Origin: Bdellovibrionales bacterium
Lineage (GTDB): Bacteria > Bdellovibrionota > Bdellovibrionia > Bdellovibrionales > UBA1609
Length of the DNA stretch: 64,000 nucleotides
Direction of reading: 5' to 3'
Assembly (NCBI GenBank): GCA_965202645.1
Contig: OZ241840.1
Location: 492,088-556,087 of the forward strand
Shown here: positions 1 through 64,000 of the stretch, piece after piece
How positions within the stretch are numbered: the stretch's first letter is position 1
Layout: every line of letters starts with the position of its first letter
Program-made: the position numbers and the translations under genes
The notes under the pieces: generated by a model
What the model was told of the DNA's origin: nothing
Databases searched by the model: none
The model's input: only the letters and a program-made list of their open reading frames with translations

Positions 1-670
1 TAACGCTGTCGTCATTATGCGAGTGTTCCGAGATATAATAATGCAGCAACTCGTGAATAACAACAATATGAAAATCAAAGTCATTGCTGTATATCTTATC
101 TCGGTTAATCCAAATATCGGATTCTATCGAAGAGGAAACAACACCTAACAGAGGGATGCGTGTTCCTTTTTTGGTGTTTGTTCCGTATTCTCCGCCCTCA
201 AAATAAGAGGCTGGAACAAAACAGACCTCATTTTTTGGAAATTATATATTTGACACCGCATTTGTAAAACCTTGAACGGTTTATGCACGGCAAAAGTTAA
301 ACAAAATCAATAATTTATATTATTAACTATCTGTTTTCTTAGTTTTATGCACGCTTTTTGCGCTAAATCATTAAAACCTCCTGTAAGCCTTACATTTAAA
401 GGCCATCACAGGTTTTATGCGGCTTTAAGTGTATAATTCCCCATTTTTTCCATTCCCTGCAATGCAATTAACCGGATCAGGCTTTTCCTTGAACTTAAAA
501 AGGGTTTCCCCTACAATTTCCTCTACCTTATTAAGCACATACTTAATCTCACTCAACCTGTCGCTATGAACAATATAAGTTGGCGGATCAATGGGGCCTA
601 TTGTGTTATCCCCGCCAAAAGGCTGGAAGCACACCACAAAAAAGAAAAAACTCATTCCTGTATATCCCAT
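1..670 (-). pseudogene. HExxH-motif (putative zinc metallopeptidase-like) gene interrupted by a 205-bp MITE; 3' part runs off the window
   Basis: Minus ORF 670->450 (MGYTG...IAGNGKN) and open frame 236->1 (EVCFVPASYFEGGEYG...IVVIHELLHYYISEHSHND) share the same phase once 237-449 (213 bp = 71 codons) is removed. The HELLH motif was read directly. Confidence 0.6.
237..441. mobile_element. MITE family A, copy 1 (205 bp)
   Basis: Imperfect terminal inverted repeats GGAAATTATATATTTGAC and (rc) GGGAATTATACACTTAAA. Flanked by the exact 8-bp direct repeat CATTTTTT at 229-236 and 442-449. Near-identical copy at 44249-44453. Confidence 0.85.
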
Positions 671-951
671 TGTTAAGCCCCCAAGCTATCGTAAGCAATA
701 TCGTTATTTTTGTGGAAAAAGTCAATTTTTTTGCCGAGCATAAGTCAGACTTTAGGCGAAAATTGCGTTTTTTGCCGGTGTGCCGAGCTGGCGCTTTTCC
801 TCCCCGTTTTTTCAGCTGGCCTTTTTGTTATGGAATACAGCTAAAGGCAATGACAAAGATTGCCCCAGCTGAAAAAAGCCAACTGGCAGAGTTTGAGCGT
901 GATAGCCCGGTTTGCCATGATAAACTCTGGATTATGCCCTTAAATCAATAA

Positions 952-1028
952 TGGTCGGACCGACAGGATTTGAACCTGCGACTTCCACCGCCCCATGGTG
1001 GCGCGCTGCCTGACTGCGCTACGGTCCG
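952..1028 (-). tRNA. tRNA-Pro (anticodon GGG)
   Basis: Reverse complement folds as a cloverleaf: acceptor CGGACCG/CGGTCCG, anticodon stem CCACC/GGTGG with loop AT-GGG-GC, T-loop TTCAAAT, encoded CCA. Confidence 0.93.
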
Positions 1029-1090
1029 CAAAGAGGCTTTCAATATATACAGATTCTTTAAAAGGGGCAAACGGATAAAAATTTGCCTCT

Positions 1091-1721
1091 CCCCTATTTA
1101 TATGCGGAAAAATTTATTTGAGGAAATGGCCCCCACGCTTTTTTTAACTCTACCCTGCTTTACATGCGAAAAAATATCAACAGATCCAAATAGCTGTCTT
1201 TCCCCTATTACATGCGGAACAGCCAGAGCTGTCTGAAAAAGCTGGCGGAGGATACCCTGCTTTACATGTGGAAAAATCCGCTGGCCGGGTCGGGGTTTAT
1301 AAGCTGAGGCGGCAAAGCCATTCTCTGGGCTTATTCTAACCCCTTTCGCTTGCAAATACACAGGTTGACACTGAAACTGCCGCAATAACAAGGGCTGTTC
1401 CTGAGTTCGCCCTTACAAAGGCCCTGTTCCTATAAGTTATTGATTTTACTATAATTTTTCTTGTCAAGCCATAAGTTAAGACATACTAGGAAAAAAATCA
1501 GAATCCCTATATTTATAGCAATTTTTATACTAAACTAAGGTCTAAAAGGGCGAACTCGGGACAAGGGCTGTTAATCCTCCGCCCGCAAATACACAGTTGA
1601 TATGCGGGGCTGTGGAAAAAGTTGCCCTGAATGCCTCCGCCCGCAAATACACAAGTTGACAGGCATGTCTAACACGATCTCTGGCATTTCTGGATTCCGC
1701 CCGCAAATACACAGGTTGACA
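1091..1721. repeat. Interspaced repeat array (CRISPR-like layout, no cas genes in window): 4 A-type plus 4 B-type units
   Basis: B units CCGCCCGCAAATACACAGGTTGACA, with GCAAAT anchors at 1352, 1585, 1643 and 1703. A units CCCTGCTTTACATGCGGAAAAAT at 1091-1113, 1152-1175, 1202-1220 and 1254-1277. Intervening segments are unrelated to each other. Confidence 0.5.
1400..1560. mobile_element. MITE family B, copy 1 (161 bp)
   Basis: TIRs CCTGAGTTCGCC and GGCGAACTCGGG. Flanked by the exact 12-bp direct repeat ACAAGGGCTGTT (1388-1399 and 1561-1572). An inverted-orientation homolog lies at 56430-56586. Confidence 0.75.
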
Positions 1722-1744
1722 AAAAGATAAAGAGCTTTCATACT
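1716..1744 (+). promoter_or_regulatory. Candidate sigma70-type promoter for tRNA-His
   Basis: TTGACA (1716-1721), a 17-nt spacer, then CATACT (1739-1744), about 50 nt upstream of the tRNA. The -35 box is the end of the last B-type repeat. Confidence 0.35.
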
Positions 1745-1792
1745 GAATGTTGCTGATCGGGCCAAAAAAGGGCAAAACAGACGCGAAAAAAC

Positions 1793-1870
1793 GGCGGTCG
1801 TAGCTCAGTTGGTTAGAGCTCCAGATTGTGGTTCTGGATGTCGCGGGTTCAAATCCCGTCGATCGCCCCA
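1793..1870 (+). tRNA. tRNA-His (anticodon GTG)
   Basis: Extra 5' G (G-1) opposite discriminator C, acceptor GCGGTCG/CGATCGC, anticodon loop TT-GTG-GT, T-loop TTCAAAT, encoded CCA. Confidence 0.95.
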
Positions 1871-1930
1871 CCTTGCAAAATAGGCCCGTTTGAGAAAACA
1901 ACAAAATATAGGCTTTAAAGAGAGGAGAAA

Positions 1931-2359
1931 ATGAAATTAAAATTTATTCCCCAAAATATTGAGGTGGAGGCGGATCCCAGCAAAACCGTTTTGGAGATAG
2001 GCAGAGAGCTGGGGCTTTTTATTCAATCCTCATGCAATGGGATGTGCGCCTGCGGGGATTGCCGTGTTTTTGTTCGGGAGGGGGAAAGCCACGCGCTTTT
2101 TCCTTCAGTCCAGGAGCTAAAATTGATAGGGCAAGGGCATTACATGGATCAAAGGCGGCTGGCTTGCCAGCTCTATTGTTTTGGAGATGTTGTCATTGAT
2201 CTCTCTGAGCAGGAGGACAGAGCCAATCAGGGCAAAATCTCCCAGCAGTTTTTAAAAAGAGCGCAAAAAAAGAGTCCAGAGGACGCCTATTCCAAGGGCG
2301 ATATTCTCATCGAGGACGATGATGATATAAAACAGATCAAAGAGGGCAAAATCACTTAA
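1931..2359 (+). CDS. [2Fe-2S] ferredoxin-like protein with an acidic C-terminal tail
   Basis: Cys pattern C-x5-C-x2-C (SSCNGMCACGDC) plus a distal RLACQ cysteine, as in adrenodoxin-type 2Fe-2S ferredoxins. RBS-like GAGAGGAG lies upstream. Confidence 0.7.
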   Translation: MKLKFIPQNIEVEADPSKTVLEIGRELGLFIQSSCNGMCACGDCRVFVREGESHALFPSVQELKLIGQGHYMDQRRLACQLYCFGDVVIDLSEQEDRANQGKISQQFLKRAQKKSPEDAYSKGDILIEDDDDIKQIKEGKIT

Positions 2360-2620
2360 CAACTCAATGCTTTAAAATACTCTGCCCATATAGGGATTTT
2401 GATTTTTCGCATAGCATGTTTCGGATAGCTTGGCCAGAAAAGTTATAGTTCAGCCCAATAGCTTAAAAAATAGATTGCCGGCGATAAGCCTAGCCAGCCT
2501 CGCGTGGAGCCTAGCCCATAGTTTGAAAAATAATCATAAAAACAGCTTGTCTTTATAAGCTCAAAGCGCTTTTATGATATAGCTTGTGCGTTTTAAGATT
2601 TTACAGCTTTTTGCCGCGGT

Positions 2621-3175
2621 ATGAAAATTGAGTTTAAAACTTACTTTGACGAGGGCTGTTTCCCGCTCCACAGACTACAGCTTGTCAGAGGATCGCCAGA
2701 GAGAGTCATTTGCTTTCTTATGCTCAATCCCTCTATGGCAGACGACAAAACGGACGACCCGACAATCAAAAGATGCAAAGGCTTTATGACGGACTTAGGC
2801 TATACAGGTTTAATTGTGGTCAATCTCTTTACTGTTATTTCAAAAGATCCGGACAAAATTTATAAAGCTTTGCGGAAAGACTGCGCAATATGGCCAAAAA
2901 GGCTTAAAGCCCAGCCAAACAAGCCTAATTTAAAATCATCAGCTAACCATATAAAATACGCTTTTAAAATTTCTGAAATTATTGTGGCCGGATATGGAGC
3001 TTTAAAACACAAAAACGCAATTAAACGGGCGGAGGAAATTTTTAAAATGACAAAAAAACCTATTTATGCCCTTAAGCTGACAAAGAGCGGCTTTCCGGGC
3101 CATCCGCTCTATTTAAACAAAAATCGCCATTTAACTCTTTTCAGAAGGGCTGGCTCAGGACACAAAATAGCGTAA
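2621..3175 (+). CDS. DUF1643-family protein
   Basis: ICFLMLNPSMADDKTDDPTIKRCKGF...VVNLF matches my recollection of the DUF1643 signature (fimlNPS.ad...DpT...c). No search was run. Confidence 0.6.
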   Translation: MKIEFKTYFDEGCFPLHRLQLVRGSPERVICFLMLNPSMADDKTDDPTIKRCKGFMTDLGYTGLIVVNLFTVISKDPDKIYKALRKDCAIWPKRLKAQPNKPNLKSSANHIKYAFKISEIIVAGYGALKHKNAIKRAEEIFKMTKKPIYALKLTKSGFPGHPLYLNKNRHLTLFRRAGSGHKIA

Positions 3176-3254
3176 AAATAGTGTTGCGCCAGCGCTCACA
3201 AACGGCTTATATTTGTTTGGCCGGAATGAAGCCCGGTTAAAATCAAATTGCAAA

Positions 3255-3869
3255 ATGAGCGCATTGGATCGGGACATAAAAAACACTCTAGGCTACACCC
3301 GGCCCCTCGCTGTTTTAAATAGATGGCTCAAACAAGCTTGTAAAATCAAGGGGATAAAAGAGCCTTGGGCTATGGTTTTATCCACAAGCTATAAGCGGAA
3401 AGCCAGCTCCCGTGTTGTTCTTCTAAAAAAAGTCAATCAAGGACGGCTGATTTTTTACACCAATTATTTGAGCGAAAAAGGGCGGGATATAGCCCACAGC
3501 TCTTGGACAGCTGTTAATTTTTATTGGCCCCAGCTGAGTCAGCAAATCCGCATAGAGGGAAAGGCTCAAAAGCTCAGCAGAAAGCAGTCCGTTTTATACT
3601 GGAAAACCAGATCCCGCTCCAGCCAGCTCAGCCAATGGATCTCAAAACAGTCTCAAGAGGCGGAATCCAGACAACAGCTGAAAAATTTAAAAAAAGCGGC
3701 GGAAAGGCGCTTTAAAAATAAAGAGATTCCCTGCCCAAAAAATTGGGGAGGCTATGCTGTGTCCATTCAGAAAATAGAATTTTGGAAAAACCGGGATCAT
3801 CGCCTGCATGACCGCTTTTTGTTCAAAAAAAAAGGCTCTGGATGGGAAAAACAAAGGCTTTTCCCTTAG
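3255..3869 (+). CDS. pdxH: Pyridoxamine 5'-phosphate oxidase
   Basis: Collinear with E. coli PdxH: RWL.QAC, FYTNY.S.KG, ...WGGY.V....IEFW..R.HRLHDRF...P at the C-terminus. The ORF is open from 3213; the Met at 3255 fits the homolog length better. Confidence 0.9.
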   Translation: MSALDRDIKNTLGYTRPLAVLNRWLKQACKIKGIKEPWAMVLSTSYKRKASSRVVLLKKVNQGRLIFYTNYLSEKGRDIAHSSWTAVNFYWPQLSQQIRIEGKAQKLSRKQSVLYWKTRSRSSQLSQWISKQSQEAESRQQLKNLKKAAERRFKNKEIPCPKNWGGYAVSIQKIEFWKNRDHRLHDRFLFKKKGSGWEKQRLFP

Positions 3870-3886
3870 TTTTAAGCGGGTTGTCG

Positions 3887-4066
3887 CTTGACCTAAATCC
3901 CATTATGATCTTCAGTTTTCCAGAGTTCAAGCTTTTAGGGTTAGCTGTGTTATGGATGGAGCCAGCCGGCTCAAGAGCCGGACGCCCGTCCCGATAAAAA
4001 TAAGCTTGGTCTCTGGAATAAAGGCAGGTTTAGCCTCGTGAATAGGTCAAGAAAGCTAGCTCAATT
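3887..4066 (+). repeat. Family C element, copy 1 (about 180 bp; candidate structured RNA or palindromic MITE)
   Basis: Roughly 85% identical by eye to the reverse complement of 12181-12361. Long-range complementary arms: 3887-3895 with 4043-4051, and 3920-3934 with 4002-4016. Inner hairpins CCGGCT-CAAG-AGCCGG and GGAC-GCCC-GTCC. Confidence 0.6.
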
Positions 4067-4221
4067 TAAAATTTTAGGCCGATTGTTTAACAGCCAGCCG
4101 GCAGGCTGAGGCTGTAAATAAGCCCTTGATTTTAGCTAAAACCGGGTTTTTAAAAGTTTTATAGGCCGGAGCGGAATTTTAAGCTATACTGCATTAGAAG
4201 GCAAGATTTAAGGAGCGCCTC

Positions 4222-5793
4222 ATGGGCTTTTATGAAACATTTTATATCTTTATAATGGGATGGCCTTTTGGCTTTTTGCTGGCCTGGATTTGGAGCAGTC
4301 TGGAAAAAAGGATCATGATCAAAAAAACAAAGCTGGAGGGAGGGCATATCCTCCAAGAGGCTCAAGAGAAAGCGGACGCTTTATTGGAGAAATGCCAAAA
4401 AGAGGCTCAAAGCACGCGGGAAAAAACATGGCGTATCTTTGAGAGGGAAAAAGAGCAAATCAAAGCCCATATCAAAACGCTTCAAGCTGTGGCGGATAAG
4501 AAGTCCCAGCAGTTGGCGCTAAAACACAGGGAAAAGAGCGCCCTTTTTAGCGCGCTGAAAAAAACCGCCCATCACATTCAGCGGGAGCATGCCCATTACA
4601 AAAAACAAAAGAGCCAACTGCGCTTGGATTTAAAACAACACGATCAAGACTCAGCTCAAAAAATTAAAAGCCATTTTTCCATTAACGCGGAAAAGCTAAG
4701 AGAGGAGCTGAAAAAAGAAATTGAGGACAGCTGGACAGATAAAATCAGAGAGGAATGGGAGGCGAAAAGCAAGCATAGCAAACAAAACCTTCAAAAAGAC
4801 TCTGTTTTTCTTTTAAATAAGGCTCTCAGCCGCTTTGACCGAGTTTATTGCCCGGAAAGAGGCATAAGAGCTGTCCCTTTTAAAACAGACAAACAGATGG
4901 AAAGAGCATTTGGCCCAGACAATGTTTATTTGAATGAGATTGAAAAAGAGTGCGGCGTGGATATTTTGCTCAACAAAGAGGACTCGCAGGCCTCTGTTTT
5001 TGGCATCGATCCCGTGCGCCGGGAGCTGGGCCGAGTCACTTTAAAAAAACTGCTCAAAAAGAGAAAAATAGATCTGCCGTCCATAAAAAAAGCTGTTCAG
5101 CGCTCTAAAAAAGATCTATTTGCCAAAATCCGCCGGGATGGGCAGGCCATCTGCAAAAGATTGAGGCTTAAAAATGTGGCGCCGGAGGCGCAAAATATGA
5201 TGGGGGCTTTGAGGTATAGATATTCGTTTGCTCAAAATCAGCACTTTCACTGTGAGGAGGCGGGCTGGCTTTGCGGCTTATTGAGCGCGGAGTTGAGTTT
5301 GCCGGTAAAGCCGGCGCAGAGAGCGGGCATGTTCCATGACATTGGAAAAGCCATGGATCACTCCATTGAGGGAAATCACGCTGTGATTGGAGCGGAGTTT
5401 CTCTCCAAGCATGGGGAGAGAGAGGAGATTCTTCACGCTGTCCGGGCGCATCACCATGATGTTCAGCCCTCCACCGCTTTGGCCTATTTGGTCATTGTCG
5501 CCGATTCTATCTCAGGCTCCCGTCCGGGCGCCCGCAGATTCACAGAGGATTCTTACAGCCAAAAAATGGCCAGTTTAGAGAGAATTATAGACAGCTTTGA
5601 GAACATTGAGGACGCGTATATTATGAGCGCCGGCCGTGAAATGAGAGTTATAGCGGACAACAAAAAAGTCAGCGATCAAGAGGCTTTAGAGCTAAGTCAA
5701 AAGATTGCCAGAAAAATTGAAAAAGAGTGCGCTTATCCGGGATTGATTAAAGTCACTGTTGTTTTGCACAGTGAAAAAACAGCCATAGCTTAG
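4222..5793 (+). CDS. rny: Ribonuclease Y
   Basis: N-terminal hydrophobic segment, long coiled-coil, KH-like region, and an HD domain (GMFHDIGKAMDH...HHHD). Confidence 0.93.
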   Translation: MGFYETFYIFIMGWPFGFLLAWIWSSLEKRIMIKKTKLEGGHILQEAQEKADALLEKCQKEAQSTREKTWRIFEREKEQIKAHIKTLQAVADKKSQQLALKHREKSALFSALKKTAHHIQREHAHYKKQKSQLRLDLKQHDQDSAQKIKSHFSINAEKLREELKKEIEDSWTDKIREEWEAKSKHSKQNLQKDSVFLLNKALSRFDRVYCPERGIRAVPFKTDKQMERAFGPDNVYLNEIEKECGVDILLNKEDSQASVFGIDPVRRELGRVTLKKLLKKRKIDLPSIKKAVQRSKKDLFAKIRRDGQAICKRLRLKNVAPEAQNMMGALRYRYSFAQNQHFHCEEAGWLCGLLSAELSLPVKPAQRAGMFHDIGKAMDHSIEGNHAVIGAEFLSKHGEREEILHAVRAHHHDVQPSTALAYLVIVADSISGSRPGARRFTEDSYSQKMASLERIIDSFENIEDAYIMSAGREMRVIADNKKVSDQEALELSQKIARKIEKECAYPGLIKVTVVLHSEKTAIA

Positions 5794-5837
5794 CCGGCGC
5801 CTCAATTATCACGGAGGCTGGATTTGAAAGCTCGTGC

Positions 5838-5935
5838 TGAGTTCGCCCGCCTTACATTGGACTATAATGTTTCTTATCAAGCTGTCCATTAAGGCATGCT
5901 ATGAAAGAGTCCCTATATTTAAGCATTTTTTATGC
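5838..5935. mobile_element. Degenerate, truncated family B MITE
   Basis: Begins GCTGAGTTCGCCCGCCTTACA and shares ACTATAATnTTTCTTnTCAAGC and TCCCTATATTTA blocks with 1400-1560. The right TIR is absent. Confidence 0.4.
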
Positions 5936-6072
5936 CAAAAACAATGGCTTTGCCCGGCCTTTTAATCCGTACGATCCTCTGGCTCCAAAATAGCTTTCAT
6001 CCCTTGCTATTTGACTTTGGGAAACAGGCTGTTTTTCCCGCAGCGCTCAGCTATTCTTATACAAATGTTTTT

Positions 6073-6336
6073 TTAAGATTTTTTTCCGATATTGCCAAAG
6101 CCTTTATATTTTTTCATAAACTTTTCCGCTCGGCCCTCGGTGTCTAGCAGTCTTTGTTTCCCCGTGTAAAAGGGATGAGACGCGCTGGAGACATCAAAAG
6201 AGACCAGAGGATAGCTTTTGCCGTCAACCTCTATAGTTTGTTTGGTCTCAACAGCGGATTTGGTGATAATTTGAAATCCGCTGGAGATATCCTTAAAAAC
6301 CACCGGCCTTGTTTTAGGGTGTATGTCTTTTTTCAT
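6073..6336 (-). CDS. rpmE2: 50S ribosomal protein L31, type B (no CxxC zinc motif)
   Basis: MKKDIHPK...DVSS.SHPFYTGKQR matches YkgM-type L31. No cysteine pairs are present. Confidence 0.9.
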   Translation of the reverse strand: MKKDIHPKTRPVVFKDISSGFQIITKSAVETKQTIEVDGKSYPLVSFDVSSASHPFYTGKQRLLDTEGRAEKFMKKYKGFGNIGKKS

Positions 6337-6500
6337 GGCAAAAGGTTAAATACCACAAAGCGGCTTGAGATGGCAAGAGTTAAATTCTCAGCTCAATAAG
6401 ATTCGCCAAAATTAGCGCTAATTAACGAAAAATGAGTGGGAATAGGGTCAAATATAAAAAATATTTTGACTTTTAATCTGAAAAGGGATATTTTAAATTT

Positions 6501-6736
6501 ATGGAATATATAGATAAGCTTGTCCCTTTATTCACAGTTGGAATTTTCTTTATCGGGTTTTTAGCTTTGCTTAATTCTCTTTTAAATTCAAAAATAGAGC
6601 TTTTAAAAGCTAATCAAGCCCGTTTTGATAGCGAGCTTACAGGCATAAAGCCCGTTTTGACATAGAGCTTAAAGGCATAAAAGAAGGTCAAGCTAAACTT
6701 GAGGCTAAGCTTGATCAGCTTTTAGAAAAAGCTTAA
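6501..6736 (+). pseudogene. Small N-terminal-TM coiled-coil protein (GQAKLE family), frameshifted by a 32-bp tandem duplication
   Basis: ATG 6501 gives MEYIDKLVPLFTVGIFFIGFLALLNS...GIKPVLT*, stopping at 6665. Units starting at 6618 and 6650 (GCCCGTTTTGA...GGCATAAA) are 32 bp apart. Deleting one unit yields a 67-aa ORF ending ...GIKEGQAKLEAKLDQLLEKA*. Confidence 0.55.
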
Positions 6737-6790
6737 TTTTGTCAGGCGCCAGCCAAGAGGATTGTCTTTTATCCTATAAAGATCAAACCA

Positions 6791-7417
6791 ATGGAAAGTT
6801 TAGATTTTATAGAGAGAAAAGCGGAAGGCGGAGACTCAGACGCTCAATATAAATTAGGCATCCATTATCAGGGCATGAGGAATCGAAGCCTTGAAAAGGC
6901 TTTTCATTGGTTTGAGCGAGCGGCACAGCAAGGGCACACTCAAGCTCAATACCAGTTAGCCTTTTGTTATCAGACAGGCTGGGGCGTAAAACAGAGCGAT
7001 AAGTTTGCTCTCCATTGGTATAAGCAGGCGGCAGAGAAAGGGGATGCGATCGCTCAACATATTTTAGGCGTCATCTATGAGACAGGCTGGGGGGGAGAGC
7101 AAAGCTTTGAGCAAGCTATCTATTGGCATAAACTAGCGGCAAATCAAAAATATGCGGATGCTCAATACAAATTAGGCGTCCTTTATTATGATGGCCATGG
7201 CGGGAGGCAAAACTTTAAAGAGGCTTTCCATTGGTATAAGCTTGCGGCAGAGCAAGGGCATATTCCGGCTCAATACTATTTAGGCATCCTTTATCATAAA
7301 GGCCAGGGTGTAAAGCAAAATTTTTTAAAAGCTGAAGAGTGGCTTCAGCGGGCGGCGCAACGAGGGCTTTCGGAGGCGCAAAACTATTTAAAAAACCAAT
7401 TAGAGACTTCTTATTAA
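6791..7417 (+). CDS. Sel1/TPR-like repeat protein
   Basis: Five or six tandem units of about 36 aa, of the form AxxWYxxAAEQGHxxAQYxLGxxYxxGxGVxQ. Confidence 0.9.
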   Translation: MESLDFIERKAEGGDSDAQYKLGIHYQGMRNRSLEKAFHWFERAAQQGHTQAQYQLAFCYQTGWGVKQSDKFALHWYKQAAEKGDAIAQHILGVIYETGWGGEQSFEQAIYWHKLAANQKYADAQYKLGVLYYDGHGGRQNFKEAFHWYKLAAEQGHIPAQYYLGILYHKGQGVKQNFLKAEEWLQRAAQRGLSEAQNYLKNQLETSY

Positions 7418-7508
7418 AAGAAAACTAAATGTATTAAAAGCCTATTATCTAAAAAAATTATTGGACAAAGGGCAAAAAAGCGGTTAATAGCTTTTAAAAG
7501 GCGTATTT

Positions 7509-8132
7509 ATGGCTTTAAGGAAGGCGAGATTTAAAACTCAAAGGCGGCTGGGGACAGAGCTTCCGGGGCTGGGCAAAAAAGGCGCTTTAGAAAGGCGGCC
7601 CTATCCGCCTGGAGAAAGCGGAAATAAACGGAAAAAATACTCAGATTACGCTCTCAGGCTGGAGGAAAAACAAAAGCTTCGCTATCATTATGTTTTAAAG
7701 GAGCGCCAACTGCGGCGGTTTATCCGCCACGCCAAAACAGGCCAGTCCAGCCATTGGATCAATAAGCTGATCTCTTTGCTGGAGAGGCGATTGGATAATA
7801 TTATTTTTCGCTTAGGCTTTGCCCCCAGCATTCCCGCGGCCAGGCAGTTGATAAATCACGGCCATGTCCTTTTAGGAGGAAAAAAAGCGGATATTCCCTC
7901 CATGATTGTTAAGGAAAATCAGGATGTCTCCATCAAAGAGAAATCCTTAAAAAATCAAATTGTTTTGCAGGGTCTGCAAAATCCCAGGCTGGAAATGCCG
8001 GATTACTTGAGAAAAGAGGAAAAACAAGGAAAAATCATCGGCATCCTTCAGGCTCAGCCCCATTTAGAGCATATCCCTTTTGACTTTAACGCGGGGGCTT
8101 TTACAGAATACTACGCCGCCAGAAAAGCCTAA
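7509..8132 (+). CDS. rpsD: 30S ribosomal protein S4
   Basis: MARY/ALRKARFK...SDYALRLEEKQKLRYHY...RLDNIIFRLGFA.S...ARQLINHGH, typical S4 plus S4 RNA-binding domain. Confidence 0.95.
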   Translation: MALRKARFKTQRRLGTELPGLGKKGALERRPYPPGESGNKRKKYSDYALRLEEKQKLRYHYVLKERQLRRFIRHAKTGQSSHWINKLISLLERRLDNIIFRLGFAPSIPAARQLINHGHVLLGGKKADIPSMIVKENQDVSIKEKSLKNQIVLQGLQNPRLEMPDYLRKEEKQGKIIGILQAQPHLEHIPFDFNAGAFTEYYAARKA

Positions 8133-8206
8133 AAACCAAGGCTTTTTAAAACAGCAGGATGTATTTTTAAACCTGTTCAGATAGTTTTATGACCGCGCTT
8201 CCGGTT

Positions 8207-8436
8207 TGTCGGCTCTATTGGCGGGGGTTATGGGACGCGGGGCGTGGCAAATGCTTCCCCCGTCTATTGGCTGGCTGAAAATGGCAGAATGTATGGGGGT
8301 CGGACGCGCGGCTGGTCGTGGCAAATGCTTTCCCCGTCTATTGGCTGGCTGAAAATGGCAGAATGTATGGGGGTCGGACGCGCGGCTGGTCGTGGCAAAT
8401 GCTTTCCCCGTCTATTAGTTGGCTTAAAATGGCGTC
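8207..8436. repeat. 74-bp tandem repeat, about 3 units
   Basis: GTGGCAAATGCTTTCCCCGTCTATTGGCTGGCTGAAAATGGCAGAATGTATGGGGGTCGGACGCGCGGCTGGTC starts at 8244, 8318 and 8392. The last unit decays into the 3' end of the DoxX gene. Confidence 0.9.
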
Positions 8437-8887
8437 ATTTGTGGGACAGCCTCTTTTTTAACAGGCTGTCCAGGCTGTATTTTCCTCCTCCGGCCAATGT
8501 GAATAAGAGGAAAAACAGGGCATACAGCAAAGCCAGCTCCTTCGCTTTAAATGGATCTGGCCAATGAGTGATAAAGGCGGCCACTAACATTGTAAATAAA
8601 AGGCTAAAGCCTGCCCATCGGCTAAACAGCCCTAAAGCCAGGAGAATGGCTCCAAAAAACTCAGCGCCTGTGACAAGAAAAAGGCTCAGTGTGGAGCCTA
8701 AACCCAGCGGGTTGGGAAAGTGAGGGGCGATATTTGAAAAATTCATTAGCTTTCCATAGCCGTGAGAGCATAGCATAATACAAGAGACCGCCACTCTGAC
8801 AAATAAGTATGACCAGTCCAGCAAACGGCTTTCCATGGCCCGCCCAAAATTTAAGCCCAGGAGCTTTAAAGCTTTGTGTTTATTCAT
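8435..8887 (-). CDS. DoxX-family membrane protein
   Basis: About 150 aa with 4 predicted TM segments. The LL.RV....M..HGY.KL motif is typical of DoxX. Confidence 0.8.
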   Translation of the reverse strand: MNKHKALKLLGLNFGRAMESRLLDWSYLFVRVAVSCIMLCSHGYGKLMNFSNIAPHFPNPLGLGSTLSLFLVTGAEFFGAILLALGLFSRWAGFSLLFTMLVAAFITHWPDPFKAKELALLYALFFLLFTLAGGGKYSLDSLLKKRLSHK

Positions 8888-8993
8888 TGAGCCTCCTTTA
8901 TTTATTAGCTTTTTATACCTTTAATCATGCCCTGTCAATCCGCTTTAAAGTTTGCCTTTTTTTAAGGGCTTATGCTATTCTGTGGATGTATGC

Positions 8994-9070
8994 GCGGGTG
9001 TAGCTCAGTTGGCTAGAGCGCAACCTTGCCAAGGTTGAGGCCGAGGGTTCAAATCCCTTCACCCGCTCCA
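8994..9070 (+). tRNA. tRNA-Gly (anticodon GCC)
   Basis: Acceptor GCGGGTG/CACCCGC, anticodon stem CAACC/GGTTG with loop TT-GCC-AA, T-loop TTCAAAT, encoded CCA. Confidence 0.95.
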
Positions 9071-9450
9071 TTTACCGGCTATTGACGCAAAACAACACCA
9101 AGGCGCTTTTGGAAAAACGCCGCTATTTTCAAGCCCCCGCCTTTTCTCACAAATCAGGCCAGCGTTATTTTCAGCTAGTTAAGCCCTATCAAATTATGCT
9201 TAACCAGTATAAGAGCCATAATAAAATTACATTTTGGACTAGGCGCAAAAAATCATGTAGAGTATAAAAACTGGAGGTTAATGCGCTTTAATAATGAATA
9301 CCATAAAAAATAAAATTGCTAAGCTGGCAAATAGTTACTCCAAAAATTTGAGAAAGAAAATAGATGAGCGTGTTGCTGAAATGGAAGAGGACGATCCATA
9401 TAGCCTCTCAGCTATAGCATTATCCTGAAAGTTTTTGTCCTTTCAGCCGC

Positions 9451-9900
9451 TCAATGACTCGAAGCGGCTTTTGCGCAAAAAGCGGAATCTTTTTTTAGGA
9501 ATTTTAAAATAGAGGCTTTTCCCATCACAGATTTTTTCCCGCCTTTGATCTTCAAGCTGGGGGAGCCTTGAATTTTATAAGCCTCATAAAACTCATTGGG
9601 AGATCCGGAAAAAATCTCATAACCCGCTTGAAAAGCCTTTAGCTTTTTTAAAAGGGCTTTTGGGTTTGGCCCTGTGGCGAAAAAGCCAATTTGAGAGGGA
9701 GCGGGCTTTTTGCCGGAGCAAAGCTTTGTTAAATCCGCCAGAGTTTCTGAGCAGGAGTGACAGCCTTGAGCCACCAACAGCCAATGCTTTTTTTCAGCTT
9801 TTTTTGGCCCGCCGGCCTTCTTGGATTTTAAATTGTAAATCGCCCCGCTGGAAAAAGAAAAAAAACAGGGGACCAATAAAAAAAATATAAACCGAAACAT
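9451..9900 (-). CDS. Secreted thioredoxin-fold protein with CxxC motif (putative)
   Basis: N-terminal signal-like MFRFIFFLLVPCFFSFSSG. WLLVAQGCHSCSETL resembles the TlpA/ResA-type active site. Confidence 0.45.
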   Translation of the reverse strand: MFRFIFFLLVPCFFSFSSGAIYNLKSKKAGGPKKAEKKHWLLVAQGCHSCSETLADLTKLCSGKKPAPSQIGFFATGPNPKALLKKLKAFQAGYEIFSGSPNEFYEAYKIQGSPSLKIKGGKKSVMGKASILKFLKKDSAFCAKAASSH

Positions 9901-10199
9901 GCAGATCCTCCTGTTTTAAATAAGTTTTTAAGCCTCTTTCAAATCCCGCCAATTTGCCTCTCCCGGTAAAAAAAGGGGGATCGATATAAATTTAAGCCTC
10001 TTTCAAATCCCGCCAACCCGCCAATTTTCCTCTTTCCAGCTGAAAACTTGATGCTTTTTTTATCAGGGCCTCTCCCCTTTTATAGCAGATCGGCTTATGA
10101 ATTCCCAGCAAATTCAATTTGAGCCAGTCATTCCTATAAAAAGACAGGCGCTCGCCTAAAAGCAGGCTTTATTTTGCCGCATTTTTTTTGGAAAGGCCA

Positions 10200-10290
10200 C
10201 AAAAACTTTAATCTCCGCCATTTTTGCGGGTCGCCTCTGCTCTGCTCAGCTGTCGCCAGGGTGCTGTATTTGAGCCATAATTCCTCCTTT
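10200..10290 (-). mobile_element. IS3-family orfA 5' remnant
   Basis: The reverse complement reads AAGGAGGAATTATGGCTCAAATACAGCACCC..., the same start as the remnants at 21016 and 35063. It is truncated and closed by stops. Confidence 0.45.
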
Positions 10291-10642
10291 GTTTGCTCCC
10301 CTTACTACCCCTCACATCCTGAAACTATACACATGGCGGCCTCTTTAACAGTTGCTATTTCAGTTTTAAAAAGCGCTTTCAATAAGAGTTTCTTGTGAAT
10401 TAAGTTTTTGAAATGAATGGGCTAAAGGCCAGCCTAAAAAAACAGCAATGAGCCATAAAAATATCAATCTGAGCGGCTGATTTGTGGCTTTGTTTAAGCG
10501 CCGGCTGTTTTCATTTCAAAAGAGAATGCTAACTCTTTTTCTGGCGGATGGGCTAAGTCTGTTTTAGAGCATGCCTGCAGCGCCTTAAAAAGCGCTGGCT
10601 TTCCCTCTGTTTTAGGCCGCGGGCAAAAAAATCCAGCTTAAT

Positions 10643-12085
10643 TTAGCCGCTCAATATGCGGTTTTTTAAAAAGAAAAAGTTTTTCACAGTGAAAGTCAGA
10701 GCCTGCTCCAGGCTTAAAGGGCTGATTTCCGCCTCTTGCCTCAAATCAGACAGAGTTCTGGCCACCCTCAGCAAAGCTCGTTTTCGGCGATGAGAGGAGT
10801 TTTTTGGCAAAAGAGACATGAGATTTTTTCCCGCCATAGCCTCTAACTGCCTCAAATCCAGGAGAGAGTTGGGATTTTCCTGCTTTCTCTCCTTTAAACG
10901 AAAAAGACGGGCTTTTTGCGCCTCCTTATAGAGGCTTTTTAAAGACACCTCCCTTTTCCCTCTCCAATCTTTGGAGAAAGCCAGCAAATCAAAGCGATCC
11001 ATCATCGGGCCGCTTAAACGGTCTAAATGGGATTGGCATCTCCTGAGAGAATAAGAGCATTGAGCCGGCCGGCCAGGCTCATAATCCCCGCAGGGGCAAA
11101 GATTGCTGGTCGCCGCTAAAAGAAACCGCGCGGGAAAAACCATGCATTGCCCCTTTCGGACCAGGCGAATCTTCCCTTTCTCCAAAGGCTCTCTTAGGGC
11201 CTCTTGCGCTTTGGGATGAAATTCCAGATACTCATCTAACAAAAGCAGGCCTCCATGAGCTTTTGAAATTTCACCTAAAAAGAGAGGGGATCCGCCGCCA
11301 ATAATAGATAAAGGGCTTGTTGTGTGATGGGGGCTGATAAAGGGCCGCCATGTCAGGGAGATATTTAAAATTTGCTCCAGCTCCTCAAGAGATTCTTTTT
11401 TTGGCTCAGAGAGAAGATAATAAAGATGTTCAGCCAGTGTGCTTTTTCCCGATCCCGCTGAGCCGCAAAGCAAGAGAGAGTGCTCCCCCGCCGCGCTTAT
11501 TTTTAAAAGCTCCCCGGCCGTTTTTGAAAAAGAGATGTCCGGAATGTCCGGCGCCTTGAGGCGCTCCCGCCAATCTGTGGCGGGAATAGCCTGCCCGGCG
11601 GAAAGCTCCCTTAAATTTTGAGCGGAATAAACCGCTCCCTTATAATTTTTGCCTTTTAAAGAGCCTATAATCAAGGTTTTGCCTTGAATGGGCAGGGCTT
11701 TCCAATCATCAGGCGTCCATACATTCCCATTGAGATCGGTTTCCCCATAAAAATACAAAGAGGAGCTGTTGTAGTGAGAAAAATTCATCTGGCCGGTTTT
11801 CCATAAAATAGCTCCCGCCAAGGCTAAGTCCATTCCCGGACTGCTCTTTTTTATGTAAGCCGGAGACAGGTTGATAATCATCTGCTGCTTGACAGGCCAG
11901 CTATAGCCCATTTTTTTAAAGGCGGACTTCAGCCTTATGGCGCTCTCTTTAATGGCCATATCCACAAGCCCTGTAAATTTAACCTCCGGCAGTCCGGGCA
12001 AGAGGCTGACTTGAATCTCAACAGGAATAAAGAAAAACCCCTCTTTTACAAAAGAAAAAAACTTCATGCCTTTTTTTACTTGCAA
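10643..12085 (-). CDS. YifB/ComM-family Mg-chelatase-like AAA+ ATPase
   Basis: Lon-protease-like N-domain, Walker A GSAGSGKST, Walker B LLLLDE, and the cysteine cluster CPCG...C typical of YifB. Confidence 0.9.
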   Translation of the reverse strand: MQVKKGMKFFSFVKEGFFFIPVEIQVSLLPGLPEVKFTGLVDMAIKESAIRLKSAFKKMGYSWPVKQQMIINLSPAYIKKSSPGMDLALAGAILWKTGQMNFSHYNSSSLYFYGETDLNGNVWTPDDWKALPIQGKTLIIGSLKGKNYKGAVYSAQNLRELSAGQAIPATDWRERLKAPDIPDISFSKTAGELLKISAAGEHSLLLCGSAGSGKSTLAEHLYYLLSEPKKESLEELEQILNISLTWRPFISPHHTTSPLSIIGGGSPLFLGEISKAHGGLLLLDEYLEFHPKAQEALREPLEKGKIRLVRKGQCMVFPARFLLAATSNLCPCGDYEPGRPAQCSYSLRRCQSHLDRLSGPMMDRFDLLAFSKDWRGKREVSLKSLYKEAQKARLFRLKERKQENPNSLLDLRQLEAMAGKNLMSLLPKNSSHRRKRALLRVARTLSDLRQEAEISPLSLEQALTFTVKNFFFLKNRILSG

Positions 12086-12180
12086 TTTTTTTTCTAAAAA
12101 AAACTGAGTTTTTTTTGAGTTTTAAGCCTCACCTTCCAAAAAATTTCCGAATACCGGATTTTTTAACAGGCTTTTTTATA

Positions 12181-12361
12181 AACTGAGCTGGCTCTCTTGG
12201 CTTATTCACGAGGTTAAATTTGTCTTTTTTTCAGAGGCCAAGTTTATTTTTATCGGGACGGGCGTCCGGCCCTTGAGCCTGCCGGCGCCATCCATGGCGC
12301 AACCAGCCCTTAAAGCTTGGCCTCTGGAAAAATTGAAGATCATAATGGGATTTAGGCCAAG
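12181..12361 (-). repeat. Family C element, copy 2 (inverted relative to copy 1)
   Basis: The reverse complement aligns end to end with 3887-4066. It lies upstream of yifB in the same relative orientation that copy 1 has to rny. Confidence 0.6.
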
Positions 12362-12449
12362 AGATCTAGTTCAGCTTATTTTTTTAGGCCGGGCTTTAAA
12401 ATCACTTTTAAAGCCTTGACTGCCCGGCGGGCTATGATATGCTAAAGGC

Positions 12450-12776
12450 ATGGAAGGTTTAGACACAAGCGAAAAAAACTTAATACAGAGGCTGTCTCTA
12501 AAAGACACATCGCCAAGGTTTCAAACCATTGGCGTAACAGTGAGCTGTTTTATTTTGTTTTTTTTCTTCATAAGTTTTATTTTAGAGGCTAAAGTTGATC
12601 CGATCAAAAAAGATATCGCCAAGGTTGAGGCTGATATTGCCAAGGTTGAGGCTGATATTGCCAAGGTTAAGGCGGATATTTCCGCGCTTGGGGCTGGACA
12701 GGCCAAGCTTGAGGCCGGACAAGACAGCCTAAAAAGCGACATCGCGGAAATAAAAAACTTGCTATTAAAAAAGTAG
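12450..12776 (+). CDS. Small TM plus coiled-coil protein (GQAKLE family) with internal 21-bp repeats
   Basis: TM segment IGVTVSCFILFFFFISFIL, then DIAKVEA x3 (21-bp DNA repeat) and GAGQAKLEAGQDSLKSDIAEIKNLL. Paralogs at 6501 and 16297. Confidence 0.6.
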   Translation: MEGLDTSEKNLIQRLSLKDTSPRFQTIGVTVSCFILFFFFISFILEAKVDPIKKDIAKVEADIAKVEADIAKVKADISALGAGQAKLEAGQDSLKSDIAEIKNLLLKK

Positions 12777-12851
12777 TATGAGCCGCAAACTCAAAAAGCT
12801 TAAAGCGCGTCAGATCCGTCTCTCTCTCGCTCTCTTTTGGAAGACAATTTA

Positions 12852-12869
12852 CCCCCCCCCCCCCCCCCC
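12852..12869. repeat. Homopolymeric C18 tract
   Basis: I counted 18 consecutive C residues, 102 bp upstream of the pilin-like ORF start at 12971. Confidence 0.95.
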
Positions 12870-14259
12870 GATTTTTTTCTCTTATAAATAAGCTCTTTAA
12901 AAGACAAGCCCGTATCGGCTTTAGCCTTTGCTCCCTTAACTGGATCGTCCCCGCAAAATGGACAATTTACTTGGCAAACTATCTAAATATCAAAGATAGA
13001 TCAAACAGCGCTTTTAACCCTCACCTCACCCCATTACATACCGGGTTTAGCCTCATTGAAGTTTTAATAACTTCCACAATCGGCTTGGTTTTAGGCGCCG
13101 GAGTTTTAAAGCTAAGCCAGATCGCTATTGAAAATACTCATATCCTCAAGACGATCTTTGCGGAGCAAAGACTTGAAAAAGCAGTCAGTGACGCTTTAAC
13201 AGATCAAGCTCATTGCAAAGATATTTTAGGGCAGTTTCATTCAAAAACAGTTGATTCAGACGGAGCTATTTCCGTCACTAATGACAGCTCAAAAACCTAT
13301 AAATATGGAGTAAAGACTGGCGAATTTGAGGGCGGTATAATTGACATTCAAGCAATAAAATTAACCCCTCCAGCCGCCGCTGATTGGACTGCCGCTAATT
13401 CAGAGACGGATTATGTTCTCTATTATAAAAAGCCCCGGCTTGGCAAATATGCGACTCTAGGCGGCAATACATGCTCCGCCTCCGATCAAACCGGCTGTTA
13501 TTTTGTTAAATGCAAAATGAATTATTTTTGCTCTGACAACACATGCCAAACGGACGGCGATCAGTGTCAGCTTGTGGCCGGGAGCTGTAAGGGGAATAAC
13601 CAGGGGAGTAATGCTATAGCAAACAAAGAGTGTGATCCGGGGCTTTCTTTAACCGGGTTTGACTCCGCTGGAGAGCCGATTTGCAGAATAGCCTGCTCTT
13701 CCGGCCGGGTTTATGATGCCGGGGCCTGTAAATGCCCCGGCGCTCCCGGTGAATTAAAGTGGAAGCGGGCTGGCGAAGTGGACGAGGGGCGTTGTCTTTG
13801 CGCTAAGAGTGATGGGACTTATGATTATAGAAAAGTCTGGAATGGGAAAAAGTGTGTGACTAAGTGCACTGGAATTAATAAGTTTAACACAGTCACAAAG
13901 CAGTGCACTGAATGCGATGACAGCGGCAATCCGCCGGATTATCACTGGTGGGCGCTCACTAATACATGCGTCTATTGCCCTGAACGCGCTGCTACGGCTA
14001 CACACACACGGACGGCCTTTTTTGCTGTAGGCCAAAGCTGTGGCTGCCATGGTGTTGGAGGCAGAGAATTAAAATTTTATAATCTCTTTAACGGTCAAGA
14101 AGATGTATGCGTCGACAAATGCGAAGCGAATGAGCATTGGAACGGGACAAGCTGTATCAATAAATGTTCAGCCGGGGAAAGGTGGTTTACAGGTTATTAT
14201 CCGTCGCCGGGCCGCTGTCAAAGTTGTCCGGGAACATGGCATCCATATACTAAAATAAA

Positions 14260-15011
14260 GGTTCATGACAACTTAAGCTCTGTTTGATAGAGGTTAAGTT
14301 GTTGAAATGACTGTAAAAAACAAGTATTTTCTCCGTTCAAGAATTTCTGAGCCTAAATTTAGGGAAATTGTTAGGCTCTTTTCTGCCGATCTGACAGCCC
14401 AACAAATAGCTTTTTTTTCGGGAATCAGCAGAAACAGCATCAATAAAATCTTAAAAAATATCCGTATAAGAATGGCTGAGCATTGCGAGAAAAATAGCCT
14501 GTTTTCTAAAGGTCAAATAGAAATGGATGAAAGCTATTTTGGGCCTCGAAGAATACGCGGAAAAAAAGGCCGGGGAGCTTATGGAAAAACTATCGTTTTT
14601 GGCGTTAAAAAAAGACAAGGGAAGGTTTATACCCAAATCATTAAGAATTGCTCAAAAAAGGAGGTTTTGCCTCTTATAAGAGATAAAATTGACAGAAAGA
14701 CAACCCTATTTACAGACGGATTTAAGACCTATGATAGTTTAGTGGATTTGGGTTATAAGAAACATTATAGGGTGCATCACGGGAAGAATGAATTTTCTAA
14801 AAAAGAGGGGAAGATAAAAAGCCATATTAATGGCATAGAAAATTTTTGGGGGATCGCTAAAGTGAGGCTTTATAAATTTAGAGGAATGGATAAAAGAACA
14901 TTCTATTTGCATTTAAAAGAATGTGAGTTTAGATTTAATTATAGACAAGATAATTTATATGTGTTATTATTAAAAATCATCAGAAATAGACCCCTTAAGT
15001 TGTCATGAACC
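14260..15011 (+). mobile_element. IS1595-family (IS1016-like) insertion sequence, 752 bp
   Basis: Perfect 18-bp TIRs GGTTCATGACAACTTAAG (14260-14277; reverse complement at 14994-15011). Single transposase ORF. AAATAAA is duplicated at 14253-14259 and 15012-15018. Confidence 0.9.
14307..15008 (+). CDS. IS1595-family (ISXO2-like DDE) transposase
   Basis: 233 aa. The N-terminal HTH-like region, ...EMDESYFG...GKT.VFG...TDG.K.Y....H..V.H and ...HINGIENFW...K match my recollection of IS1016-group transposases. Confidence 0.88.
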   Translation: MTVKNKYFLRSRISEPKFREIVRLFSADLTAQQIAFFSGISRNSINKILKNIRIRMAEHCEKNSLFSKGQIEMDESYFGPRRIRGKKGRGAYGKTIVFGVKKRQGKVYTQIIKNCSKKEVLPLIRDKIDRKTTLFTDGFKTYDSLVDLGYKKHYRVHHGKNEFSKKEGKIKSHINGIENFWGIAKVRLYKFRGMDKRTFYLHLKECEFRFNYRQDNLYVLLLKIIRNRPLKLS

Positions 15012-15657
15012 AAATAAAAAAATACGTACAAAATTTTTTTATGTGTCAATGTCCCGCCGGGCAAAAATGGTGTCACAAATCCGGCGGCGGCTTTGACTGT
15101 TTTGAGCGATGCAAGGATTGGGGCAAAGAATGGAACAGCTCAAGCAAAACATGCGTGGCTAGATGTTCAAGTGGTCTAGTATGGAATGGCAAACGCTGTG
15201 TCAGAAAATGCGATGGGACTGGGGAGAATGGGAAGGGACGGGATCACGACTCCAGCGCCTGCCGCTCCTGTGTGACTATTCCTGCTGAAGATGGAGTAAA
15301 TTGGATCGTCGCCGGCTCCAATCGCGGCCAGATCGCTGGAGACTGTATTCCGCAAAATACTAATGATCCTCCCCCCCCCGACCACATATAACGGTTTTCA
15401 AAATAAATGTTATTGCGGTGCGAAGATATGTCCCGATAGCCAACAGCCTTAAGATAAGCCAGCTCAGTTGAATTGTGGCCCACGGCTGGGAGTCAATTCA
15501 GCCGGCAGTTTACTCCCGGCCGTCCGCCTCTTTTTTTTGTGGCCACCGGCTTAATAACCCAGTTTGTAAAATTTTCACACTAGAGAGATTTAAGATAATT
15601 TAAGTTTTCTTTTTTTTACTGTGATATAAAATCCTCAAACAAACCATAGGAGGATTT

Positions 15658-16197
15658 ATGCAAAAAATTATTATAAGGCTTTTCTCTGCCTTAACCAAAG
15701 AGATAAAAATCGGCTTTAAGCGTTTAGCCGTGATAGGCGTTATTGGACTAATCGGCTTTTCTAATTATGGCTATGGAGCTGGAGCTGATGTCAATACTAG
15801 AGATAATAGCGGCTCGACTCCCTTAATCGCGGCCGTCATAAATGGACATTATGATGTCGCAAAGGTTTTAATTGAATACAAAGCTGATGTTAATATTCCA
15901 AATAATAAAGGCGCGACTGCTTTGCATTATGCCTCATTTTTGGGATACAGTAACATTGCAAAATTGCTGATCGACGCTGGAGCTGATGTCAATGCTAAAG
16001 ATAATGACGGATGGACTCCTCTTAAATATGCCATGAGCTTTATGGACTTTCATGCGCAAGCAGATGGAAAACTTAACAATGACAATCCTTCCCATGTCAA
16101 ATTTCTAAAAATCATATCTATAATAAAAAGCAGAATGGCGGAGAGGCCGGCGGACAAAGGCACGCCAGACGAATACCGCAACTCAAGCGACGAATGA
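15658..16197 (+). CDS. Ankyrin-repeat protein with N-terminal TM/signal segment
   Basis: Three ANK units (GADVN..D..G.TPL..A...GH.D.AK.LI). Strong RBS AGGAGG. Confidence 0.9.
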   Translation: MQKIIIRLFSALTKEIKIGFKRLAVIGVIGLIGFSNYGYGAGADVNTRDNSGSTPLIAAVINGHYDVAKVLIEYKADVNIPNNKGATALHYASFLGYSNIAKLLIDAGADVNAKDNDGWTPLKYAMSFMDFHAQADGKLNNDNPSHVKFLKIISIIKSRMAERPADKGTPDEYRNSSDE

Positions 16198-16219
16198 TAA
16201 AATTCAGTTGTTAGGAATG

Positions 16220-16247
16220 AGGCTGGGGGCGACTCCGGCCTTTTTTT
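16220..16247 (+). terminator. Rho-independent terminator after the ankyrin gene
   Basis: A 9-bp stem AGGCTGGGG/CTCCGGCCT (with G-U pairs) and GCGA loop, followed by T7. Confidence 0.6.
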
Positions 16248-16296
16248 GCGCGGTTTTTGTTAAAAAAACCCGACTTTGGCGGGATAAGCTTGGGTT

Positions 16297-16515
16297 ATGG
16301 CAATTTTTACTCCGCTATTTCAAGCTATTATTGCTTTTGTGGCCGTTTTGACTGGCTTAGGCATTATTTTTGGATTGATTTTAGAGCCAGTCAGTTTCCG
16401 CTTGACTAGTCTTGAGGAGGGCCAAGCCAAGCTTGAAAAGAGAATGGACGGTTTAGAGGATAAAATTGACAATTTTTTAAAGCATAGCCACAAAAAGAGC
16501 ATAGTTCAGCGCTAA
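16297..16515 (+). CDS. Small TM plus coiled-coil protein (GQAKLE family)
   Basis: TM segment FQAIIAFVAVLTGLGIIFGLIL, then LEEGQAKLEKRMDGLEDKIDNFL. Third paralog in the window. Confidence 0.6.
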   Translation: MAIFTPLFQAIIAFVAVLTGLGIIFGLILEPVSFRLTSLEEGQAKLEKRMDGLEDKIDNFLKHSHKKSIVQR

Positions 16516-16719
16516 TTTTCTTTCCAAAAGGGAGAATTTGGGCGCTAAAAAGTCCGCCAGCTTAAAGCGCCATGAGCCAAAAGCCTGAGTTCGCCTCTTG
16601 GCTTGGATAAATTGGAAAAGGCTTAAGATATTTTTAAACCGGGTTTGCTTTATTGTCGGGCTTTGCGGACGCTCAACATGAGTTAAGAATCCGAAAACAA
16701 GACTAGCAGGCCGGCGGCC

Positions 16720-18174
16720 TTATCTTGCAATATCTCTATAGCAGACAGATAAATAAGCTGGACAGAGTTTATAAATTTTTGATCCGGCGCTAGTATCCTT
16801 TATTTCGGATTCATTAAGCAAATGGAATCCGTGACAGCTATTTCCCCCGGTGTTTAAAATCTCCGGATCAAATTCAATCCGAGAAAAACCGGGAGAGTAG
16901 CAACTGGACTTTCTAAATTTAATACAAGGATGACGGGTATTGATATACTCTTCCCCTCTCCAAGCGATAACATTGCCAATTTCAAAGGGCAATCTATGTA
17001 ATTCATAAGAGCCAAACTCCCGCTCAAAATAATATTTTTCATCCGCTGTTGGGTTTCTGCCAGTTTGGCAGAATCCTTCCGGTGATATATTTTGAGCGAT
17101 TTTAGAATTGCGCGGCCGATAATAATTATACTGTTTGTTAAAGTCGCTTGAGGGGCCGCTGGTCGATCGATGAACCATAAGTCTAAGCTCTCTGGGACAA
17201 GTCCATCGCCCCTCTATTTTGTTTGTCTGTAAATTTTCTTCATGAATATTATGTATGTAATTTGCTTGATAAGGCTCTGCAAACTCAATCTTATAACTTC
17301 TGCCATAAGGCTTTCTGTTTGAGCTAAAAATAGGCGGCCCGTTTGTCCTGCCAAGAGTATAAGTCAAAGTGAGAAGTGGGTCACCGGAACTTCCTTGAGC
17401 CAAAGCCGGGGCCCAAGCGACAAGCTGGGCGCTCAATAAAGGCAGGCTGGTTTGAAAAAGTCCGCTGTTATTAACATTAACCCTATCCAGGCTCCGGGAT
17501 GTAAATACCGGCTTGAGCTGGCTCAGAAGGTTTAAAGTGACAACATTGTCAAAGCGGGGAAAAAAATTAGCTATATGCTTTCCCTGTGAGCTTATCGGGG
17601 TATTGATGTTGGATTCACTATGAAGCCCTAAGCGGGCTAGGGCGCGTCTATAAGGGGATCTGTCAATTAACTGCCGGACTCTTTGTGGAGGATCTCCGCT
17701 TTTGATTTTGTGGCTATCTTTAAAATCCTCTGATAGCTGAAGGCCAGATTGCTGAAGGCCAAGAGGATAAGCGCCAGCTGTTAAAGTAAAAGGATAACCA
17801 TTAATTCTTTGATCAAAAGGACATGTTACAGTTGTGATAGTGTTTGGGGTTAAATTATATAAAAACTCATTATCTCGATTATTAGAATAATCTCCGCCGG
17901 AGCCGGGATTGCTATAGCTGGAGCCGGAACCTCGATTGCTATAGCCGGAGCTGGGCGGGCCATAAGACGCATGTTGGCCGGAGCCTTGATTGTCTTGGCC
18001 GGAGCCGGGAGCGCCAGTGGGCGGCTGTCCCGCGCCGCCGGGAGCGCCAGCGGGGCCTTGATTCCCATAAGGTTGTCCGGTTGAGGGCAGGTTGCTAGGG
18101 CCTCTGTGAGAGCAAAAGGACAGCGCTCCCGCTATCAAACATAACCCAGCGGCATATTTTAACAAACTTTTCAC
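16720..18174 (-). CDS. Secreted or lipoprotein-like hypothetical protein with a G/S/N/P/Y-rich low-complexity region
   Basis: The ORF is open to 18363, but a GTG at 18174 gives a classical signal peptide, MKSLLKYAAGLCLIAGALSFCS. I recognise no family. Confidence 0.55.
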   Translation of the reverse strand: MKSLLKYAAGLCLIAGALSFCSHRGPSNLPSTGQPYGNQGPAGAPGGAGQPPTGAPGSGQDNQGSGQHASYGPPSSGYSNRGSGSSYSNPGSGGDYSNNRDNEFLYNLTPNTITTVTCPFDQRINGYPFTLTAGAYPLGLQQSGLQLSEDFKDSHKIKSGDPPQRVRQLIDRSPYRRALARLGLHSESNINTPISSQGKHIANFFPRFDNVVTLNLLSQLKPVFTSRSLDRVNVNNSGLFQTSLPLLSAQLVAWAPALAQGSSGDPLLTLTYTLGRTNGPPIFSSNRKPYGRSYKIEFAEPYQANYIHNIHEENLQTNKIEGRWTCPRELRLMVHRSTSGPSSDFNKQYNYYRPRNSKIAQNISPEGFCQTGRNPTADEKYYFEREFGSYELHRLPFEIGNVIAWRGEEYINTRHPCIKFRKSSCYSPGFSRIEFDPEILNTGGNSCHGFHLLNESEIKDTSAGSKIYKLCPAYLSVCYRDIAR

Positions 18175-18370
18175 TAAGTATTTAATCGGCTCATTTTGAC
18201 TTTTTCTTAAATGGCTATAGCTATTGAGGCCGCGGCTGGGAGTCAATTCAGCCGGCAGTTTCCGCCTAAAATTTATCTTTGGCCTGTTCCTGTGGATGAG
18301 CCTTTTACCGGCAAGAGTTTTAAGCTTCTTCCTGTGAAAGAGTCTTTTTTCTGAATGGAGCATTTGTTAT

Positions 18371-19756
18371 TCACACAGCGGCTATGATAAGTCTTTGTTT
18401 TGATGACCGGATTAGGACATCTTCCGCAAAGCGCCGCATAATTACACAGTTTTTTGCACTGCGGGCGCTCTTGATAAAGAATTTCCTCTCCCGCCTGTGT
18501 GTGACAGGGTAATAAAAAATTTTCGACGGCTGCCACTGCCAGGGCGGAGAGAGAAGGTCGACATATCGTCTTTTAAGCATTCCGTGACTGATGGGATTTT
18601 TCGCTTCTTTAGCAATAAAATCGGCATTGCAGGGGACTAGGCGGCAATCAGAATCAAACTGACAGTCAGTTGCCAAATCATCGCCTCCCGGGGTTTTAAG
18701 AGTGGCTCTATAGATGTTTAAGAAAGCTTTTCCGCTCTCTTTAAAGCCGTTTTGATTATAAACGCAGGCTAACTTTTTCCAAAGGGCGCTTTTAGAGGGG
18801 TTTAGAAAAGCGGCTTTTCTCAGCCGTTTAAAAACTTGCGCTTTGCTTGGACAGCTTTCATTTTTATTTTTTAATTGGCTTTTCCGGCATTGATCAGAAC
18901 ATTGCGGGAAAGCCTGCCTTATCGCGTGATCTAGGCCGGCATCTTCAGGAAACCAGTATGCGGCTTGGCCGCGGATCAGCTTCTTAAAACAGTCAACATT
19001 CCTTCCACATTTCCCTTTGAGAAACTTTCCCACCATTCCCAGTTTGTAGGCGTTGACCATGCCCACCCCATTTTTGCGGGGATTTTCAAAAGCGGAGTGA
19101 AGTGTGGGGATGGCTGTTTTTTTCAAAAGGATTTTAGCCTCTTCCGGTGTGGGATGATAGCCGGACAGCCATTCAAAACCCGCTAGACTTCCCGTCACTA
19201 AAGGGGCCGCTCCGCTTGTCCCGCCAAAAGGAAAATATTTTCCATCGTCATAGGCGGAGGTCAAACTATAGTCCGATGGGGCCATGATATGAACCGCCCT
19301 CCCCTGACTGGAAAAATCGCTTCGCAAGCCATCTGGATGGAGACTTCCCACAATAATGGCATTAAAATCCTTTGAGGCGCGGGCTTTGTCAGGATGAACA
19401 GACAAGCCCAAATCATTTTTATTTCCAGCCGATGTGACTAATATAGAGGGAGGGGAAAGTTTTTTATAAGCATTGAAGCTGGATCTAGAGCTGACTTGGA
19501 ACACTCTTCCTTTCCTTCGTTTGAGTGGCCCAGACAGAGATTCATTTATAAAAGAGGACAAAGATTTGCTCCAGCATTGCTCTATTGGAATTATAGGAGT
19601 TATTTTAAGCGCTAAATACGGTAATTTAGCTTTGGCAACTAATAAGGGAGGGATTAACTTAGGCGCAGTTAGTTTTTTTGCGGGCGCTGGCATCGAGCAA
19701 AAAAACAGCGCTAAAGCAAAAAATTTATTCATCATGCTGTCCTTTCTGTTGCTCAT
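18371..19756 (-). CDS. Subtilisin-like (S8) serine peptidase, C-terminal catalytic half plus Cys-rich extension; probably part of a disrupted gene
   Basis: INESLSG, SILVTSAGNKN (oxyanion Asn) and FGGTSGAAPLVTGSLA (catalytic Ser) align with subtilisin BPN'. No Asp or His motif is present in this ORF. Confidence 0.65.
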   Translation of the reverse strand: MSNRKDSMMNKFFALALFFCSMPAPAKKLTAPKLIPPLLVAKAKLPYLALKITPIIPIEQCWSKSLSSFINESLSGPLKRRKGRVFQVSSRSSFNAYKKLSPPSILVTSAGNKNDLGLSVHPDKARASKDFNAIIVGSLHPDGLRSDFSSQGRAVHIMAPSDYSLTSAYDDGKYFPFGGTSGAAPLVTGSLAGFEWLSGYHPTPEEAKILLKKTAIPTLHSAFENPRKNGVGMVNAYKLGMVGKFLKGKCGRNVDCFKKLIRGQAAYWFPEDAGLDHAIRQAFPQCSDQCRKSQLKNKNESCPSKAQVFKRLRKAAFLNPSKSALWKKLACVYNQNGFKESGKAFLNIYRATLKTPGGDDLATDCQFDSDCRLVPCNADFIAKEAKNPISHGMLKRRYVDLLSPPWQWQPSKIFYYPVTHRRERKFFIKSARSAKNCVIMRRFAEDVLIRSSKQRLIIAAV

Positions 19757-20687
19757 ACTCTTTAGGCTCTTTAGGCTCTTTAAGCCCGCATTTTTTTCTT
19801 GCTTGCATCAACAAACTATTTATGGCCCTTAGCGTTTTTGAAATACGGTCAGTCCGAACATAATTTATTCCGCTTCCCATCTCCGGCAAAACCGCGTGTT
19901 TTCCTTTATCTGAGATTAAGTTTTTGACCCCTATATAATGATTTCGATTTGGACCGTCAAAAACAGAGACTAAACGCTTGTTGGGCCGGGGGGTTTTTTT
20001 TAGCTCCTCTTTTAAGAGATCAGCGCCTATCATCTCTTGCGCCCAATAATCCGGAAGGGGCGAATTAAGCTTTCCCGCTATTAAATTTAATTTTGTGGAG
20101 ACAATTCCACAGGATCTTAAGTCAGCAATGGGTGGGATCAGGGGGGGCTTAAAATAGCCAATGTGCTCGGCGGCGGAAGGTGGGATCCGCGGATCAGGGG
20201 GGGGGGGGGGTAGGCTGGCTTTTTGCTCCCTCGCGGGGTTTAACAGGTCATCCGGCTCGCAGTAATCTAAAAAGGCAAGCTTCGGGAGATTTTTGCAAAA
20301 ATCTTCCGCTAGCACAGCCTTTTTCTCTTTATCCCACTCAAACACCCAGGACTTAAAAATTTCATACTCCGCGCTAGCGGTTAAAGCCGCCTCTTTTGTT
20401 TTTTGGAGAATAAGCTCTTTTTCGGACTGACTGAGGGGCCACTTCTTAAAAGCTAGTATAACCCCCTTAGCCTGAGACTCTTGATTATTAAAAAAAGGCG
20501 GTATTTTTTTAGCCTTTAGCGCGGAGCTGAGGGCTGTTTTGCGCTGAGGAGAGGAGTTGGCCGGGCGTTTTTTCGATAAGCTGGCTGGATTTTTTTGGCT
20601 TTTAGCCTCCGCAAAAGGCAGAGCCTTCAAATCCGGCCGGATAAAAAGGCTAAGGGCAAAAAACAACAAAAAAAGCTTTTTTCTCAT
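19725..20687 (-). CDS. Signal peptide, propeptide-like region and putative S8 Asp/His region; overlaps the next ORF by 32 bp
   Basis: MRKKLFLLFFALSLF signal. YWAQEMIGADLL...RLVSVFDG resembles the S8 N-terminal Asp block. Contains a C14 tract encoding PPPPP. Confidence 0.5.
   Translation of the reverse strand: MRKKLFLLFFALSLFIRPDLKALPFAEAKSQKNPASLSKKRPANSSPQRKTALSSALKAKKIPPFFNNQESQAKGVILAFKKWPLSQSEKELILQKTKEAALTASAEYEIFKSWVFEWDKEKKAVLAEDFCKNLPKLAFLDYCEPDDLLNPAREQKASLPPPPPDPRIPPSAAEHIGYFKPPLIPPIADLRSCGIVSTKLNLIAGKLNSPLPDYWAQEMIGADLLKEELKKTPRPNKRLVSVFDGPNRNHYIGVKNLISDKGKHAVLPEMGSGINYVRTDRISKTLRAINSLLMQARKKCGLKEPKEPKEYEQQKGQHDE
20197..20210. repeat. Homopolymeric G14 (coding-strand C14) tract inside ORF 19725..20687
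   Basis: I counted 14 consecutive G residues. It is translated as PPPPP(D) in the current frame. Confidence 0.95.
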
Positions 20688-20924
20688 TTAGAATTTAATT
20701 TCAGCACAGGCTTTATCAAATGTCAAATTGTGTGGCGGATCGTCCCTGAAAATGGACAGTTTTCCTCCTGACTTCCGCATTTTGGTTTGAAAAATCCAAT
20801 GAATACAGGGGTTCCAGGGATCGTGGGGTCACTACAACTACCTCTCCGAAAGCCCTGTTTAGCTGTCTATAAAAATTGAGCTGTTTGTTGGAGTTTCTTG
20901 TTGAGCGCCTCGTAGATCCCGACT

Positions 20925-21120
20925 TTGACACTTAATTGGCGTGGCAAAAATAAACCCCCCGGAAATATAGGATTTTTTATGATTTTTTTTGGGTTGGAGT
21001 TAAAAAGGAGGAATTATGGCTCAAATGCTACACCCTTGCGCCAGCTGAGCAGAGGCCAAAAATATACAAAATAGTCCAAAGAGCATAAGCGAAATTGGCA
21101 AAATAGAGCGGCTGAGCTTA
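20925..21120 (+). mobile_element. IS3-family left end plus orfA remnant
   Basis: TGACACTTAATTGGCG resembles the reverse complement of the putative right end near 36285 (TTACACTGGATCGCGC). AAGGAGGAATTATGGCTCAAATG... is closed after 10 codons. Confidence 0.4.
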
Positions 21121-21125
21121 TTCCT

Positions 21126-23327
21126 TTATTTTGGACATTTAGCTTTGTGCTTGCTCATATATAGAGACCAGATGTCCACCATTGAGGCGGGGGAGCCTTT
21201 GACATTTCTCCCTAAAACAGCCTCTGTGTGAGCCAGATTTGAGATTGTGCAGGAGAGCAGTCTGCCCGTTCCCCTCTCCTCTTTCCCTTCGTTGGTTATG
21301 CAATCCTTCCCCTTTTTGACTTTTTGAGACAGTTTTTCCGCAAAATAGGCCAGCCTCAAGCGCTCCCAGGGCATTTTATTTTGCGCATATTTCTTTTTGG
21401 TGTGTTTATGAGAATCCTTAAGATGTTTGCCCGTGTTTTTTAAAGCCTCCGTATTGCGGACAGACTCTATGGCCCGTGTCACCCAGCCGGGGCCGCCGTT
21501 GTAAGCGGACACACCTCGCCTCCAGGCGTCTTTTTCCTCAGGCCCCATATCCCGCCAAGATTTGCATGAGGATGAATCAGTGGGCTTGGCGTTTACTTTG
21601 CGATAGTGGCCGGCTAAAATATCAACCCCCGCTCTCAAATTATTTATTGGATTTTGAAAACATTGCCGGGCAAGGCCTTTCTCTGTCTTGTCCTTTGCCT
21701 TTATGCTATAGGTTTTTCCTGCATCATTACGGCATTGGTGAACTTTAGCGTTTATTTGAAACAGGCCCATGCTGTTTTCCCTAGAGGTGTCCAGGTTAGC
21801 CTGGCATATACCGGCGCTTTCGATGCTCATCATGGCCATCATGATTTCCGGAGGGACCCCTTGTTTGCAGGATTCGCATTGAGCTTTTTCAAAAAAACTC
21901 TTAAATTTGCCGCATTGAGCTTTTTTAGAACAATTCTTAAATTTTTTGTCACCAGGGCAGTGTATTTCAAAATTTTTGATAATGGCTTTTAAAGCTTTTA
22001 AAGATGTCTCAGGAGAGCAAATTTTTTCAGCGGGAACTTCTTTTGAGCTGATTTTCTTTCGGCTGGAAGCTGTCACCTCTTTAAGATAGCCGCTTAAAGC
22101 GCTAAAAAAAGCTCTATCTTGCATTAAAGAGGACAAAACTGAATCCTCCCCATCTCTCAGACACTCAAAACACCAGCCGGCCTCTGTATCCCCCTCTTTT
22201 GGATCTTCAAGGGAGATGCATTGAGAGGCGCTGGAGGATTTTGTTTGAGAGCGCTTTAGAGCAGCTGGAAGAGCCGCCGCTTGTTTTCTAGATCTGGCCA
22301 AAAATCCCGCATGAGCTAAGCTGGCGCTTTCGCCGGAAGGCTTTTTGGCGCTCTTTGAAGCGGTAGTTTGTGTTTGCTGAGAATCCAGATCTTTGGCTGT
22401 TTTCGATTTAAGCTCATCGGATTTTTGGGAAAAATCTGGAGCCTCTTGTCGTTTAGATCCCCTAACTTTGGCCTTTTTTGGTTTATCGGATTCTGGAGAG
22501 GGGGCTTTAGCCTTTTTTGGTTTAGCAGATCCAGCTTTGGATCCTCTTGATTCAGGCTCTTCAAATTCTTCAAGGGGATCTGTCTCTAAAGTCAAATCCT
22601 CTTCAGAAACTAAAACCGGACGAACGGATTGAGCCTTTTGCTCTCCCTGATCATCTGTATACACAGCTATAAATTGGCTGGGATCTGATTTGCTCTGATA
22701 AAGCGTGGTTTGTGGATCTGAGCCTTCTTGTTCCGGCTCCGCAAAAGAGGGCGAAAAAGCCTCCCAATTTGTGTCCTTTTCCGGGCTGTCCTTAACAACT
22801 TTGAGCTGGCTGATGTCCTCCTCAGGGCTTAAGCCTCCCCGCTTTTCTCTTATGATTTTTTTCCCTTTTTGATCTGTTTCCACTATTTTAACGGTGTCAG
22901 GGGATGATTTGCTGCGATAAAAAACTCTTTTAGGAGATGGCTTTTCGCTTTTCAAATCTGATTTTTGATTTCTCCTTCTGTCTCTCCTTCGGCTAAAAGA
23001 GGAGGAAAAAGACGGCCGAAAAACCGTCCAATCCGCGCTTTTTGCCGGATTCTCATCTACAGCCCCGACCGGCAGAAAAGCCGGAAGGAAGTATTGAAAT
23101 TGAGGCCGGGCGGCGCCTTGAGGATAAACAGCCAAAGGAATAGCCTGTTGAGACCATTGGTTGACACATAAAGGGCTGGAGGGGTCATCACATAGAGGCA
23201 TTAAGGGGGCGCCTGCGGGAACAGCCACAGGAGCTCCGCTAAAATCAGGAGTGAAAACAGCGGGATTGCCCGCTCCCTGAAATGGAAAAAGAAGAAATAT
23301 CAATAAAAAGCCGAAAAGCCCGCGCAT
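21126..23327 (-). CDS. Large secreted protein with a C-terminal lytic transglycosylase (SLT)-like domain
   Basis: Signal peptide MRGLFGFLLIFLLFPFQGAG and a long K/S/P/E-rich disordered region. MSIESAG...MGLFQIN...Y resembles the SLT catalytic Glu-Ser and GLMQI motifs. Confidence 0.7.
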   Translation of the reverse strand: MRGLFGFLLIFLLFPFQGAGNPAVFTPDFSGAPVAVPAGAPLMPLCDDPSSPLCVNQWSQQAIPLAVYPQGAARPQFQYFLPAFLPVGAVDENPAKSADWTVFRPSFSSSFSRRRDRRRNQKSDLKSEKPSPKRVFYRSKSSPDTVKIVETDQKGKKIIREKRGGLSPEEDISQLKVVKDSPEKDTNWEAFSPSFAEPEQEGSDPQTTLYQSKSDPSQFIAVYTDDQGEQKAQSVRPVLVSEEDLTLETDPLEEFEEPESRGSKAGSAKPKKAKAPSPESDKPKKAKVRGSKRQEAPDFSQKSDELKSKTAKDLDSQQTQTTASKSAKKPSGESASLAHAGFLARSRKQAAALPAALKRSQTKSSSASQCISLEDPKEGDTEAGWCFECLRDGEDSVLSSLMQDRAFFSALSGYLKEVTASSRKKISSKEVPAEKICSPETSLKALKAIIKNFEIHCPGDKKFKNCSKKAQCGKFKSFFEKAQCESCKQGVPPEIMMAMMSIESAGICQANLDTSRENSMGLFQINAKVHQCRNDAGKTYSIKAKDKTEKGLARQCFQNPINNLRAGVDILAGHYRKVNAKPTDSSSCKSWRDMGPEEKDAWRRGVSAYNGGPGWVTRAIESVRNTEALKNTGKHLKDSHKHTKKKYAQNKMPWERLRLAYFAEKLSQKVKKGKDCITNEGKEERGTGRLLSCTISNLAHTEAVLGRNVKGSPASMVDIWSLYMSKHKAKCPK

Positions 23328-23395
23328 ATATATTTTATCGGCTCAAAAGCAGTTTTTTTAAAATTTGCCATTTACACGCCGACTATGGGCTGAGG

Positions 23396-24568
23396 CTATT
23401 TTTTAGGATGGCGCAAGCTTTGGGGGCTGGCCAGCTCTCCGCCGGGGCCAAAAGCCAGAGCTTTTTTCCAAAGCGCCTCTTTAGAGATCTTTTGTTTGGC
23501 CTTTTTTTCCTGTCCCGGAAGGCTGGGCACATCCAATGTTTGGGTGGGAAAGGCAAAATCAATCTCCAGCTCTTTGGCCAAGCGAAGAATCTCCAAAAAA
23601 ATATTTTGCTTTTGCAAAAGCTCCGTATCCCAATCCGGCGCTTTTAGAAAAAAGTTTAAAAGAATTTGCAGGCTGTGAGGCCCATAATCTGAAAAATAGC
23701 ATTGATAATAATCTTTTCGGGTATAGCTGTTAGATTGAATGATATTTTTTATCCCCTCCACAAAAGCCTCAATTTTTTCCGGCGGGGTATCGTAAGTGAT
23801 ATCCAAAACAGCTCTTGTTCTTCTCGCCTGCCTTTTGCCCAAGTTGTCAATGATGGATTCAGAAATAACAGAGTTGGGAATAGTTAAAAGAGAGTCATAA
23901 AAAGTTTTGACTTTTGTTGAGCGAAAGCCAATATCCTCCACCGTCCCCTCAAATTTATCACAGACAATCCAATCCCCCGCGGAAAAAGGCTTGTCTAAAA
24001 CCACTGTGACTCCGCCAAAAAAATTGCCCAAGGTCTCTTTAGCCGCCAGAGCTATGGCGATTCCCCCAATGCCAAGGCCAGCCAGCAAAGATGTGACATT
24101 AAACCCTGAATTTTGAAGGAGCATTAAGCCCGCAATGACAGCGAATAAAGTTTTTAAGATTTTTTTGGCGTAAGGAAGCAAATGCTTTGTGACAGAATCC
24201 GCCGGGCGCCGGGCGCTTTTTTCGCTCTCTAAATTTAAGATAAAAAGCTTTTCCAAAAGATCTAAAAACTGCCAGCTGATAAGAAGCAGGCTGTAAGCCA
24301 AAATAACCTTTAAAGGCTGGTATAAAAAAGCCCGCCATTGATCCTCCACAGAGGCGAACGGAAAGCCTATGCGGCAGACCGCCCATAAAATAAGCAAAGA
24401 GTAAGCCGTTTGAGGCTGTTTTAACAGGTAGGGCCTAAGCCCTTCAGGGCAATAAGCCTGAGAAATCCTTTTTACAAACAAAGCGATGACCGGCCTTAAA
24501 TATCTGGCCAAAGCGCAACCGGCCAAAAAAACTAAAAAAATCAAAAAAAGAGATGAGCCGCCGATCAT
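23396..24568 (-). CDS. Mechanosensitive ion channel (MscS family)
   Basis: Multiple TM segments, then GGIAIALAAKETLGNFFGG......KPF..GD.I and a beta-domain, typical of MscS. Confidence 0.9.
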   Translation of the reverse strand: MIGGSSLFLIFLVFLAGCALARYLRPVIALFVKRISQAYCPEGLRPYLLKQPQTAYSLLILWAVCRIGFPFASVEDQWRAFLYQPLKVILAYSLLLISWQFLDLLEKLFILNLESEKSARRPADSVTKHLLPYAKKILKTLFAVIAGLMLLQNSGFNVTSLLAGLGIGGIAIALAAKETLGNFFGGVTVVLDKPFSAGDWIVCDKFEGTVEDIGFRSTKVKTFYDSLLTIPNSVISESIIDNLGKRQARRTRAVLDITYDTPPEKIEAFVEGIKNIIQSNSYTRKDYYQCYFSDYGPHSLQILLNFFLKAPDWDTELLQKQNIFLEILRLAKELEIDFAFPTQTLDVPSLPGQEKKAKQKISKEALWKKALAFGPGGELASPQSLRHPKK

Positions 24569-24749
24569 AAACTTGTTTTTTTGCTCAATGCGCGCTGTTT
24601 GACTGGAAAACTTCTGAAAGCAAAAACATCTGCCAATTTAAAAATCTTGCAAAAAGAAAACTTCAGGCCTCAAGCGCTTAAAGCCAGCCTATCTTATTGT
24701 TTCACAAGATTTTAGCCTAATCAAGCTATAAAAATTCCCAGAGGCAAAA

Positions 24750-24960
24750 AAGAATCTTTTATTTATCCACTGGGGAGCGATCCAAAACTTCAGGATAAAA
24801 TCGTATCCTATTCCCTCCGCCTCATCATAAGCTTCTCCAGACAATATAGCTCAGATGCGGATGTGACGGGCGGCAGGGCCAATATAGAGAGCCAGCAGGG
24901 CAAACAGCTGATGAGGATTATTGAGGCTTAATCCCCCTCTTCTCCAGCCAATATTTTTCA
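24750..24960 (-). pseudogene. Degenerate duplicated fragment of the adjacent cysK-like gene
   Basis: 24752-24850 aligns with 25196-25300 (…GAGCGATCCAAAACTTCAGGA(A)TAAAATCGTATCCTATTCCCTCC…). A second CTCCAGCCAATAT block follows. Confidence 0.55.
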
Positions 24961-24971
24961 CATACAAAATT

Positions 24972-25943
24972 TTAGCTCAAATCTGAGGAGGATAGAGGAA
25001 ATCCCCTCTTCCTCATCCAATCATCATTTAAAAATTTGCTCATATAGTTTTGTATCCCATCAGGCAAAATAATGACGCAATTTTGCCCTTTCTTGAGCCT
25101 TTTAGCCTCTTTTAAGCCGGCGTAAACAGCCGAGCCGGAGGACCCTCCGCATAAAACGCCCTCCAATCGAATCACTTTTCGGGCCATAGCAAAAGAATCT
25201 TTATCTGTGGTTTTTACCCATTTATCCACCAGGGAGCGATCCAAAACTTCAGGAATAAAATCGTATCCTATTCCCTCCACCTCATAAGCCTGAATAGGCT
25301 CCTCTCCAGCCAATATAGAGCCAACAGGGTCAACCCCTATTATTTCACAATGAGGGCAGGATTTCTTAATCCGTTTGGCCAGCCCTGTTAAAGTTCCGCC
25401 GGTCCCCGCCCCCGCCACAGCCATATCCAAACGGCCATTGAGATCGGATAAAATCTCTTCCGCTGTTCCCTCATAATGAGCCATGTAATTGGCCGGATTA
25501 GAATATTGATCCAAAATATGAGATCGGGGCATTTCCTCATTCAGCTTTTTAGCCACGCTGATATGGCTTTCCGGAGAGCTGGAGGCGGCTGACGCGGGCG
25601 TTCGGATAATTTTTGCCCCCAAGAGTTTTAAAATGCTCTCTTTTTCCCGGCTCATTTTTTCCGGCATAACAATGAGCGCCTTATAGCCTAAAACCGCTCC
25701 GGCCAAAGCAATGCCAATGCCCGTATTGCCGCTGGTTGGCTCAATTAAGGTGTCTCCCGGCTGAATAACTCCCTCCTCTTGGGCTTTTTTAACCATGTTA
25801 AAGGCAATGCGATCTTTAACTGAGCCTCCGGGATTAAAAAACTCGCATTTGCCGTAAATATTGGCGGGCAAATCTCCGGCTATTTTTTGCAATTTGACCA
25901 GAGGGGTTTTCCCGATGGCCTCCAAGATATTGTCAAAAAGCAT
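24972..25943 (-). CDS. cysK: PLP-dependent cysteine synthase / cystathionine beta-synthase family enzyme
   Basis: KCEFFNPGGSVKDRIA (PLP Lys), TSGNTGIGLA and GGSSG motifs. EGIGYDFIP resembles CBS-type enzymes. No CBS-pair domain is present. Confidence 0.88.
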   Translation of the reverse strand: MLFDNILEAIGKTPLVKLQKIAGDLPANIYGKCEFFNPGGSVKDRIAFNMVKKAQEEGVIQPGDTLIEPTSGNTGIGIALAGAVLGYKALIVMPEKMSREKESILKLLGAKIIRTPASAASSSPESHISVAKKLNEEMPRSHILDQYSNPANYMAHYEGTAEEILSDLNGRLDMAVAGAGTGGTLTGLAKRIKKSCPHCEIIGVDPVGSILAGEEPIQAYEVEGIGYDFIPEVLDRSLVDKWVKTTDKDSFAMARKVIRLEGVLCGGSSGSAVYAGLKEAKRLKKGQNCVIILPDGIQNYMSKFLNDDWMRKRGFPLSSSDLS

Positions 25944-26156
25944 ATTTGCTCTTTTACTCTAAAAAGCCGGGGCCTATCAATCAAAAAAAACCCCCTGTTA
26001 AAAGTCTGTCCTCTCAGCTTGAAATAAAAGGGAAAAACAGCTCCGCAAATAGCTCGCTTAGGCTGGCTAAAGGCGCATGCGCTTTCTCTGAAAGCGCATA
26101 AATACAGCTCCCGCTTTTTTTATTCATGTATCAAAAATGAGCCGTCTGATTTTTGT

Positions 26157-26175
26157 CAATTTATTTTCATTATCC
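26157..26175. promoter_or_regulatory. Candidate Fur box upstream of feoAB
   Basis: The reverse complement GGATAATGAAAATAAATTG matches about 13 of 19 positions of GATAATGATAATCATTATC. It lies 59 nt upstream of the feoA start. Confidence 0.35.
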
Positions 26176-26233
26176 AAAAATATCTTTTTATTTGTTGGCT
26201 GGGCCCCTGTTTTTTGAAATGATTGAGGCGCGC

Positions 26234-26488
26234 ATGCCTCTCTCTCATTTAAAGCTGGGCCAAAAGGCTGAAATTGTCTCTTTTGGAATTTACGGCCAGA
26301 GCCTTATCCGCTTTATGGAAATGGGCTGGCGCGCCAGAGATCCTATCCAAATGATCGGACAGCTCCCTTTAGGAGGGAATTTAATTGTGCTCTCCCATCA
26401 CGGGAAATACATCATCAGAAAAAAAGACGCCCAGCTCATAAAGGTCAAACCAACTGCTGAGCCAGGCCATAACAGGCAGTGGCCGTGA
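26234..26488 (+). CDS. feoA: Ferrous iron transport protein A
   Basis: LSHLKLGQKAEIVSF...G......G..I is typical of the FeoA SH3-like domain. RBS GAGG precedes the ATG at 26234 (ORF open from 26153). Overlaps feoB by 10 nt. Confidence 0.8.
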   Translation: MPLSHLKLGQKAEIVSFGIYGQSLIRFMEMGWRARDPIQMIGQLPLGGNLIVLSHHGKYIIRKKDAQLIKVKPTAEPGHNRQWP

Positions 26489-28386
26489 GGAATCCCCTAA
26501 CGGGCAAAAGAGCCAAACAAAAAAAGCCCCGCATAGTTTTGACAGGCCCTCCTAACAGCGGGAAGACCACGCTTTTTAACTGGCTGACCGGCTTTAAGCG
26601 CAAAACTGTCAATTATCCGGGATCTACCGCCCTGTTGTCCCTTGGAGATATTTTAGAAAAATATAACTGCCCGGCGGAGCTGGCGGACACTCCGGGAATT
26701 TACAGTTTATTTTCCCGCTCAGAGGACGCGAAAACAGCCCTTCAGGCCCTCTTTGAGAATCAAAGCCTTTCCGGGCTAATTGTGGCTCTGGACGCCGGCA
26801 AATTGGAAATCCAACTGCCTTTTCTCCTGCAATTAAAATCCGCCGGTTTTCCTCTAGTGGCGGCTTTGACTATGCGGGACACTTTGAGCGAGCGATCCCG
26901 GCTAAATGTTTCCGCTCTGGAAAAAGAGTTAAACTGCCCGGTTGCGCCTGTCAACGGCCTCTTAGGAGAGGGGGTGGTGGAGCTGGCTCAAAAGCTTAAA
27001 TCTATAAAAATTCATCCCCCCTTATTAAGAGTTAAAAAAATAAAGGATTGGGATCAAGAGCAATTCAACAAGGCTTCGGATCAGGCTCAAGCTATTGTCC
27101 GGCGCTCTCTCATAAATCCAGATCAAAAGGACAATAAAAACAGCCTTTTCCTCTCTGATAAATGGGACAGGCTGGCGCTGAGTCCCAGAAAAGGGCTTTT
27201 GCTTTTTGCCGGCATAATGTTTGGGCTTTTTTCCTCCATTTTTTGGCTGGCCTCCCCTTTTATGGAGGCTATAGACAAAGCCTTCTCTTTTTTAATTCGG
27301 CAAAGCGGGAAAAGCCTTTCGGCTTATCCTCAACTGGCGGATTTGTCGCATGGCCTGTTGGCCAGCTTTGGATCTGTTTTGGTTTTCGCGCCTCAAATTT
27401 TTATTCTTTTTGTCGGAATTTCCCTTTTGGAAAACACGGGCTATTTAGCCCGGGCGGTCGCCCTCATGGATGGGCCTTTTTCAAAAATAGGGCTGAGCGG
27501 CCGATCTTTTGTCCCTTTTTTATCCGGCTACGCCTGCGCCATCCCCGCTATTTTATTGGCCAGAAATCTCAGCTCTAAAAAAGAGAAATTTATGACTGTG
27601 TTCGCCATTCCCTTTATGACCTGCTCGGCTAGGCTTCCTGTCTATGCTCTGCTCCTCAGCTTTTTGTTTTACGGCCAGTCCGCCTGGAAGCCGGGAATAG
27701 CCTTGAGCTTTATTTACATCGCCTCGCTCTTTTTAGGGGCGGGCGCTGTCTGGATTTTAAGCCTTTTTTTAAAAGGAGAGGAGAAAGAGCCTTTTGTGTT
27801 GGATCTGCCCCTCTACCGCGCGCCGGCTATAAAAACAATTTTGCAAAGCGCGCTCCGGCAAACCCGGCATTATATTGTAAAAGCCGGGCCGGCTATTTTT
27901 TTTGCAGGTTTGGCGATTTGGCTTTTGAGTCATTGGCCGGCAAATCCTGACCTGCCCCCTTCTGAAAGAATCCAGCAAAGCTATGCGGGGCAAATGGGAA
28001 AGCTCGTGGAGCCTGTGTTTGGGGCTATGGGCTTGGATTGGCGGGCGGGAACAGCTTTGATCGCGGCCTTTGCGGCCCGAGAGGTTTTTGTGTCCGCCTT
28101 AGTTTTGATTTTTAGTGTTACAGCGCTCACGGAAGAGGGCCTCACCCATTCCCTTCTGGAGACTATGAAAAGCGCCAGCCATCCAGACGGAGCGCTGATT
28201 TTTACAACAGCCAGCGTGGCCGGGCTTGTGATTTTTTTTATGTTTTCTCTTCAATGCCTGTCCACAACCGCTATTGTTTATAAAGAAAGCGGATCGCTTA
28301 AATTAGCTCTGGCCCAATTTGCGGCGCTAAACATCCTCGCCTATTTTATGTCTGTATTGGCCTATCAAAGCTTAAGTTTAATTTAA
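26479..28386 (+). CDS. feoB: Ferrous iron transporter FeoB
   Basis: N-terminal G-domain (GPPNSGKTTLFN, DTPG) followed by a polytopic membrane domain. Confidence 0.95.
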   Translation: MAVRNPLTGKRAKQKKPRIVLTGPPNSGKTTLFNWLTGFKRKTVNYPGSTALLSLGDILEKYNCPAELADTPGIYSLFSRSEDAKTALQALFENQSLSGLIVALDAGKLEIQLPFLLQLKSAGFPLVAALTMRDTLSERSRLNVSALEKELNCPVAPVNGLLGEGVVELAQKLKSIKIHPPLLRVKKIKDWDQEQFNKASDQAQAIVRRSLINPDQKDNKNSLFLSDKWDRLALSPRKGLLLFAGIMFGLFSSIFWLASPFMEAIDKAFSFLIRQSGKSLSAYPQLADLSHGLLASFGSVLVFAPQIFILFVGISLLENTGYLARAVALMDGPFSKIGLSGRSFVPFLSGYACAIPAILLARNLSSKKEKFMTVFAIPFMTCSARLPVYALLLSFLFYGQSAWKPGIALSFIYIASLFLGAGAVWILSLFLKGEEKEPFVLDLPLYRAPAIKTILQSALRQTRHYIVKAGPAIFFAGLAIWLLSHWPANPDLPPSERIQQSYAGQMGKLVEPVFGAMGLDWRAGTALIAAFAAREVFVSALVLIFSVTALTEEGLTHSLLETMKSASHPDGALIFTTASVAGLVIFFMFSLQCLSTTAIVYKESGSLKLALAQFAALNILAYFMSVLAYQSLSLI

Positions 28387-28398
28387 GCGAAAAAGCCC

Positions 28399-30600
28399 TC
28401 AATCGTAATCTATTTTTCTTTTTACACTTAACACATTGTCTATTTGGCTGAGGCGGGCCATCAGCTGGCTGGCTTGCCTTAAGCCTTTAACTTTTGTGTC
28501 AAAAACAATAAAAACTTTTAGGGCGTTTGTCCGATTCACTTTAAGATTTGTAATATTCAACCCAAAAAAATTAAAAGCCTCGCTAAGTTTAGATAAAGTT
28601 CCCGGCTTGTCCAGACACACTGTGCTTAAAGACATAGTGTAATCATTGTTTAAGCTCTGATCGCTCTTCCAGCTTACATCAATAAATCGATCGGAGGAGA
28701 TCTGATCCAAAGCCTTGCAAATGTTTCTGTGAATGACAATGCCCTTTTTTTTGCTCACATAAGCCTTGACATGATCGCCCGCCACAGGATAACAGCATTT
28801 TGCAAAGTGAACCATCACATGATCCGCCCCCTCTATAGCCAAAGGGGATCCGGAAAAGTCTTTTTCCGGAGGGAGAGACAGCGGATCCGCCTGATCCAAC
28901 AAATCCTCCTGCTGACGTTTAAACACATAATCCGCTATTTGCTTAAACTCAATTTTTCCAAATCCCAAATCAATAAAAAGCTCCTCTTTTTTATTTAACC
29001 CCCGGCTTTTCATAAACTCAAAAATTTGAGGATGAGACCACAGCTCTTTTTCAGAGATTTTTAAGCGATAGCATCCTTTCTCAAACAGCTTCTCCCCTAT
29101 TTCCATAGATTTTTTTCTTTCCTCCGCCTTAAAAAAGCTTTTGATTTTAGAGCGGGCTTTGGAGGTGACGCACATTTTGAGCCAGTCTTTAGACGGCTTG
29201 GGCTTTTTAGAGGTGACAATCTCCACCGTATCCCCGCTCTTCAGCTCATGGCTTAAAGGGGTCTGCCGGCCATTGACTTTAGCCCCAATAGTTTTCTCCC
29301 CCAGTTGAGTGTGAATGGCGTAGGCAAAGTCAATGGGAGTCGCGCCTTTGGGAAACTCTTTGATTTCCCCTTCCGGGGTAAAAACATAAATCTCCGATTC
29401 AAAAAGATCCATTTTTACATTTTCCAAAAACTCCTCAGAATCATCGGAATGCTGATGCCAAGCCAGCAAATCCTTCAGCCAGTTGAATTTTGAAAGGCTG
29501 TCGCCTTTGATTTGCGCTTTTTGATTTTTAAGCTTATAAATCCAGTGAGCCGCCACTCCCCTTTCCGCCATGAGGTGCATATCATGGGTGCGTATTTGAA
29601 TTTCAATTTGCCGCCCCTCCGGCCCTAAAACAGTGGTGTGAAGGCTTTGATAGTTATTCCTTTTAGGCATGGCGATAAAATCCTTAAAACGGCCGGGGAC
29701 CGGCTTCCAAAGGGCGTGGGTCAGGCCCAAAGATTCATAGCATTCATGAATTTCCTCCACGCAGATGCGAAAAGCCGCAATATCATGAATTTCCTCAAAA
29801 GGAATGTCTTGATAGATCATTTTTTGATGGATGGAGTAAAGATTTTTGTATCGCCCCTCCACTTCGCAATTCCAGACGCCATTGGCTTTCAGCTCCTTTT
29901 CCAACAGGCCGACCACCTTTTTTTGATAAGCATTTCTGTCTGTGTTAAGCTCCCTCATTTTCCTCTCCAAGCCGGCATAGCTTTCCGGCTGAGAAAATTT
30001 AAAAGATAAATCCTCCATCTCCACTTTCATTTCATTCATGCCCAAACGGGAGGCTAAGGGGGTATAAATCTCCAAAGTCTCATTGGCTATCGCTGTTTGG
30101 CGATCTTCCGGCATGTGCTGGAGGGTTCTTAAATTATGAAGCCGGTCAGCCAGTTTAACCAAAATCACACGAACATCCCGCCCCATGGCCACAATCATTT
30201 TTCTGATATTTTCGCTTTGTTTGTGATAAATGTTGCGAAATTTCATGCGGGAGATTTTTGTGACTCCATCCAGCAAAAAAGCTACAGTCGGCCCAAACTC
30301 TTTTTCTATGTCCTTAAGAGAGGCTGAAGTGTCCTCCACGACATCATGGAGAAGAGCTGTAATGACGCTCTCCTGATCCATCTCCAAATCAGCTAAAATA
30401 TCAGCGACATTCAGGGGGTGGATAATGTAAGGCTCTCCGCTTCGCCTTTTCTGGCCATCATGGGCTTTTTTGGAGTATTCATAAGCCTTAATGATGGGAT
30501 CTATTTTAATTTTAGGGCTGCGCTTTTCCAGCTTGAGCTTTAAATCCTCAAAAGTGATGGAGTGGGATTTTGCGGGGATAATTTTTTGCGGGACAGCCAC
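28399..30600 (-). CDS. rel: Bifunctional (p)ppGpp synthetase/hydrolase (RelA/SpoT homolog)
   Basis: HD hydrolase domain (HPLNVA...LHDVVEDT), synthetase domain (YKNLYSIHQKM...YQSLHTTV), and TGS and ACT regions. Confidence 0.95.
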   Translation of the reverse strand: MAVPQKIIPAKSHSITFEDLKLKLEKRSPKIKIDPIIKAYEYSKKAHDGQKRRSGEPYIIHPLNVADILADLEMDQESVITALLHDVVEDTSASLKDIEKEFGPTVAFLLDGVTKISRMKFRNIYHKQSENIRKMIVAMGRDVRVILVKLADRLHNLRTLQHMPEDRQTAIANETLEIYTPLASRLGMNEMKVEMEDLSFKFSQPESYAGLERKMRELNTDRNAYQKKVVGLLEKELKANGVWNCEVEGRYKNLYSIHQKMIYQDIPFEEIHDIAAFRICVEEIHECYESLGLTHALWKPVPGRFKDFIAMPKRNNYQSLHTTVLGPEGRQIEIQIRTHDMHLMAERGVAAHWIYKLKNQKAQIKGDSLSKFNWLKDLLAWHQHSDDSEEFLENVKMDLFESEIYVFTPEGEIKEFPKGATPIDFAYAIHTQLGEKTIGAKVNGRQTPLSHELKSGDTVEIVTSKKPKPSKDWLKMCVTSKARSKIKSFFKAEERKKSMEIGEKLFEKGCYRLKISEKELWSHPQIFEFMKSRGLNKKEELFIDLGFGKIEFKQIADYVFKRQQEDLLDQADPLSLPPEKDFSGSPLAIEGADHVMVHFAKCCYPVAGDHVKAYVSKKKGIVIHRNICKALDQISSDRFIDVSWKSDQSLNNDYTMSLSTVCLDKPGTLSKLSEAFNFFGLNITNLKVNRTNALKVFIVFDTKVKGLRQASQLMARLSQIDNVLSVKRKIDYD

Positions 30601-30794
30601 AGGGCCATTTTAACAAGAAGTTTTAAATTTTACAACTGGAGAAACCGGCTGGCCGGCTCAGCTTGAAAAAAATCCCGCTTTATCTTCAGGAGCTTTGCGC
30701 TTTACAGCCGGTATAATTTGAGGCTCAATCCTTTTTTTGTCATAATCCACATTGATGGCTGGGAAGAGCCGGCATAAAAACAGAAAATATCAAC

Positions 30795-32723
30795 TCAATC
30801 CTCTTTTTTGTCATAGTCCACATTGATGGTCTCGCTGTCTCCCCCGCTTTCGCCCTCCGGTTTTTTCTCCTGTTTTTTTTCCCGGCTGGAGCTGTCCTCT
30901 TTTTTTGCGTCCTCTTTTTGAGTTTGCTTATAAACCTCCTGGCCAATTTGCTGAAAATTTTGCTTCACCTGATCTCTGATATTTTTCAGCTCATCTATGT
31001 CTATTTCATCTTTTTTCAAAGATTCTCTGGCTGTTTCAAAAGATTTTTCAGCCTCCGATTTCATGTGAGATGGGATTTTTTCCTCGTTTTCCTTTATAAT
31101 TTTTTCACACTGATAGATCATCTGATCTAATTCATTTCTTAAATTGACTATTTCTCTCCTTTTGAGGTCCTGCTCCTCATAAACCTGAGCGGATTTGATC
31201 ATTTGGCTAATCTCCTCCTCGCTCAAGCTGGGTTTGTCAATGCGAATATTTTGGCTTTTCCCTGTCGCCTGATTTTTTGCGGAAACATGAATAATCCCAT
31301 TGGAGTCAATGTCAAAAGAGACCTCAATTTTAGGAACTCCTCTGGGAGCGGGAGGAATATCCCTCAAATCAAATCGCCCCAGAGTTTTATTGTCCTTAGC
31401 CAAGCCTCTCTCCCCCTGAAGAACATGGATGGACACAACATTTTGATTGTCCTCCGCTGTGGAAAAGACCTCTGATTTTTTTGTGGGAATGGTTGTGTTT
31501 TTAGGGATTAGAGCGGTCATTACCCCGCCCAAAGTCTCTATGCCCAAAGACAAAGGCGTCACATCCAACAGCAGAACATCCTTTATCTCATTGGACAAAA
31601 TGCCCGCCTGGACAGCGGCTCCGGCCGCCACAACCTGATCGGGATTGACTGAAAGATTTAAGTCTTTGTTAAAAAAATTTTTCACCGCGGACTGGACCGC
31701 CGGAATGCGTGTGCTTCCCCCAACCATGATCACCTCATTGATTTCATCCACTGTGAGATTGGCGTCCTTTAAAACTGTCTCGCAGGGCTTTAGAGTTTTT
31801 TGAACCAGATGATCGGTCAACTGCTCAAATTTAGATCGGGTTAAAGATATGTCCAAATGCTTCGCGCCCCCCTCTCCAGCTGTAATAAAGGGAAGGTTAA
31901 TGGAGGTCTCCTGGGCGGAGCTAAGCTCCATTTTGGCCTTTTCCGCCGCCTCCCGCAGTCTTTGAAGGGCCATTTTATCCGCTCTCAAATCAATGCCCTC
32001 CATTTTTTTAAACTCATCAGCCAGCCAGCCTAAAACCGCCTCGTCAAAATCGTCTCCGCCCAGCTTTGTGTTTCCGTTTGTGGACTTCACCTCCACCAGC
32101 TGATCTGTAATGTCCAAAATAGAAATATCAAAAGTCCCTCCGCCAAAGTCATAAACAGCGACCAAGCGGTTCTCCTTTTTATCCATTCCGTAAGCCAAGG
32201 CGGCCGCTGTAGGCTCATTGATAATCCTTTTGATTTTTAAGCCCGCCACTTTGCCGGCGTCTTTTGTCGCCTGCCGTTGGGAATCATTAAAATAAGCGGG
32301 AACTGTGACCACCGCCTCTTTCACTTCCCGGCCTAAATAAGACTCCGCGTCTTTTTTGAGTTTGGATAAAATGAGAGAGGCCACTTTTTCCGGGGAGATT
32401 TCCTCACCGTGGACCAGGAAAGCGCAGTTTTCACTGCCTGATTTTTTAACTGTTTTAAAGGGGTAATTTTTAATTTCATCTTGAATTTCAGAATACAGCC
32501 GTCCAATAAATCTTTTAGAGGAAAAAATGGTGTTGCTGGGGTTGCTGACAGCCTGCCTTTTAGCAATTTGGCCAACCAGAATATCCCCTTTTTTGCCAAA
32601 GCCAACCACAGATGGCGTCGTGTAAGCCCCCTCCGCATTGGTTAAAACTTTAGGCTTGCCATTTTCAATAATGGACACCACAGAGTTTGTTGTCCCTAAA
32701 TCAATGCCGATAACCTTTCCCAT
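30795..32723 (-). CDS. dnaK: Chaperone DnaK (Hsp70)
   Basis: [17 protein letters not shown] and VGGSTRIP signatures, with a full-length Hsp70 layout. Confidence 0.97.
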
Positions 32724-33063
32724 ATATTCCCCCTTTTTTGTTATATTTTTATCAAAGTTTGATCTATTAGGCTAATATTAACTCCATTCTTCAGAGAGCC
32801 TCTTTCCCATCTTCGCTCAGAAACTCTTTTGCGCCTAACATGATTAACTCTATTCTTTAGCGCTTTTTCCTCTCCTATCCGCGCCCGGCGCAAAAACTGT
32901 TTGCTTAAAGGCCCTTTTGTCAATTTACTTAATGTTGAGACAACTGCCTCTGTTGTCAAGCCCGGCGGAAAAAAATTTAAGCCGAGCCGGCTCTTGCAGC
33001 CTGTTCAAAAGGCTGGGGTCCGTCTTTTTCAGAGGCCAAATTGCTGAGGCGGGCAGAATCCGC

Positions 33064-34179
33064 TTAAAACAATTTTCTCTTTTTTTCTGAAATGGATTCC
33101 CGTTTGATGTCCGCAATTTCCCTCAAAAGCTCCTCTTCTCTTTTTTTAAGCTTTTTAGGCAGATCTACATGGATTTCACATATCAAATCGCCCCTTGTGG
33201 GATTATTTAAGCTGGGCAGGCCCCGATGAGGGAGGCGAATTTGCGCTCCGGGCTGGGTTCCGGGGGGGATTTTGACAGTCTCTTTCTCTGTCAATCCCCG
33301 CAGAGATTTTTCAGTCCCTAAAAGAGCTTGCAGATAAGAGATGGAAATAGACGCTCTGAGATCCCGCCCATCTTTTACAAACAGGGAATGGGGCTTTAAG
33401 CGAACTTCCATATAAAAATCACCGGGCGGCGCGCCGGAAGGGCCAGGCTCCCCTTCGCCCTGAAGGCGAAGTTTTGTCCCACTGCTGACGCCGGGCGGGA
33501 TTTTCACAGTCAAAGCTCTTTTTTTCCGGACAATCCCTTTGCCGTAACAATTTCCGCAAGGGCTTTCTAAAACTGAGCCTTGCCCTCCGCAGGAAGAGCA
33601 GGCTCTGGCTACAGAAAAAAAGCCTTGTTGAGAGATATGCTGCCCGCGGCCCTTGCATTGGCGGCAGGCTGTCCTTTTAGTTCCCGGCTGAGCGCCGGAG
33701 CCTTTGCAAATAGAGCAGGAGCTATGGCCGTGAAAAGAGATTTCCTTTTCCGCCCCGGTCAGAGCCTCTTTTAAGTCTAATTTCACCTCATGGTAAAGAT
33801 CAGCCCCTTTTTTGACCCTTTCAAAGTTAGAGGAGGAAAACAGCTCCTCAAATCCGCTAAAGCCTCCTCTAAAGCCTCTGCCAAAAAAGTCAGAAGCGCC
33901 AAAAATATCTTTAAAAGCCTCAAAAATATCCCCCACATCCTGAAAGCCTCCCCCTCCATTAAAGGCGCTGTGGCCGAAGCTGTCATATTTTCGCCTTTTT
34001 TTGGGATCGCCTAAAACTTGATAAGCCTCAGAGGCCTCTTTAAACTTCTCCTCCTTGCCCTTATCTCCTTTGTTTCGATCCGGATGATATTTAAAGGCCA
34101 GCTTTCTATAAGCTTTTTTAATCTCATCCTGAGAGGCGGTTTTAGAGACAGACAGAATGTCATAATAATCTTTAGGCAT
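33064..34179 (-). CDS. dnaJ: Chaperone DnaJ
   Basis: J-domain MPKDYYDIL...KYHPD, G/F region, and four CxxCxGxG zinc-finger motifs. The start is set at MPKDYY (ORF open to 34194). Confidence 0.95.
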
Positions 34180-34372
34180 AAAAATTTCCCTCAAGCTTTC
34201 TCAATCTCATCCTGAGAGGCGGTTTTAGAGACAGACAGAATGTCATAATAATCTTTAGGCATAAAAATTTCCCTCAAGCTTTCTCAATCTCATCCTGAGA
34301 GGCGGTTTTAGAGACAGACAGAATGTCATAATAATCTTTAGGCATAAAAATTTCCCTCAAGCTTTTGAGCCT
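34111..34372. repeat. 83-bp tandem triplication covering the dnaJ RBS, start codon and first 20 codons
   Basis: ATCTCATCCTGAGAGGCGG starts at 34121, 34204 and 34287. Each upstream unit encodes [23 protein letters not shown]. Confidence 0.95.
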
Positions 34373-34843
34373 TTATAGACAATAAGCGGTTAAAATAGCC
34401 AAAAATCAAGGATCAAAATATTTCTTTAGCTGTCCGGCCTTGATTTTAAAAGCATATAAGTATATGAAAGAAATAAGCCAGGCAATCATTTTGTCCATCA
34501 TTAAGGGCGGGTTTGTGGGATATAGAGCTATAAGCGGCGCTGTCACGGGCAAATTGGAGCTGATATTTAAGTCTCTGGGATTAAGCGAGCGTTAGCGCGG
34601 GCAAAGGGGATGATTTTCTAACAGTTTTATATACAGCAGAGCCATGATGCGCTATACCGGTCAAGATTGAAAAAACAAAGAGCAATGAGGCCAGTTTGAT
34701 GGCCGCTCGCTATAAGCTAAAAAAGCAAAAAATAATAAATGAGGAGCTAGCAGATCAGACATAAAATGAGCGAAAAGGCGGATGAGCGCGCTCCGCTTTC
34801 CGCGAGGCAAAAAGCTAAGCGCTTTAAAAGGAGATCAAAAAAA

Positions 34844-34934
34844 GCCCGAGTGGTGGAATTGGTAGACACACAGGACTTAAAATCCTGCGGTTTTTATTAA
34901 AGCTGTGCCAGTTCAAGTCTGGCCTCGGGCACCA
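34844..34934 (+). tRNA. tRNA-Leu (anticodon TAA), 91 nt with a long AT-rich variable arm
   Basis: Acceptor GCCCGAG/CTCGGGC, anticodon stem CAGGA/TCCTG with loop CT-TAA-AA, T-arm GCCAG-TTCAAGT-CTGGC, encoded CCA. Confidence 0.9.
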
Positions 34935-35062
34935 CGATCCAAATTTATGTTAAGCGCTAAAGGGCAAATCGCCATTTTTGTTGTCTTGATTTTTCAGGCT
35001 ATTTTTATAGTTGGATGATGTGAGGGCATAACATATCAAGGGGAGAAAACAAAGAAGGAATT

Positions 35063-35206
35063 ATGGCTCAAATACAGCGTCTTTGCGCCACGACAAAGTC
35101 GGCAGCCCTCAGCAAGATGCAAAATAGTCAAAAGAGCATAGCCAAGCCGGCCAAACAATACGGAATAGCCCCTAATGCCGCATTCAAATGGCGATCCAGC
35201 CACTGA
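35063..35206 (+). pseudogene. IS3-family orfA remnant (47 codons)
   Basis: MAQIQRLCATT...KQYGIAPNAAFKWRSSH* resembles the IS3 OrfA HTH (..ygIs.ntlykWrk), truncated. Confidence 0.55.
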
Positions 35207-35304
35207 GCGCGCCGGCTGAAAAATAGCTTTATTTTTTAAGCTTATTTTCCTGAAAGAGCCATCCTTGACAAAGGCCGCGAATCTGCGCTCAGCTTGTTTT
35301 TAGA

Positions 35305-35898
35305 TTATCCCGCCGTCAGAAGGCTCAAAAGCTCTTTTAGCCTAAAAAACAAATATTTAAAGAAGGAAAGGCTATAGCATTGCCAAGCTGTTTTGTCCCA
35401 GCCGATTTTTCTATAGCTCTCAGGAGCCGGCCTGTTAATAAGATCAAAAAGCAGGGGCTGATTATAGGGGACAAAATCGCTGGAGTTAAAATTTTTGCTG
35501 TAGTCCTTCGGATGAACATAATAAACATAAGAATGAATCAAGACATTTGTTTTTATATTAAAGCGATAAACATCAAAAATCTCTCTGTAAAATCCTTGCT
35601 GCTCACGCGCTGTTGTCAAATAAGCTGAGGATAAAACATTTTTGCTCAAGCGGAGGTCCAGCAGCTCCCCCCTGTATGAAAAATTAGCTGTATAAAGCTT
35701 TTTGCCGGCTTTGGAATAGTAAAAAGTTCGATCAAAATAGCTCAAAGCGCCATCAAAAGGCCGCAGGGGATCAATGCCTGTTTTAAAAGCGGATCTTAAA
35801 AAATCACAAATAAAAAAATGTTTTTCTTTAGCGGAAGAGCAAAAGCTAAAAAGAGCAAAAAACAAAATAAAAGCTGTTCCCCTCATACTCTTTATCAT
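35305..35898 (-). CDS. Hypothetical secreted protein
   Basis: Signal-like MRGTAFILFFALFSFCSSA. I recognise no family. It lies between two IS3 remnants. Confidence 0.45.
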   Translation of the reverse strand: MIKSMRGTAFILFFALFSFCSSAKEKHFFICDFLRSAFKTGIDPLRPFDGALSYFDRTFYYSKAGKKLYTANFSYRGELLDLRLSKNVLSSAYLTTAREQQGFYREIFDVYRFNIKTNVLIHSYVYYVHPKDYSKNFNSSDFVPYNQPLLFDLINRPAPESYRKIGWDKTAWQCYSLSFFKYLFFRLKELLSLLTAG

Positions 35899-36011
35899 TT
35901 AACGCCAATAAAGCCTATAATGTCAAACCGCTAAAAGGCTGAGCGGCAGACAATGACAAGTCCTGATAACCGCCAATAAAGCTTATAATGTCAAACCGCT
36001 AAAAGGCTGAA

Positions 36012-36281
36012 TAATTTGGGGTTTATTCAATCCATGTCCCGAAAAGGGAGCTGTTATGACAACGCTTATTGTGAAAGCTGTTTTCTTTGCTCAAACGGGA
36101 ATTAGGCTGTAAAGTGTATTCTGGAATTAATGAGGCAAGAGAGAAGATTTTTGAGTGGATTGAAGGGCGGCATAACACTCAACATCTCCCTTCCGCTTTG
36201 GGCTATAAAAGCCCTTTGGAATTTGAAAAAAGGATACAACGCAATATGAAAAAGACTCATAACTTTAATCCGCTTTTTTAG
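36012..36281 (+). pseudogene. IS3-family transposase (OrfB) C-terminal remnant with an internal frameshift
   Basis: IQSMSRKGSCYDNAYCESCF in one frame, then LLKRELGCKVYSG...AREKIFEWIEG.HN......ALGYKSPLEFE in another. These are classic IS3 DDE C-terminal motifs. Confidence 0.7.
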
Positions 36282-36401
36282 CGCGATCCAGTGTAAAATT
36301 TTCCGATAAACGGGCCTTTTTTAAAATTTTCTTGTATTTTATTGATTAAAGCCGCATAAAGCGCTATTAAGCAAACCATAAGCAAAGGAAGGACAAGAGA
36401 A

Positions 36402-36776
36402 ATGCGTGCCACATTTAAAGCCATCAGTTTGACGATAATTTTATTATTGAGCAGTGGCTCGCTCTTTGCGCACGCGCATCTTCCACAGCCCGCTCCCAGC
36501 TATTGGGGGGGGATTCCGATATGCCCCAACCCCTATACCCACAGCTCCATTTGCCACACTTATTCCGGCCAGGCCTGCTCCCTTTATATAAGCTATTATC
36601 AGCCGTCTTGGTTTTCCGCTTGTTTGAGCAGCGGTTTTTTTCATGCCTGTCTAAATGCCCCCGCCTTTCCCGCCCCCCTGGTCCAAAACGCCTGTTATTT
36701 AAGGGGAACTCCCTGCGTTTGCTCTTTTGGCCTGATTAACGGCTATTACTACTATGAGCCGGGATTTGTGAATTAA
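36402..36776 (+). CDS. Small secreted cysteine-rich protein (hypothetical)
   Basis: Signal peptide MRATFKAISLTIILLLSSGSLFA and cysteine-rich mature part. Contains a G8 tract at 36496-36503. Confidence 0.45.
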   Translation: MRATFKAISLTIILLLSSGSLFAHAHLPQPAPSYWGGIPICPNPYTHSSICHTYSGQACSLYISYYQPSWFSACLSSGFFHACLNAPAFPAPLVQNACYLRGTPCVCSFGLINGYYYYEPGFVN

Positions 36777-36856
36777 AAACTGCTGGGATCAGATCCGCCT
36801 CAAATATAAAACCCTTTACACGCGTGACAATTATGAGAAACGGCCCATCTGGAGCT

Positions 36857-37265
36857 GTGAATCTTAAATTGCGGGATCAGCGGCTGGTTTTTATTGTCGG
36901 CCCTGCGGCGGCCGGAAAAACAGACTGGGCGCTCCAATGGGCGGAGCGGGACTCAGCCTGTATTTTAAATAGCGATGTTTCTCCAAACTCCACAATGGGA
37001 AGTGAATCTTAAATTGCGGGATCAGCGGCTGATTTTTATTGTCGGCCCTGCGGCGGCCGGAAAAACAGACTGGGCGCTCCAATGGGCGGAGCGGGACTCA
37101 GCCTGTATTTTAAATAGCGATGTTTCTCCAAACTCCACAATGGGAAGTGAATCTTAAATTGCGGGATCAACGGCTGGTTTTTATTGTCGGCCCTACGGCG
37201 GCCGGAAAAACAGACTGGGCGCTCCAATGGGCGGAGCGGGACTCAGCCTGTATTTTAAATAGCGA
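36857..37265. repeat. 145-bp tandem repeat (2 full units plus a partial third) duplicating the miaA 5' end including the P-loop
   Basis: GTGAATCTTAAATTGCGGGATCA starts at 36857, 37002 and 37147. Units are near-identical. The upstream copies end in ...ILNSDVSPNSTMGSES*. Confidence 0.95.
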
Positions 37266-38064
37266 CAGCATTCAAGCTTATAGGGATTTAAACATTGGAT
37301 CAGCCAAACCGGATTTTACAAAATATCCCTCTATAGCTTTCCATCTCTTTGATGAGGTTTCCGCCCCCCAAATCTGGACAGCCGGAGATTTTAGGCGAAA
37401 AGCCCTTGAGGTTTTATCCCAAAAGCTCCCTCAAAAAAAAGTTTTTGTTGTGGGAGGAAGCGGGTTTTATATACAGGCTTTAGAAAGGGGAATGTATCCT
37501 CCGCCGGCTGTGTCAAACAGCGCTGTCCGGCGCCTGCGGGAAATAGCCAAACAAAAAGGCTTAGGCTTTCTCTATCAGGACTTGCGGGCCAAAGATCCGG
37601 AGAGGGCTAGGCAAATCAGCCCTAAAGATCAATATAGAATTATCCGCTCTTTGAGCTTGATAGAGAGCGGGGGGAGGCCTTTCTCTCAAATCAAAAAAGA
37701 GTTTAAGGAGCAAAAGCTCCCCTGGCCCTATCTCAAAGCGGGCTTAGCCCTTCCCAAAGAGGAGCTTTTAAAAAAGGTGAGGAAAAGAGCAAAAAACATG
37801 ATCCGAAAGGGCCTCATAGAGGAGATTGAGGCATTAGTCAAAAAAGGCTTTAGAGCCTGGCGGCCATTAAGCAGTGTGGGCTATAAAGAGGGTCTGCTTT
37901 ATCTGGACGGAAAAATTAAAAAAGAGGAGCTTGTGGATAAAATTGTCTCCAGCACAATGGCTCTGGCTAAAAAGCAAAACACCTGGCTTAAAAGAGACAA
38001 AAGCATCAAATGGCTGGATGGAAATCTATCCGCTTTAAAGGTTTACAAAGAAATTTTTAAGTGA
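37120..38064 (+). CDS. miaA: tRNA dimethylallyltransferase
   Basis: VFIVGPTAAGKT (P-loop), ILNSDSIQAYRDLNIGSAKP, and the typical MiaA length. The start is ambiguous (ATG 37120 lies in junction sequence; GTG 37147). Confidence 0.93.
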   Translation: MFLQTPQWEVNLKLRDQRLVFIVGPTAAGKTDWALQWAERDSACILNSDSIQAYRDLNIGSAKPDFTKYPSIAFHLFDEVSAPQIWTAGDFRRKALEVLSQKLPQKKVFVVGGSGFYIQALERGMYPPPAVSNSAVRRLREIAKQKGLGFLYQDLRAKDPERARQISPKDQYRIIRSLSLIESGGRPFSQIKKEFKEQKLPWPYLKAGLALPKEELLKKVRKRAKNMIRKGLIEEIEALVKKGFRAWRPLSSVGYKEGLLYLDGKIKKEELVDKIVSSTMALAKKQNTWLKRDKSIKWLDGNLSALKVYKEIFK

Positions 38065-38077
38065 TAGAAGTCAAGCC

Positions 38078-38923
38078 ATGCGCAGTATGACAGGCTTTGG
38101 CTGCTCCACGGCCAGCGTCAAAGATTTTAAACTGGAGATTAGCGTCAAATCCGTTAACTCCCGGTTTTTGGATATGAAGTTTTACACTCCCTCCTATTAT
38201 ATTCCTCTGGAGCCGGAGCTAAAACAGCTTATTTCCAAAAAATGCCGGCGCGGCCACTTTATTGTTCATATAGACCGCTATCCTCAAAAGCCCCCTCCGT
38301 CCATTTCCCTGAATTGGAGCAAAAAGCAGGCTCAGCAGTGGAAGAGGCTGTATGACTCTTTATCTAAAGAGATGAAATTTAAAAATAATTTAACTTCCGG
38401 AGATTTTATCGATCGGGAGGGGGTGGTTCATTTAATAGAAAAGCCCCAAAGCCTCAGCCCAAGGGAAAAAACAAAGGTTAAAAAGAGTTTTCTTCAGGCT
38501 CTTCAGTCTTGCCTTCAAGAGAGGAAAAGAGAGGGGATGGCTTTAAAGAGAGATATTTTATCTCATTTGCGGGCTATCCAGGCCTTTGCCCAAAAAGCCC
38601 GGCTTTTAAATGAAAAACAAAAAAAAATCTTTATGAGGAAAAAACAGCGGGACAAAAAACGCTCTAAAGACTGGGCCTGGGATGTGGAAAAGTTTGATAT
38701 TCACGAGGAAAGCGTCCGCATTAAAGAGCATTTGAGGCGGTTTAAAAAAATGACTGATGACTCCTCCGCCGTGGGGCGAAAGCTGGATTTTTATGTTCAG
38801 GAGATTTTGAGAGAGATGAACACTATAGGCTCAAAATCCAGCTTATCCGAATTAACAGCTCAAGTGGTTGAGGGGAAATTCGCTTTGGAAAAAATTAAAG
38901 AGCAAATTCAAAACATAGAATGA
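38078..38923 (+). CDS. yicC: YicC-family stress-induced protein
   Basis: MRSMTGFG......E.KSVN.RFLD and the C-terminal GRKLDF..QE..RE.NTIGSK are typical of YicC. Confidence 0.9.
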   Translation: MRSMTGFGCSTASVKDFKLEISVKSVNSRFLDMKFYTPSYYIPLEPELKQLISKKCRRGHFIVHIDRYPQKPPPSISLNWSKKQAQQWKRLYDSLSKEMKFKNNLTSGDFIDREGVVHLIEKPQSLSPREKTKVKKSFLQALQSCLQERKREGMALKRDILSHLRAIQAFAQKARLLNEKQKKIFMRKKQRDKKRSKDWAWDVEKFDIHEESVRIKEHLRRFKKMTDDSSAVGRKLDFYVQEILREMNTIGSKSSLSELTAQVVEGKFALEKIKEQIQNIE

Positions 38924-38966
38924 TCCCCAAAGCCGGAGCGCGGAACACAAAATAGGGATTGCAATA

Positions 38967-39533
38967 ATGAGTCTTAAAGGCCCTTTTGTTATAGTGTCCG
39001 GCCCCAGCGGAGCGGGAAAAACCTCATTCATTCAAAAAAGTTTGGAGGAGTGGCCGCAATTCTCCAATACTGTCAGCTGGACCACCCGCCGCCCCCGCAA
39101 AGGGGAAAAAGAGGGGGCCTTTTATCGTTTCATCACAAAAAAACAATTTGAAAAGCTCAAAAGCAGTGGAGAGCTTTTAGAATGGGCCCGTGTGCACAAT
39201 GATTTTTACGCCACATCAAAAAAAGAGATTGAAAGGCTATGGCGCAAGGGGCAAGCCATTATCAAAGACATTGATGTTCAAGGATGCCGCTCCATTAAAA
39301 AAATTTTCCCGCACAGCGTAAGCGTTTTTATTTATCCCCCCTCCATCCATGAGCTGAAAAAGCGCATGTTAAAAAGAGATCCCTCTTTAAAAGAGGGAGT
39401 GGAGCAAAGGCTGGCCTCAGCCGCCGCGGAAATGGCGCAGGGCCGGAAATATGATTTTAAAATCGTCAATGACTCCTTTGAGGAGGCTTGGGGGGAATTT
39501 CAAAAAATACTCGCCCAAAGCTTAAAACCCTGA
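38967..39533 (+). CDS. gmk: Guanylate kinase
   Basis: GPSGAGKTS P-loop, TTR.PR.GE..G..Y.F, and adjacency to yicC. Confidence 0.95.
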   Translation: MSLKGPFVIVSGPSGAGKTSFIQKSLEEWPQFSNTVSWTTRRPRKGEKEGAFYRFITKKQFEKLKSSGELLEWARVHNDFYATSKKEIERLWRKGQAIIKDIDVQGCRSIKKIFPHSVSVFIYPPSIHELKKRMLKRDPSLKEGVEQRLASAAAEMAQGRKYDFKIVNDSFEEAWGEFQKILAQSLKP

Positions 39534-39740
39534 GCCGCCCGGACAAAAATTCTGTGTTTCAAGCTCAATCAGCCGCCTCCTCAATGCCGCGCCACTGAGC
39601 CGCCCGGACAAAAATTCTGTGTTTCAAGCCAGCCGTCCCTTAGCCTGTAAAAAATCCCCTCTATCTCTATACAACATAAGCGGTGGCGGGCTTGGGAAAA
39701 CTCAACCGCCCAAAGCGGGAGTTGGCGGACGGGCTGTAAA

Positions 39741-40139
39741 TCAGCAAATTTCAAAAAACTCTATTTTATTTTTATCGCTCACCGCGGCTAAAAAAAGCCT
39801 TAAGCTGGGAAAGTCATCGCTCAAGCTTTCCGCCACTTGTTTTAATCTTTCTTTTTGCCTGTCTTTAACAATAGCCTCTAAATGCTCCTCTTTTTTAAGG
39901 GACTTAACCTCTATTAAACAAAATGACTGGCCTTTTTTTGCCAGCAAATCCGTTTCCACCCCTAACACTTTTTTATTTTGACAGATAATATTCCAGCCCC
40001 TCTCCCTTAAATATTGAGCGACCAGCCTCTCCTTTATTAAGCCTTTGGCCTTAGGACTGGCTTGGGGCTTTTTCCGCCGGCTTTTTTTTATCATTTTCAC
40101 TTTGGGCAAAAAAGGCTCCCATCGCTCAGTTTGGATCAT
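39741..40139 (-). CDS. yraN: YraN-family (UPF0102) endonuclease-like protein
   Basis: G...E..VAQYL...GW.I...N......E.DLLA......IEVK layout. Confidence 0.8.
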   Translation of the reverse strand: MIQTERWEPFLPKVKMIKKSRRKKPQASPKAKGLIKERLVAQYLRERGWNIICQNKKVLGVETDLLAKKGQSFCLIEVKSLKKEEHLEAIVKDRQKERLKQVAESLSDDFPSLRLFLAAVSDKNKIEFFEIC

Positions 40140-40394
40140 CCCGGAAAAATGGACAGTTCACTTGGAATAACCCTGTTCATAAATCAATAGGCTCTTATTG
40201 TCAATGCCGGAGCGCCTCCGCCTTGTCCTATAAAAGCCTTCAATAGAATTAAGCATATTCTTTTAAGCCCTCAGTTTGCAAAAAATAAGCCGTGAGCGCT
40301 AAAATCCAATGGACAGCCCTCTTATTTCTATACTATTATTAAAAGCTGGTGGGGCTGGCTCAGATCCCTCTGGAAAAATCAGAGCTTTATTATA

Positions 40395-42218
40395 ATGAAG
40401 CAGTTTTTAGCAAAAAGCCACGGCTTAAATCCCATCCAGCCAAATAAAAAAGCCCGCCCTCCATACTGCGGCGGAGGGGGCATTCTCAGCTTAAAAGCCC
40501 TCTCCCCGCGCGGCGAAAGGCCCATCCTCCTAGGCACAGCGCTCTTTAAAGCTTTTTTCCGCCCTTCGCGCGGCGAAAGGCCCATCTTCAAATTAAAAGC
40601 CCTCTTTGCGGGCTTAGCTGTTTTCTGTCTTTCCCCGCTCTCTTGGGCTGTTCCCTTTGAGGGTTCAAAATTTGTGATCTCCGGCCCCTCCCCTCACTCT
40701 CCAGCTGTGGCTAAAGCCATTTTTAAACAAGGCGGAAACATTGTGGACATGGCAGTTGGATCAGCTCTGGCTTTGGCTGTGACTCACCCTTATTATGTGT
40801 CTCTCGGATCTGGCGGATTTGCCCTTGTCAAAATAGGCTCTTCCGTTCAGGCTTTGGATTTTCGCGAAACAGCCCCTCACAAAATGCCGGCGGATTTTTT
40901 TGAAAAAAGCGGTTTATCCTCGCAAAAAGGAGGAGCGTCTGTTGGGGTTCCGGGATTTGTGGCCGGGCTTATCGAGCTTCACAAAAAGCATGGCCGGCTG
41001 GCTTGGAGGAAACTGATTCAACCGGCTCTCTCTCTGGCGCAAAAAGGCTTCCCCGTTTCAGGTGAGTGGGCCTCTATAACTCAAACATCAAAAAGCAAAT
41101 TTAACCCCGCCGGGCGGGCTGTTTTTTTTAAAAAGGGGCGGGCTTACAAACCCAATGAGCTTTTTAAGCAGGCTAAAATGGCCCAGGCTTTAAAGCTTCT
41201 TCAAAAAAATAAAGGAAAGGCTTTTTATGGAGGCCCTATCGGCAAAGATATTGTCTCCGCGGTAAAGGGGCAAAAAGGGCTTATGACAGAGGAGGACCTT
41301 AAAAAATACACAGCCAGATGGCTGGAGCCGGTGGTTATTCCCTTTAGGGGGTATAAAATTTACAGCATGCCTCTGCCCAGCTCCGGGGGGATCATTTTAT
41401 CCCGCGCTTTAAGCCTTATTGAAAAACAAAAGCTTTTTAAAAAAGCGCTTTACAGCGCGGATGAGCTTCATCTCTTAGCGGAAATTTTGTCCAGAGCCTT
41501 TCGCCCCCGGATTTTAATGGGAGATCCCGCTTTTGCGAAAATAAAAGCGGCGGATTGGCTGTCCGGCAAAGCCTTAGAGAATATAAACAAAACCATTTTT
41601 TTAAAAAAAGCCCATCGCCTTTCCCCTTTAAAAGAGTCAGAGGAGACCACACATATAGCCCTCATGGACGCTCAGGGGAATGCCATCTCCATGACCCTTA
41701 CGCTCAATGGCTCTTATGGCTCTCATATTGTCACTAAAAAATATGGCGTCACACTCAACAATCAGATGGATGATTTTACAACCCTTCCCGGAGCCGGCAA
41801 TATGTTTAGCTTGATTCAGGGCAAAAATAATTCCATTCAAGGGGGAAAAAGGCCCCTCAGCTCTATGACTCCCTCCATAGCGGCAAAACGCGGCTCCACT
41901 GTGATGGCGCTGGGCGGAGCCGGAGGCCCAACAATTATCAGCGGGGTTTTGCAAACGCTCTATAGGCATTTAATCAATAAAATGGGCTTAGAGCAAGCCA
42001 TCTTAGCTGGCCGCCTCCATCATCAGTTTTTGCCGCGCCCCCTTTTTGTTGAAAACAAAAGCTTTAGCCCGGAGATTATCACGGAGCTTAAAATGCGAGG
42101 GCATAAAATTCAATTTAGAGATTCTATAGCCAGAGTCTTTGCTGTCTCCAAAGATAAAAACGGGAGATTGCTTTCCGCCCACGAGATCCGCGGGGAGGGA
42201 GCCTCCGGCGGCTTATAA
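40395..42218 (+). CDS. ggt: Gamma-glutamyltransferase
   Basis: GGN.VD.AV....ALAV..P...LGGGGF and the autoprocessing site ...ETTH (threonine nucleophile). The N-terminus carries a repeat-bearing 102-bp in-frame insert ahead of the signal peptide. Confidence 0.92.
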   Translation: MKQFLAKSHGLNPIQPNKKARPPYCGGGGILSLKALSPRGERPILLGTALFKAFFRPSRGERPIFKLKALFAGLAVFCLSPLSWAVPFEGSKFVISGPSPHSPAVAKAIFKQGGNIVDMAVGSALALAVTHPYYVSLGSGGFALVKIGSSVQALDFRETAPHKMPADFFEKSGLSSQKGGASVGVPGFVAGLIELHKKHGRLAWRKLIQPALSLAQKGFPVSGEWASITQTSKSKFNPAGRAVFFKKGRAYKPNELFKQAKMAQALKLLQKNKGKAFYGGPIGKDIVSAVKGQKGLMTEEDLKKYTARWLEPVVIPFRGYKIYSMPLPSSGGIILSRALSLIEKQKLFKKALYSADELHLLAEILSRAFRPRILMGDPAFAKIKAADWLSGKALENINKTIFLKKAHRLSPLKESEETTHIALMDAQGNAISMTLTLNGSYGSHIVTKKYGVTLNNQMDDFTTLPGAGNMFSLIQGKNNSIQGGKRPLSSMTPSIAAKRGSTVMALGGAGGPTIISGVLQTLYRHLINKMGLEQAILAGRLHHQFLPRPLFVENKSFSPEIITELKMRGHKIQFRDSIARVFAVSKDKNGRLLSAHEIRGEGASGGL

Positions 42219-42461
42219 CCCAAATCCACAGCTTAATTACAGCCTTTCGCAAGCCTGTCCACAGTGTGTGAGGTTTGAAAACGAGTCCTCCGCCCCACTG
42301 TTAATTTTTTAAACATTTTTTTTAAGATTGAGTTAATTCATCTTTCTGAGGCTCTCCGAGTTTTGGTTTTTATTGAGAAAAAACGCAAATTCGCTTATTT
42401 ATGTTTTGTCTCATTTTGAGACGGCTTAAAAATCAAAAATAAAAAAACGCAAGGAGGCCGT

Positions 42462-43418
42462 ATGATTTTTTTACAAGCTGGACAAAACCAAGTGAAATTT
42501 GAGGATCAAACAAAAGAGCTGGGAGTCGAATGGGATAATGAGCCATCTGTGTTTATTGCCAAGTCTCCGGTGATGAAAAAAATTCACAGCAAAATAAAAA
42601 GTCTGGCCAGCTTATCTTCCCCTGTTTTGATTTTAGGGGCCAGCGGGACCGGACGGGACCGGGCGGCTTATGAGATATTTAAAGAGGGAAAAAACAGCCT
42701 CAAACGGTTTATCAAGTGTGTCTGCTATGGGCTAAGCCCAAATATGATTGAAAAACAGCTTTTTGGCGATTCGGAGGAAAACGGCATCTTAAATTGCGGG
42801 AGCTTTAACACATTGTTTATTGATGGGCTGGAATCCTGCCCCCCAGCTTTGCAAAACAAAGTTTTATCTTATCTGTTAGATCACAAAAGCCAAACAACAG
42901 CTCCCCGCCTGATTTGCTCCGCCAGCGACAATTTTCCTGAAAAGGTGAAAGAGCGGAGCTTTTCCAGAGCTCTGTTTGAGGCGCTTAGCCAAAATCTTCT
43001 AATTCTCCCATCCTTATCCGAAAGAGCGGAGGATGTGCCTTTCTTTATTTCTTTGTTTAATAAGAAAAATGATTTTAAAGGCTGTATCTCCCCTCCAGCT
43101 TTAGAGGCTTTAAAGAGGCGCTCCTGGGCGGGAAATATTACAGAGCTGAAAAATGTCTGTCTGCAAATGGCTATTATGCTTTCCGACAAAAGCATTATAG
43201 ATGAGTCAGATCTGGCTTTAATCATTAAAAAAGAGCCGCTGGCCAAAAGAGAGCTTAAATATGACCCTCAGCTGTCTCTGGAGGATTTGATCAACTGCTA
43301 TATTCAAATGTCATTGAGGCACTTTCGCTCTAAAAAGAAAAGCGCTGAGGCTTTGGGAATTTCCGTAAAAACTATTTACAATAAAATAAAAACCGGCCAA
43401 GTGGCCTACTCGGATTAA
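42462..43418 (+). CDS. NtrC-like AAA+ transcriptional regulator with C-terminal Fis-type HTH; sigma54-contact motif absent
   Basis: AAA+ core similar to bacterial enhancer-binding proteins. Walker A reads GASGTGRD, Walker B reads LFIDGLES, and there is no GAFTGA loop and no receiver domain. HTH: SAEALGISVKTIYNKIK. Confidence 0.7.
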   Translation: MIFLQAGQNQVKFEDQTKELGVEWDNEPSVFIAKSPVMKKIHSKIKSLASLSSPVLILGASGTGRDRAAYEIFKEGKNSLKRFIKCVCYGLSPNMIEKQLFGDSEENGILNCGSFNTLFIDGLESCPPALQNKVLSYLLDHKSQTTAPRLICSASDNFPEKVKERSFSRALFEALSQNLLILPSLSERAEDVPFFISLFNKKNDFKGCISPPALEALKRRSWAGNITELKNVCLQMAIMLSDKSIIDESDLALIIKKEPLAKRELKYDPQLSLEDLINCYIQMSLRHFRSKKKSAEALGISVKTIYNKIKTGQVAYSD

Positions 43419-44077
43419 AACAGCCCGCTCTCTCCGTCTTCGTCCTCCTCCTCTAAATCCTCTAAGGAGTCAAAGGGATCATCAAAGCTCATTTCCGCCT
43501 CCTCTTCCTCCTCATCGGAAGGATAGTCATTTTCCTGAAAAGACTCAAAGCTTTCATTGTTTTCTATATCTGACTCATCGCTTTCCATCCTCCCAAAATC
43601 ATCTCCGCCCAGCTCTTTATCATCCGCAAGGCCAATGCCCTCCTCAAAAGAGCTTTCATCCAAGCTTTGCGGATGTTGTTTTATATTTTTTGAGCGGGCT
43701 GAAACTTGACTTTCCTCTTGTTCCGGAGCGATAAATCCAGTTAACCGCTTATCCGCCGGCTCCTGCGCTTGGGTTTTTTTAGCGGAGCCGGAGGCCCGCT
43801 TTTTAAAAGGCTTTGCTCCAGATCTTTTTTTAGGCTTTTTTATGGCGGATTTCCCGCTTAAAGATTTTTTGGGGGGGGTAGGCTTTTTTTTCCGCTCTTT
43901 TTTTTTGGCCGGCTGTTTTTTGCGGGCGGGCTTTTTAGCGGAGCGCGCGGCTAATTTTTTAGATGATTTCTTTTTTTTCACAGGCTTTTTTTGGGAGGTC
44001 TGGCGGGCGGCGGGCTTTCTGTTGGCGAGTCGCTTTTTAACAGCCTTTTTTTTGGAGGAAGATTTCCTTTTTGCCAT
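43415..44077 (-). CDS. Lys/Ala/Pro-rich histone H1-like basic protein with a strongly acidic C-terminal tail
   Basis: The N-terminal ~110 aa is dominated by K, A, P and S (KKAVKKRLANRKPAAR...). The C-terminal ~70 aa is rich in D and E. It overlaps the convergent regulator gene by 4 nt. Confidence 0.55.
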   Translation of the reverse strand: MAKRKSSSKKKAVKKRLANRKPAARQTSQKKPVKKKKSSKKLAARSAKKPARKKQPAKKKERKKKPTPPKKSLSGKSAIKKPKKRSGAKPFKKRASGSAKKTQAQEPADKRLTGFIAPEQEESQVSARSKNIKQHPQSLDESSFEEGIGLADDKELGGDDFGRMESDESDIENNESFESFQENDYPSDEEEEEAEMSFDDPFDSLEDLEEEDEDGESGLF

Positions 44078-44248
44078 AATATTAAAATCCTTTTCAGTCG
44101 CTTAAAATAATTTTAAATTTATTTTTTTGTTATGCTTTTTAAGCTGTCAAGGCTTATTTGTCTGTCTTTAAAAAATTTTTTATAAAAACAAGCCTTTTTT
44201 CTTAAAATCTCAAAACATAGAAAAATGAGGCCATATATCAATCAGAAT

Positions 44249-44453
44249 GGAAATTATATATTTGACACCGCATTTGTAAAACCCTGAACGGTTTATGCAC
44301 GGCAAAAGTTAAACAAAATCAATAATTTATATTATTAACTATCTGCTTTCTTAGTTTTATGCACGCTTTTTGCGCTAAATCATTAAAACCTCCTGCAAGC
44401 CTTACATTTAAAGGCCATCACAGGTTTTATGCGACTTTAAGTATATAATTCCC
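44249..44453. mobile_element. MITE family A, copy 2 (205 bp)
   Basis: Near-identical to 237-441. Flanked by the exact 8-bp direct repeat ATCAGAAT (44241-44248 and 44454-44461). Confidence 0.88.
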
Positions 44454-44587
44454 ATCAGAATAGGTCTTGAGTTTGTCCAACCTGTCCAATTTTTTAAACG
44501 GCTTTATTTACAAGGGTTTTAGCGGTTTTTGTTTTATGCGGCGCATAACAAACGGCTTTTCCGGCTTCTCTGATCAGTCAAAGAATT

Positions 44588-44605
44588 GGGAATTATATAC
44601 TTGAC
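44588..44605. mobile_element. Solo family A terminal repeat
   Basis: GGGAATTATATACTTGAC matches the family A TIR. I found no partner end within 400 bp. Confidence 0.45.
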
Positions 44606-45000
44606 TCCCTTTAAAATGCTATTAAACTCTGCCACCGGCGCCTTTGCTTATCAAAAAAAATGAGCCATAAATAAGGCAAAAAAAATAAAAGAATACGCAA
44701 AAACTTTAACCGCAAATAAAGACAAGGCTCTCATAAAAGCCTTATCGGCTTTTTCATCAAAATTTATAAGCCGTGCGCTTTTTTAGGATCTCTGCCGGCT
44801 TGGATCTGGCTTAAAATCAAATAAAGCCAGCCGTTTTTTCCAAAAAAAGAGGAGCTATCCGTTTAGACCAGGGGTCGGGAGAAGGCTTGGCATCAAGCCA
44901 GCCGTTTTTTCCAAAAAAAGAGGAGCTATCGTTTAAACCAGAGGCTGTAAATAAGCTGGCCGGCTTGTAAAAATAAGCTTTTGCCCTTAAAATAAAAAGC

Positions 45001-45432
45001 ATGACAGACAGAAATCAAATGATTTTAAAGCATTTCCCCCTTAAAAACTCTTGGGAAGAAAATTATAGGAAAATCATTGATTTAGGAAAAAAACTTCCAA
45101 AATTTAATGAAGAGGATAAACTGGATAAGTGGCTGATCAAGGCCTGTCAATCCCCCCTCTGGCTCAAGGCTGAAAAAGACGATTCAGGATATTTAATCTT
45201 CACTGGAGACAGCACGGGGCTGATCAGCAAAGGGCTTTTGTCCATTATCATTGAATTTTACACAAACAGGAAACCTGCGGATATTTTGAGGGATCGGCCT
45301 ATATTTATTGAGAAATTGGAGCTGAGCCAGTATTTAAGCGCCCGAAGAGCTAATGGCTTGCAATCCCTTTTAGATCAAATTTTACAATATGCCAAAGCTT
45401 ATTCCATTATATTACAGCAAAAGTTAAGCTAA
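45001..45432 (+). CDS. sufE: SufE/CsdE-type cysteine desulfuration (sulfur acceptor) protein
   Basis: ...IKACQSPLWL... contains the conserved SufE active-site Cys context (GCQS.VWL). Length about 140 aa. Confidence 0.8.
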   Translation: MTDRNQMILKHFPLKNSWEENYRKIIDLGKKLPKFNEEDKLDKWLIKACQSPLWLKAEKDDSGYLIFTGDSTGLISKGLLSIIIEFYTNRKPADILRDRPIFIEKLELSQYLSARRANGLQSLLDQILQYAKAYSIILQQKLS

Positions 45433-45492
45433 AATTGAAAAAAACCTAATAAAATCTTACAAAAACTTAAACAATATACCGATTAAAGTCTT

Positions 45493-46416
45493 GTGAGAGG
45501 CTTTTTTATACCGCTTTTAGTCCTGATAACTTTACTATCTATATCCTGCGCTCCATTGCAGGTCATGGATGCCGCATATTTACAATCTGATAATAGCTTG
45601 GCCGGATCTATTATTGGCGAAGAAAGCTTTGATGAGGGTCATTATCAAACTTTTTCAAATGATTATAAAGATTTTCCCATGGAAAACAATAAATATATCA
45701 CGAAATGGATAAAGACTTTAACCGGAACTCTGCGGCAGGATATGACACGGTGGTTAGAGCGATCTCATAGATATCTTGATTTTATGGGAAATATTTTGAG
45801 ACAAGAGGGCTTGCCGGATGATTTTGTTTATATGGCTATGGCTGAATCCGGATTTAACCCTTACGCCATAAGCAAAAAGCAAGCTGTCGGCTACTGGCAA
45901 TTTATGAAGGGGACAGGCAAACATTATGGCTTAACCATCAACTCTTACATGGATGAGCGGAGGGATTTTGAATTATCCACCCGGGCGGCTATCCGATATC
46001 TCAAACATCTGTATGGCCTCTTTCAGGATTGGCGCCTAAGCATGGCCGCTTATAACTGGGGAGAGAGAAGGGTCAAAAAAGCCATTAACCGCCACAACAG
46101 CAAAAATTTTTGGCTTTTAGCTGAAAAAAGAGCTATGCCGGTTCAAACAAGGGACTTCGTTCCCAAGATAATGGCCATGAGAAGAATCGCCATGGATCCT
46201 GAAAAATACGGGTTTTTAAACCTGAAATATAAGCAGCCCTTAAATTACAGGCGCATCTCTTTGCAAAACGGCTCTTATTCTTTATCCCAAATTTCCCGTC
46301 AGTTAAACATTTCCCATGATGAATTGAAAAGGCTAAACTCAAAATTTAAAACGGATATTATTTCCGCCGACAAACAAAAAATTGATATTAGAGTTCCGGC
46401 CTATATTCAGCTTTAA
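45493..46416 (+). CDS. Membrane-bound lytic murein transglycosylase D-like (SLT domain plus LysM)
   Basis: MAMAESGFNPYAISKKQAVGYWQFM (catalytic E-S, GxWQF) and the C-terminal LysM-like YSLSQISRQLNISHDELKRLN. Confidence 0.85.
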   Translation: MRGFFIPLLVLITLLSISCAPLQVMDAAYLQSDNSLAGSIIGEESFDEGHYQTFSNDYKDFPMENNKYITKWIKTLTGTLRQDMTRWLERSHRYLDFMGNILRQEGLPDDFVYMAMAESGFNPYAISKKQAVGYWQFMKGTGKHYGLTINSYMDERRDFELSTRAAIRYLKHLYGLFQDWRLSMAAYNWGERRVKKAINRHNSKNFWLLAEKRAMPVQTRDFVPKIMAMRRIAMDPEKYGFLNLKYKQPLNYRRISLQNGSYSLSQISRQLNISHDELKRLNSKFKTDIISADKQKIDIRVPAYIQL

Positions 46417-46561
46417 AGCTTGCCCGGCAGGTTTAAAGCTCTGCCCTGAAAATCAATTTTTGGCTTATGGAATCTGAACAGGGGCAAAGGCTTTTTTTGA
46501 AACAGCCCAAACGAACGGTTTAACAGCTTTAAAGCTTGCCCGGCAGGTAAAGCCTTAGAAG

Positions 46562-47017
46562 TCAAATAAACTCCACATAATCGGAAGGGTAGCATTTGTC
46601 CACTTTATAGACAACTATCCTAATTTCCTCAAGGGAAACAGCTGTTTTCCAGACACTGACTATGGAAAAAGCCGCTTGCTGGGCCACAGTTTTATTGATC
46701 TGCAAAAGAGAGGACTCATAACTGTAATCTGAAAGCTCATCAAACAAAAATCCTTTAGGCAGTTTCAGCTCCTCCTCAAAAAATTGAAGAGCTTTATTGT
46801 TTTCTATATGAGACTGAATTTCCCCGCAATTTCCGGCTTTGCTTAAATCGCCAAATAGAAATAACAGCTCTTGCCTGTTCTCCTCAGACAAACTGCCGCT
46901 TGTCGCATGAGAGGCCATTTGGGTTAAAGAGTAATCCTTCCAGTCCGCAAACCAGCGGGATAAAAAATGGCTCTGGCAAGACGGCAAAAGCAGAACAGCG
47001 AAAATTAAGGCCCTCAT
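46562..47017 (-). CDS. Hypothetical lipoprotein
   Basis: MRALIFAVLLLPSC lipobox-like signal. No recognised domain. Confidence 0.45.
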   Translation of the reverse strand: MRALIFAVLLLPSCQSHFLSRWFADWKDYSLTQMASHATSGSLSEENRQELLFLFGDLSKAGNCGEIQSHIENNKALQFFEEELKLPKGFLFDELSDYSYESSLLQINKTVAQQAAFSIVSVWKTAVSLEEIRIVVYKVDKCYPSDYVEFI

Positions 47018-47160
47018 AATTCATCTATCGGCCATTCTTTGTTTAATCTTGAGCCGGTGGAGGGCTGGCCTATTCGTCCCGCTCAAAAATCCAAGACTTA
47101 AAGATTTCATATCCCGCGCTCGCTGTAAGCCCCTTAAAGCGCGCCATGAGTCTCATTTTA

Positions 47161-48636
47161 TCATCTGCGCCGGGCTATAAAGCGCCCATCTCCAGCCAAG
47201 GATCTGTGCCGGCGATGAGCCATCATAAAAATATTATCTTCAGCCACTCCCACAATATCATTCCCCAGCTGGACAGATTTTTCCGCCGGGGAGGTGACTG
47301 TTTTTTTATTTCCACGCAAATTGCCCAAAAGCTGTTTCATCTGATCAGCCAAAGAGTTGGGCTTTTTCTTTGCAATCGCCCGTTTTAGGCCAGGCCCACC
47401 AGAGGATCCGGCTAAGGAGGCTTCGCCCCCGGAAAATTGAGACGCGGACATATCCGCGCCTAAATCCTCAACGGCCTCTAAATCATCCTCTCCGCCGGCT
47501 AAATCCACACCCAGTCCGCTGCTCAGCTGACCCGCGTTTTTTTGGCTCGGGATTTTTATTCCCTTTTTAGCCAAATAAGCCGCATTACTTTTGTGAAGCG
47601 GAGCCAACACTTCATCAACATGCTCCTGCTCCTTTGGAGAAAGATCTTTAATCAAGCCCGTTGTTGACGCAAAAGGCCTCATGCCTTTAGGAGGCCATGT
47701 TCGCCCTTCCTCTCTGGCCATCGCCGTAAAAGCGGTGGTTAGCCTTGGATCCATACCAGGAGCGGGAGTTGTAGGGGTTGGCGGATTATTTGATGGACAG
47801 CTTTCATCCCCCGGATCACAATCCCAGCCAAACGATTTTGCCATGATCTTGCAATGACTAGGATGCTTTTTACACTCAGAAGTATCCATCATATTAGGCT
47901 CGGGTTCTCCATCGTCAATGCACTCGGATGAGCCTGGCTTTTTCACACACATAGCCGATTCCGTGTTTTTAAGTTGCTTTTTTTTGTTAGCCATTAAACC
48001 AGTTTGAACCCCGGCCGCGGCGGTCATCCCCCCCCATATCCAACACCAGCCACTCTCTCTACAGCCTGGTGAAGAGCAACATGTAACCGTCTTATAGCCC
48101 AAAAAAGCTGTTGTGGCCGCTCCTACGGCGGTGAATGCGCCCATGTTTTTTCTCTTTTTGTGCACTTGGGATAAGGGGGATTTAGAGGACTCCTGTTGCA
48201 TTTTTACGCTCTTCTCGAGATCATCCAGCTCCTGTTGAGATTGGTCCGCTAGCTTTTTATGCCTATTGTATTCGTCTTTTGTCGCTTGGCACTCGCCAGT
48301 GTCACACAAAGCAAAAGAGCATTCCGGGGAGGCCGGCTGATTTGCGCCGCCATCCTCTTCTCTGGCTCTTCTATCCTCTAAACATTGTTTTTGACAGCGA
48401 TTTCGGCAGGAGGTGAGCTTTTCTAACATGCCACTGACAAGTTTTTTCTTTTCCGCCAGATCCTCTCTGGCTTTATCGATAGCCGCAGTTTTTGTGGTTT
48501 CTTCATTAGCTGGAGATTCTTCGTTAGCTGTAGTCTCTCCAGCGCCTTCAGCCCCAGCCTCTCCGTCCAACAGAGACAAACATCCCATCAGCGCGCAAAT
48601 AGCGACTCCTCTGTTAATCCTCTTTAAGTGTTTCAT
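47161..48636 (-). CDS. Hypothetical Cys-rich lipoprotein or surface protein
   Basis: Start reset to the ATG at 48636, preceded by AGGAGG. MKHLKRINRGVAICALMGC lipobox. Coiled-coil, hydrophobic central segment, and Cys and Pro/Thr-rich regions. Confidence 0.55.
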   Translation of the reverse strand: MKHLKRINRGVAICALMGCLSLLDGEAGAEGAGETTANEESPANEETTKTAAIDKAREDLAEKKKLVSGMLEKLTSCRNRCQKQCLEDRRAREEDGGANQPASPECSFALCDTGECQATKDEYNRHKKLADQSQQELDDLEKSVKMQQESSKSPLSQVHKKRKNMGAFTAVGAATTAFLGYKTVTCCSSPGCRESGWCWIWGGMTAAAGVQTGLMANKKKQLKNTESAMCVKKPGSSECIDDGEPEPNMMDTSECKKHPSHCKIMAKSFGWDCDPGDESCPSNNPPTPTTPAPGMDPRLTTAFTAMAREEGRTWPPKGMRPFASTTGLIKDLSPKEQEHVDEVLAPLHKSNAAYLAKKGIKIPSQKNAGQLSSGLGVDLAGGEDDLEAVEDLGADMSASQFSGGEASLAGSSGGPGLKRAIAKKKPNSLADQMKQLLGNLRGNKKTVTSPAEKSVQLGNDIVGVAEDNIFMMAHRRHRSLAGDGRFIARRR

Positions 48637-48654
48637 AAACGCCTCCTGCTTTTT

Positions 48655-49090
48655 TATTTTTAAAAAATTCATTGAAATCTAAGTTTTTGGCTGAATGTGA
48701 CAATCCGCAGGACTGGCTTTGCTTTGCCGGCATGAGGGCGCCCATTATACTCGCATTGTTTTCCGAGTGCCCCGGCTCCGCTTTGCCGGCGTGAGAGCGC
48801 TGTATCTGAGCCATAGCCCCTCCATTATTTCTCCTCTCTATTCCCTCGCATCCCGCTAATAACATAATTTACCCGCCTTTTTGTAAGCTCATTATTTTTA
48901 AAAAATTCATTGAGACCTAAGTTTTGGCTGAATTTGAAAATCCGCGGGCTGGCTCCGCTTTGCCGGCGTGAGAGCGCTGTATCTGAGCCATAGCCCCTCC
49001 ATTATTTTTCCCCTCTATTCCCTCGCATCCCGCTAATAACATAATTTACCCGCCTTTTTGTAAGCTCATTATTTTTTCAAAAATATGGCT
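48655..49090. repeat. About 238-bp tandem duplication containing copies of the 3' end of gene 49089..50276
   Basis: TAAAAAATTCATTGA starts at 48661 and 48899. Each unit ends GCTAATAACATAATTTACCCGC, mirroring the real gene end GCTAATAACATGATTTACCCGC. The first unit has an extra inner duplication with a 62-bp period. Confidence 0.85.
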
Positions 49091-50276
49091 AATAACATGA
49101 TTTACCCGCGTTTTCTGAGCAAAAGGATTGAATAAACCCACTCATTCTTTTAAAAATGCTGGCGCTGTTGTTGGAGCCAGCCTCCGCGAAAATATCCCGG
49201 TCTGAATGGCTTTTTTTGCCGGATGCGCTGTTTAAAGCTAATTTAGAGCTTGCCATTCCTCTTTTAGAATTATAGCCCCGGCCGCCGGCTGAATAGGAGT
49301 ATCTCCCACTGCCGGTAAAAGAGCCAGCGGAAGCTCTGGCGGATCGGAGATTTCTCTCGTCGCCGTCCTCCGAGTCTTCAGCGCCGGATTCCCCACTGCC
49401 CGCGAGCTTATTGCCGCTCTCCCCCGAAGAGCGATCTTTAGTGAATCCTTTAGAGGGTATCCCTCCTGTCAGCGAAGCGTTTGAAGAATCGGAAAGGCCG
49501 TCAGAGTTTAAGGAGGCAGCTACAGCGTCATCAGAGTTTGAGGAGCCGGCTGGGCCGCCGGAGGGCTGGCCGGAAGGCTTGCCGGAAAAGCCTGCCAAGC
49601 TTTTAGCGGAAGATCTAGGCGAAGAAGGCGGGATGGGCGTGTTGGAATTATTTTTGTTAGCGCTATCAGCAAATGTTTGTCCAGAGTAAGAGCCGGGGGA
49701 GCTGGCTTGTGGCATCTCTGGAGTGGGCGGGGCCGCAGAGCCTCCGTTTGCTCCGCAATCCGCCCCTTCACAGCCTCCCAGCTTTTTTTTCGCCAGCAAA
49801 GAGGCGGCGGATTGCATAGCGGACAGCAAGCCTTGAAGCCCAGCCGAACTGCATGTAGCGGACTGGGCCCTGCATCGCGCTAAAAAGCTTTCGTTGTCCT
49901 GTGAAGTATCAGTCCCTTCGTCGGCTGCACAGGCCGCCTCACATGCGGCTATGGCAGTTGTGCATTTTCTCCATCTGTTTAAAGCCGCAACAGAAAGAGC
50001 GCTGTTGATGGCCGCATTGGCTTTATGAGCGGTTGAGGCTGAGGCTCCGCTTATATTTTGAGTGGTGTTTGATACGACACTGGCCACCATAGCGTAATTT
50101 TCAATATTCATGCCGGAGGCGGCCTGTTCAGCGGCTGTGGCCAATTCGTTCGTGCAACCGGTGCTGGAATCTTCTGATGATGATAAAAAACAAAATCCGG
50201 CAAAAAACAAAAGCCCTGTTTTAAAAAGCACACTCCAAAAAGCGCCGTCCCCGGCTCCTCTCAAATCCCTAAACAT
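49089..50276 (-). CDS. Hypothetical secreted Ser/Gly/Ala-rich protein
   Basis: ATG at 50276 after GAGGGAGAGG (ORF open to TTG 50300). Hydrophobic N-terminus, Cys-containing helical region, and a long S/G-rich tail. Confidence 0.5.
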   Translation of the reverse strand: MFRDLRGAGDGAFWSVLFKTGLLFFAGFCFLSSSEDSSTGCTNELATAAEQAASGMNIENYAMVASVVSNTTQNISGASASTAHKANAAINSALSVAALNRWRKCTTAIAACEAACAADEGTDTSQDNESFLARCRAQSATCSSAGLQGLLSAMQSAASLLAKKKLGGCEGADCGANGGSAAPPTPEMPQASSPGSYSGQTFADSANKNNSNTPIPPSSPRSSAKSLAGFSGKPSGQPSGGPAGSSNSDDAVAASLNSDGLSDSSNASLTGGIPSKGFTKDRSSGESGNKLAGSGESGAEDSEDGDERNLRSARASAGSFTGSGRYSYSAGGRGYNSKRGMASSKLALNSASGKKSHSDRDIFAEAGSNNSASIFKRMSGFIQSFCSENAGKSCY

Positions 50277-50614
50277 CAACAAAACCTCTCCCTCAAACAA
50301 AAAAGCCCTTTTTTAAATGCCTCATTCAAACAAAAATAAACAGCTAAAAAGAATATCGGCTCGCCTAAAATAAAACTTTAGTCATTTTTTTGATCTGAGG
50401 GTTAAATTGGCCATTTTTCAGGGACGATCCGCTTTTTTTAGCGAAAAAACCCGTCCCGGCTTTAGCGCTTAATTTGCTTTAGGGAATTTAAAAGCCAGGC
50501 CAGACAAGGGTTTCAGGCAATATTGCCTTAAAATTAAGCAAATTTTGGATCGGACCAAAAAGCTCCATTAAAACTTCAAAAAAACTCTTTTTTTGTTAAA
50601 ATAGCATAAGATAT

Positions 50615-51424
50615 TTGATAAATTATAATGGCCAGCCTCTGCCTATGAATCCAGTCGTTTATAATACAATAGAGAATCAAAAAAGGCAACAGCATATATT
50701 GCCTTATCAGCTTAAAAAAGATGACGGAATTTTTTTTACAAATGAAATTAAGATTATTGATTCCATTCTTGATATCATTAAATTTGATAATAATATTGTA
50801 AATAAAAAAATTTTAGACCCCGCTGTTGGCAATGGAATTTTTTTATTAAGGATTATTGAAAAAGCATGCCAATATTGCTCAAATAAAAGAAAAATTAAAA
50901 ATTTTATAGAAAATGGCTTGTTTTTTATTGATATAGATCCCGAAAAGATAGAAAAAACAAAAAAAAATATCTTTAATTTATATAAACACCTTTTTAATGA
51001 GCGATATACAGGTGAATTTAATGGTTTTGTATATGATTTTACTGAAAAAATTGAAACAGATTTAACTTTATTCAAAGAAAAACATTGTCAAAAATTAGCC
51101 AGTTTGTTGCGCAAAATGGATTATGTTGTTGGCAATCCGCCGTATGTCACTCTTTATGGCCGAAGAGACAGAAAAAAAAGTGAATCGCAAAGAGTTAAAT
51201 ATTTAAATCAATATAGCCAATTTCCTCAAAATTTAAAGAATGGAAAAATTAATTATATAATGCTTTTTATTGAGTATAGTTTGGAGTATCTAAAGAAAAA
51301 TGGGAAATTATCTTTTATTGTGGATATATCTTTTTTTGAAACAGCTTATAAATATACAAGGAAATATCTTCTAGAGAATGTTAAAATCCTCTCCTCTATT
51401 GATATTTTCTTCAAGATTTCTTGA
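50615..51424 (+). CDS. N6-adenine DNA methyltransferase (gamma-type, Eco57I/TaqI-like), apparently truncated
   Basis: Motif I ILDPAVGNGIFLL and motif IV VVGNPPYV. The ORF ends after 269 aa with no target-recognition region. It lies in a visibly AT-rich patch. Confidence 0.7.
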   Translation: MINYNGQPLPMNPVVYNTIENQKRQQHILPYQLKKDDGIFFTNEIKIIDSILDIIKFDNNIVNKKILDPAVGNGIFLLRIIEKACQYCSNKRKIKNFIENGLFFIDIDPEKIEKTKKNIFNLYKHLFNERYTGEFNGFVYDFTEKIETDLTLFKEKHCQKLASLLRKMDYVVGNPPYVTLYGRRDRKKSESQRVKYLNQYSQFPQNLKNGKINYIMLFIEYSLEYLKKNGKLSFIVDISFFETAYKYTRKYLLENVKILSSIDIFFKIS

Positions 51425-51566
51425 GAAATTTTAATTTGCCGTTTATGAGATTCTTTTAGTTTATTTGCGAATAATTTTATAAAGTTTTCTCTTGAGCGAT
51501 ACTCTGGCGGCTCAGATATATTAACCTGTAATTGATTTTTAGGATTTCGCCTAAACGAATGAGCGC

Positions 51567-52370
51567 TTAAACAGGGACATTCAGCTCCCTTAAACACTGG
51601 TTGAGAGAGATTTTTTTATCTGTGCTCTCTGATCGCCGGCCAATAATCAAAGCGCAGGGAGTTTGATAAACTCCCGCCGGAAACCTCTTGTTTTTGTGTC
51701 CCGGAATAACCACAGAGTTTTTAGGGACTTCCCCTATGTGCTCTTTAGCCGGGCTTTGAGTCACATCCACAATTTTTACGCTTTTTGTGAGAATAACGCC
51801 CGCCCCAATCACAGCGTTTTCCCGGACACAAACCCCCTCCACAATGACAGAGCGGCTTCCTAAAAAAACATGATCCTCAATGACAACCGGCTGAGCCTGT
51901 ATAGGCTCCAGCACTCCGCCAATCCCCACGCCCCCGGAGACATGAACCCCCTTTCCCACTTGGGCGCAAGATCCCACAGTGGCCCAAGTGTCAATCAATG
52001 AGCCTTCATCCACATAAGCTCCAATGTTGACATAAGACGGCATAAGCACAGAGTTTTTAGCGACATAGCCGGCATAGCGGACAAGAGCTTGAGGCGCAAC
52101 GCGAACCCCCTCCCCGCCAGTCCATTTTTTAAGGGGGATTTTATCAAAAAAGTTAAAATCACCGGAGACAAACTCCCTCATTTTTGTCATCTTAAAATAA
52201 AGGAGGATGGCGCCTTTCACCCATTCATTGACCCGCCACTCTCCCTTAATTTTTTCACACACACGAAGCTCCCCCGCGTCCAAACCAGCCAGAGCGCCTT
52301 TAACCGCCCGCTCCGTTTCAGGGGTTATTTCATTATGTGACAAGGCATGATAAATAAGCTCCGGCTTCAT
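51567..52370 (-). CDS. dapD: 2,3,4,5-tetrahydropyridine-2,6-dicarboxylate N-succinyltransferase
   Basis: VLMPSYVNIGAYVDEGSLIDTWATVGSCAQVGKGVHVSGGVGIGGVLEP is nearly identical in pattern to E. coli DapD. Confidence 0.95.
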   Translation of the reverse strand: MKPELIYHALSHNEITPETERAVKGALAGLDAGELRVCEKIKGEWRVNEWVKGAILLYFKMTKMREFVSGDFNFFDKIPLKKWTGGEGVRVAPQALVRYAGYVAKNSVLMPSYVNIGAYVDEGSLIDTWATVGSCAQVGKGVHVSGGVGIGGVLEPIQAQPVVIEDHVFLGSRSVIVEGVCVRENAVIGAGVILTKSVKIVDVTQSPAKEHIGEVPKNSVVIPGHKNKRFPAGVYQTPCALIIGRRSESTDKKISLNQCLRELNVPV

Positions 52371-52404
52371 AAAGTCTCCATTGGGATTTTTCTCAAAAAA
52401 CTTT

Positions 52405-52728
52405 GCAGGCTCTTCAGTCTTCTCTATATTGACTCAAGCTAAACAGATAAGCCAACTGATAATACAGCTCTTCAGCTTGAGCCTTCCCCATATTGACTCA
52501 AACTACACGGCTAAGCCAACTGATAATACAACTCTTCAGCTTGAGCCTTCCCCATATTGACTCAAACTACACAGCTAAGCCAACTGATAATACAGCTTTT
52601 CAGCCTAGACCTTCCCTATATTGACTCAAACTACACAGCTAAGCCAACTGATAATACAGCTTTTCAGCCTAGACCTTCCCTATATTGACTCAAACTACAC
52701 AGCTAAGCCAACTGATAATATGAACTGA
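52405..52728. repeat. 64-bp tandem repeat x5 immediately upstream of dapD
   Basis: TATTGACTCAA starts at 52427, 52491, 52555, 52619 and 52683. Confidence 0.95.
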
Positions 52729-52868
52729 GCGCCGCATATTCAAAAAATAGGTTGTATTTTTGTTAAAATTCCCTCAAGCTCTAACAATAAGCTTGAGTTC
52801 GTGACGGATCAAGCTATAAAACAGCCCCCGCCCTTTTAAAAATAGCGGGAAAACAAAGGACTGCGCTT

Positions 52869-53297
52869 GTGAAGGGAAAACCTAAAATCCAGAGAAAAAA
52901 GCCAGCTTTCAGCCATGACAGCCTCTTTAAGCATTTCTATTCTGATCCAGATCTGGCGCGGGAATTGCTTCAGCTCATCTTTTCCAAAAAGGAGGCTCAA
53001 GCCTACGACTTAAAAAAGCTGAAAATAGAAAAAGACACTTTTGAGGGGAAAAGAGCGGATCTTATCATCTCAGTCCCTTTTAAAGCGAACCCTAAAATGA
53101 AACTGGAGCTTTTAATCCTTTTAGAGCACAAAAGCCATTATGATAAATATCTTTTTGAGCAACAGCTGGATTATCAAATTTTAGTCCGCAAACACACTAT
53201 TCGGCAAAAAGGCTATCCCCAGCCCATAATGCCGGCGCTGTTTTATCAGGGAAAACAGCCCTTAAAATGGAAGAAATCCCTGCAGGAGGAGGCTTAA
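52869..53297 (+). CDS. Rpn/YhgA-like (PD-(D/E)XK, transposase_31) family protein, truncated
   Basis: SHDSLFKHFYSDPDLARELL...ADLIISVP......LLEHKS matches the Rpn N-terminal nuclease core. At 142 aa it is about half my recollection of the family length. Confidence 0.65.
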   Translation: MKGKPKIQRKKPAFSHDSLFKHFYSDPDLARELLQLIFSKKEAQAYDLKKLKIEKDTFEGKRADLIISVPFKANPKMKLELLILLEHKSHYDKYLFEQQLDYQILVRKHTIRQKGYPQPIMPALFYQGKQPLKWKKSLQEEA

Positions 53298-53433
53298 AAG
53301 CCGCCAGTTCAAAAGCATGGCCTAAGTTAAGCTGTTTCTGTCCCAAATGGAGCGCAGTCAAAATGCTTAAAAGAGCCTCAAGGAAATAAAAGAGGAATAA
53401 GCCTCGAAAGCCAAAATACAGCCATTCATAACA

Positions 53434-54750
53434 ATGCCTCCGCAAAAATACGACACCCTCTTATTGTGCGATAAAATTTTAATTTATAAAAAAGGCAAAT
53501 TCGCCTTAGAGGCCAACAAAGCCGTTGGCGTCCGCAAAGGGAAAATCGCTTATGTTGGAGATTTCTCCCCACAGCTGAAGGCCAAACAAACCATCCATTT
53601 AAAAAATCAGCTAGTGTGTCCGGGGTTCGTCAATACCCATACGCATTTGCCCATGTCTTTGTTTAGAGGGTTAGCGGACAACAAGCCTTTAAAAGTCTGG
53701 CTGGAGAATTACATTTTCCCTGTGGAGGAGCGGTTGGTGACAGAGGATTTTGTCCGGGCGGGGGCTAAGCTGGCTTTAGCGGAGCTTATTCGCTCCGGTG
53801 TAACCTGCTGTTACGATATGTATTTTTACAACAGCGCCATAGCCGAGACATTGGATGAATCCGGCATAAGGGGCATTGTGGGAATAGGCGTCCCCAGCGT
53901 GGAAAAAGACTGGAGGGAGTGGAGGCGAAAAGCTCTGGAGTTAAGAGAGCGCTTTAAAAATCATCCCCGGGTAAAAATAGGCATAGCCCCTCACGCCCCT
54001 TACACTGTGGAGCCAAAAGCGCTGAGGGAAATGGGGGAATTTTCAAAATCAGAAGATCTGCCTCTGGCCATCCACACTGCGGAAAGCCAATGGGAGCAAG
54101 AGGAAATCCAAAAAAGGCACAGCCAAACGCCCATCGGGCTTCTTCATGATTTAGGAGTGACGGGAAAAAACTCTTTATTTGTCCATTGCGTGCGGGCCAG
54201 CGAAAAAGATTTGGAGATTATGGCGGAAAGCCAAACCTCCCTCTCCTATAACCCCGAAAGCAACATGAAGCTTTCCAATGGCATTGCCCCTATTGGCGAG
54301 GCTCTGGAAAAAGGGGTGGCCGTGGGCTTGGGAACAGACGGCTCCGCCTCCAACAATAACTTGAATTTTTTTGGAGAAATGGGGACAGGGATTAAACTGC
54401 AAGCCTTAAAATATGGAGACAAATCCATTACAGCGGAAGGGATGCTAAAAATGGCCACCATTGAGGGGGCAAAAGCTATGGGGCTGGAAACAGAAATCGG
54501 AAGCATTGAGGAGGGGAAAAGAGCGGACATTATCGCCTTGGACTTAAGCCATATCTCTTTTCATCCCCGCTACAATCTAATCTCCAATATCGTCTATGCC
54601 GCCTGGGGAAATGAGGTGAGCTTTGTATTATGCGAAGGCCAAATCCTGATGGAAAATTATCGGCTGAAAACTTTAGATGAGGAAAAGATTGTTAAGCAAA
54701 CTGAGTTTTTCGCCAAACAAGTGAAGGATTTTATCAAAACCTCCTTGTGA
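53434..54750 (+). CDS. mtaD: Amidohydrolase, 5-methylthioadenosine/S-adenosylhomocysteine deaminase-like
   Basis: GFVNTHTHLPMSLFRG.ADN, ...HTAES..E and ...GTDG.ASNN.L metal-ligand motifs. Confidence 0.85.
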   Translation: MPPQKYDTLLLCDKILIYKKGKFALEANKAVGVRKGKIAYVGDFSPQLKAKQTIHLKNQLVCPGFVNTHTHLPMSLFRGLADNKPLKVWLENYIFPVEERLVTEDFVRAGAKLALAELIRSGVTCCYDMYFYNSAIAETLDESGIRGIVGIGVPSVEKDWREWRRKALELRERFKNHPRVKIGIAPHAPYTVEPKALREMGEFSKSEDLPLAIHTAESQWEQEEIQKRHSQTPIGLLHDLGVTGKNSLFVHCVRASEKDLEIMAESQTSLSYNPESNMKLSNGIAPIGEALEKGVAVGLGTDGSASNNNLNFFGEMGTGIKLQALKYGDKSITAEGMLKMATIEGAKAMGLETEIGSIEEGKRADIIALDLSHISFHPRYNLISNIVYAAWGNEVSFVLCEGQILMENYRLKTLDEEKIVKQTEFFAKQVKDFIKTSL

Positions 54751-54981
54751 CTTAAGTTAGCTTTTAATGATAGGAAAAGCAGGGACAGATCAGTGAGTTT
54801 AGATTTAATCATAGACAAGATAATTTATATGTGTTATTAAAAATCATTAGAAATAGACCCCTTAAGTTGTCATGAACCTTATTAAAAATCATTAGAAATA
54901 GGCCTCTTATCTTAAGCTGTATGAGCCTTTGTTATTATTAAAAATATTGAGAAATAGGCCCCTTAAAGCGCGTCATGAACC
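54745..54981. mobile_element. Internally deleted IS1016-like derivative with three tandem copies of the right end
   Basis: 54793-54878 matches IS positions 14925-15011. A left-end-like ACTTAAG..GATAG block lies at 54755-54780. Two further decayed copies of the terminal ~50 bp end at 54927 and 54981. Confidence 0.7.
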
Positions 54982-54990
54982 AAAAAAGAT

Positions 54991-56418
54991 ATGGCTGATC
55001 GTATAGAGACCGACACATTAGGCTCAGTCCGCATTCCTGAGGGAAAGCTTTGGGGGGCGCAAAGCCAAAGATCGCTGGAAAACTTTAAAATCGGGTCAGA
55101 TCTGATGCCCCTGGAGCTGATTCAGGCTTTGGCTTTAATTAAAGAGTCCAGCTCTAAAGCCAATTCCGCTTATGGCCTGCTGGACAAAAAAAAAGCCAAA
55201 TGGATTGAGCAGGCCGCGCGGGAAGTCCAGCAGGGCCGTCTCAATGAGCATTTTCCCCTGACCGTGTGGCAGACAGGAAGCGGCACACAGAGCAACATGA
55301 ATGTCAATGAGGTTATAGCCAACCGGGCCATTCAGCTTTCCGGAGGCCGGATAGGGGATAAAAGCATTCATCCCAATGACGATGTTAACATGTCCCAATC
55401 CTCAAACGACACTGTCCCCTCCGCCATGAGGATTTGCCTTTATCTCTTTATTCAAAAGCGCCTCCGGCCCGCCTTAAATCTTTTCGCAAAGTCTTTGAAT
55501 AAAAAAACAAAAGAGTTCCGGGGCATTGTAAAAACCGGAAGAACGCATCTGATGGACGCTGTCCCTCTGTCTTTAGAGCAGGAGTTTTCAGCCTTTCACC
55601 GGCAAATGGCCCTGAGCCAAGAGAGAATAGAAAAAAGCCTTCGCCACCTGCTTTTTTTGCCTTTGGGCGGAACAGCTGTTGGAACAGGCTTAAACAGCCC
55701 TCCGGGCTTTGGCGAAAAAGCGTGCCATTTTATCAGCCAAAAAACAGGCTATAAATTTGTTTGCGCTTTAAACAAATTTGAGGCTATTTCCGCCCATGAC
55801 TGCATTGTGGAGTTAAGCGGATCCCTTAAAACTCTGGCTGTCAGCTTGATAAAAATCGCCAACGACATTCGCCTGCTGTCCAGCGGCCCCCGCTGTGGCT
55901 TAGGAGAGCTGATTTTGCCCGCCAACGAGCCGGGAAGCTCTATCATGCCCGGCAAAATCAACCCCACCCAATGCGAGGCTTTGGCCATGCTGTGCGCTCA
56001 AGTGATAGGCCAGGATTTAATTGTCAGCCTGGGCGGATCCGGAGGACAGCTCCAGCTTAACGCTTTTAAGCCCCTCATTCTTTTTAACTGCCTTCGCTCC
56101 GCCCGCTTGTTAAGCGATGGCTTAACCAGCTTTAGAGGGAAATGTCTGGAGGGCTTAAAAGCCAACAAAAAAAAGATCAAGAAAAATTTGGACAGCAGTT
56201 TGATGCTGGCTACGGCCCTTAATCCTCATATTGGCTATGACAAAGCCTCACAAATCGCAAAATCCGCTTATGAGAAAGGCCGGTCGCTAAAAGATGAGGC
56301 TGTCCGCTTAGGCTTTTTGACGGAGAAAGAGTTTGACCGCTTAGTCTGCCCGGAAAAAATGATAGAGCCTAAAACGCTCAATCCATCTAAAAAAAACAGG
56401 CCCCCCGGCTCCCGATAG
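54991..56418 (+). CDS. fumC: Class II fumarate hydratase
   Basis: GSSIMPGKINPTQCEA signature, TGSGTQSNMN, and full length of about 475 aa. Confidence 0.96.
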   Translation: MADRIETDTLGSVRIPEGKLWGAQSQRSLENFKIGSDLMPLELIQALALIKESSSKANSAYGLLDKKKAKWIEQAAREVQQGRLNEHFPLTVWQTGSGTQSNMNVNEVIANRAIQLSGGRIGDKSIHPNDDVNMSQSSNDTVPSAMRICLYLFIQKRLRPALNLFAKSLNKKTKEFRGIVKTGRTHLMDAVPLSLEQEFSAFHRQMALSQERIEKSLRHLLFLPLGGTAVGTGLNSPPGFGEKACHFISQKTGYKFVCALNKFEAISAHDCIVELSGSLKTLAVSLIKIANDIRLLSSGPRCGLGELILPANEPGSSIMPGKINPTQCEALAMLCAQVIGQDLIVSLGGSGGQLQLNAFKPLILFNCLRSARLLSDGLTSFRGKCLEGLKANKKKIKKNLDSSLMLATALNPHIGYDKASQIAKSAYEKGRSLKDEAVRLGFLTEKEFDRLVCPEKMIEPKTLNPSKKNRPPGSR

Positions 56419-56429
56419 CTAGGGATCAT

Positions 56430-56586
56430 CCTGAGTTCGCCGTTTTAGACCTTGGCTCAGCATAAAAATTTCTATAAATATAGGGATCCTGATTTTTTCA
56501 TATGTCTTAATTTATAGCTTTACAAGAAAAATTATAGTAAAATCAATAATTTATATACACGTGGCCTTTGTAAGGGCGAACTCAGG
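56430..56586. mobile_element. MITE family B, copy 2 (157 bp, inverted relative to copy 1)
   Basis: TIRs CCTGAGTTCGCC and GGCGAACTCAGG. Flanked by 27-bp direct repeats (56403-56429 and 56587-56613; 25 of 27 identical) that include the fumC stop codon. Confidence 0.75.
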
Positions 56587-56612
56587 CCCCGGCTCCCGAT
56601 AGCTAAGGCTCA

Positions 56613-57212
56613 TTAAAAAAGATTGAGCTGGCCCTCCATTTGAGAATAGGGAAATCGCAAAGGGCTTCGGTCAGACAAATCAATAAGCTTTTTTATATCT
56701 TTTGCGGAGCAAGAATGCTTTTTTAATATATGAATAAAAAGATGGCCGCAATGAACAGCGTCCGCCTCAGCTCTGTGAAATCCATTGGCCTCAATTTTTA
56801 AGCAGTCGCAAAGTGTCGCAAGCTTGTAATTTGGCAGACCGGGAAAGCTTTTTCGCGCCAGCTGGCAAGTGTCTAAAACCATCCCTCGTGGGGCGGGGGA
56901 GCGATGCTCCTCTATAGCTCTCAATAAAAACTGAAAATCAAAGGGGGCGTTGTGAGCGACTAACAGGCTCTGAGAGCAAAACTCGGCAAAAGAGGCCAGC
57001 GCCTTTTCTATAGGAGGCTGGCCCTTTAACATTTCATTTGTAATCCCATGGATCGCAGTCGCCTGCTCCGGCATAGGAATATCAATGGACACCAACTGCT
57101 GATAAGTCTCTTGAGCTTTGCCCTCCACAAAACGCACAGCCCCTATTTCAACAATATGATCCAGATGGCTTAAAGTCCCTGTGGTCTCTAAATCAAAACT
57201 GACAAACTCCAT
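56613..57212 (-). CDS. DnaQ-like 3'-5' exonuclease (DNA polymerase III epsilon family)
   Basis: Exo I FVSFDLETTG, Exo II LVAHNAPFDF, and Exo III H.A.ADA motifs. Confidence 0.85.
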   Translation of the reverse strand: MEFVSFDLETTGTLSHLDHIVEIGAVRFVEGKAQETYQQLVSIDIPMPEQATAIHGITNEMLKGQPPIEKALASFAEFCSQSLLVAHNAPFDFQFLLRAIEEHRSPAPRGMVLDTCQLARKSFPGLPNYKLATLCDCLKIEANGFHRAEADAVHCGHLFIHILKKHSCSAKDIKKLIDLSDRSPLRFPYSQMEGQLNLF

Positions 57213-57685
57213 AGCGCTTAACCTTAAATAAAAAGAGCGGACTTTAAAATCCGCTATGTGTCAGAAACATTTTTATACAGCGCTCCGGCATACAAAATTC
57301 GCTCATCTCCAGTTTAAAAGCCCGCCTGAAATCCAACATAATAGCCCCTCGCTTTTGATTTTATATATGACAAAGCTGTTTTACGCCAGCCCGGCTTAAA
57401 AATCTAGTTTAAAGGCTTGCGCCCGGCCTATTTTTGCCCGATCTGGATTTTCCAAATGTTAAAAGCCTCCAAAGAGAAGAGTCGAGCATTTTATAAAGAG
57501 CATAAAGACAGGCCTTTTTTTAGGAGTTAACGGATTTTATAAGCGCTCTGCTCCTGTGGCGGCTTTTCAAGAGTCTGGAGCTGTGTTAAAGGCTCGTAAA
57601 ATTAGGGTTTTGGCCCCCAGCGTGCGGCCGGCCAGCCGACTGCATAGAGCTGTGGCAAAGGCCGTAAAATTAGGGGGATACAGAT

Positions 57686-57718
57686 CCTAAAAACTGCCGG
57701 GCGGACGCTATCCGCCCG
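57686..57718 (-). terminator. Rho-independent terminator downstream of rodZ
   Basis: The minus strand reads CGGGCGGA-tagcg-TCCGCCCG followed by GCAGTTTTT, 17 nt after the stop. Confidence 0.6.
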
Positions 57719-57734
57719 ATAAATGGCCTGCCGA

Positions 57735-58520
57735 TTAAAAAGCCCTTTCAAAAAACGATCTGTTTCCCAGATCCACTTGCTCTCCATTGTAAAACATTTG
57801 AACAGCGCCCTGATACTCATCAAAGCGAATATAAATGCTGGTTTGAGCTTTAATATGAAACCAAACAGAAGGCTTAAGAATCTTTGTAACAGTGGCCTGC
57901 CGATCCGTTTTAAAATAAATTTGAAGAGTTTCAAATGATCTGATCAACAGCTCTTTTTGAAATACAGATTCAGCGATTTGATCCAAAAGATCGGGAGAGC
58001 CGCCAGCGGACTGCCCGCCCTCCGCGCTGTTTGAGTCTTTTGGGGCTATGGCGGCCTCATCTAAGCCTCCCGGAGCGTCTCCCTCTGAGCTTTTATCAGC
58101 CCCTGCCGGCGCCTCATTTTTTGCTGTCCCAGCCTCTTTATTAAAATAAGCTGGGCCGCCCATGACTCCTATCCACAAAAAAACAATAAAAAAACCAACA
58201 AATAAGAGCGCATAAGCTGAGCGGACAGGCTGTGGGGGAGCGCTTGGCTCTCCCGATGGGCCGGCTGGCTTTTTTTGGCTTTTTTGGCTGGCCCCCTCTT
58301 GGCTTTGGCTAAAAATATCCTCCGGATTCAAGCCTAAAAAACGGGCATAAGTTTTTATAAAGCCTTTTAAAAAAACAGGAGCGACAGAAGACGCCCTCCC
58401 CTCTTCAATCTCTCTTAAAATGGAGGGCTGAATTCTTGTGATTTCAAAAATTTGCTCATAGCTCAAGCCTTTGCGCTCCCTCTCAAGCTTTAAACAGCTT
58501 CCTATTTTAGAATAATCCAT
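57735..58520 (-). CDS. rodZ: RodZ-like cytoskeleton protein (HTH, TM and C-terminal DUF4115-like domains)
   Basis: N-terminal XRE-type HTH (LERERKGLSYEQIFEITRI), a single TM segment (LLFVGFFIVFLWIGV), and a position next to pilW/ndk as in many proteobacteria. Confidence 0.75.
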   Translation of the reverse strand: MDYSKIGSCLKLERERKGLSYEQIFEITRIQPSILREIEEGRASSVAPVFLKGFIKTYARFLGLNPEDIFSQSQEGASQKSQKKPAGPSGEPSAPPQPVRSAYALLFVGFFIVFLWIGVMGGPAYFNKEAGTAKNEAPAGADKSSEGDAPGGLDEAAIAPKDSNSAEGGQSAGGSPDLLDQIAESVFQKELLIRSFETLQIYFKTDRQATVTKILKPSVWFHIKAQTSIYIRFDEYQGAVQMFYNGEQVDLGNRSFFERAF

Positions 58521-58703
58521 AATCGCCGGATAGCGGAGATAATTGTCCGAATCCTCTCCTTAAATAACTTCCTATGTTAAAGCAATCCATAATCGCCGGC
58601 TCTCCCTTCAGCCGTTTCCGCCAGCTCCGAAATCGCTTTCTCCCCTTCTCTCCGGGACAAGCTAAAAACATGAAAAAAAACATAAGCCTAAAAATCCGCG
58701 CCA

Positions 58704-59486
58704 TTAAGAAAGTTTTTTCAAAAGCTTTTTAGCTTGTTTTTCAAGATCAGTCCCCGCTTTGGCTTTTCTCAAAAAAAGCCCTAAATGATATTTGGCTTTT
58801 TGTTTGTTCCCTTTCTTGATATACAGCTGGGCCAGAGCCAACTGCTCCTCATGGGTTAATTCCCCGCAGAGAGGCTTTTCTTTCGCGCAGGCTAAAAGAG
58901 CTTTTTTTAAAAACCTCTCGGATGATTGGAGATGGCCTAAAGCCATCTCGGTCTTTCCCATATACAAATAGATAAAACAAATTTTCCCGCCGGGAAGGGA
59001 CAGCGATTCCTTCAGCCATTTTTTAGCTCTTCGATAGGAGCCCTTTTTGTAATAAGCCAAGGCTTTCTGGCCGACAAGCTTTAAATAATTTGTGTAGGTG
59101 ATGTCTTTTTCAGCTATTTTAATCTCCCTGAGGGACTTATTCAGCTGATTTTTATCAATATACACGCGGGCCAGATCCACCCGGGACTCTGTAAAATCAG
59201 GTTTTATTTTGAGTATCTTTTTAAACTCCTGCTGGGCTTTGTCACGCTGGCCCATAGATTGATAAACTATGGCTAAGGTGTGGCGAATTAAAAAATTTTT
59301 AGGATTCAGCTTAACCGCCTTCAGCAAATGGGAAAGGGCCCTGGGCTTATCACACTTGCTGATCAGCCCGACAGCGATTTTATGGTGATCGTTCGCCCTT
59401 TGAATGCTCTTTAGGCTGGTTTGGCAGGAGAAGAGCAAACATAAAAGGCTAAAAAAATAAAAACGGCGCATTGTTTTAATCCTCAC
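58704..59486 (-). CDS. TPR-repeat lipoprotein (PilW/PilF-like)
   Basis: Lipobox LLFSC. Several 34-aa TPR units. Located between ndk and rodZ. Confidence 0.7.
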   Translation of the reverse strand: MRIKTMRRFYFFSLLCLLFSCQTSLKSIQRANDHHKIAVGLISKCDKPRALSHLLKAVKLNPKNFLIRHTLAIVYQSMGQRDKAQQEFKKILKIKPDFTESRVDLARVYIDKNQLNKSLREIKIAEKDITYTNYLKLVGQKALAYYKKGSYRRAKKWLKESLSLPGGKICFIYLYMGKTEMALGHLQSSERFLKKALLACAKEKPLCGELTHEEQLALAQLYIKKGNKQKAKYHLGLFLRKAKAGTDLEKQAKKLLKKLS

Positions 59487-59907
59487 TGGCGAAAAGCTCC
59501 TCAGAGGAAAAAAACAAAGCCAACTCCCTTTTCGCGCTCACTGGAGAATCACTGCCGTGAATCGCGTTTTTTCCAATACTCTCCCCATACTCATAGCGGA
59601 TAGTGCCCGGCCGGGATTTTTTGGGATCTGTATCCCCCATAATTTCCCTGACCTTTAATACAGCCCCAGTCCCTTGAAAAACAGCCACAGCCACAGGAGC
59701 TGAGCTTATAAAATCCGTTAACTCCTGAAAAAAAGGCCTGTCTTTATGCTCTTTATAAAACTCTCGGCACTTTTCTTTGGATATTTTTAACATTTTTAAG
59801 CCAATAAGAGCGAGGCCCTCCCGCTGAATTTTTTGTATGATGGCCCCCGCCTTTTGTTTATCCATGGCATTGGGCTTTATAAGAACAAATGTCCGCTCCA
59901 TGATCAT
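59476..59907 (-). CDS. ndk: Nucleoside diphosphate kinase
   Basis: ERTFVLIKPNA...NAIHGSDS (active-site His). Confidence 0.96.
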   Translation of the reverse strand: MIMERTFVLIKPNAMDKQKAGAIIQKIQREGLALIGLKMLKISKEKCREFYKEHKDRPFFQELTDFISSAPVAVAVFQGTGAVLKVREIMGDTDPKKSRPGTIRYEYGESIGKNAIHGSDSPVSAKRELALFFSSEELFASED

Positions 59908-59974
59908 CCCTCCAAAAGCTGTTGAGCTGTAACCAAAATTAGCCCATTTGAAACATTAAAATCTTGGCCCATGA

Positions 59975-60847
59975 TCATCCCTCCAAAAGCTGTTGAGCCA
60001 CAGCCGCCAAATTCGCGGGGTTATCCACCAGCTGGCATCCGGCCCGCTTAAGGGCTGCCAGCTTGCTGTCCGCGCCTCCGCGCCCCCGGCTGATTATCGC
60101 TCCGGCGTGACCCATTCTGCGGCCGGAAGGAGCGGTTTTGCCGGCGATAAAAGCCGTCACCGGCTTTTTAAACTCCCTTTCAATATAATCCGCCGCCTCC
60201 TCTTCCGCAACCCCTCCAATCTCGCCAATTAAAATAAGCCCTTGAGTCTCCTCATCCTCATTAAAAAGCTTTAATATATCCACAAAATCTGAGCCTGGGA
60301 CAGGATCTCCGCCAATTCCCACACAAGAGCTTTGGCCTAATCCTAAACAAGTGGTTTGCCATACCGCCTCATAAGTCAAAGTGCCTGATCGGGACAAAAT
60401 TCCCAAAGAGCCTTTTTTGTGAATGTATCCCGGCATAATGCCGATTTTACAGGCGGAGGGAGTGATAACGCCCGGACAGTTGGGGCCGATAAGGCGGGAC
60501 CGGCTCCCTTTTAAAGCCTGTTTGACTTTGAGCATATCTAAAATGGGAATGCCCTCTGTGATGCAAACCACTAAATCCAGCTCAGCCTCAATAGCCTCAA
60601 TAATGGCCCCGGCGGCAAAAGGCGCGGGAACATAAATCATAGACGCGTTGGCTTTTGTCTGATCCACAGCCTGCCGGACAGTGTTAAAAATCGGCTGTCC
60701 CAGATGAGCGCCGCCTCCTTTTCCCGGTGTGACCCCGCCCACAAGCTTTGTCCCGTATTTTAAAGCCTGCTCGCTGTGAAAAGTCCCATGTTTGCCCGTA
60801 AAGCCCTGACAGATCAGGCGTGTGTTTTTGTCCGCTAAGATAGACAT
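59975..60847 (-). CDS. sucD: Succinyl-CoA synthetase alpha subunit
   Basis: [18 protein letters not shown] and GHAGAII (phosphohistidine) motifs. Confidence 0.97.
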
Positions 60848-61041
60848 ATTTCAGTTGAGTTGAGGTGTCCTAAAAATAAAGCGCTGTCCATACAATCCGC
60901 CAAAAATGAGCTGTTAATTGAGTTTGGCTTGAGAGCAAGGCGCTTTGGCCCATAAAGCATAAGCCTAAAATTTAACTGAGCGCTTTTTGCCCGATTTTGC
61001 CCCGGCTTAAAATCCATAAAGTCAAACTAGTATAGCATAAT

Positions 61042-62208
61042 TTAATTTTTGGCAAGCTGGACAGCTTTTTTTGCCGCTGTGGCCAAATCAGAGGCCGTCA
61101 CCAAATCCAAAGAGGAGCGCTCCAGCCTCTCCATTCCCTCTTTAGAGCGCGTTCCCTCTAAACGAACAACCAGAGGGACCTTAATTTTTACAGCCTGAGC
61201 GGATTTGATCAAAGCGGAGGCTATCACATCGCATCTCATAATTCCCCCAAAAATATTGACCAAAATGCTTTTCACCTCTTTAGACTTTAAAATGATCTCG
61301 AAGGCTTTTTTGACTTTTTCCTCTTCCGCTCCTCCTCCAACATCTAAAAAATTAGCCGGACGGCCCCCATAAAGCTTAATAATATCCATAGTGGCCATAG
61401 CCAAGCCCGCCCCGTTAACCATACAGCCAATTTCTCCATCCAATTTAATAAAAGACAAATCATGGGACAAAGCCTCAGCCTCGCTTTCATCCCTTTCCTG
61501 GCTTTTGTGGATGGAGGACAAATCCTCCTGGCGGTAAAACGCGCTCTCATCAAAACTCATCTTTCCATCCAATGCGATAAGCTCTCCCTCCTGTGTTTCT
61601 GCCAAAGGATTGATTTCCAGCAAACTGGCGTCTTTTTCCATAAAAAGCCTATAAAGATTTTTGCATAAAGCAAATAGGGCCTGAATATCCTCTTTTTTGG
61701 AAAAGCCCAAAAACTCCCCTATGTCCCAAGCCTGCCAGCTCGCAAAGCCATAGCTGGGATTTATTTTCAGCTTTAAAATTTTTTTCGGAGATTTTTGGCT
61801 CACTTCCTCAATATCCACGCCGCCCTCCGGAGAGGCTATAAAAATAATTTGGGAGCAGGCGGGATCCAGCAAAACAGCTAAATAATGCTCTTTTTTAATC
61901 GCACAGCCCTTTTCAACCAGAACTTCTGAAACCAGCTCTCCCTCCTTATCCGTTTGAGGGGTCACTAAACGGGATTGCAGCAGGGCTTGAGCCGCCTGCT
62001 GAGCCTCTTCGGGGCTATGCGCTATTTTAATCCCTCCTCCCTTGCCTCGCCCGCCGGCTAAAATTTGAGCTTTGACAGCAAAAACTGGGCTGCCCAGCTG
62101 TTGAGCCGCCTGAAAAGCCTCTTGAGGGCTTTTGGCCGGATAAGACTCCAAAATGGGAATAGAATACCGCTTAAAAAGCGCTTTGGCTTGATATTCTTTT
62201 ATATTCAT
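61042..62208 (-). CDS. sucC: Succinyl-CoA synthetase beta subunit
   Basis: [13 protein letters not shown]-grasp layout, and GGIMRCD near the C-terminus. Note the 194-nt gap to sucD. Confidence 0.97.
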
Positions 62209-63149
62209 TTGAGCTGGCCCTCCATTTCAGCCAGCAGGCGCCTCACAGCGTCCGCCGATTTTTTAAATTGGCTTTTCTCCTCTTCGCTTAAGGGCGCCTC
62301 TATAATCTTTTCAACGCCTTTTCCCCCTAATAGGCAGGGAACTCCAATAAAAATTCCGCTCTCTCCATATTCTCCCTTTAGCCAGGCCGCGCAGGGAAGT
62401 ATTCTTTTTTGATCCTTTAAAATGGATTCCAGCATTTCCGCCACCCCAACAGCCGGAGCGTAATGGGCGGAGCCTGTTTTCAGCAAAGACACAATCTCCC
62501 CCCCGCCTTTTCTTGTTCTTTCCACCAGCTCTTTTTGGCTCTTCTCATCCATAAAGGCGGAAAGGGGAACAGAGCCGACTGTGCAATAGCGAATAAGAGG
62601 AACCATGCTGTCGCCGTGTCCGCCTAAAACCAAAATGGAAATATCCTGCGCGGAGCAATTTAATTTTTGAGCCGTGAAAGCCTTAAACCGGGCAGAATCC
62701 AAAACTCCGGCCATGCCCATAATTCTCTCTCTGGGAGGCTTTAAAATTTGATGAGCCAAAGAAACCATAGCGTCTAAAGGGTTTGAAACCACAATAAAAA
62801 TAGAGTCGGGACAGCGCTGTTTAAGCTGGACGCATATTGTTTTCATAATTTGCGCGTTTTTTGCCAAAAGATCTGAGCGGCTCATGCCCGGCTTTCTGGC
62901 TAAACCGGCGGTAATAACGACAATATCAGAGTTTTCCGCCAAACTGTAATCAGAGCCTCCCTGAATAGAAAGTCTGGATCCTGTGGCCGGGCTGGCGGAA
63001 AAAAGATCTAAAGCCCGCCCCTTGGCTAATCCCTCATTGACATCGATAAGGCTCACATCGGCCAAATCTCTGGAGAGAATCCATTGGGCTAAGCTGGATC
63101 CCACAAAGCCGCTCCCTACAATTGTCGCCTTTTTTCTTTTATGAGGCAT
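62205..63149 (-). CDS. mdh: Malate dehydrogenase (LDH-like family)
   Basis: IVGSGFVGS NAD-binding motif, ITAGLARKPGMSR and GGHGD. Overlaps sucC by 4 nt. Confidence 0.95.
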   Translation of the reverse strand: MPHKRKKATIVGSGFVGSSLAQWILSRDLADVSLIDVNEGLAKGRALDLFSASPATGSRLSIQGGSDYSLAENSDIVVITAGLARKPGMSRSDLLAKNAQIMKTICVQLKQRCPDSIFIVVSNPLDAMVSLAHQILKPPRERIMGMAGVLDSARFKAFTAQKLNCSAQDISILVLGGHGDSMVPLIRYCTVGSVPLSAFMDEKSQKELVERTRKGGGEIVSLLKTGSAHYAPAVGVAEMLESILKDQKRILPCAAWLKGEYGESGIFIGVPCLLGGKGVEKIIEAPLSEEEKSQFKKSADAVRRLLAEMEGQLK

Positions 63150-63164
63150 ATCAGGAAAGCTAAA

Positions 63165-63869
63165 TTATTTGATTTTGATAAGCTCCACCTCAAAAATTAA
63201 AACAGCGTGAGGGGGAACATTTGAGCCAGATCCCCGCTCCCCATAAGCCAGATGGGAGGGAATATAAAATTTATATTTTGATCCCTCTTTCATCAGCGCC
63301 AGCCCCTCTGTCCAGCCCTTAATAACCGCCTGGAGAGGGAAAGAGGCCGAAACGCCTCTTTTGTAGGAGCTGTCAAACTCTGTCCCATCAATCAAAGTCC
63401 CGCGGTAATGGACCTCAACAGTGTCTTCTTTTGCGGGCTTTTTGCCTGGCCCTTCAGTTAAAACCTCATATTGCAAGCCTGAGGCTGTGACTTGAACACC
63501 CTCTTTATTTTTGTTTTCCTCAAGAAATTTTTGCCCGCTCATTTTGTGTTTCTCCCCTTCCCGCTTTCGTTTTTCCAAAGCGGCTTTTTTCTTAATTTGC
63601 CGGTGGACGCTCTCCATGTCCCTCTGCTCTAACATCGGCTTTTGGCCATTGAGGCTGTCCTGAGCGCCTTTGAGAAAAGCCTGACTGACTAAATGGGCTT
63701 CTGATTTTTTCGTGTTTTCAGCTAAAATATAGCCCAGAAGATAGCTGGCTTTTTCCTCTTCAGACTCTAATTTTACAGAATCCGCCTGGCCCATGAAAGC
63801 TTTAATTTTTTCACAAGACGATAAAACAAATGGAGCGGCAAGCAATAAAACAAAACCTTTTAAACGCAT
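63165..63869 (-). CDS. FKBP-type peptidyl-prolyl cis-trans isomerase (FkpA/Mip-like), secreted
   Basis: Signal/lipobox LLAAPFVLSSC, N-terminal dimerisation helix, and a C-terminal FKBP domain (V.VHY.G.L.DG..FDSS...G......L..VI.GW.E.L..M..G.K....IP..LAYG). Confidence 0.9.
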   Translation of the reverse strand: MRLKGFVLLLAAPFVLSSCEKIKAFMGQADSVKLESEEEKASYLLGYILAENTKKSEAHLVSQAFLKGAQDSLNGQKPMLEQRDMESVHRQIKKKAALEKRKREGEKHKMSGQKFLEENKNKEGVQVTASGLQYEVLTEGPGKKPAKEDTVEVHYRGTLIDGTEFDSSYKRGVSASFPLQAVIKGWTEGLALMKEGSKYKFYIPSHLAYGERGSGSNVPPHAVLIFEVELIKIK

Positions 63870-64000
63870 AAAATCCCCCTTTATGATTTTTTAAGAAAGC
63901 CCCACTATAAAACAAACAATGGACTGCGCCAAGAAAAAATTTAAAAAATTTAAGCCGGGAGGGGGGGCGGCCTTTTAAGCGCTCGCTCTTTTCATTTCAG

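Follow-up and report, generated by a model that had tools for sequence, protein, structure and literature searches.

Recent insertion of a MITE with an 8-bp target duplication has very probably inactivated a gene for a putative metzincin-like zinc metalloprotease

The start of the 64-kb stretch of DNA analysed here (the window) raises the question of whether a short, non-coding element has split a gene and, if so, what that gene encoded, how recently it was lost and which transposase moved the element. The evidence presented below makes it highly probable that a MITE inserted recently, with an 8-bp duplication, and inactivated a gene of ~190 codons for a putative metzincin-like zinc metalloprotease. 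The coordinates of the relevant features are given in Table 1.

Table 1. Features of the insertion site and further mobile-element sequences in the window
Feature	Position	Strand	Description
Stranded 3' gene fragment	1..236	-	EVCF...HELLHYYISEHSHNDDSV; open to the window edge
Putative zinc-binding motif	23..55	-	HELLHYYISEH (HExxHxxxxxH)
Target-site duplication of copy A, left	229..236		CATTTTTT
MITE copy A	237..441	+	205 bp, non-coding, 32% GC; limits set by the end of homology to copy B
Left terminal inverted repeat, copy A	237..261	+	GGAAATTATATATTTGACACCGCAT
Sigma-70-like promoter match, outward-facing	241..268	-	TTTACA, 16-nt spacer, TATAAT; 11/12; consensus match only
Right terminal inverted repeat, copy A	417..441	-	GGGAATTATACACTTAAAGCCGCAT reading inward (reverse complement of the right end)
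Truncated 5' gene fragment	425..670	-	76 native codons + GELYT + stop from the MITE; 81 aa; identical to database protein P0001
Target-site duplication of copy A, right	442..449		CATTTTTT; minus strand is part of the G-K-N codons
IS1595-family insertion sequence	14260..15011	+	752 bp; 18/18 perfect ends GGTTCATGACAACTTAAG
Target-site duplication of copy B, left	44241..44248		ATCAGAAT
MITE copy B	44249..44453	+	205 bp, 97.6% identical to copy A, intergenic
Target-site duplication of copy B, right	44454..44461		ATCAGAAT
Solo terminus of the MITE family	44588..44609	+	GGGAATTATATACTTGACTCCC

Two formerly continuous gene halves

The preliminary description had reported a 205-bp element with imperfect terminal inverted repeats, flanked on both sides by CATTTTTT (229-236 and 442-449). 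When the coordinates, the size, the flanks and the repeats were rechecked, each proved correct. The terminal inverted repeats of this element (copy A) are 25 nt long with 76% complementarity. Analysis of base composition revealed a GC content of 32% in the element compared with 40% in the flanking coding sequence and 44% in the window, and the window ORF list contained no ORF of at least 30 aa lying fully within the element. The 8-bp target falls in the codon register GG[A AAA AAT G]AG, which encodes G-K-N-E. The chance probability of an exact 8/8 flank is about 1.7e-5 per element.

On the minus strand, the ORF that begins at ATG 670 reads ...CIAGNGKN and then runs into the element. Excision of positions 237-449 in silico (213 bp), which removes the element and one duplication, gave the predicted empty-site sequence ...GGAAAAAATGAGGTC... 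and joined ...CIAGNGKN in frame to EVCFVPASYF...IVVIHELLHYYISEHSHNDDSV. The restored frame comprises 152 codons on the minus strand, extending from ATG 670 to position 2 and running off the window start; one continuous ORF that continues off the window had been claimed when the locus was first described. No in-frame ATG, GTG or TTG was present ahead of the HExxH motif in the 3' fragment. The disrupted gene follows tRNA-Pro at a distance of 282 bp.

A phmmer search of the joined product against 1.84 billion representative proteins returned two matches. One was P0001, the 81-aa ORF itself; the other was P0002, a complete protein of 193 aa from an ENA metagenome contig, which in this exhaustive scan is the only homolog besides the gene's own stub. 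Alignment by BLASTP revealed that residues 7-145 of the joined product match residues 4-160 of P0002 (E 5e-13). The two halves also matched when used alone, in colinear order, with the N-terminal half (7-76) aligning to P0002 4-73 (pairwise E 8e-9) and the C-terminal half to P0002 116-160 (E 3e-5). The N-terminal alignment stops exactly at the break, where NGKN corresponds to P0002 residues 70-73, and the restored junction NGKN/EVCF corresponds to NGKNEMCF in P0002. At the DNA level, the junction AATGGAAAAAATGAGGTCTGTTTT and its P0002 counterpart AATGGCAAAAATGAGATGTGTTTT are identical at 20/24 nucleotides. P0002 therefore spans the break in both protein and DNA, which provides an empty site in a distant ortholog and rules out a coincidental ORF. 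The two gene halves were formerly continuous, and the earlier claim that the element splits a gene is borne out by a protein that is colinear with both halves and continuous across the restored junction.

It is accordingly very improbable that the restored ORF is a coincidence, with flanks that are unrelated or non-coding and an element placed in an intergenic region or separating two genes. Two frames would join in phase with a chance of 1 in 3, neither half has a curated family match, and a word-index homolog search with the single joined sequence gave no match; yet both halves independently match the same single protein, in order, among 1.84 billion, the agreement extends right to the join (NGKNEVCF compared with NGKNEMCF), and the 152-codon open frame was obtained in 0/5000 shuffles of the joined 457 nt. 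The last 25-40 codons of the gene lie beyond the window start, and further damage in this 3' end is possible.

Mobility of the element and its likely transposase

Searching the window with either terminus of copy A located copy B, which lies between two divergent genes. The two copies differ at five positions, all of them transitions, and their homology ends at the same two element positions, which sets the boundaries independently. In total, the 64-kb window contains two full copies and one solo end; no partner was found for the solo end. The ends of the family are denoted GGRAATTATAYAC. Among 185,579 species-representative genomes, the 25-nt terminus was present in one, the Bdellovibrionales MAG APA_bin_46, which carries a 148-bp variant (L002 2856-3003) with GAATTTTC on both sides (8/8). 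Another member, of 195 bp, was identified on the metagenome contig L017 (14350-14544), whose ferredoxin is 84% identical to the window ferredoxin. In this member the terminal repeat is perfect over 19 nt, the right-hand 46 nt match the window copy with 87% identity, and the flanks, GAAATTTC and GAATTTTC, agree at 7/8 positions. A blastn search of the element against plasmids and phages returned chance-level fragments only.

Four full copies thus have 8-bp flanking repeats, three of them 8/8 and one 7/8, a pattern characteristic of cut-and-paste insertion with cuts staggered by 8 bp. The element is mobile, since it is present in several copies with different duplications. The designation as a MITE, made originally from copy A, now draws on a second 205-bp copy with a different exact 8-bp duplication and on further members in two other assemblies with 8/8 and 7/8 flanks. 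Knowing the element ends and the 8-bp duplication makes it possible to annotate the whole family in these genomes and to look for its transposase.

The members in these two other Bdellovibrionales-like assemblies occupy the same GAATTTTC site (L017 14336-14690, L002 2842-3030, L001 and L003), and this site is located inside one end of a different small element with inverted repeats (GTGTTTGAATTTTCCGGTTTTAAGTCC...). The GAATTTTC-bearing terminus is either an insertion hot spot or part of a nested composite that is being propagated. L001 was considered as the beginning of an autonomous IS and was rejected, as comparison with L017 identified it as a different small repeat with a nested remnant.

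Bacterial MITEs are non-autonomous derivatives of DDE insertion sequences. Like the Correia, RUP and Nezha elements, the window element is short, AT-rich and non-coding, carries terminal inverted repeats, and occurs in multiple copies, in genes and between genes, with a duplication of fixed length and copy-specific sequence; an outward promoter may be another shared property. In contrast, no element in the collections searched resembles it in sequence, and it duplicates 8 bp, whereas Correia elements duplicate TA. We find it scarcely credible that 237-441 is instead a dispersed regulatory or structural repeat (REP-like, a small RNA or a terminator cassette) whose flank identity is incidental. 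The element contains an 11/12 promoter-like site and folds more strongly than shuffled sequences (z -4.3), but the fold is accounted for by pairing of the terminal repeats, and an Rfam scan of positions 1-3000 identified two tRNAs only, with no match in the element. The element also lies inside a coding frame, it possesses terminal inverted repeats, and each of its two window copies is bordered, right where the homology stops, by its own exact 8-bp direct repeat, all of which argues for a MITE.

The only transposase gene among the window ORFs scanned belongs to an IS1595-family insertion sequence. Its product of 233 aa matched Pfam PF12762 at 2e-25 and NCBIfam NF033547 with 154 bits (cut-off 75), and the insertion sequence is flanked by a 7-bp repeat, AAATAAA. 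A 69%-identical IS1595 transposase was also found 1.2 kb from the P0002 gene. Insertion of IS1595-family members usually leaves 8-bp duplications, and Merlin transposons, their eukaryotic relatives, carry 5'-GG at the termini (PMC8101967). The MITE has the same 8-bp duplication and GG termini, together with ACTTAA in the same register as in the window insertion sequence (positions 12-17); GG and ACTTAA are all that its right end has in common with the IS1595 ends. It encodes nothing, and the co-resident ends GGTTCATGACAACTTAAG otherwise differ from it; the IS1595 members at window 14260-15011 and L004 1981-2807 have GGTTCATG... ends, unlike the MITE termini. Taken together, the 8-bp duplication, the GG termini and the IS1595-family insertion sequence in the window make IS1595-type mobilisation the best-supported inference, and we regard mobilisation of the MITE in trans by an IS1595-family transposase as an evenly balanced proposition.

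Families other than IS1595 make 8-bp duplications as well, and movement of the MITE by one of these (IS6/IS26, ISL3, IS66, IS256 or IS1) is a possibility to be taken seriously, if a somewhat doubtful one. The different terminal repeats of the window IS1595 member are in keeping with such a source, as is the outcome of the search for an autonomous partner: neither the window nor 185,579 species genomes, JGI metagenomes, IMG/VR, plasmids or phages yielded an autonomous element with MITE ends. The strict terminal-repeat pattern gave no match in the JGI metagenomes and the pattern scan of IMG/VR gave 0 matches. A relaxed terminal pattern gave 12 metagenome matches, each of which is an isolated end within coding sequence or tandem repeats and has neither a partner end nor a transposase. 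Two candidate partners were rejected, L007 because the ends of this contig are inverted duplicates and L011 because it carries no transposase ORF. What weighs against a family other than IS1595 is that the sole transposase gene among the ORFs scanned is of the IS1595 family and that the MITE termini start with GG and share the ACTTAA register with the window insertion sequence. In addition, the ends of the ISNwi1 subgroup of IS1595, which we take to be 'ggnnatTAT' in ISfinder, would fit GGAAATTAT and GGGAATTAT of the MITE.

The product of the disrupted gene and the timing of its loss

Searches of Pfam, NCBIfam and PHROGs with the joined protein or P0002 identified no family and nothing above noise. 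The preliminary description had suggested a SprT-like or ImmA/IrrE protein; these profiles gave no match in the three collections even at E up to 10, and the weak signal that was obtained is metzincin/MMP-like instead. The best stray profile matches were metallo_LGF (0.038) and YgjP-like (0.19). A word-index search with a profile of the two sequences returned P0002 only and no further member.

Comparison of the window protein with P0002 revealed a common short hydrophobic N-terminus with a conserved Cys, an NGKNExCF block and the HExxHxxxxxH motif, which reads HELLHYYISEH in the window protein and HELFHTYIYQH in P0002. Relative to HExxHxxGxxH, the three His and the Glu are kept in both proteins and the Gly is replaced by Ile in both. 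When the two-sequence profile was compared with PDB sequences, weak matches were obtained to the catalytic domain of MMP-1 (E 0.01) and to fragilysin (E 0.55). The MMP-1 match covers the three-His motif, the Met-turn and the following helix, with LLMYKSY of P0002 aligned to ALMYPSY of MMP-1 at the Met-turn; the corresponding region of the window gene lies beyond position 1. Pfam Peptidase_M10 gave no match, and the AlphaFold2 model built on the two-sequence alignment was unusable (pLDDT 30).

The window protein weakly resembles metzincins (matrixin/MMP, fragilysin) in having HExxH with a third His six residues later, and P0002 in having a Met-turn-like segment followed by a C-terminal helix. 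In contrast to metzincins, the whole protein is about 190 aa and differs in its N-terminal half, Ile stands in place of the motif Gly, and the similarity reaches E 0.01 only. From these features we infer that the product is a minimal metzincin-like zinc protease, and the pair is flagged here as a very small orphan family whose zinc site is metzincin-like.

We propose that the MITE, as a non-autonomous cut-and-paste (DDE-type) element, landed in the coding sequence of this small gene. The transposase would have made cuts staggered by 8 bp at CATTTTTT, in codons G-K-N, and repair would have duplicated the site. The element supplies stop codons in the frame of the gene, and the product is now at most a 76-residue N-terminal stub followed by 5 element-encoded residues. 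As the catalytic HExxHxxxxxH half is left with no start codon, its synthesis is precluded and the gene is very probably inactivated, and the annotated 81-aa "hypothetical protein" can be reinterpreted as the 5' stub of a disrupted gene. The insertion appears recent, as had been supposed in the preliminary description, because both duplications are perfect, the two gene halves remain open and copies A and B share 97.6% identity.

An empty site at the DNA level was also sought via the neighbours of the adjacent ferredoxin gene, and none was found in the collections searched. The ferredoxin relatives, one of which is a Bdellovibrionales MAG according to NCBI, are at most 84% identical and not syntenic; with this divergence and their different gene order, they offer no orthologous site for such a comparison. 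An insertion of this kind is already known and represents an ordinary, textbook bacterial gene inactivation, and it leaves the understanding of transposition and of proteases unchanged. Its value is as a clean, base-resolved example of MITE insertion in a poorly studied bacterial lineage.

Outward promoter matches and other repeats in the window

The same TTTACA-16-TATAAT site is present in copies A and B, 5 bp from the left end and reading outward, and the left end of the element may, judging from this motif, act as an outward promoter. In copy A the match is directed into the stranded 3' gene half. In copy B it is directed at a Lys-rich ORF (43415-44077), the start of which lies 172 bp from the left end. 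This ORF, on the minus strand, encodes 220 aa with an N-terminal half that is very Lys/Ala/Pro-rich, like histone H1, and an acidic C-terminal tail; searches of Pfam and NCBIfam gave no match.

We consider it unlikely that the insertion is, rather than a neutral inactivation, a retained regulatory change in which an outward promoter drives the 3' gene half or, at copy B, ORF 43415-44077. The 11/12 site does face outward in both copies, and copy B does lie upstream of a minus-strand ORF start, but the promoter is a match to a consensus only, its -10 box overlaps the AT-rich terminal repeat, and the 3' gene half lacks a start codon in frame. Recent insertion with inactivation of the gene remains the preferred reading. 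A broader proposal, that the MITE family is a mobile promoter cassette and, jointly, that the hit gene founds a new family of minimal MMP-like metzincins, is likewise improbable. If true, the element would spread through small (about 2 Mb), repeat-rich Bdellovibrionales-like genomes, nesting in other MITEs and rewiring neighbouring genes, and the proteins would form a previously unseen family of MMP-like metzincins of minimal size (about 190 aa), to which only two of 15 billion predicted proteins belong.

The window is otherwise ordinary chromosome, encoding DnaK, DnaJ, RelA/SpoT, S4, MiaA, Gmk, fumarase, and Sel1- and ankyrin-repeat proteins, and it is unusually rich in small dispersed repeats. 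The right end of the IS1595 insertion sequence, about 100 bp, recurs at 54793-54878 with 93-98% identity; next to it are two tandem, degenerate repeats of its final 55 nt (to 54989), which lie immediately upstream of the fumarase gene. A second MITE-like family, about 160 bp in length, is represented at 1399-1561 and 56429-56586, with 16-nt ends TCCTGAGTTCGCCCTT (94%). Its first copy interrupts an array of 26-nt repeats and is bordered by an exact 12-bp direct repeat, ACAAGGGCTGTT, at 1388-1399 and 1561-1572; the second is in inverted orientation and has a longer, offset flanking repeat, TAGCTATCGGGAGCCGGGG. A third dispersed repeat, about 190 bp long, has copies inverted relative to each other at 3884-4075 and 12170-12364 (83-92% identity), with ends that contain CTTGACCTA and with one copy just upstream of an RNase Y-like gene.

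Two arrays of short repeats were identified in the spacer between the divergent tRNA-Pro and tRNA-His genes (1029-1793). Upstream of tRNA-His there are 4 copies of TCCGCCCGCAAATACACAGGTTGACA, spaced 58-60 bp apart and each ending in a TTGACA hexamer, and upstream of tRNA-Pro there are 5 copies of TTACATGCGGAA, 16-54 bp start to start. These arrays may be reiterated promoters or binding sites. Tandem arrays were also found at 52412-52731 (period 64, about 5 units), 36857-37291 (period 145, 3 copies), 34110-34365 (period 83, 3 copies, at the 5' end of the dnaJ ORF) and 8237-8458 (period 74, 3 copies). Several inverted repeats of 30-68 nt with 82-97% identity, located at 57454-57715 and 59596-59795, bracket a region of ~2 kb with two ORFs on the minus strand (57735-58520 and 58704-59486), and this segment may be invertible or composite.

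In the relatives L017-L019 the gene order is ZapA, 5-FTHF cyclo-ligase, RNase Y, TyrRS and ferredoxin (Fer2). The order in the window (1931-5793) is tRNA-His, ferredoxin, DUF1643, PNP oxidase, a repeat and the RNase Y-like gene; this difference from L017-L019 points to local rearrangement in a repeat-rich genome.

Follow-up and report, generated by a model that had tools for sequence, protein, structure and literature searches.

A CRISPR-like array between tRNA-Pro and tRNA-His genes that may have arisen by serial duplication of promoter DNA around short fillers

The 765-bp divergent intergenic region that separates a tRNA-Pro gene from a tRNA-His gene in a Bdellovibrionales genome carries two series of short direct repeats, here called A and B units. 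This raises the question of whether the locus is a CRISPR or has some other origin. We addressed it within the window, by which we mean the whole 64-kb stretch of DNA that was analysed, and by database scans. The array is probably not an immune memory. Our preferred explanation, to which we give somewhat better than an even chance, is that the tRNA-Pro/tRNA-His promoter region was inflated by serial local events in which a short target was duplicated and the copies were set apart by filler DNA. The array would then most likely be a by-product of this genome's habit of making a second copy of about 30 bp of DNA and leaving a filler of similar length, unrelated in sequence, between the two copies.

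All eight units are direct repeats on the plus strand between tRNA-Pro(GGG) and tRNA-His(GTG) (Table 1). The two tRNAs were the only known RNA families found by an Rfam scan, the ORFs overlapping the array had no Pfam match in a check of coding potential, and TRF reported nothing at the array beyond one 16-nt repeat of 1.9 copies. A first-pass annotation had proposed a single eight-unit array, in which four looser A units precede four B units spaced 58–60 bp apart, with a MITE inside one spacer. This geometry was correctly described. The raw distances between the starts of the B units are 233, 58 and 60 bp, and taking out the MITE with its duplication (1400–1572, 173 bp) brings back a spacing of 60 bp in the first interval; four A units were likewise found, 62, 48 and 54 bp apart. 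The MITE is real, as judged from its terminal inverted repeats, its 12-nt target duplication and the further copies in the window. What did not survive was the single array: the core supposedly common to A and B units does no better than chance (z = -0.09, p = 0.49; column-shuffle test), and they are therefore treated as two separate four-copy families. A tRNA-derived origin of the units, as relics of att sites, was also rejected by local alignment against all four tRNAs of the window (p ≥ 0.08).

Table 1. Coordinates of the features of the intergenic region and of representative X-Y-X structures in the window
Feature	Position	Strand	Description
tRNA-Pro(GGG)	952..1028	-	left boundary; ARAGORN, Rfam tRNA 60.4 bits
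candidate tRNA-Pro promoter	1042..1070	-	TTGCCC-N17-TATATT; consensus scan, 9/12 matches
A1	1089..1113	+	CTCCCCTATTTATATGCGGAAAAAT; best partner A3, ~76% over 33 nt including 1077-1088
A2	1151..1175	+	TACCCTGCTTTACATGCGAAAAAAT; 23/25 identical to A4
A3	~1199..1223	+	TTTCCCCTATTACATGCGGAAC...; loosest copy
A4	1253..1277	+	TACCCTGCTTTACATGTGGAAAAAT; TTTTCCACA on its minus strand
B1	1345..1370	+	TTCGCTTGCAAATACACAGGTTGACA; 3 substitutions relative to B4
spacer S1, left part	1371..1399	.	with 1573-1577, 34 nt after subtraction of the MITE and a single target-duplication copy
MITE target duplication	1388-1399 and 1561-1572		12 nt, ACAAGGGCTGTT
MITE	1400..1560	.	161 bp; terminal inverted repeats of 15-16 nt, CCTGAGTTCGCCCTT / AAGGGCGAACTCGGG
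B2	1578..1603	+	TCCGCCCGCAAATACACAG-TTGATA; 1 deletion (1 nt) and 1 substitution relative to B4
spacer S2	1603..1635	.	33 nt; unrelated to S1 and S3; TTTTCCACA on minus strand
B3	1636..1661	+	25/26 identical to B4 (1 substitution)
spacer S3	1662..1695	.	34 nt
B4	1696..1721	+	reference copy; ends in six bases that serve as the tRNA-His -35 hexamer
candidate tRNA-His promoter	1716..1744	+	TTGACA-N17-CATACT; consensus scan, 10/12 matches; -35 from B4
tRNA-His(GTG)	1794..1870	+	right boundary; ARAGORN, Rfam 66.7 bits
X-Y-X	8237-8433		X 49, Y 25, 2.7 copies
X-Y-X	9927-10016		X 26, 26/26 identical, Y 38
X-Y-X	35903-36010		X 40, Y 28
X-Y-X	36857-37265		X 119, Y 26, 2.8 copies
X-Y-X	39530-39629		X 35, 35/35 identical, Y 30
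X-Y-X	49032-49114		X 27, Y 29
X-Y-X	58490-58599		X 40, Y 30
X-Y-X	59898-59998		X 30, 30/30 identical, Y 41

The B units alone have the outward form of a CRISPR: four repeats of 26 nt with 0–3 differences from B4, and three unique spacers of near-constant length (34, 33 and 34 nt). A 25-mer taken from the unit had three matches at up to three mismatches, where none was expected. The A units are only 72–92% alike, and the segments between them range from 23 to 67 nt, which is not the constant spacing of a CRISPR. Decay in one direction, previously proposed for the whole series, holds for the B units (B4 > B3 > B2 > B1) and not for the A units, in which A1 pairs with A3 and A2 with A4. The B spacers are indeed mutually unrelated, with 5–12 of 33–34 positions identical in register against a null of 8.3 ± 2.5, and no excess over real intergenic segments (z = 0.19, p = 0.38). 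An apparent residual homology against mononucleotide shuffles (z = 3.6) was a composition artefact, as it disappeared in the comparison with intergenic segments. Additionally, the spacers showed no sign of descent from each other or from their flanks, and no similarity to anything else in the window.

The B array overlaps a promoter. The site at 1716–1744 is the only good sigma-70-like sequence directed at tRNA-His, and the suggestion that the last unit supplies the TTGACA of a plausible tRNA-His promoter was confirmed, the hexamer of B4 being followed by N17 and CATACT. Direct reading of the sequence found no -10 partner for B1, B2 or B3. No promoter was found that points into the array; the sites between 900 and 1950 point outward to the two tRNAs, with one more upstream of the ferredoxin gene.

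Could the B units nevertheless be a small orphan CRISPR, with cas genes lying outside the window or lost? The four repeats, the three unique spacers and the degenerate terminal repeat are what such an array would contain. We consider it highly improbable, since the repeat doubles as the -35 region of a promoter and every promoter-like site is directed away from the array, which thus has no leader promoter to transcribe it. Nor did any available test within the window or by database scan support a CRISPR identity, and the objections to it already raised by the first-pass annotation were right. The absence of cas genes from the window was upheld by PADLOC and Pfam scans of 55 ORFs, which returned no Cas family; the single 'Cas10a' match (E = 3.5e-8) is the HD domain of RNase Y. 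No Rfam CRISPR-repeat family matched positions 1–4000 at E ≤ 1, and folding of the repeat gave no significant hairpin on the plus (z = -0.06) or minus strand (z = -1.4). The window contains no second array with the B repeat and no other B-like or A-like motif, the regions upstream of tRNA-Gly and tRNA-Leu included. The B unit, like the whole tRNA-His gene, had no match in the JGI metagenomes; the unit had five single matches, all in unrelated genomes, among 185,579 GTDB species genomes, which by a rough estimate is about the chance expectation for a 19-mer. No match to phage and plasmid collections was better than E = 0.7, and the matches at that level lay in the MITE; S2, S3 and two fillers from other loci of the window had zero exact matches in IMG/VR, in databases that hold no phages of this lineage.

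The strongest clue to the origin of the array came from the rest of the window, which contains many solitary look-alikes of other sequence. We refer to these as X-Y-X structures: a near-identical direct repeat X, mostly of 26–40 nt, on either side of unrelated DNA Y, with a period of 56–71 bp. At least 11 are present besides the array, each with a different X, and this is not what a dedicated CRISPR locus predicts. The X lengths are 26, 26, 26–35, 27, 30, 35, 36, 40, 40, 49, 119 and 129 nt; Y ranges from 14 to 48 nt overall and from 25 to 41 nt in most events. Copy numbers are mostly about 1.4–1.7 and not integers, because the repeat covers just a portion of the period and the remainder was unrelated from the outset. 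We counted 18 short-range repeat loci, mostly of X-Y-X type, per 64 kb in this window; the corresponding figure for relatives and unrelated loci was 3 per 94 kb, and shuffled sequences had 0. They are thus about nine times denser than in the other genomes, at roughly one per 3–4 kb overall and one per 600 bp of intergenic DNA.

Comparison with relatives established the direction of change at two of these sites (59898–59998 and 58490–58599), which are derived insertions. Between the sucD stop and the ndk start, relatives L009 and L010 have 10–21 nt and one copy of X, where the window has an X-Y-X; two genes further on, at the gene start in 58490–58599, both again have a single X. In each case a target duplication surrounds a spacer-length insert that is missing from the ancestral site. 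An anchored permutation test detected no similarity between the fillers in general and their flanks (p = 0.45) and a local test agreed, so that an origin of Y as a decayed copy of the flank was rejected; the exceptions were 44824–44930 and, at 30733 and 9927, small extensions of X. We also rejected a template nearby (no source within ±300 nt on either strand), a copy from elsewhere in the window (no match) and derivation from the MITE (no similarity). The fillers have a weak hairpin tendency (summed z = -2.2), and no common motif was evident by inspection at the X boundaries.

These results suggest a model for the array. Each event would duplicate a stretch of 25–33 nt and place some 33 nt of unrelated DNA between the two copies. 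The B unit would represent the tRNA-His -35 hexamer together with the 20 bp upstream, and three events on this one 26-nt target would generate B1-S1-B2-S2-B3-S3-B4. Only B4, the tRNA-proximal copy, would keep a -10 and act as the candidate promoter, whereas B1–B3 would be relics that are inert or bind RNA polymerase weakly at most; the A units would be an older, independent series beside the tRNA-Pro promoter. The gradient of identity to B4 fits serial addition at the promoter end, with the oldest copy farthest from tRNA-His. We infer that the process behind the X-Y-X events also produced the A and B arrays and that their extra copies are functionless, and the B array itself is probably a derived state. 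Our best guess at the mechanism is a break whose staggered ends are long and variable; these would be filled in, and filler DNA would be captured when they are joined. Against this reading, the B array is more ruler-like than the X-Y-X structures at large (X 26–129 nt, Y 14–48 nt), in that three events would have struck one 26-nt target at identical boundaries and left spacers of 33–34 nt. Such regularity would suggest either a site-specific process or a CRISPR-like integrase.

The main competing reading is an old tandem duplication of the whole period of about 60 bp. Its 26-nt units would have stayed identical through selection, because a regulator or the sigma or alpha subunit of RNA polymerase binds them, or through short-tract gene conversion, and everything between them would have become random. 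Whole-period arrays do exist in the window, as pure tandem repeats of 64 bp (five copies, 52419–52720) and of 83 bp (three copies at the dnaJ start, 34110–34365). Moreover, at 44824–44930 a core identical at 36/36 positions lies within flanks only about 70–80% alike, and the filler resembles the flanks (p = 0.001 and 0.018); differential conservation inside a duplication therefore does occur, and some X-Y-X structures may be old whole-period duplications with identical cores. Substitution-only decay of one spacer would also yield equal spacers of 33–34 nt, and the smallest perfect cores, at 26–27 nt, are near the minimal homology for RecA-dependent exchange. Yet we judge this reading unlikely, as the spacers retain zero residual homology although B3 and B4 are identical at 25/26 positions. 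Slipped-strand minisatellites of promoter regions resemble these loci in scale (56–83 bp) and in their intergenic and gene-end sites, but in such repeats the whole period is homologous between copies, whereas the A and B arrays and most X-Y-X structures repeat only part of it and the spacers stand at background similarity. The unit has no dyad symmetry by inspection, recurs neither at the window's two remaining tRNA genes, upstream of which it was sought, nor anywhere else in the window, and is repeated at 58–60 bp, or 5.5–5.7 helical turns, and so out of helical phase. This does not fit regulatory iterons or transcription-factor sites, whose motif is expected to recur at co-regulated promoters and to be symmetric or in helical phase. 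Fis sites and UP elements of rRNA and tRNA promoters are likewise repeated upstream of tRNA promoters with the last overlapping the -35, but the units here, besides these differences, are not A+T-rich. The young events, with X 100% identical, Y unrelated and a state derived relative to relatives, had filler from the start; together with spacers that bear no trace of a common copy, they argue for duplication with filler and not for whole-period duplication followed by decay. The fallback offered by the first-pass annotation, in which a promoter-proximal segment was duplicated in tandem and then decayed, came closer than a CRISPR, but is not quite right either, as the spacers bear no sign of having been copies of each other or of the flanks. 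Equally improbable as an orphan CRISPR is a replication origin or iteron-type protein-binding cluster built on the DnaA-box-like sites in the A units and S2. TTTTCCACA occurs three times within 711–1619, always on the minus strand, TTWTNCACA has 19 matches across the window against 4.9 expected, genes diverge here and the local GC skew switches sign near 1.5 kb. However, GC skew follows gene orientation all through the window, the majority of the A units have variants of the TTTTCCGCA type, the region is interrupted midway by a MITE, and the locus is rearranged relative to relatives, in which the ferredoxin gene follows tyrS and not tRNA-His. No dnaA or other origin-linked gene was among the strong Pfam matches of the window, and with only weak enrichment an oriC or DnaA-box cluster was rejected.

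A further possibility is that a Cas1-Cas2-type or casposase-like integrase, encoded elsewhere, inserts prespacers of about 30 nt off-target and duplicates the target each time, so that the B array would be an off-target site hit three times, a nascent CRISPR array. The ruler of Cas1-Cas2 imposes nearly constant lengths on duplication and insert. The process seen here resembles spacer integration, with a duplicated target around an unrelated insert (mostly 25–41 nt, period 56–71 bp), B spacers of even length and the newest and best-kept copy at one end, but its duplicated targets of 26–129 nt and inserts of 14–48 nt are too variable for such a ruler. We regard this as improbable, given also a window without cas genes, X boundaries with no evident common motif, and Y segments with no match in the window or in the phage, plasmid and IMG/VR collections scanned. 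The B array shares with CRISPR the alternation of repeats of about 26 nt with unique spacers at a period of 58–60 bp; in contrast, it has no leader promoter, repeat hairpin or known repeat family, no protospacers were found in the collections scanned, and its geometry recurs at 11 or more sites with unrelated repeats. Off-target Cas1-Cas2 integration that seeds new arrays is reported from E. coli (Nivala, Shipman & Church 2018, as cited in bioRxiv 10.1101/148544 and PMC6698737). A broader form of the idea, a promiscuous spacer-integration- or casposase-like activity that seeds repeat-spacer-repeat units at arbitrary sites, dozens to hundreds genome-wide, with the B array as one site after three rounds, seems to us only marginally less doubtful. 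If true, the array would be a natural snapshot of a CRISPR-like array born from ordinary DNA. In a weaker version, an undescribed break-repair or transposase-linked process would capture and insert DNA of about 30 bp, and the accompanying target duplication would be long and of variable length.

Under our preferred reading, the array is a cautionary case: a layout of four repeats and three spacers beside a tRNA gene, which CRISPR finders would flag, is read here as a promoter relic. The density of short-range repeat loci, mostly X-Y-X structures with foreign-looking filler, in one uncultivated Oligoflexia/Bdellovibrionota-like genome, with almost none in its relatives, is more interesting than the array itself. 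The enzyme, if identified, could show off-target CRISPR adaptation at scale in nature, and hence an origin of new arrays, or could reveal a new route to the expansion of promoters and intergenic regions in bacteria. In both cases, promoters and gene starts can be duplicated by such events with the genes left intact.

Long, variable duplications are also known from transposition. Insertion of IS1549/IS1634 elements generates direct repeats of 8–514 bp (PMC2266710), and restriction-modification units undergo 'insertion with long target duplication' (PMC2853133). As in those systems, long variable direct repeats flank DNA that is missing from the empty site of relatives. The X-Y-X insert differs in being only 25–45 nt long, with no terminal inverted repeats, family resemblance or similarity to the MITE. 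Repeats of more than 10 bp around an identifiable element were found at the MITE and not at the fillers of about 30 nt, and no transposase was identified in the window. The mechanism that we propose for the fillers could be related to whatever made the target duplications of the MITE, which are themselves long and variable, as with IS1549/IS1634-like elements: 12 nt within the array and 26 nt (24/26 identical) at a second copy on the minus strand (56430–56586, 86% identity). A third copy, degenerate, lies at about 5836–5940.

The interval between tRNA-Pro and tRNA-His contains two families of direct repeats, A and B, with every unit on the plus strand. A 25-mer of family B gave three matches at up to 3 mismatches, against none expected; the remaining copy, B2, has lost 1 nt. 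With B4 as the reference, B3 differs by 1 substitution, B2 by 1 deletion and 1 substitution, and B1 by 3 substitutions. Family A is more decayed, and its units fall into two pairs: A1 and A3, about 76% alike across 33 nt, and A2 and A4 (23/25). The spacers between successive B units (S1, S2 and S3) are strikingly uniform at 34, 33 and 34 nt, whereas those of family A are not (23-67 nt).

A first-pass annotation had described this region as a single eight-unit, CRISPR-like array with a core common to A and B. That core proved to be at chance level (z=-0.09), and the interval instead holds two adjacent four-unit families. Its observation was nevertheless largely right. The inter-unit segments are, as proposed, mutually unrelated: in-register identity among S1-S4 was 5-12 of 33-34 positions (8.3+-2.5 expected), and, against a null of real intergenic segments of the window, spacer similarity lay at background (z=0.19, p=0.38). 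A residual similarity seen against shuffles (z=3.6) disappeared with this null. A MITE does indeed lie inside one B spacer, and its removal restores the 60-bp spacing between B units. Likewise, the last unit supplies the TTGACA of the predicted tRNA-His promoter: the hexamer is formed by the last six bases of B4, and the site is the only good sigma-70-like one aimed at tRNA-His. B1-B3 have no -10 partner, and no promoter-like sites are directed into the array. ORFs overlapping the array showed no coding signs. A tRNA origin of the units was also considered and rejected.

Coordinates of the repeat region and of related repeats in the window
Feature	Position	Strand or direction	Unit or X	Y	Remarks
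tRNA-Pro(GGG)	952-1028	minus			left boundary of repeat region
Predicted weaker promoter	1070-1042	toward tRNA-Pro	TTGCCC-N17-TATATT		
Family A	1089, 1151, ~1199, 1253	plus			four looser copies
Family B	1345, 1578, 1636, 1696	plus	26 nt		four copies
MITE	1400-1560		161 bp		in first B spacer; 15-16-nt terminal inverted repeats; 12-nt target duplication
Predicted tRNA-His promoter	1716-1744	toward tRNA-His	TTGACA-N17-CATACT		sigma-70-like
tRNA-His(GTG)	1794-1870	plus			right boundary of repeat region
MITE-related third copy	near 5836-5940				degenerate; between rny and rpmE; no recognisable right end
MITE second copy	56430-56586	minus			86% identity
X-Y-X	9927-10016		26 nt, 26/26	38 nt	
X-Y-X	30733-30829		26-35 nt, 25/26 over 26-nt core	36-45 nt	
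X-Y-X	35903-36010		40 nt, 39/40	28 nt	TTGACA within X
X-Y-X	39530-39629		35 nt, 35/35	30 nt	
X-Y-X	48710-48800		21-32 nt	27-38 nt	older copy
X-Y-X	49032-49114		27 nt, 25/27	29 nt	across stop codon
X-Y-X	58490-58599		40 nt, 34/40	30 nt	across start codon
X-Y-X	59898-59998		30 nt, 30/30	41 nt	across sucD stop and ndk start
Multi-copy X-Y-X	8237-8433		49 nt	25 nt	2.7 copies
Multi-copy X-Y-X	36857-37265		119 nt	26 nt	2.8 copies; miaA 5' end
Multi-copy X-Y-X	48771-49082		129 nt	48 nt	about 1.7 copies
Classical whole-period tandem array	34110-34365	minus	83 bp x3		covers dnaJ start codon and first codons
Classical whole-period tandem array	52419-52720		64 bp x5		divergent intergenic region

The second copy of the MITE is bounded by a 26-nt target duplication, CCCCGGCTCCCGATAGCTAGGGATCA (24/26; whole 56404-56612). 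The two lengths, 12 nt and 26 nt, indicate that the element makes long, variable target duplications, and that some enzyme in this genome makes long, variable staggered cuts.

A CRISPR interpretation of the array was not supported. PADLOC and Pfam scans found no Cas protein in the 55 ORFs covering the window, which represents 64 kb of a 2,207,895-bp contig, in agreement with the first-pass annotation; a 'Cas10a' match turned out to be RNase Y, through its HD domain, and the remaining matches were generic. No CRISPR repeat family in Rfam matched at E<=1, the two tRNAs being the only matches, and the unit has no significant fold on either strand. The search of phage and plasmid collections that had been proposed for the spacers gave nothing meaningful across the region (best E 0.7-0.8, in the A+T-rich MITE), and S2 and S3 had no exact match in IMG/VR. 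No further copies of the unit occur in the window or in JGI metagenomes; among 185,579 GTDB species genomes it gave five single matches only, in unrelated organisms, which by a rough estimate is near chance level for a 19-mer. That the region is a true orphan CRISPR array is thus highly improbable.

Short-range direct repeats are plentiful in the window (18 loci in 64 kb; the corresponding figures are 3 for 94 kb of relatives and unrelated loci and 0 for shuffled sequence). Once repeat length is set against distance, many prove not to be tandem duplications but take an X-Y-X form, in which a near-identical, sharp-edged direct repeat, X, flanks unrelated filler, Y. The solitary loci all differ in sequence, and several lie across gene starts, stops or -35 elements. 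They also differ in age, the two X copies having diverged by 0% to about 20%. At the three multi-copy loci the final copy is partial and the Y copies are identical; the 145-bp array at miaA carries the first ~39 codons in triplicate upstream of the intact gene. Y was related neither to the sequence preceding the first X nor to that following the last (local test; anchored permutation p=0.45), and no source for it was found within 300 nt on either strand, elsewhere in the window or in the MITE. Two further fillers had no exact IMG/VR match.

We compared the window with relatives, uncultivated bacteria labelled by NCBI as Oligoflexia or Bdellovibrionales MAGs. In two of them (L009 and L010), 10-21 nt separate the sucD stop from the ndk start and the junction sequence is single. 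In the window, a 30-nt junction made up of the final eight codons of sucD, its stop and the ATG of ndk is present in two copies separated by 41 nt of new DNA, sucD ending in one copy and ndk starting in the other. The gene at 57735-58520 has its first ten codons duplicated, the upstream copy decaying, with the same polarity. The comparison with L009 and L010 shows that both events are derived and that the filler is new rather than ancestral DNA. We infer that the intergenic and gene start or stop positions are what purifying selection leaves of random events; such positions would be expected because only they keep an intact gene copy, the periods mostly not being multiples of three. Between sucC and sucD lie 194 nt of novel non-coding DNA (60848-61041), with no flanking duplication seen; the gap in relatives is 6 nt or an overlap.

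Three relatives (L006, L007 and L008; ferredoxin 79-84% identical) have the order zapA, 5-FTHF cyclo-ligase gene, rny, tyrS and ferredoxin gene, with no tRNA upstream of the latter. The window (1794-5793) runs from tRNA-His through the ferredoxin gene and ORFs 2621-3175 and 3213-3869 (DUF1643- and PdxH-like by eye) to rny. The tRNA-His/ferredoxin junction is thus a lineage-specific rearrangement.

With a little better than even confidence, we read the array as a mutational by-product, a triple X-Y-X on one target, whose extra copies would have no function or would at most bind RNA polymerase slightly. B1-S1-B2-S2-B3-S3-B4 would represent three rounds at one 26-nt target, the -35 hexamer and 20 bp upstream in the tRNA-His promoter. 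The gene-proximal B4 would keep function and the distal copies would be progressively older, the same pattern as in single events at gene starts. Family A may be an earlier such series beside the tRNA-Pro promoter. We regard the array as a local case of a lineage-specific duplication-plus-filler process, which deserves a genome-wide look.

Our best guess for the origin of X-Y-X is a transposase- or break-repair-linked process, in which long staggered ends would be filled in and short filler DNA captured. IS1549 and IS1634 have long and variable direct repeats of 8-514 bp, without a mechanistic model (PMC2266710), and rearrangements of the type 'insertion with long target duplication' are recognised (PMC2853133). 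The observation fitting this guess least well is the B array, where one target was hit repeatedly with near-constant spacer length, and this sustains the idea that a CRISPR-type integrase is responsible. Indeed, X-Y-X shares the geometry of CRISPR spacer integration, and Nivala et al. (2018) reportedly described off-target integration by E. coli Cas1-Cas2 that seeds new arrays. However, X spans 26-129 nt and Y 14-48 nt, a far wider spread than would be expected of a ruler-based integrase, and neither a cas gene (in the 55 ORFs of the window) nor a protospacer was found, making this idea quite improbable. We consider the X-Y-X class a variant of long-target-duplication insertions and neo-CRISPR-like events.

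Equal spacer lengths would also be accounted for by an old whole-period duplication with units kept by selection or gene conversion, for which 44824-44930 provides a precedent, resembling a 71-bp tandem duplication (core 36/36 identical, flanks 70-80%). This would, however, need fully randomised spacers next to 25/26-identical units, as well as a unit function of which symmetry, phasing and recurrence at other tRNA promoters gave no sign, and we think it unlikely. A replication-origin or iteron cluster is suggested by the DnaA-box-like TTTTCCACA, which has three minus-strand copies inside 900 bp (711-719, 1267-1275 and 1611-1619); TTWTNCACA occurs 19 times window-wide, against 4.9 expected from shuffles. 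Yet dnaA is absent from the strong Pfam hits of the window and GC skew tracks gene orientation, leaving such a cluster scarcely credible.

Other repeats were noted. Three 31-nt units (54834-54965), spaced 45 and 56 bp apart, lie upstream of a gene whose start is at 54991; their inter-unit segments are mutually related, which indicates a decayed tandem array with indels. A 67-nt repeat (24761-24827 and 25221-25287, about 460 bp apart) has one copy inside a PLP-dependent enzyme gene (24972-25943, minus) and the other just past its 3' end, and seems to belong to a gene-fragment duplication that has decayed. Finally, a 39-nt direct repeat (15478-15516 and 18228-18266; 90% identical, 2750 bp apart) flanks an ankyrin-repeat gene together with the greater part of a 547-aa ORF.

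Follow-up and report, generated by a model that had tools for sequence, protein, structure and literature searches.

An IS-split, probably inactive copy of a mosaic family of pilin-like, cysteine-rich proteins associated with poly-C tracts

In the 64,000-nt stretch of Bdellovibrionales DNA analysed here (the window), an insertion sequence (IS) interrupts a gene for a protein with a pilin-like N-terminus and a cysteine-rich remainder, which raises the question of what the intact protein would be and whether the insertion is a reversible switch or one mark of a gene in decay. The window copy is most likely a decaying member of a gene family rather than an IS-switched gene. Our favored reading, which we hold to be reasonably probable, is that the locus is a copy hit three times, and probably dead, of a recombining family of modular pilin-like adhesins that is phase-variable through poly-C tracts.

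The insertion sequence and the gene it splits

The interrupted gene and the inserted element comprise the following features.

12971-14259, + strand: upstream segment of the pilin-like Cys-rich gene, beginning at the annotated TTG and ending where the insertion splits codon 430
14253-14259, no strand: left copy of the 7-bp target-site duplication, AAATAAA
14260-15011, + strand: IS1595-family element of 752 bp, delimited by its terminal inverted repeats (TIRs)
14260-14277 and 14994-15011: 18-bp TIRs of the element (GGTTCATGACAACTTAAG), 100% complementary
14307-15008, + strand: transposase, a single ORF of 233 aa
15012-15018, no strand: right copy of the 7-bp target-site duplication, AAATAAA
15019-15391, + strand: 3' part of the gene, in phase with the 5' part, with the current-frame stop TAA at 15389-15391
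15371-15379, + strand: C9 tract, where the frame departs from that of the paralog P0002
15380-15452, + strand: out-of-frame tail TTYNGFQNKCYCGAKICPDSQQP, with the stop TAA at 15450-15452

The transposase ORF matches the IS1595-family transposase model NF033547 (E 4.9e-45, 154 bits against a cutoff of 75) and PF12762 (E 2e-25), and IS1595-family transposases are its best annotated relatives. With a DDE_Tnp_IS1595 transposase, TIRs and a target-site duplication, the element presents all the hallmarks of the IS1595 family, and the perfect 18-bp repeats, the flanking AAATAAA copies and the 752-bp length given in a preliminary description of the locus are confirmed. It resembles the IS1016 group of that family: it has one ORF and is about 750 bp long, its TIRs are short and perfect, and its 7-bp duplication is AT-rich, all of which fits the size and duplication ranges that ISfinder and Siguier 2009 reportedly give for the group; the nearest annotated transposase, from a Trichlorobacter plasmid, is only 61% identical to its product, and the IS1016 subgroup is a candidate assignment only. 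GC content is 31-39% in the element, as against 42-52% in the flanking gene. The TIR 18-mer occurs three times in the window (0.04 expected), and an IS remnant lies at 54790-54878.

As it stands, the 5' ORF (P0001) runs on into the element as far as 14287, encoding 438 aa. Joining 12971-14259 to 15019-15391 in silico yields 1662 nt encoding 553 aa and a stop, with 41 Cys and a junction (...TWHPYTKIKKYVQNFFMCQCPAGQKW) identical to that read in the preliminary description. The intact paralog P0002 (593 aa) aligns across both halves without a break, its residues 1-452 with 12971-14254 and its residues 450-570 with 15005-15376. Because P0002 is colinear across the junction, the two halves derive from one gene and not from two different ones, as had been proposed from their common phase. 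The 553-aa product holds for the join, but not as the full length of the protein, because the C9 tract shifts the frame relative to P0002 and removes the last 20 aa. A C8 tract would yield an ORF of 573 aa, the P0002-like length, and a C11 tract one of 574 aa, in either case ending in ...CYCGAKICPDSQQP, the extreme C-terminus of P0002, and the tail thus restored adds three Cys to reach 44, as in P0002. The C9 tract may be prone to slippage, as a second such site, or may reflect a sequencing error in a homopolymer; C9 has 17 matches in the window, with 1.2 expected. For annotation, the ORFs flanking the element are one gene, whose true end lies 61 nt further 3'.

The pilin-like carrier and the cysteine-rich head

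The rebuilt protein consists of a carrier module (residues ~25-210) and a Cys-repeat head (residues ~220-573), and opens with a prepilin-type signal.

13043-13108, + strand: class III (prepilin) signal, G(-1) / F S L I E(+5) V L I T S T I G L V L G A G V

The signal, which reads HTG/FSLIEVLITSTIGLVLGAGV in the protein, is matched over residues 24-46 by TIGR02532 (17.9 bits, cutoff 16.3), giving the protein the class III signal of a type IV filament subunit; the Pfam N_methyl score (18.2) lies under the gathering score of 21.2, and across the family N_methyl matches 25 of 92 members (best E 8.7e-7). The G(-1) residue is invariant in the family and E(+5) is at least 90% conserved. Searched against the PDB, the family profile finds as its best matches the full-length type IVb pilins TcpA (E 0.004) and CofA (E 0.15), in alignments that are in register and begin at mature residue 1, while PDB sequence searches return nothing past the alpha-1 helix. 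These results corroborate both the prepilin-type N-terminus, which was to be checked by HMM, and the overall architecture of a pilin anchor joined to a large Cys-rich head. An AF2 model based on a 92-sequence alignment, adequate for the N-terminal module only, predicts a helix over residues 27-90 with strands after it, and a pLDDT that, over residues 31-210, mostly exceeds 80 outside a loop near 91-110; a model based on the six paralogs only was unusable (pLDDT 39.6). Foldseek returned no significant match to solved pilins.

The profile built for the family collects 246 matches, 165 of them at E<=1e-10, which share profile positions ~36-252 and diverge beyond. The family combines a conserved pilin-like carrier module of ~200-220 aa with exchangeable heads. 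The carrier contains conserved Cys and a YYKKPRLG...GCYF.SCK motif, and matches no described domain; past the 20-residue signal, the family is modeled in neither Pfam nor NCBIfam. Among named genomes, the family is carried only by ~2-Mb MAGs labeled "Bdellovibrionales", a taxonomic spread that is a lower bound, the locus scan having used a single narrow pattern. Most members seen are orphans, including the window copy and those at four relatives' loci (L001, L006, L007 and L009), and the 64-kb window contains no pilus or secretion genes. In one relative (locus L008), P0054, a family member by hhalign (probability 99.7%, E 8.5e-27), is the first gene of a T2SSE-T2SSF-T2SSG-N_methyl x2-T2SSJ-T2SSK-PilM_2 operon (gspE-F-G-H-I-J-K), whose start it overlaps. 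In hhalign comparisons the family signal is in register with those of the GspG, GspH-like and GspJ pseudopilins of this operon. We rejected the idea that the carrier is itself a disguised Gsp pseudopilin, because these matches are limited to the signal helix. Another member, P0063, has a weak Peptidase_S74 match at its C-terminus. The window and the relatives' loci examined have no orthologs in common, and Rfam searches returned tRNAs only.

The genome that contains the window harbors seven loci of the family, the window copy included; the seventh, P0011, is N-truncated and lies on the same contig. In the stretch from residue 61 to 165, the rebuilt protein shares 78-79% identity with P0003 and P0004 and 42% with P0002, whereas its head is 58-63% identical to that of P0002 and 15-32% to those of the other paralogs. 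Judged by these identities, the carrier modules and heads of the seven loci are mosaics reshuffled by recombination. A pilin module followed by an extra C-terminal module is the layout of a modular pilin, and the heads are exchangeable among relatives as well as paralogs.

The head had been likened to eukaryotic furin-like and growth-factor-receptor repeats. At E<=1, Pfam finds nothing in the rebuilt protein outside N_methyl, and PF00757, PF14843 or related models have no match in the rebuilt protein at E<=1 or in 92 relatives at E<=0.01. Neither the rebuilt protein nor the relatives match furin-like, GF_recep_IV, EGF or TNFR models in Pfam, and no Pfam domain other than N_methyl recurs across the 92 members. 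The head has no PDB sequence match and no significant Foldseek match, the hits to Cys-rich domains of mGluR/CaSR, HVEM/UL144 and IGF1R being non-significant (E>3). What it shares with the eukaryotic repeats, and with the CXXC repeats of Giardia VSPs, is dense, regularly spaced Cys pairs that would staple small hairpins by disulfides, in keeping with the series of short hairpins in the AF2 model, and a likely rod-like, extracellular shape. This is a resemblance without sequence or significant structural homology, and the proposed eukaryotic kinship is not upheld: on their sequence, the repeats are a trait of an undescribed bacterial family.

The upstream leader and its poly-C tract

Three further features lie 5' of the annotated start.

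12450-12776, + strand: small 108-aa ORF whose product has a TM segment and coiled-coil repeats of 7 residues
12778-12891, + strand: ATG-initiated leader ORF (MSRKLKKLKARQIRLSLALFWKTIYPPPPPP...), from sequence and frame arithmetic
12852-12869, + strand: homopolymeric C18 tract, candidate slipped-strand phase-variation switch

The C18 tract lies ~100 nt 5' of the annotated TTG and puts the ATG-initiated leader out of frame by one base, ending it at the TAA at 12889-12891; a C17 or C20 tract would fuse it in frame to the pilin-like ORF. Together with C9, it places long homopolymers within or just 5' of the ORF, as in contingency loci. The frame 5' of G/F is free of stops for 87 codons, an event with a chance of 0.7% in shuffled sequence, and the leader would measure 25 aa from the TTG at 12971 or 89 aa from the ATG at 12778 with the frame restored. 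It is homologous to the N-termini (MSSKLKKLNRQSIYPPPPPPPRFF...) of the paralogs P0003-P0006, which read in frame from an upstream Met through poly-Pro runs that are the counterpart of C18 and measure 5-8 residues among the paralogs. For the window copy and for P0002, the annotated start is a TTG ~100 nt 3' of the tract; gene callers place the starts of family genes inconsistently because of the poly-C tracts. Since its stop (TAG, 12774-12776) ends 1 nt before the ATG at 12778, the small ORF is possibly translationally coupled to the leader ORF; weakly similar small ORFs occur near family genes at loci L001 and L002, and its membership of the unit is uncertain. A promoter scan and inspection of the window sequence revealed no plausible -35/-10 pair bracketing C18, and promoter and terminator scans around it gave nothing informative. 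A role for C18 as a promoter spacer was rejected, the nearest -10-like element (TATAAA, 12883-12888) having no usable -35 at tract lengths near 18.

Relatives have a C16-C29 tract at the equivalent site, with 52-361 stop-free codons. Their leaders range from 5 to ~360 codons, short-leader members having 5-31. Known prepilin leaders measure ~5-30 aa; leaders begun at the upstream ATG, if that is the true start, would at 36-360 aa be far above this range, which counts against our favored explanation. Between genomes that are 99.7-99.9% identical (L010 against L002/L004), tract lengths differ: the poly-C tract is the sole indel in a 10.6-kb segment and one of three in a 6.7-kb segment, and a G8 tract lying between the two loci keeps its length. 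In one case, C16 and C25 both leave the ORF in frame (563 and 566 aa); in the other, C20 gives a 989-aa ORF and C18 a broken one. Tract length that varies and alters the frame, the behavior of a contingency locus, is thus found in these relatives but not in the present genome. A DNA block 3' of the tract, GCACYGCGTCATAAGTGG, is conserved at loci L006 and L007 in different reading frames, which hints at conservation at the DNA level and hence a possible regulatory role.

A proposed model and its alternatives

The intact protein would comprise a leader whose last residue is Gly; a class III signal with its hydrophobic alpha-1 helix (G/FSLIEVL...); a family-specific carrier of ~200 aa, predicted to form a long helix and a beta-sheet; and a long disulfide-rich head of small CxnC...W...C hairpin modules. 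The carrier module would allow the protein to leave the inner membrane for a type IV filament, which could be a T2SS pseudopilus or a type IV pilus, and, because the protein is bulky, it would probably occupy the filament tip, where its slender Cys-rich rod would touch the surface of prey or host. Expression would probably be stochastic: the C16-C29 tract lies between the upstream ATG and the pilin module, in the leader to be cleaved off, so that slippage would break or restore the frame and leave the mature protein unaltered. The window copy carries three lesions, namely a leader set off by one base by C18, the insertion at codon 430 and the loss of the last 20 residues through C9. The anatomy of the locus, the family and its mosaicism, the polymorphic tract lengths of relatives and the operon linkage of one relative's member are observed; we infer incorporation into a filament and translational ON/OFF switching in this genome and, as a purely speculative step, adhesin function. 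Exact homopolymer lengths are error-prone in assemblies, and the ON/OFF state of any single copy is therefore uncertain.

The protein might instead not be a filament subunit at all, its pilin-like N-terminus serving as an inner-membrane anchor, possibly uncleaved and with a long cytoplasmic extension, and its Cys-rich part residing in the periplasm or envelope. The long stop-free extensions, unlike normal prepilin leaders, would suit such an anchor, as would the orphan state of the gene in the window and at the four relatives' loci named above and the lack of a significant structural match to solved pilins. We nevertheless regard it as unlikely, since strict conservation of G(-1) and E(+5), as seen in this divergent family, is to be expected only where processing by a prepilin peptidase and assembly into filaments are important, and since one member sits within and overlaps a gsp operon and short-leader members exist. 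Somewhat less probable again is that the poly-C tract acts not in translation but in transcription (promoter or 5'-UTR), or is neutral hypervariable DNA or a sequencing artefact. The TTG starts annotated 3' of the tract in two paralogs, the block conserved in differing frames and the assembly errors to which long homopolymers are prone speak for this reading; against it stand the open frame from tract to pilin motif, in the window and over up to 361 codons in relatives, the in-frame reading of P0003-P0006 from the upstream Met, the lack of a plausible promoter around the window tract, and the poly-C being the sole indel in the 10.6-kb segment of two near-identical relatives' genomes, where G8 is unchanged.

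That the element is a reversible switch operating by excision and the head of eukaryotic furin-like or growth-factor-receptor type, as initially suggested, is very improbable. With its perfect TIRs, intact-looking transposase and 7-bp duplication, an exact deletion would indeed restore the frame, and the CxxC-type spacing and weak Foldseek hits lend the head a superficial likeness to such repeats. Exactly 759 bp would have to go, however, that is the element and one 7-bp repeat, as excision keeping both copies shifts the frame; C18 and C9 pose two more frame problems, the remnant elsewhere in the window points to decay and not to cycling, and the repeats, which match none of the eukaryotic models in Pfam, are common to a bacterial family. 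Switching by excision thus finds no support, and we retain the decaying, poly-C-associated copy as our preferred reading.

The proposed protein has precedents on both counts. Phase variation of Neisseria pilC through poly-G was reportedly described by Jonsson in 1991. In pilC1/pilC2, poly-G phase variation affects a type IV pilus tip adhesin (PMC5231331). The likeness lies in a homopolymer that sits close to the 5' end of the coding region in a gene for a pilus-associated adhesin and whose change in length by slipped-strand mispairing would here too act as an on/off switch; PilC/PilY1, however, is not a pilin, whereas the present tracts lie in a pilin-type leader, are longer (16-29 against ~9-13) and occur in a lineage of non-pathogens in which the family numbers up to seven loci. 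Modular pilins, in which a pilin module is joined to a bulky non-pilin module for which tip display in adhesion has been proposed, are a described and widespread class that includes PilB and PilC of Streptococcus sanguinis, CofB and GspK, and among which a pilin with Peptidase_S74 is listed (Raynaud et al. 2021, PMC8179133); to call the protein an unusual surface adhesin was therefore an overstatement. The present family shares with them the N-terminal class III signal and pilin module fused to a bulky module, P0063 offering a pilin with a weak Peptidase_S74 match, but differs in that its carrier and Cys-repeat head match no described domain and in forming a recombining multigene family with 5' poly-C tracts and perhaps very long leaders. 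With the T2SS minor pseudopilins GspH, GspI, GspJ and GspK it has in common a class III signal in register and one member in an operon with gspE, F, G, H, I, J and K; it has no similarity to them past the N-terminal helix, and is much larger, Cys-rich and mostly unlinked to such operons.

As a broader reading, which we advance only tentatively, a Bdellovibrionales-like clade with ~2-Mb genomes may carry a pathogen-style contingency system: a recombining set of up to seven disulfide-rich fibre adhesins with pilin anchors, in which a C16-C29 tract within the cleaved leader would gate each adhesin and a T2SS-type pseudopilus or a type IV pilus would display it for recognition of prey or host. Modular pilins and homopolymer phase variation are each known, mostly from host-adapted pathogens; here they occur together in a lineage with small genomes that is uncharacterised and has no named relatives but those labeled Bdellovibrionales. 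If displayed on a filament, these proteins would provide a model for how type IV filaments and pseudopili carry bulky cargo, for how such bacteria vary surface recognition, and for a switch hidden in a discarded leader peptide.

The interrupted gene and its two C tracts

The 752-bp element reported in the preliminary description was recovered with its perfect terminal inverted repeats (TIRs) and AAATAAA flanks, and its sole ORF encodes an IS1595-family transposase. The features of the locus are as follows.

12778, start of an ATG leader ORF (MSRKLKKLKARQIRLSLALFWKTIYPPPPPP...), 1 nt past the stop of an upstream small ORF
12852-12869, C18 tract, as assembled (homopolymer lengths in assemblies may be inaccurate)
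14253-14259 and 15012-15018, two copies of the target duplication AAATAAA flanking the insertion sequence (IS)
14260-14277, left TIR, perfect 18 bp, GGTTCATGACAACTTAAG (inverted-repeat search)
14307-15008, IS ORF, 233-aa full-length IS1595-family transposase (NF033547, E = 4.9e-45; PF12762, E = 2e-25)
14994-15011, right TIR, perfect 18 bp, inverse of GGTTCATGACAACTTAAG (inverted-repeat search)
15371-15379, C9 tract, frameshift relative to the intact paralog P0002, length as assembled

The closest annotated transposases belong to the IS1595 family, the top match (61% identity) lying on a Trichlorobacter plasmid, and GC content is 31-39% in the IS versus 42-52% in the host gene. A second trace of the element, comprising 90 bp of its right end with a perfect TIR and ~96% identity, was detected between amidohydrolase and fumarase genes (54790-54878), indicating that the element undergoes decay in situ. 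A fainter transposase-like fragment lies at 5951-6072 (-).

Joining 12971-14259 to 15019-15391 yields, as proposed, an open 1662-nt frame encoding 553 aa with 41 Cys. The possibility that the two halves belong to different genes is answered by P0002 (593 aa), which aligns continuously over both halves and the junction, and the split halves are thus a single gene. The IS and the rebuilt ORF of the initial anatomy stand; both C tracts had been overlooked. With C8 or C11 instead of C9, the ORF would extend to 573 or 574 aa, ending in ...CYCGAKICPDSQQP* as in P0002, with the same Cys count as P0002 (44). At the 5' end, the frame opened by ATG 12778 meets a stop at 12889-12891 with C18, and would continue into the pilin frame with C17 or C20. 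In the window, the pilin frame contains 87 stop-free codons upstream of the predicted prepilin cleavage site (G|F), an outcome with a 0.7% chance in shuffled sequence.

The window copy carries three lesions (leader out of frame, IS and 3' frameshift) and is most likely a decaying family member. Starting at TTG 12971, the truncated 438-aa protein could still be synthesised. For the gene to be re-activated by loss of the IS, as previously suggested, an exact 759-bp deletion would be needed, and the two further defects would persist.

A pilin-like carrier module with variable heads

Among 5.8 billion proteins, a word-indexed search returned six relatives only, all on one 2,207,895-bp contig, which is the window's own genome because one of them (P0001) is the window's 438-aa ORF; a seventh, N-terminally truncated locus (P0011) shares this contig. 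Identity of the rebuilt protein over residues 61-165 is 78-79% with the paralogs P0003 and P0004 and 42% with P0002; over this stretch, P0002 shares 95-96% with P0005 and P0006. For the Cys-rich head of the rebuilt protein, the values are 58-63% with P0002 and only 15-32% with the remaining paralogs. The paralogs are thus mosaics, generated by recombination between N-terminal module and head.

In a full HMMER search with the family profile, 1.84 billion representative proteins yielded 246 homologs (165 at E ≤ 1e-10). They share a G|F(G/S)L(V/I)E signal and a ~200-aa module marked by conserved Cys residues and by motifs, for example YYKKPRLG..TLGG..C...GCYF.SCK.DY, and diverge C-terminal of it, where heads comprise C..G.YLKGFD..G.P.C units or long arrays of CPS..PKWNGS.C..C units; some members carry G-rich fibre-like repeats or a weak C-terminal Peptidase_S74 match. 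In the GTDB representative set, one narrow pattern located the family in only two genomes, both closed MAGs titled 'Bdellovibrionales bacterium', which makes this taxonomic spread a lower bound; further members lie on 1.9-2.3-Mb contigs. The DnaK of the window's own organism clusters with no other protein at 90% identity.

The proposed prepilin-type N-terminus is borne out, as the rebuilt protein passes TIGR02532 and, across a family with ~30% mean identity, G(-1) never varies and E(+5) only rarely does. The family profile finds its best PDB matches in full-length type IVb pilins, with the alignments starting at mature residue 1 (TcpA, E = 0.004; CofA, E = 0.15). AF2 modelling from a 92-sequence alignment predicts a helix (27-90) followed by beta-sheet, with pLDDT mostly >80 in that module, and a head formed by a chain of short hairpins at lower confidence. 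Read as homology, the suggested likeness of the Cys repeats to furin-like or growth-factor-receptor repeats did not hold: no Pfam match to furin-like, EGF or TNFR models was found in the rebuilt protein or 92 family members, and PDB sequence and Foldseek searches for Cys-repeat homology were negative. N_methyl (25 of the 92 members) is the only recurrent Pfam domain, and the Cys repeats thus characterise this bacterial family.

Genes for pili or secretion are absent from the 64-kb window. In a 1.9-Mb relative (L008), the family member P0054 (leader MNMKG|FSLIEVL; hhalign probability of 99.7% against the carrier module) heads a gsp-type operon, overlapping the next gene, and is followed by T2SSE, T2SSF, T2SSG, two N_methyl proteins, T2SSJ, T2SSK and PilM_2. 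Similarity of the carrier module to the L008 pseudopilins is confined to the signal helix. Among published concepts, the modular pilin comes nearest (Raynaud et al. 2021, PMC8179133), and, to judge from its architecture, the Cys-rich head may serve in adhesion.

Neighbouring genes

Several genomes have, beside family genes, small ORFs that encode a single TM segment and coiled-coil repeats of 7 residues (DIAKVEADIAKVEADIAKVKADI... in the window and EIRADVEGIRADVEGIRADV in L002); they resemble one another only weakly.

Window: 12450-12776 (+), stopping 1 nt before the leader ATG; 16297-16515 (+); ~6528-6650
L002: 4692-5006 (-)
L001: 8127-8393 (-); 18742-19026

Eukaryote-like repeat proteins are frequent in host-associated bacteria. 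An ankyrin-repeat protein, its repeats spotted by eye, lies immediately 3' of the target gene (15658-16197, +), and a Sel1-repeat protein at 6791-7417 (+; Pfam E = 2e-51). ORF 16720-18363 (-; 547 aa), with a low-complexity, G/S/P/Q-rich N-terminal third, is without Pfam match and a singleton in the protein collection.

A minus-strand C14 tract (20197-20210), read as PPPPP, lies mid-ORF in 19725-20687 (-; 320 aa, secreted-looking), which overlaps by 32 nt ORF 18371-19756 (-; 461 aa, partial subtilase S8 domain); a tandem AAAGAGCCTAAAGAGCCTAAAGAG lies directly upstream of the overlap. Together the two ORFs may represent a single protease gene that is split or phase-variable. ORF 50615-51424 (+; 269 aa) carries only an Eco57I/MmeI-type N6-methylase core. 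Part of a methylase-domain gene of 589 aa close to the L001 family gene is distantly similar to it (23% identity), and the ORF may be a truncated restriction-modification gene.

Leaders and tract length among relatives

P0003-P0006 are annotated from a Met homologous to ATG 12778, with 5-8 prolines read through in frame, and relatives present C16-C29 at the equivalent site, followed by 52-361 stop-free codons. From the putative upstream starts, leaders would span 36-360 aa, a length that may not suit prepilin processing. In the N-termini of P0019, P0020, P0027, P0033 and P0042, and in L004 (~7000-8000), the region from poly-C to pilin motif consists of ~34-aa (~102-nt) tandem units (GKACYFAAGLSRLKSCFCF..SRVRQISRVAG), whose copy number varies among relatives' paralogs. 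Family genes often form tandem pairs (L002, L004, L005 and L006), in which a member with poly-C and a long extension at its 5' end precedes one with an ordinary 13-31-codon leader, e.g. MTVLRKSVLGRAG|MGLMEVL. In the window, the interval from the C18 tract to TTG 12971 contains a small hairpin (AAGCCCGTATCGGCTT, 12906-12921). The segment around it (FKRQARIGFSLCSLNW...) is confined to P0002, P0003 and the window copy and resembles a decayed second copy of the G|FSL motif, which suggests that the leader region has recombined or undergone a duplication in the past.

Tract lengths, as assembled, were compared between two genomes whose aligned locus is 99.7-99.9% identical. Over 10.6 kb of alignment poly-C is the sole indel, and a 6.7-kb segment has two others besides it. 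In one case (C16 vs C25) the frame is kept in both genomes (563 vs 566 aa), and in the other (C20 vs C18) a 989-aa ORF is opposed to a broken one; a G8 tract between the two family loci has the same length in both. Such a difference between near-identical genomes is the signature of a slipped-strand contingency locus, and provides the strongest evidence for the poly-C tract as a candidate switch, of translation or of transcription, in this family. Its closest known analogue is found in Neisseria, where pilC1 carries a poly-G tract (PMC5231331).

Follow-up and report, generated by a model that had tools for sequence, protein, structure and literature searches.

Short direct repeats around unrelated filler at gene boundaries in a 64-kb window of a Bdellovibrionales genome

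In this study, which followed up an earlier sequence-only reading of this DNA, 20 short-range direct-repeat loci were detected in a window of 64 kb, the whole stretch of DNA that was analysed and about 3% of the genome, when repeats of 18 bp or longer were sought at lags of 4 to 1000. The same scan found no locus in any of five Markov-1 simulations. At 23 dnaK loci of other genomes, 0 to 2 repeat loci were found in each (about 20 kb), coding repeats for the most part, and the nearest relatives showed 0 to 3 per 10 to 22 kb. The repeat loci are genuine and lie far above both chance and other genomes. Their periods had been proposed to cluster, and the fundamental lag indeed falls within 56-83 bp at 12 of the 17 non-coding loci. 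The set is of mixed kinds and contains plain tandem arrays, a miniature inverted-repeat element (MITE) and insertion-sequence debris, besides about 12 loci with the order A-F-A, i.e. a copy A, an unrelated filler F and a second copy A. At these loci A measures 25-40 bp and, in two cases, 119-132 bp (recorded lengths 25, 26, 27, 30, 35, 39, 40, 119 and 132 bp). Each event has added 56-180 bp of DNA, which corresponds to the second A and, at most sites, a unique F of about 32 bp. The following sites were described individually.

30724 to 30829, minus strand: dnaK 3' end; genic A 30794-30829, filler 30759-30793 (35 nt), extragenic A 30724-30758; 33 of 35 positions match, plus one 1-nt indel.
39530 to 39629, plus strand: gmk stop-codon region; A 39530-39564, filler 39565-39594 (30 nt), A 39595-39629; 35/35 identical.
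59898 to 59998, minus strand: sucD/ndk junction; A 59969-59998, filler 59928-59968 (41 nt), A 59898-59927; 30/30 identical.
58490 to 58599, minus strand: rodZ 5' end; functional copy 58490-58529, filler 58530-58559, diverged upstream copy 58560-58599 (40 bp at 85% identity, 16 bp exact).
9927 to 10016, unstranded: A-F-A upstream of the minus-strand ORF 9451-9900; A of 26 bp at 9927 and 9991 (26/26 identical), filler of 38 nt.
35903 to 36010, unstranded: A-F-A upstream of the minus-strand ORF 35305-35898; A of 40 bp (39/40 identical), filler of 28 nt.
44821 to 44930, unstranded: intergenic A-F-A; A of 39 bp at 44821 and 44892 (38/39 identical), filler of 32 nt.
46408 to 46548, plus strand: 3' end of an SLT-domain (mltD-like) gene; A 46408-46432, filler of 91 nt, A 46524-46548; 25/25 identical.
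48654 to 49114, minus strand: nested duplications between two genes; periods 56, 59 and 177.
36857 to 37265, plus strand: miaA 5' end; A of 119 bp present three times at 98-99% identity, with two identical 26-nt fillers between.

The genic A of dnaK comprises the last 32 coding nucleotides, the stop codon (30795-30797) and one further nucleotide. The stop codons of gmk (39531-39533) and of the mltD-like gene (46414-46416) lie inside the first A. At the sucD/ndk junction, the copy at 59969-59998 holds the end of sucD with its stop codon (59975-59977) and the copy at 59898-59927 holds the ribosome-binding site and start of ndk; the insert forms a bridging ORF of 22 amino acids, and the TGA-TC-ATG coupling is kept at both of its ends. 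The start codon in the functional rodZ copy ends at 58520, and the A at 35903 contains a TTGACA box. At miaA, A spans the GTG start to codon 40, and the 26-nt filler is found in neither flank. The nested site is more complex: the 3' end of the gene at 49089-50300 is present three times (49088, 49032, 48855), the 5' end of the gene at 47161-48672 twice (48654, 48892) and a 27-bp segment three times (48715, 48774, 48951).

The sequence-only reading had listed pairs at dnaK (now period 70/71), sucD/ndk (period 71), the rodZ start (period 70), 9928/9992 (period 64), 44824/44895 (period 71), 35903/35971 (period 68) and the mltD-like 3' end (period 116), all of which were recovered. Its gmk pair also stands with a period of 65, but the repeat, whose first nucleotide directly precedes the stop codon, consists largely of downstream sequence. 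For the pair placed at 48719/48781 with a period of 62, the correct copies are 48715/48774 with a period of 59, within the nested 177-bp duplication. The label of gene terminus had to be given up for 9927, 35903, 44821 and the array upstream of tRNA-His, which are promoter or intergenic segments instead. The miaA case (145 bp × 2.8, 36857-37265) had not been listed.

The filler is 26-41 nt long (mean 32.2, sd 4.0). At the exact lag its identity to the flanks is 26.5% and 23.8%, i.e. random, and this holds even at pairs that are 99-100% identical (gmk, sucD/ndk, 9927, 46408, miaA). The idea that fillers are decayed flank copies was rejected on the basis of this random identity, and they were unrelated to the flanks from birth. 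An anchored alignment test of filler against flanks gave p=0.10 overall, carried by a single site, 44821, which is the only one with weak homology running about 14 nt past A. Apart from this site, anchored or local alignment was positive only at 49032, whose filler derives from the neighbouring nested duplicate, and marginally so at dnaK. In k-mer make-up, the fillers correspond to coding DNA of their own genome and not to its non-coding DNA (held-out P(noncoding >= observed) 0.001-0.013). Nevertheless, no source was found within ±3 kb on either strand, nor across the 64-kb window, and no nearby template with switch-point microhomology was seen within ±3 kb. Inverted, reversed or complemented templates nearby were rejected, as scores were no better than those of reversed or complemented-context controls; a local excess of 7-mers was weak (p=0.04). 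Five fillers had no exact match in IMG/VR, and a blastn search with 13 pooled fillers against E. coli genomes and 50,697 phage records was likewise empty. Neither the MITE end nor the tRNA-His repeat was matched in JGI metagenomes. An identity as hairpin or MITE-like elements was also rejected (folding z-scores −1.8 to +1.0, no terminal inverted repeats (TIR)), as was an origin from the two MITE families or IS1595 or a relation among the fillers, given no similarity and no shared ends. The 26-41-nt fillers carry no TIR and no significant hairpin, and all are unrelated. No sequence is common to any two of them, or to a filler and a mobile element of the window, and they are therefore not one mobile element, as had been stated before. 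A target motif shared by the A copies across sites was sought, and none is present.

Comparison with orthologous loci of relatives (84-89% protein identity) polarised the events as derived insertions at four sites, the kind of comparison that the sequence-only reading had called for. Relatives are single-copy at dnaK 3', dnaJ 5', sucD/ndk and rodZ 5', and therefore the duplicated state in the window is derived. One relative, L024, has one copy of the dnaK 3' end, with a dnaK-spoT gap of 65 bp versus 194 bp in the window genome, and a single copy at the dnaJ 5' end. At the sole substitution between the two dnaK copies, the extragenic copy carries the base of L024. L026 and L027 have one sucD/ndk junction with a spacer of 9-11 bp, and L026 is single-copy at rodZ 5' with a spacer of 25 bp. 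The events are lineage-specific and mostly recent. A few similar events occur in the independent assemblies of relatives, and in L024 a complete tandem duplication of 153 bp lies at the start of a gene, with a 77/77-identical core and edges that carry substitutions and indels. No relative closer than 84-89% in protein identity was found for polarising the events; P0121, which had looked closer, was rejected, being an unrelated SucD with an internal duplication.

The position of the events at gene ends was shown statistically to be accounted for by purifying selection. Gene interiors, into which about 77% of random targets would fall, are avoided by at least 14 of the 16 events. In a compact genome, roughly one in two tolerated positions takes in a start or stop codon; an association with gene ends is therefore predicted if random events are followed by purifying selection. 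No harm is done only where the duplicated target is intergenic or includes a start or stop codon, each gene then being completed by one of the copies, and hence the events pile up at boundaries. The gene terminus as a preferred target, which the sequence-only reading had implied, is thus replaced by an avoidance of gene interiors.

Three arrays lack filler.

34110 to 34365, minus strand: dnaJ 5' end; pure tandem triplication, 83 bp × 3.1, no filler.
52412 to 52731, unstranded: tandem array upstream of dapD (51567-52370, minus strand); 64 bp × 4.7.
8237 to 8458, unstranded: tandem array between the convergent genes rpsD and doxX; 74 bp × 2.6.

The dnaJ unit consists of the ribosome-binding site and 23 initial codons; AAGCTT microhomology is present where units meet, and the array yields two upstream ORFs of 23 amino acids. 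The array at 52412 adjoins a truncated Transposase_31/YhgA-like ORF. That between rpsD and doxX (8243 array, with the 2.6 units at 8243-8433) leaves 1-2 nt to the stop codon of doxX, and its edge copies are degenerate. These longer arrays, together with the 58-60-bp periods upstream of tRNA-His, agree with those reported before. In all three, the whole unit is repeated head-to-tail, as in a simple tandem repeat whose junction is explained by flanking microhomology, which does not apply to the two-copy A-F-A sites with their random identity between filler and flank. Tandem duplication of the ordinary, microhomology-mediated kind accounts for the dnaJ, 52412 and 8243 arrays, which may have arisen by another mechanism than the A-F-A sites. 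The common mechanism suggested for arrays and two-copy sites is undemonstrated, and the list mixes kinds; the periods do cluster. Microhomology-mediated tandem duplications and intergenic minisatellites are known from intracellular bacteria, e.g. the VNTR loci of Wolbachia. The dnaJ, 64-bp and 74-bp arrays are head-to-tail and lie in non-coding DNA like these, whereas most sites in the window are not and have had unrelated filler between the copies from the outset.

A further array and two MITE copies bear on the origin of long duplications.

1349 to 1721, plus strand: array upstream of tRNA-His; four 26-27-bp repeats (1349, 1576, 1634, 1694) and three unrelated spacers of 30-34 nt.
1388 to 1572, minus strand: MITE copy of 161 bp (1400-1560), situated in spacer 1 of the tRNA-His array, with the 12-bp target duplication ACAAGGGCTGTT on either side.
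56403 to 56613, plus strand: MITE of 157 bp (56430-56586) with TIR CCTGAGTTCGCC, abutting a 27-bp target duplication at 56403-56429 and 56587-56613 (25/27 identical).

The tRNA-His repeats end in TTGACA, and their periods are 59, 58 and 60 after removal of the MITE. One target of 26-27 bp is here combined with three different fillers, and therefore amplification of a unit cannot be the source. The features of a transposable element (TIR, several copies, abutting duplication) were found for the 157-bp MITE only, which has two copies with 86% identity. Its ends abut the 27-bp and the 12-bp duplication, and long target duplication thus exists in this genome; at the IS1595 copy and in the second MITE family, the duplications are of an ordinary 7-8 bp. 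The 27-bp duplication covers the stop codons of both convergent genes and saves them in the same way as the A-F-A sites do. Long, variable target duplications are reported for the IS1634 and IS1182 families. The sites in the window resemble transposable-element target duplications in their direct repeats round inserted DNA, as in the MITE copies, but the 26-41-nt fillers lack TIR, differ from site to site and fall far short of the length of known elements. The 54834 array (54834-54965) was at first taken as A-F-A and then rejected as right-end debris of IS1595, and a lag-460 match at 24761 was rejected as an event, being a degraded cysK fragment. The MITE at 56403 and the debris at 54834 were absent from the earlier list and have ordinary explanations.

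Among the mechanisms considered, we tentatively regard an integration-type insertion of captured fragments of about 32 bp with a long staggered target duplication as the likeliest. The target would be cut with a long stagger (about 25-40 nt) and the fragment integrated, and both single-stranded gaps would then be filled in to give A-F-A. F would come from elsewhere, being gene-like in composition. Potentially, the same target is struck repeatedly, which would produce repeat-spacer-repeat mini-arrays, and unequal recombination might later amplify some units, as at miaA. Staggered-cut integration followed by gap fill-in is carried out by transposases and by the Cas1-Cas2 integrase, and the A-F-A anatomy is that of a long target-site duplication round a short insert. 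In favour of this reading stand the derived state of the sites, the filler that was unrelated from birth, has no local template, is narrow in length and is coding-like in composition, the long duplications at the MITE and the three fillers on one target upstream of tRNA-His. However, the length of the duplication varies (25-40, 119, 132 bp), which argues against a single ruler-type integrase, since this is expected to give one length. No integrase or cas gene was found among the approximately 50 ORFs of the window that were scanned (Pfam, NCBIfam; about 3% of the genome). Moreover, the periods of the filler-free arrays (64, 74, 83 bp) overlap the range of A+F, a hint of a common length-setting process that integration does not predict. 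Fillers without TIR or shared ends, the lack of a filler source or protospacer in the collections searched and the 7-8-bp duplications of the other elements speak against it as well. The sequence-only reading had named template switching, staggered-break repair and an insertion process; the structure fits this family, but no member of it is singled out.

The main rival is template switching during replication or end joining, which we consider possible, though somewhat less likely. At a stalled or broken fork, or at staggered sister-chromatid breaks, repair would jump back on the template by 25-130 nt. Either some 30 nt would be copied from a distant template on the way (MMBIR/FoSTeS-like), or a captured fragment would be joined in at the ends; a tandem A with junctional filler would result or, with microhomology and no detour, a pure tandem duplication. 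Filler-free arrays and A-F-A sites would thus be covered together, in line with the AAGCTT microhomology in dnaJ and the full tandem duplication in L024, and a variable A, 119 and 132 bp included, would pose no difficulty. Hot spots coincide with promoters and terminators, as in the case of the tRNA-His promoter, and these are places of encounter between forks and RNA polymerase; a detour on a genic template would explain the gene-like composition of the filler. Yet no filler is templated within ±3 kb or the 64-kb window, the narrow filler length (32 ± 4 nt) is left without explanation, the three independent events in the tRNA-His array have the same A boundaries, which is unexpected for random breaks, and precise MITE ends abutting the 27-bp duplication are a transposition-type product. 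Tandem duplications with junctional insertions by MMBIR/FoSTeS, or by staggered-break fill-in and end joining, are known mainly from eukaryotes. They share with the present sites the duplicated segment, the foreign or templated junction sequence and the variable size, but differ in that the inserts in the window have no local template and a narrow length.

The geometry also resembles CRISPR spacer integration. In CRISPR adaptation, including 'neo-CRISPR' formation, an insert of about 32 bp comes to lie between target duplications of about 25-40 bp, repeated insertion at one target builds arrays, and inserts are unique and can derive from own genes. Cas1-Cas2 rulers are known to give duplications of near-constant length, whereas in the window this length varies, the 'repeat' differs from locus to locus (mostly in two copies) and two duplications reach 119-132 bp. 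A CRISPR array has near-identical repeats of constant length and unique spacers of similar length; here the fillers measure 26-41 nt and the tRNA-His array has four repeats, three unique spacers and periods of 58-60, but repeat length is not the same at all loci (25-40, 119 and 132 bp). Neither cas genes, leader, canonical array nor protospacer were found in the window and the searched collections, and Rfam CRISPR-DR gave no match at the gathering threshold across the window, nor at E<=1 over 1200-1900. It is decidedly unlikely, in our view, that a Cas1-Cas2 encoded elsewhere in the genome integrates prespacers taken from the cell's own DNA outside CRISPR loci, each insertion duplicating a stretch of target about as long as one repeat, so that 'neo-CRISPR' mini-arrays arise: the inserts (mean 32 nt), the duplications of mostly 25-40 bp, the periods of 56-71 bp, the unique, gene-like fillers and the multi-spacer arrays with one repeat and different spacers would fit, but the range of duplication lengths, the window without cas gene or canonical array, the lack of a spacer match in viral, phage or metagenome collections and targets without a common motif speak against it. 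In E. coli, off-target integration that spawns new arrays has been reported (Nivala et al. 2018, cited both in bioRxiv 10.1101/148544 and in PMC6698737). Improbable to a still greater degree, and already disfavoured, are old tandem duplications of 56-83-bp units in which A was kept by selection or short-patch gene conversion and F decayed. This would account for a period that is conserved though the split between A and F varies, for the degenerate homology past A at 44821 and perhaps dnaK, and for the identical core between diverged parts in L024, and arrays near tRNA genes could be putative spaced binding sites. Against it stand the random filler/flank identity in the expected register even at 100% identical A, the miaA filler unlike either flank beside a 119-bp A at 98-99%, the junk copies of coding termini without reason for conservation and a filler composition that is coding-like and unlike decayed spacer. 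Amplification chimeras or the assembler as the source of the local duplications are hardly credible, even though the source is a metagenome-assembled chromosome. An artefact would strike coding sequence about 77% of the time, and the events spare gene interiors; moreover, the copies are nested, amplified with mutations and carry substitutions and indels, the junk dnaK copy retains the ancestral base, and relatives assembled independently show similar events.

It is unlikely, but conceivable, that an integrase of this Oligoflexia lineage (Cas1-Cas2-like, casposase-like or the enzyme that moves the 157-bp MITE) inserts measured own-gene fragments of about 32 bp chromosome-wide with target duplications of 25-40 bp. 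If this were true, hundreds of repeat-spacer-repeat units and small multi-spacer arrays would be present, and a natural, ongoing birth of proto-CRISPR arrays would be visible since selection leaves its products at gene boundaries. Integrase att-site duplications likewise hold a gene terminus in a direct repeat and leave the gene intact after insertion; however, they flank kb-sized islands at one specific site, whereas in the window inserts of about 32 bp are spread over numerous unrelated sites, which include 5' ends and promoters. We found no description in the literature of bacterial gene-end duplications with filler, and to our knowledge a density of about one per 4 kb in a bacterial genome is undescribed.

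Of the window, 3.6% consists of the catalogued events, which also represent about 17% of the non-coding DNA in it. Intergenic spacers of 10-65 bp, as present in relatives, have been expanded by them to 70-190 bp. Small upstream ORFs and duplicated ribosome-binding sites have arisen at the essential genes dnaJ, miaA, ndk and rodZ, and duplicated gene ends can mislead gene callers (miaA ATG 37120 versus GTG 37147; dnaJ TTG call). If the density of 16 events per 64 kb holds genome-wide, roughly 500 would be present in 2.2 Mb, which would be a distinctive bacterial mutational signature. The origin of the filler would reveal the process behind it, either capture of short DNA by an integrase, akin to the way in which CRISPR arrays originate, or replication or repair with an unusual defect. 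Either process would be informative on how non-coding DNA is gained in compact symbiont-like genomes.

The last 32 coding bases and the stop codon of dnaK (30794-30829, reverse strand) are repeated at 30724-30758, and a filler of 35 nt separates the two copies. This copy of the dnaK terminus had been claimed in a sequence-only reading of the window, and all other pairs and arrays listed there were likewise found, with small corrections. A direct-repeat scan (repeats of at least 18 bp, lags 4-1000) detected 20 loci in the window and none in five Markov-1 simulations of it, so the presumed excess over control sequence exists at window scale. Such loci number 0-2 per ~20 kb at 23 dnaK loci of other bacteria, where they are mostly coding repeats, and 0-3 per 10-22 kb in the nearest relatives. 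The proposed clustering of periods was also observed, with a fundamental lag of 56-83 bp in 12 of 17 non-coding loci.

Three classes of site have to be separated: copy-filler-copy sites, pure tandem arrays and sites with an ordinary explanation. The duplicated target of the copy-filler-copy sites has lengths of 25-27 bp (five loci), 30 bp (one), 35-40 bp (five) and, at two further loci, 119 and 132 bp. The filler measures 26-41 nt (mean 32.2, sd 4.0; outliers 45 and 91 nt). At miaA, the unit of target (119 bp) and filler (26 nt) was amplified, giving three target copies with two fillers between them, and the filler is missing from both flanks. A further pair (57581-57607/57649-57675; target ~20 bp, AAAGGC(T)CGTAAAATTAGGG, period 68) lies in the unusually long rnt-rodZ spacer (~520 bp, 57213-57734). 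The pure tandem arrays are:

dnaJ, 83 bp x3.1, AAGCTT at both unit borders
52412, 64 bp x4.7
8243, 74 bp x2.6

The periods of these filler-free arrays (64, 74 and 83 bp) fall in the same range as target plus filler (56-71 bp), which may be coincidence or may reflect a common length-setting step that no model predicts. The 64-bp array is adjoined by a truncated ORF (52869-53297) for a Transposase_31/YhgA-like (Rpn-type PD-(D/E)XK) nuclease, and an Eco57I/N6-methylase fragment of 269 aa lies at 50615-51424. Nucleases of the Transposase_31/YhgA-like (Rpn-type) kind are reported to promote RecA-independent recombination, and therefore this one could be relevant to the duplications. The match at 24761 is not a copy-filler-copy site but a decayed internal cysK fragment (24751-24850 against 25195-25318, ~84% identity with indels) directly downstream of cysK (24972..25943, reverse strand); it appears to be left over from a larger duplication or a lost paralogue.

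The window (44.3% G+C) encodes the housekeeping genes spoT, dnaK, dnaJ, miaA, gmk, ggt, sufE, dapD, fumarase-like, rnt, rodZ, ndk, sucCD and mdh, besides ankyrin and Sel1 repeat proteins. The genomes closest to it belong to uncultured Oligoflexia/Bdellovibrionales (MAGs, 1.8-1.9 Mb, 35-40% G+C), with DnaK identity of 78-86% and SucD identity of up to 89%. G+C is 44% in the window versus 35-40% in the nearest relatives (L001, L002, L022, L024, L026, L027), and spacers measure 70-190 bp versus 10-65 bp. In L024, 65 bp separate dnaK from spoT, compared with 194 bp in the window, and the dnaJ 5' end is single-copy. L026 and L027 have 9-11 bp between sucD and ndk, where the window has a 71-bp insert, and L026 has 25 bp between TPR and rodZ, compared with 183 bp in the window. 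Since the relatives are single-copy with short spacers at all four comparable sites, the suggested comparison with orthologous loci polarises the events, and the window state is derived. The two dnaK copies differ at one substitution and the extragenic copy has the base of L024, which would be a product of real evolutionary history and not an artefact.

Among the relatives, numerous fragmented genes in L026 (fumarase, amino-acid permease) suggest genome decay. In L024, the closest relative, the start of a lipoprotein gene is spanned by a tandem duplication of 153 bp (6644-7123); the 77-bp core of this duplication is identical (77/77), its flanks carry substitutions and two indels, and it adjoins a ~190-bp palindrome with arms of ~75 bp. 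A 444-aa SucD with a ~150-residue internal duplication (P0121; ENA contig k141_422085) scored above the self-hit in the SucD search. It comes from an unrelated organism of 34.5% G+C and was rejected as a relative; its internal duplication probably either reflects mis-assembly or exists in the gene itself.

An event was taken to spare a gene unless the target lay wholly within it. Of random 25-40-bp targets in the window, about 77% would fall wholly within a gene, whereas at least 14 of 16 catalogued events do not. Two events seem to break this pattern: one involves a spurious ORF over the tRNA-His gene, the other is an in-frame repeat of 60 bp preceding the ggt signal peptide. The latter (40468-40607, 20 codons, RGERPI...) lies within a ~100-residue extension of the long ORF call for this gamma-glutamyltransferase, whose start codon is uncertain. 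About 9 of 15 events overlap a start or stop codon. The proposed association with gene ends is thus present, but at the level that purifying selection on position-blind events predicts, because by our estimate about half of the tolerated positions in a compact genome overlap such codons. As consequences, a 22-aa ORF bridges sucD and ndk with TGA-TC-ATG coupling retained at both ends, and small ORFs lie upstream of dnaJ (two of 23 aa), miaA (two truncated MiaA N-termini, 51 aa each) and rodZ (27 aa).

Copy-filler-copy sites might be decayed tandem duplications, in which case the filler should resemble the sequence one period away. At that exact register, identity is only random, at 117/442 (26.5%) upstream and 105/442 (23.8%) downstream. 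This holds even where the targets are 100% identical (gmk 35/35, sucD/ndk 30/30, 9927 26/26, 46408 25/25) and at miaA, where they are 98-99% identical over 119 bp; anchored filler-flank alignments were positive at 44821 only. By this comparison the fillers were unrelated to their flanks from insertion onward. Within 3 kb on either side, no source was found on either strand, and reversed and complemented controls scored equally. None was found elsewhere in the 64-kb window or in the relatives' loci; for the window this is uninformative, because by our estimate only ~0.4 sources are expected there (13 fillers, 3% of the genome in view). As claimed before, the fillers share no sequence with one another, nor do they resemble either MITE family or IS1595. 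They contain no significant hairpins and have no matches in IMG/VR, GenBank phages or E. coli genomes. Nevertheless, they are not arbitrary but gene-like in composition: their G+C is 47.5% (window coding 45.2%, non-coding 40.9%), and held-out Markov-model tests assign them, by k-mer make-up, to coding DNA (probability that a non-coding sample reaches the observed score, 0.001-0.013).

The mobile elements of the window are:

56430-56586, 157-bp MITE, terminal inverted repeat CCTGAGTTCGCC, flanked by a lag-184 pair (56403/56587)
1400-1560, second copy of this MITE, 86% identity
237-441 and 44249-44453, second MITE-like family, ~205 bp, copies 97.6% identical, inverted ends of ~25 bp (GGAAATTATATATTTGACACCGCAT)
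14260-15011, IS1595-family element, transposase ORF 14307..15008, 14-bp terminal inverted repeat GGTTCATGACAACT

A 27-bp duplication (25/27 identical) abuts both ends of the 56430-56586 MITE and includes the stop codons of the convergent fumarase-like gene and rnt; the copy at 1400-1560 has a 12-bp duplication. Thus, long and variable target duplication occurs in this genome and preserves gene ends. The 205-bp family has ordinary 8-bp target duplications (CATTTTTT and ATCAGAAT) and the IS1595-family element, unlike the 157-bp MITE, an ordinary one of 7-8 bp. The array at 54834 is not a copy-filler-copy site but debris of the IS1595 right end, with three tandem degenerate copies upstream of the fumarase-like gene (54800-54965). 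The IS1595 14-mer also occurs twice in L002 (3333-3346, 5578-5591). The 1400-1560 MITE lies within a spacer of a tRNA-His array. With the MITE removed, this array consists of four 26-27-bp repeats (periods 59, 58 and 60) and three unrelated spacers, i.e., one target was hit three times independently, at the same boundaries. No match to the MITE end or the tRNA-His repeat was found in JGI metagenomes. A weaker array (1090-1276) between tRNA-Pro and the tRNA-His array has four degenerate 22-25-bp repeats (consensus ~CCCTnnTTTACATGCGGAAAAA; spacings 59, 51 and 51 bp) with unrelated spacers and two alternating subtypes (lag 102).

Tentatively, we infer an integration-type insertion, because the filler is independent of local sequence and narrow in length, one target was hit repeatedly at constant boundaries, and the MITE provides a precedent. 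A long-stagger cut would open the target, a short DNA would then be joined to it, and filling of both gaps would leave the target duplicated on either side of the insert. The main rival, in which replication switches templates or staggered breaks are end-joined around a junctional insert, is possible, though somewhat less likely. It accounts for the dnaJ microhomology as well as for the arrays without filler, and allows any duplication length, yet it leaves the absence of local templates, the narrow filler length and the repeated identical boundaries unexplained. Old duplications whose core was conserved or converted are improbable, given the random filler identity beside perfectly matching targets. 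An artefact is very improbable: the avoidance of gene interiors counts strongly against mis-assembly, and the extragenic dnaK copy carries the relative's base.

Among known processes, Cas1-Cas2 spacer integration comes closest; in E. coli, its off-target form was reported to give rise to new arrays (Nivala et al., 2018). However, the sites are not filed as CRISPR products, because duplication length is variable, exceeding 100 bp at two sites, and no cas gene or canonical array was found in the window and no protospacer in the window and the collections searched. Intergenic minisatellites have been described before, as have target-site duplications and junctional insertions, whereas our literature search found no bacterial genome described with about one copy-filler-copy insertion per 4 kb and unique, gene-like fillers of ~32 nt. 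In summary, the events in this genome are real and derived; they duplicate a target, usually add a foreign, gene-like piece of ~32 nt, and are filtered by selection.
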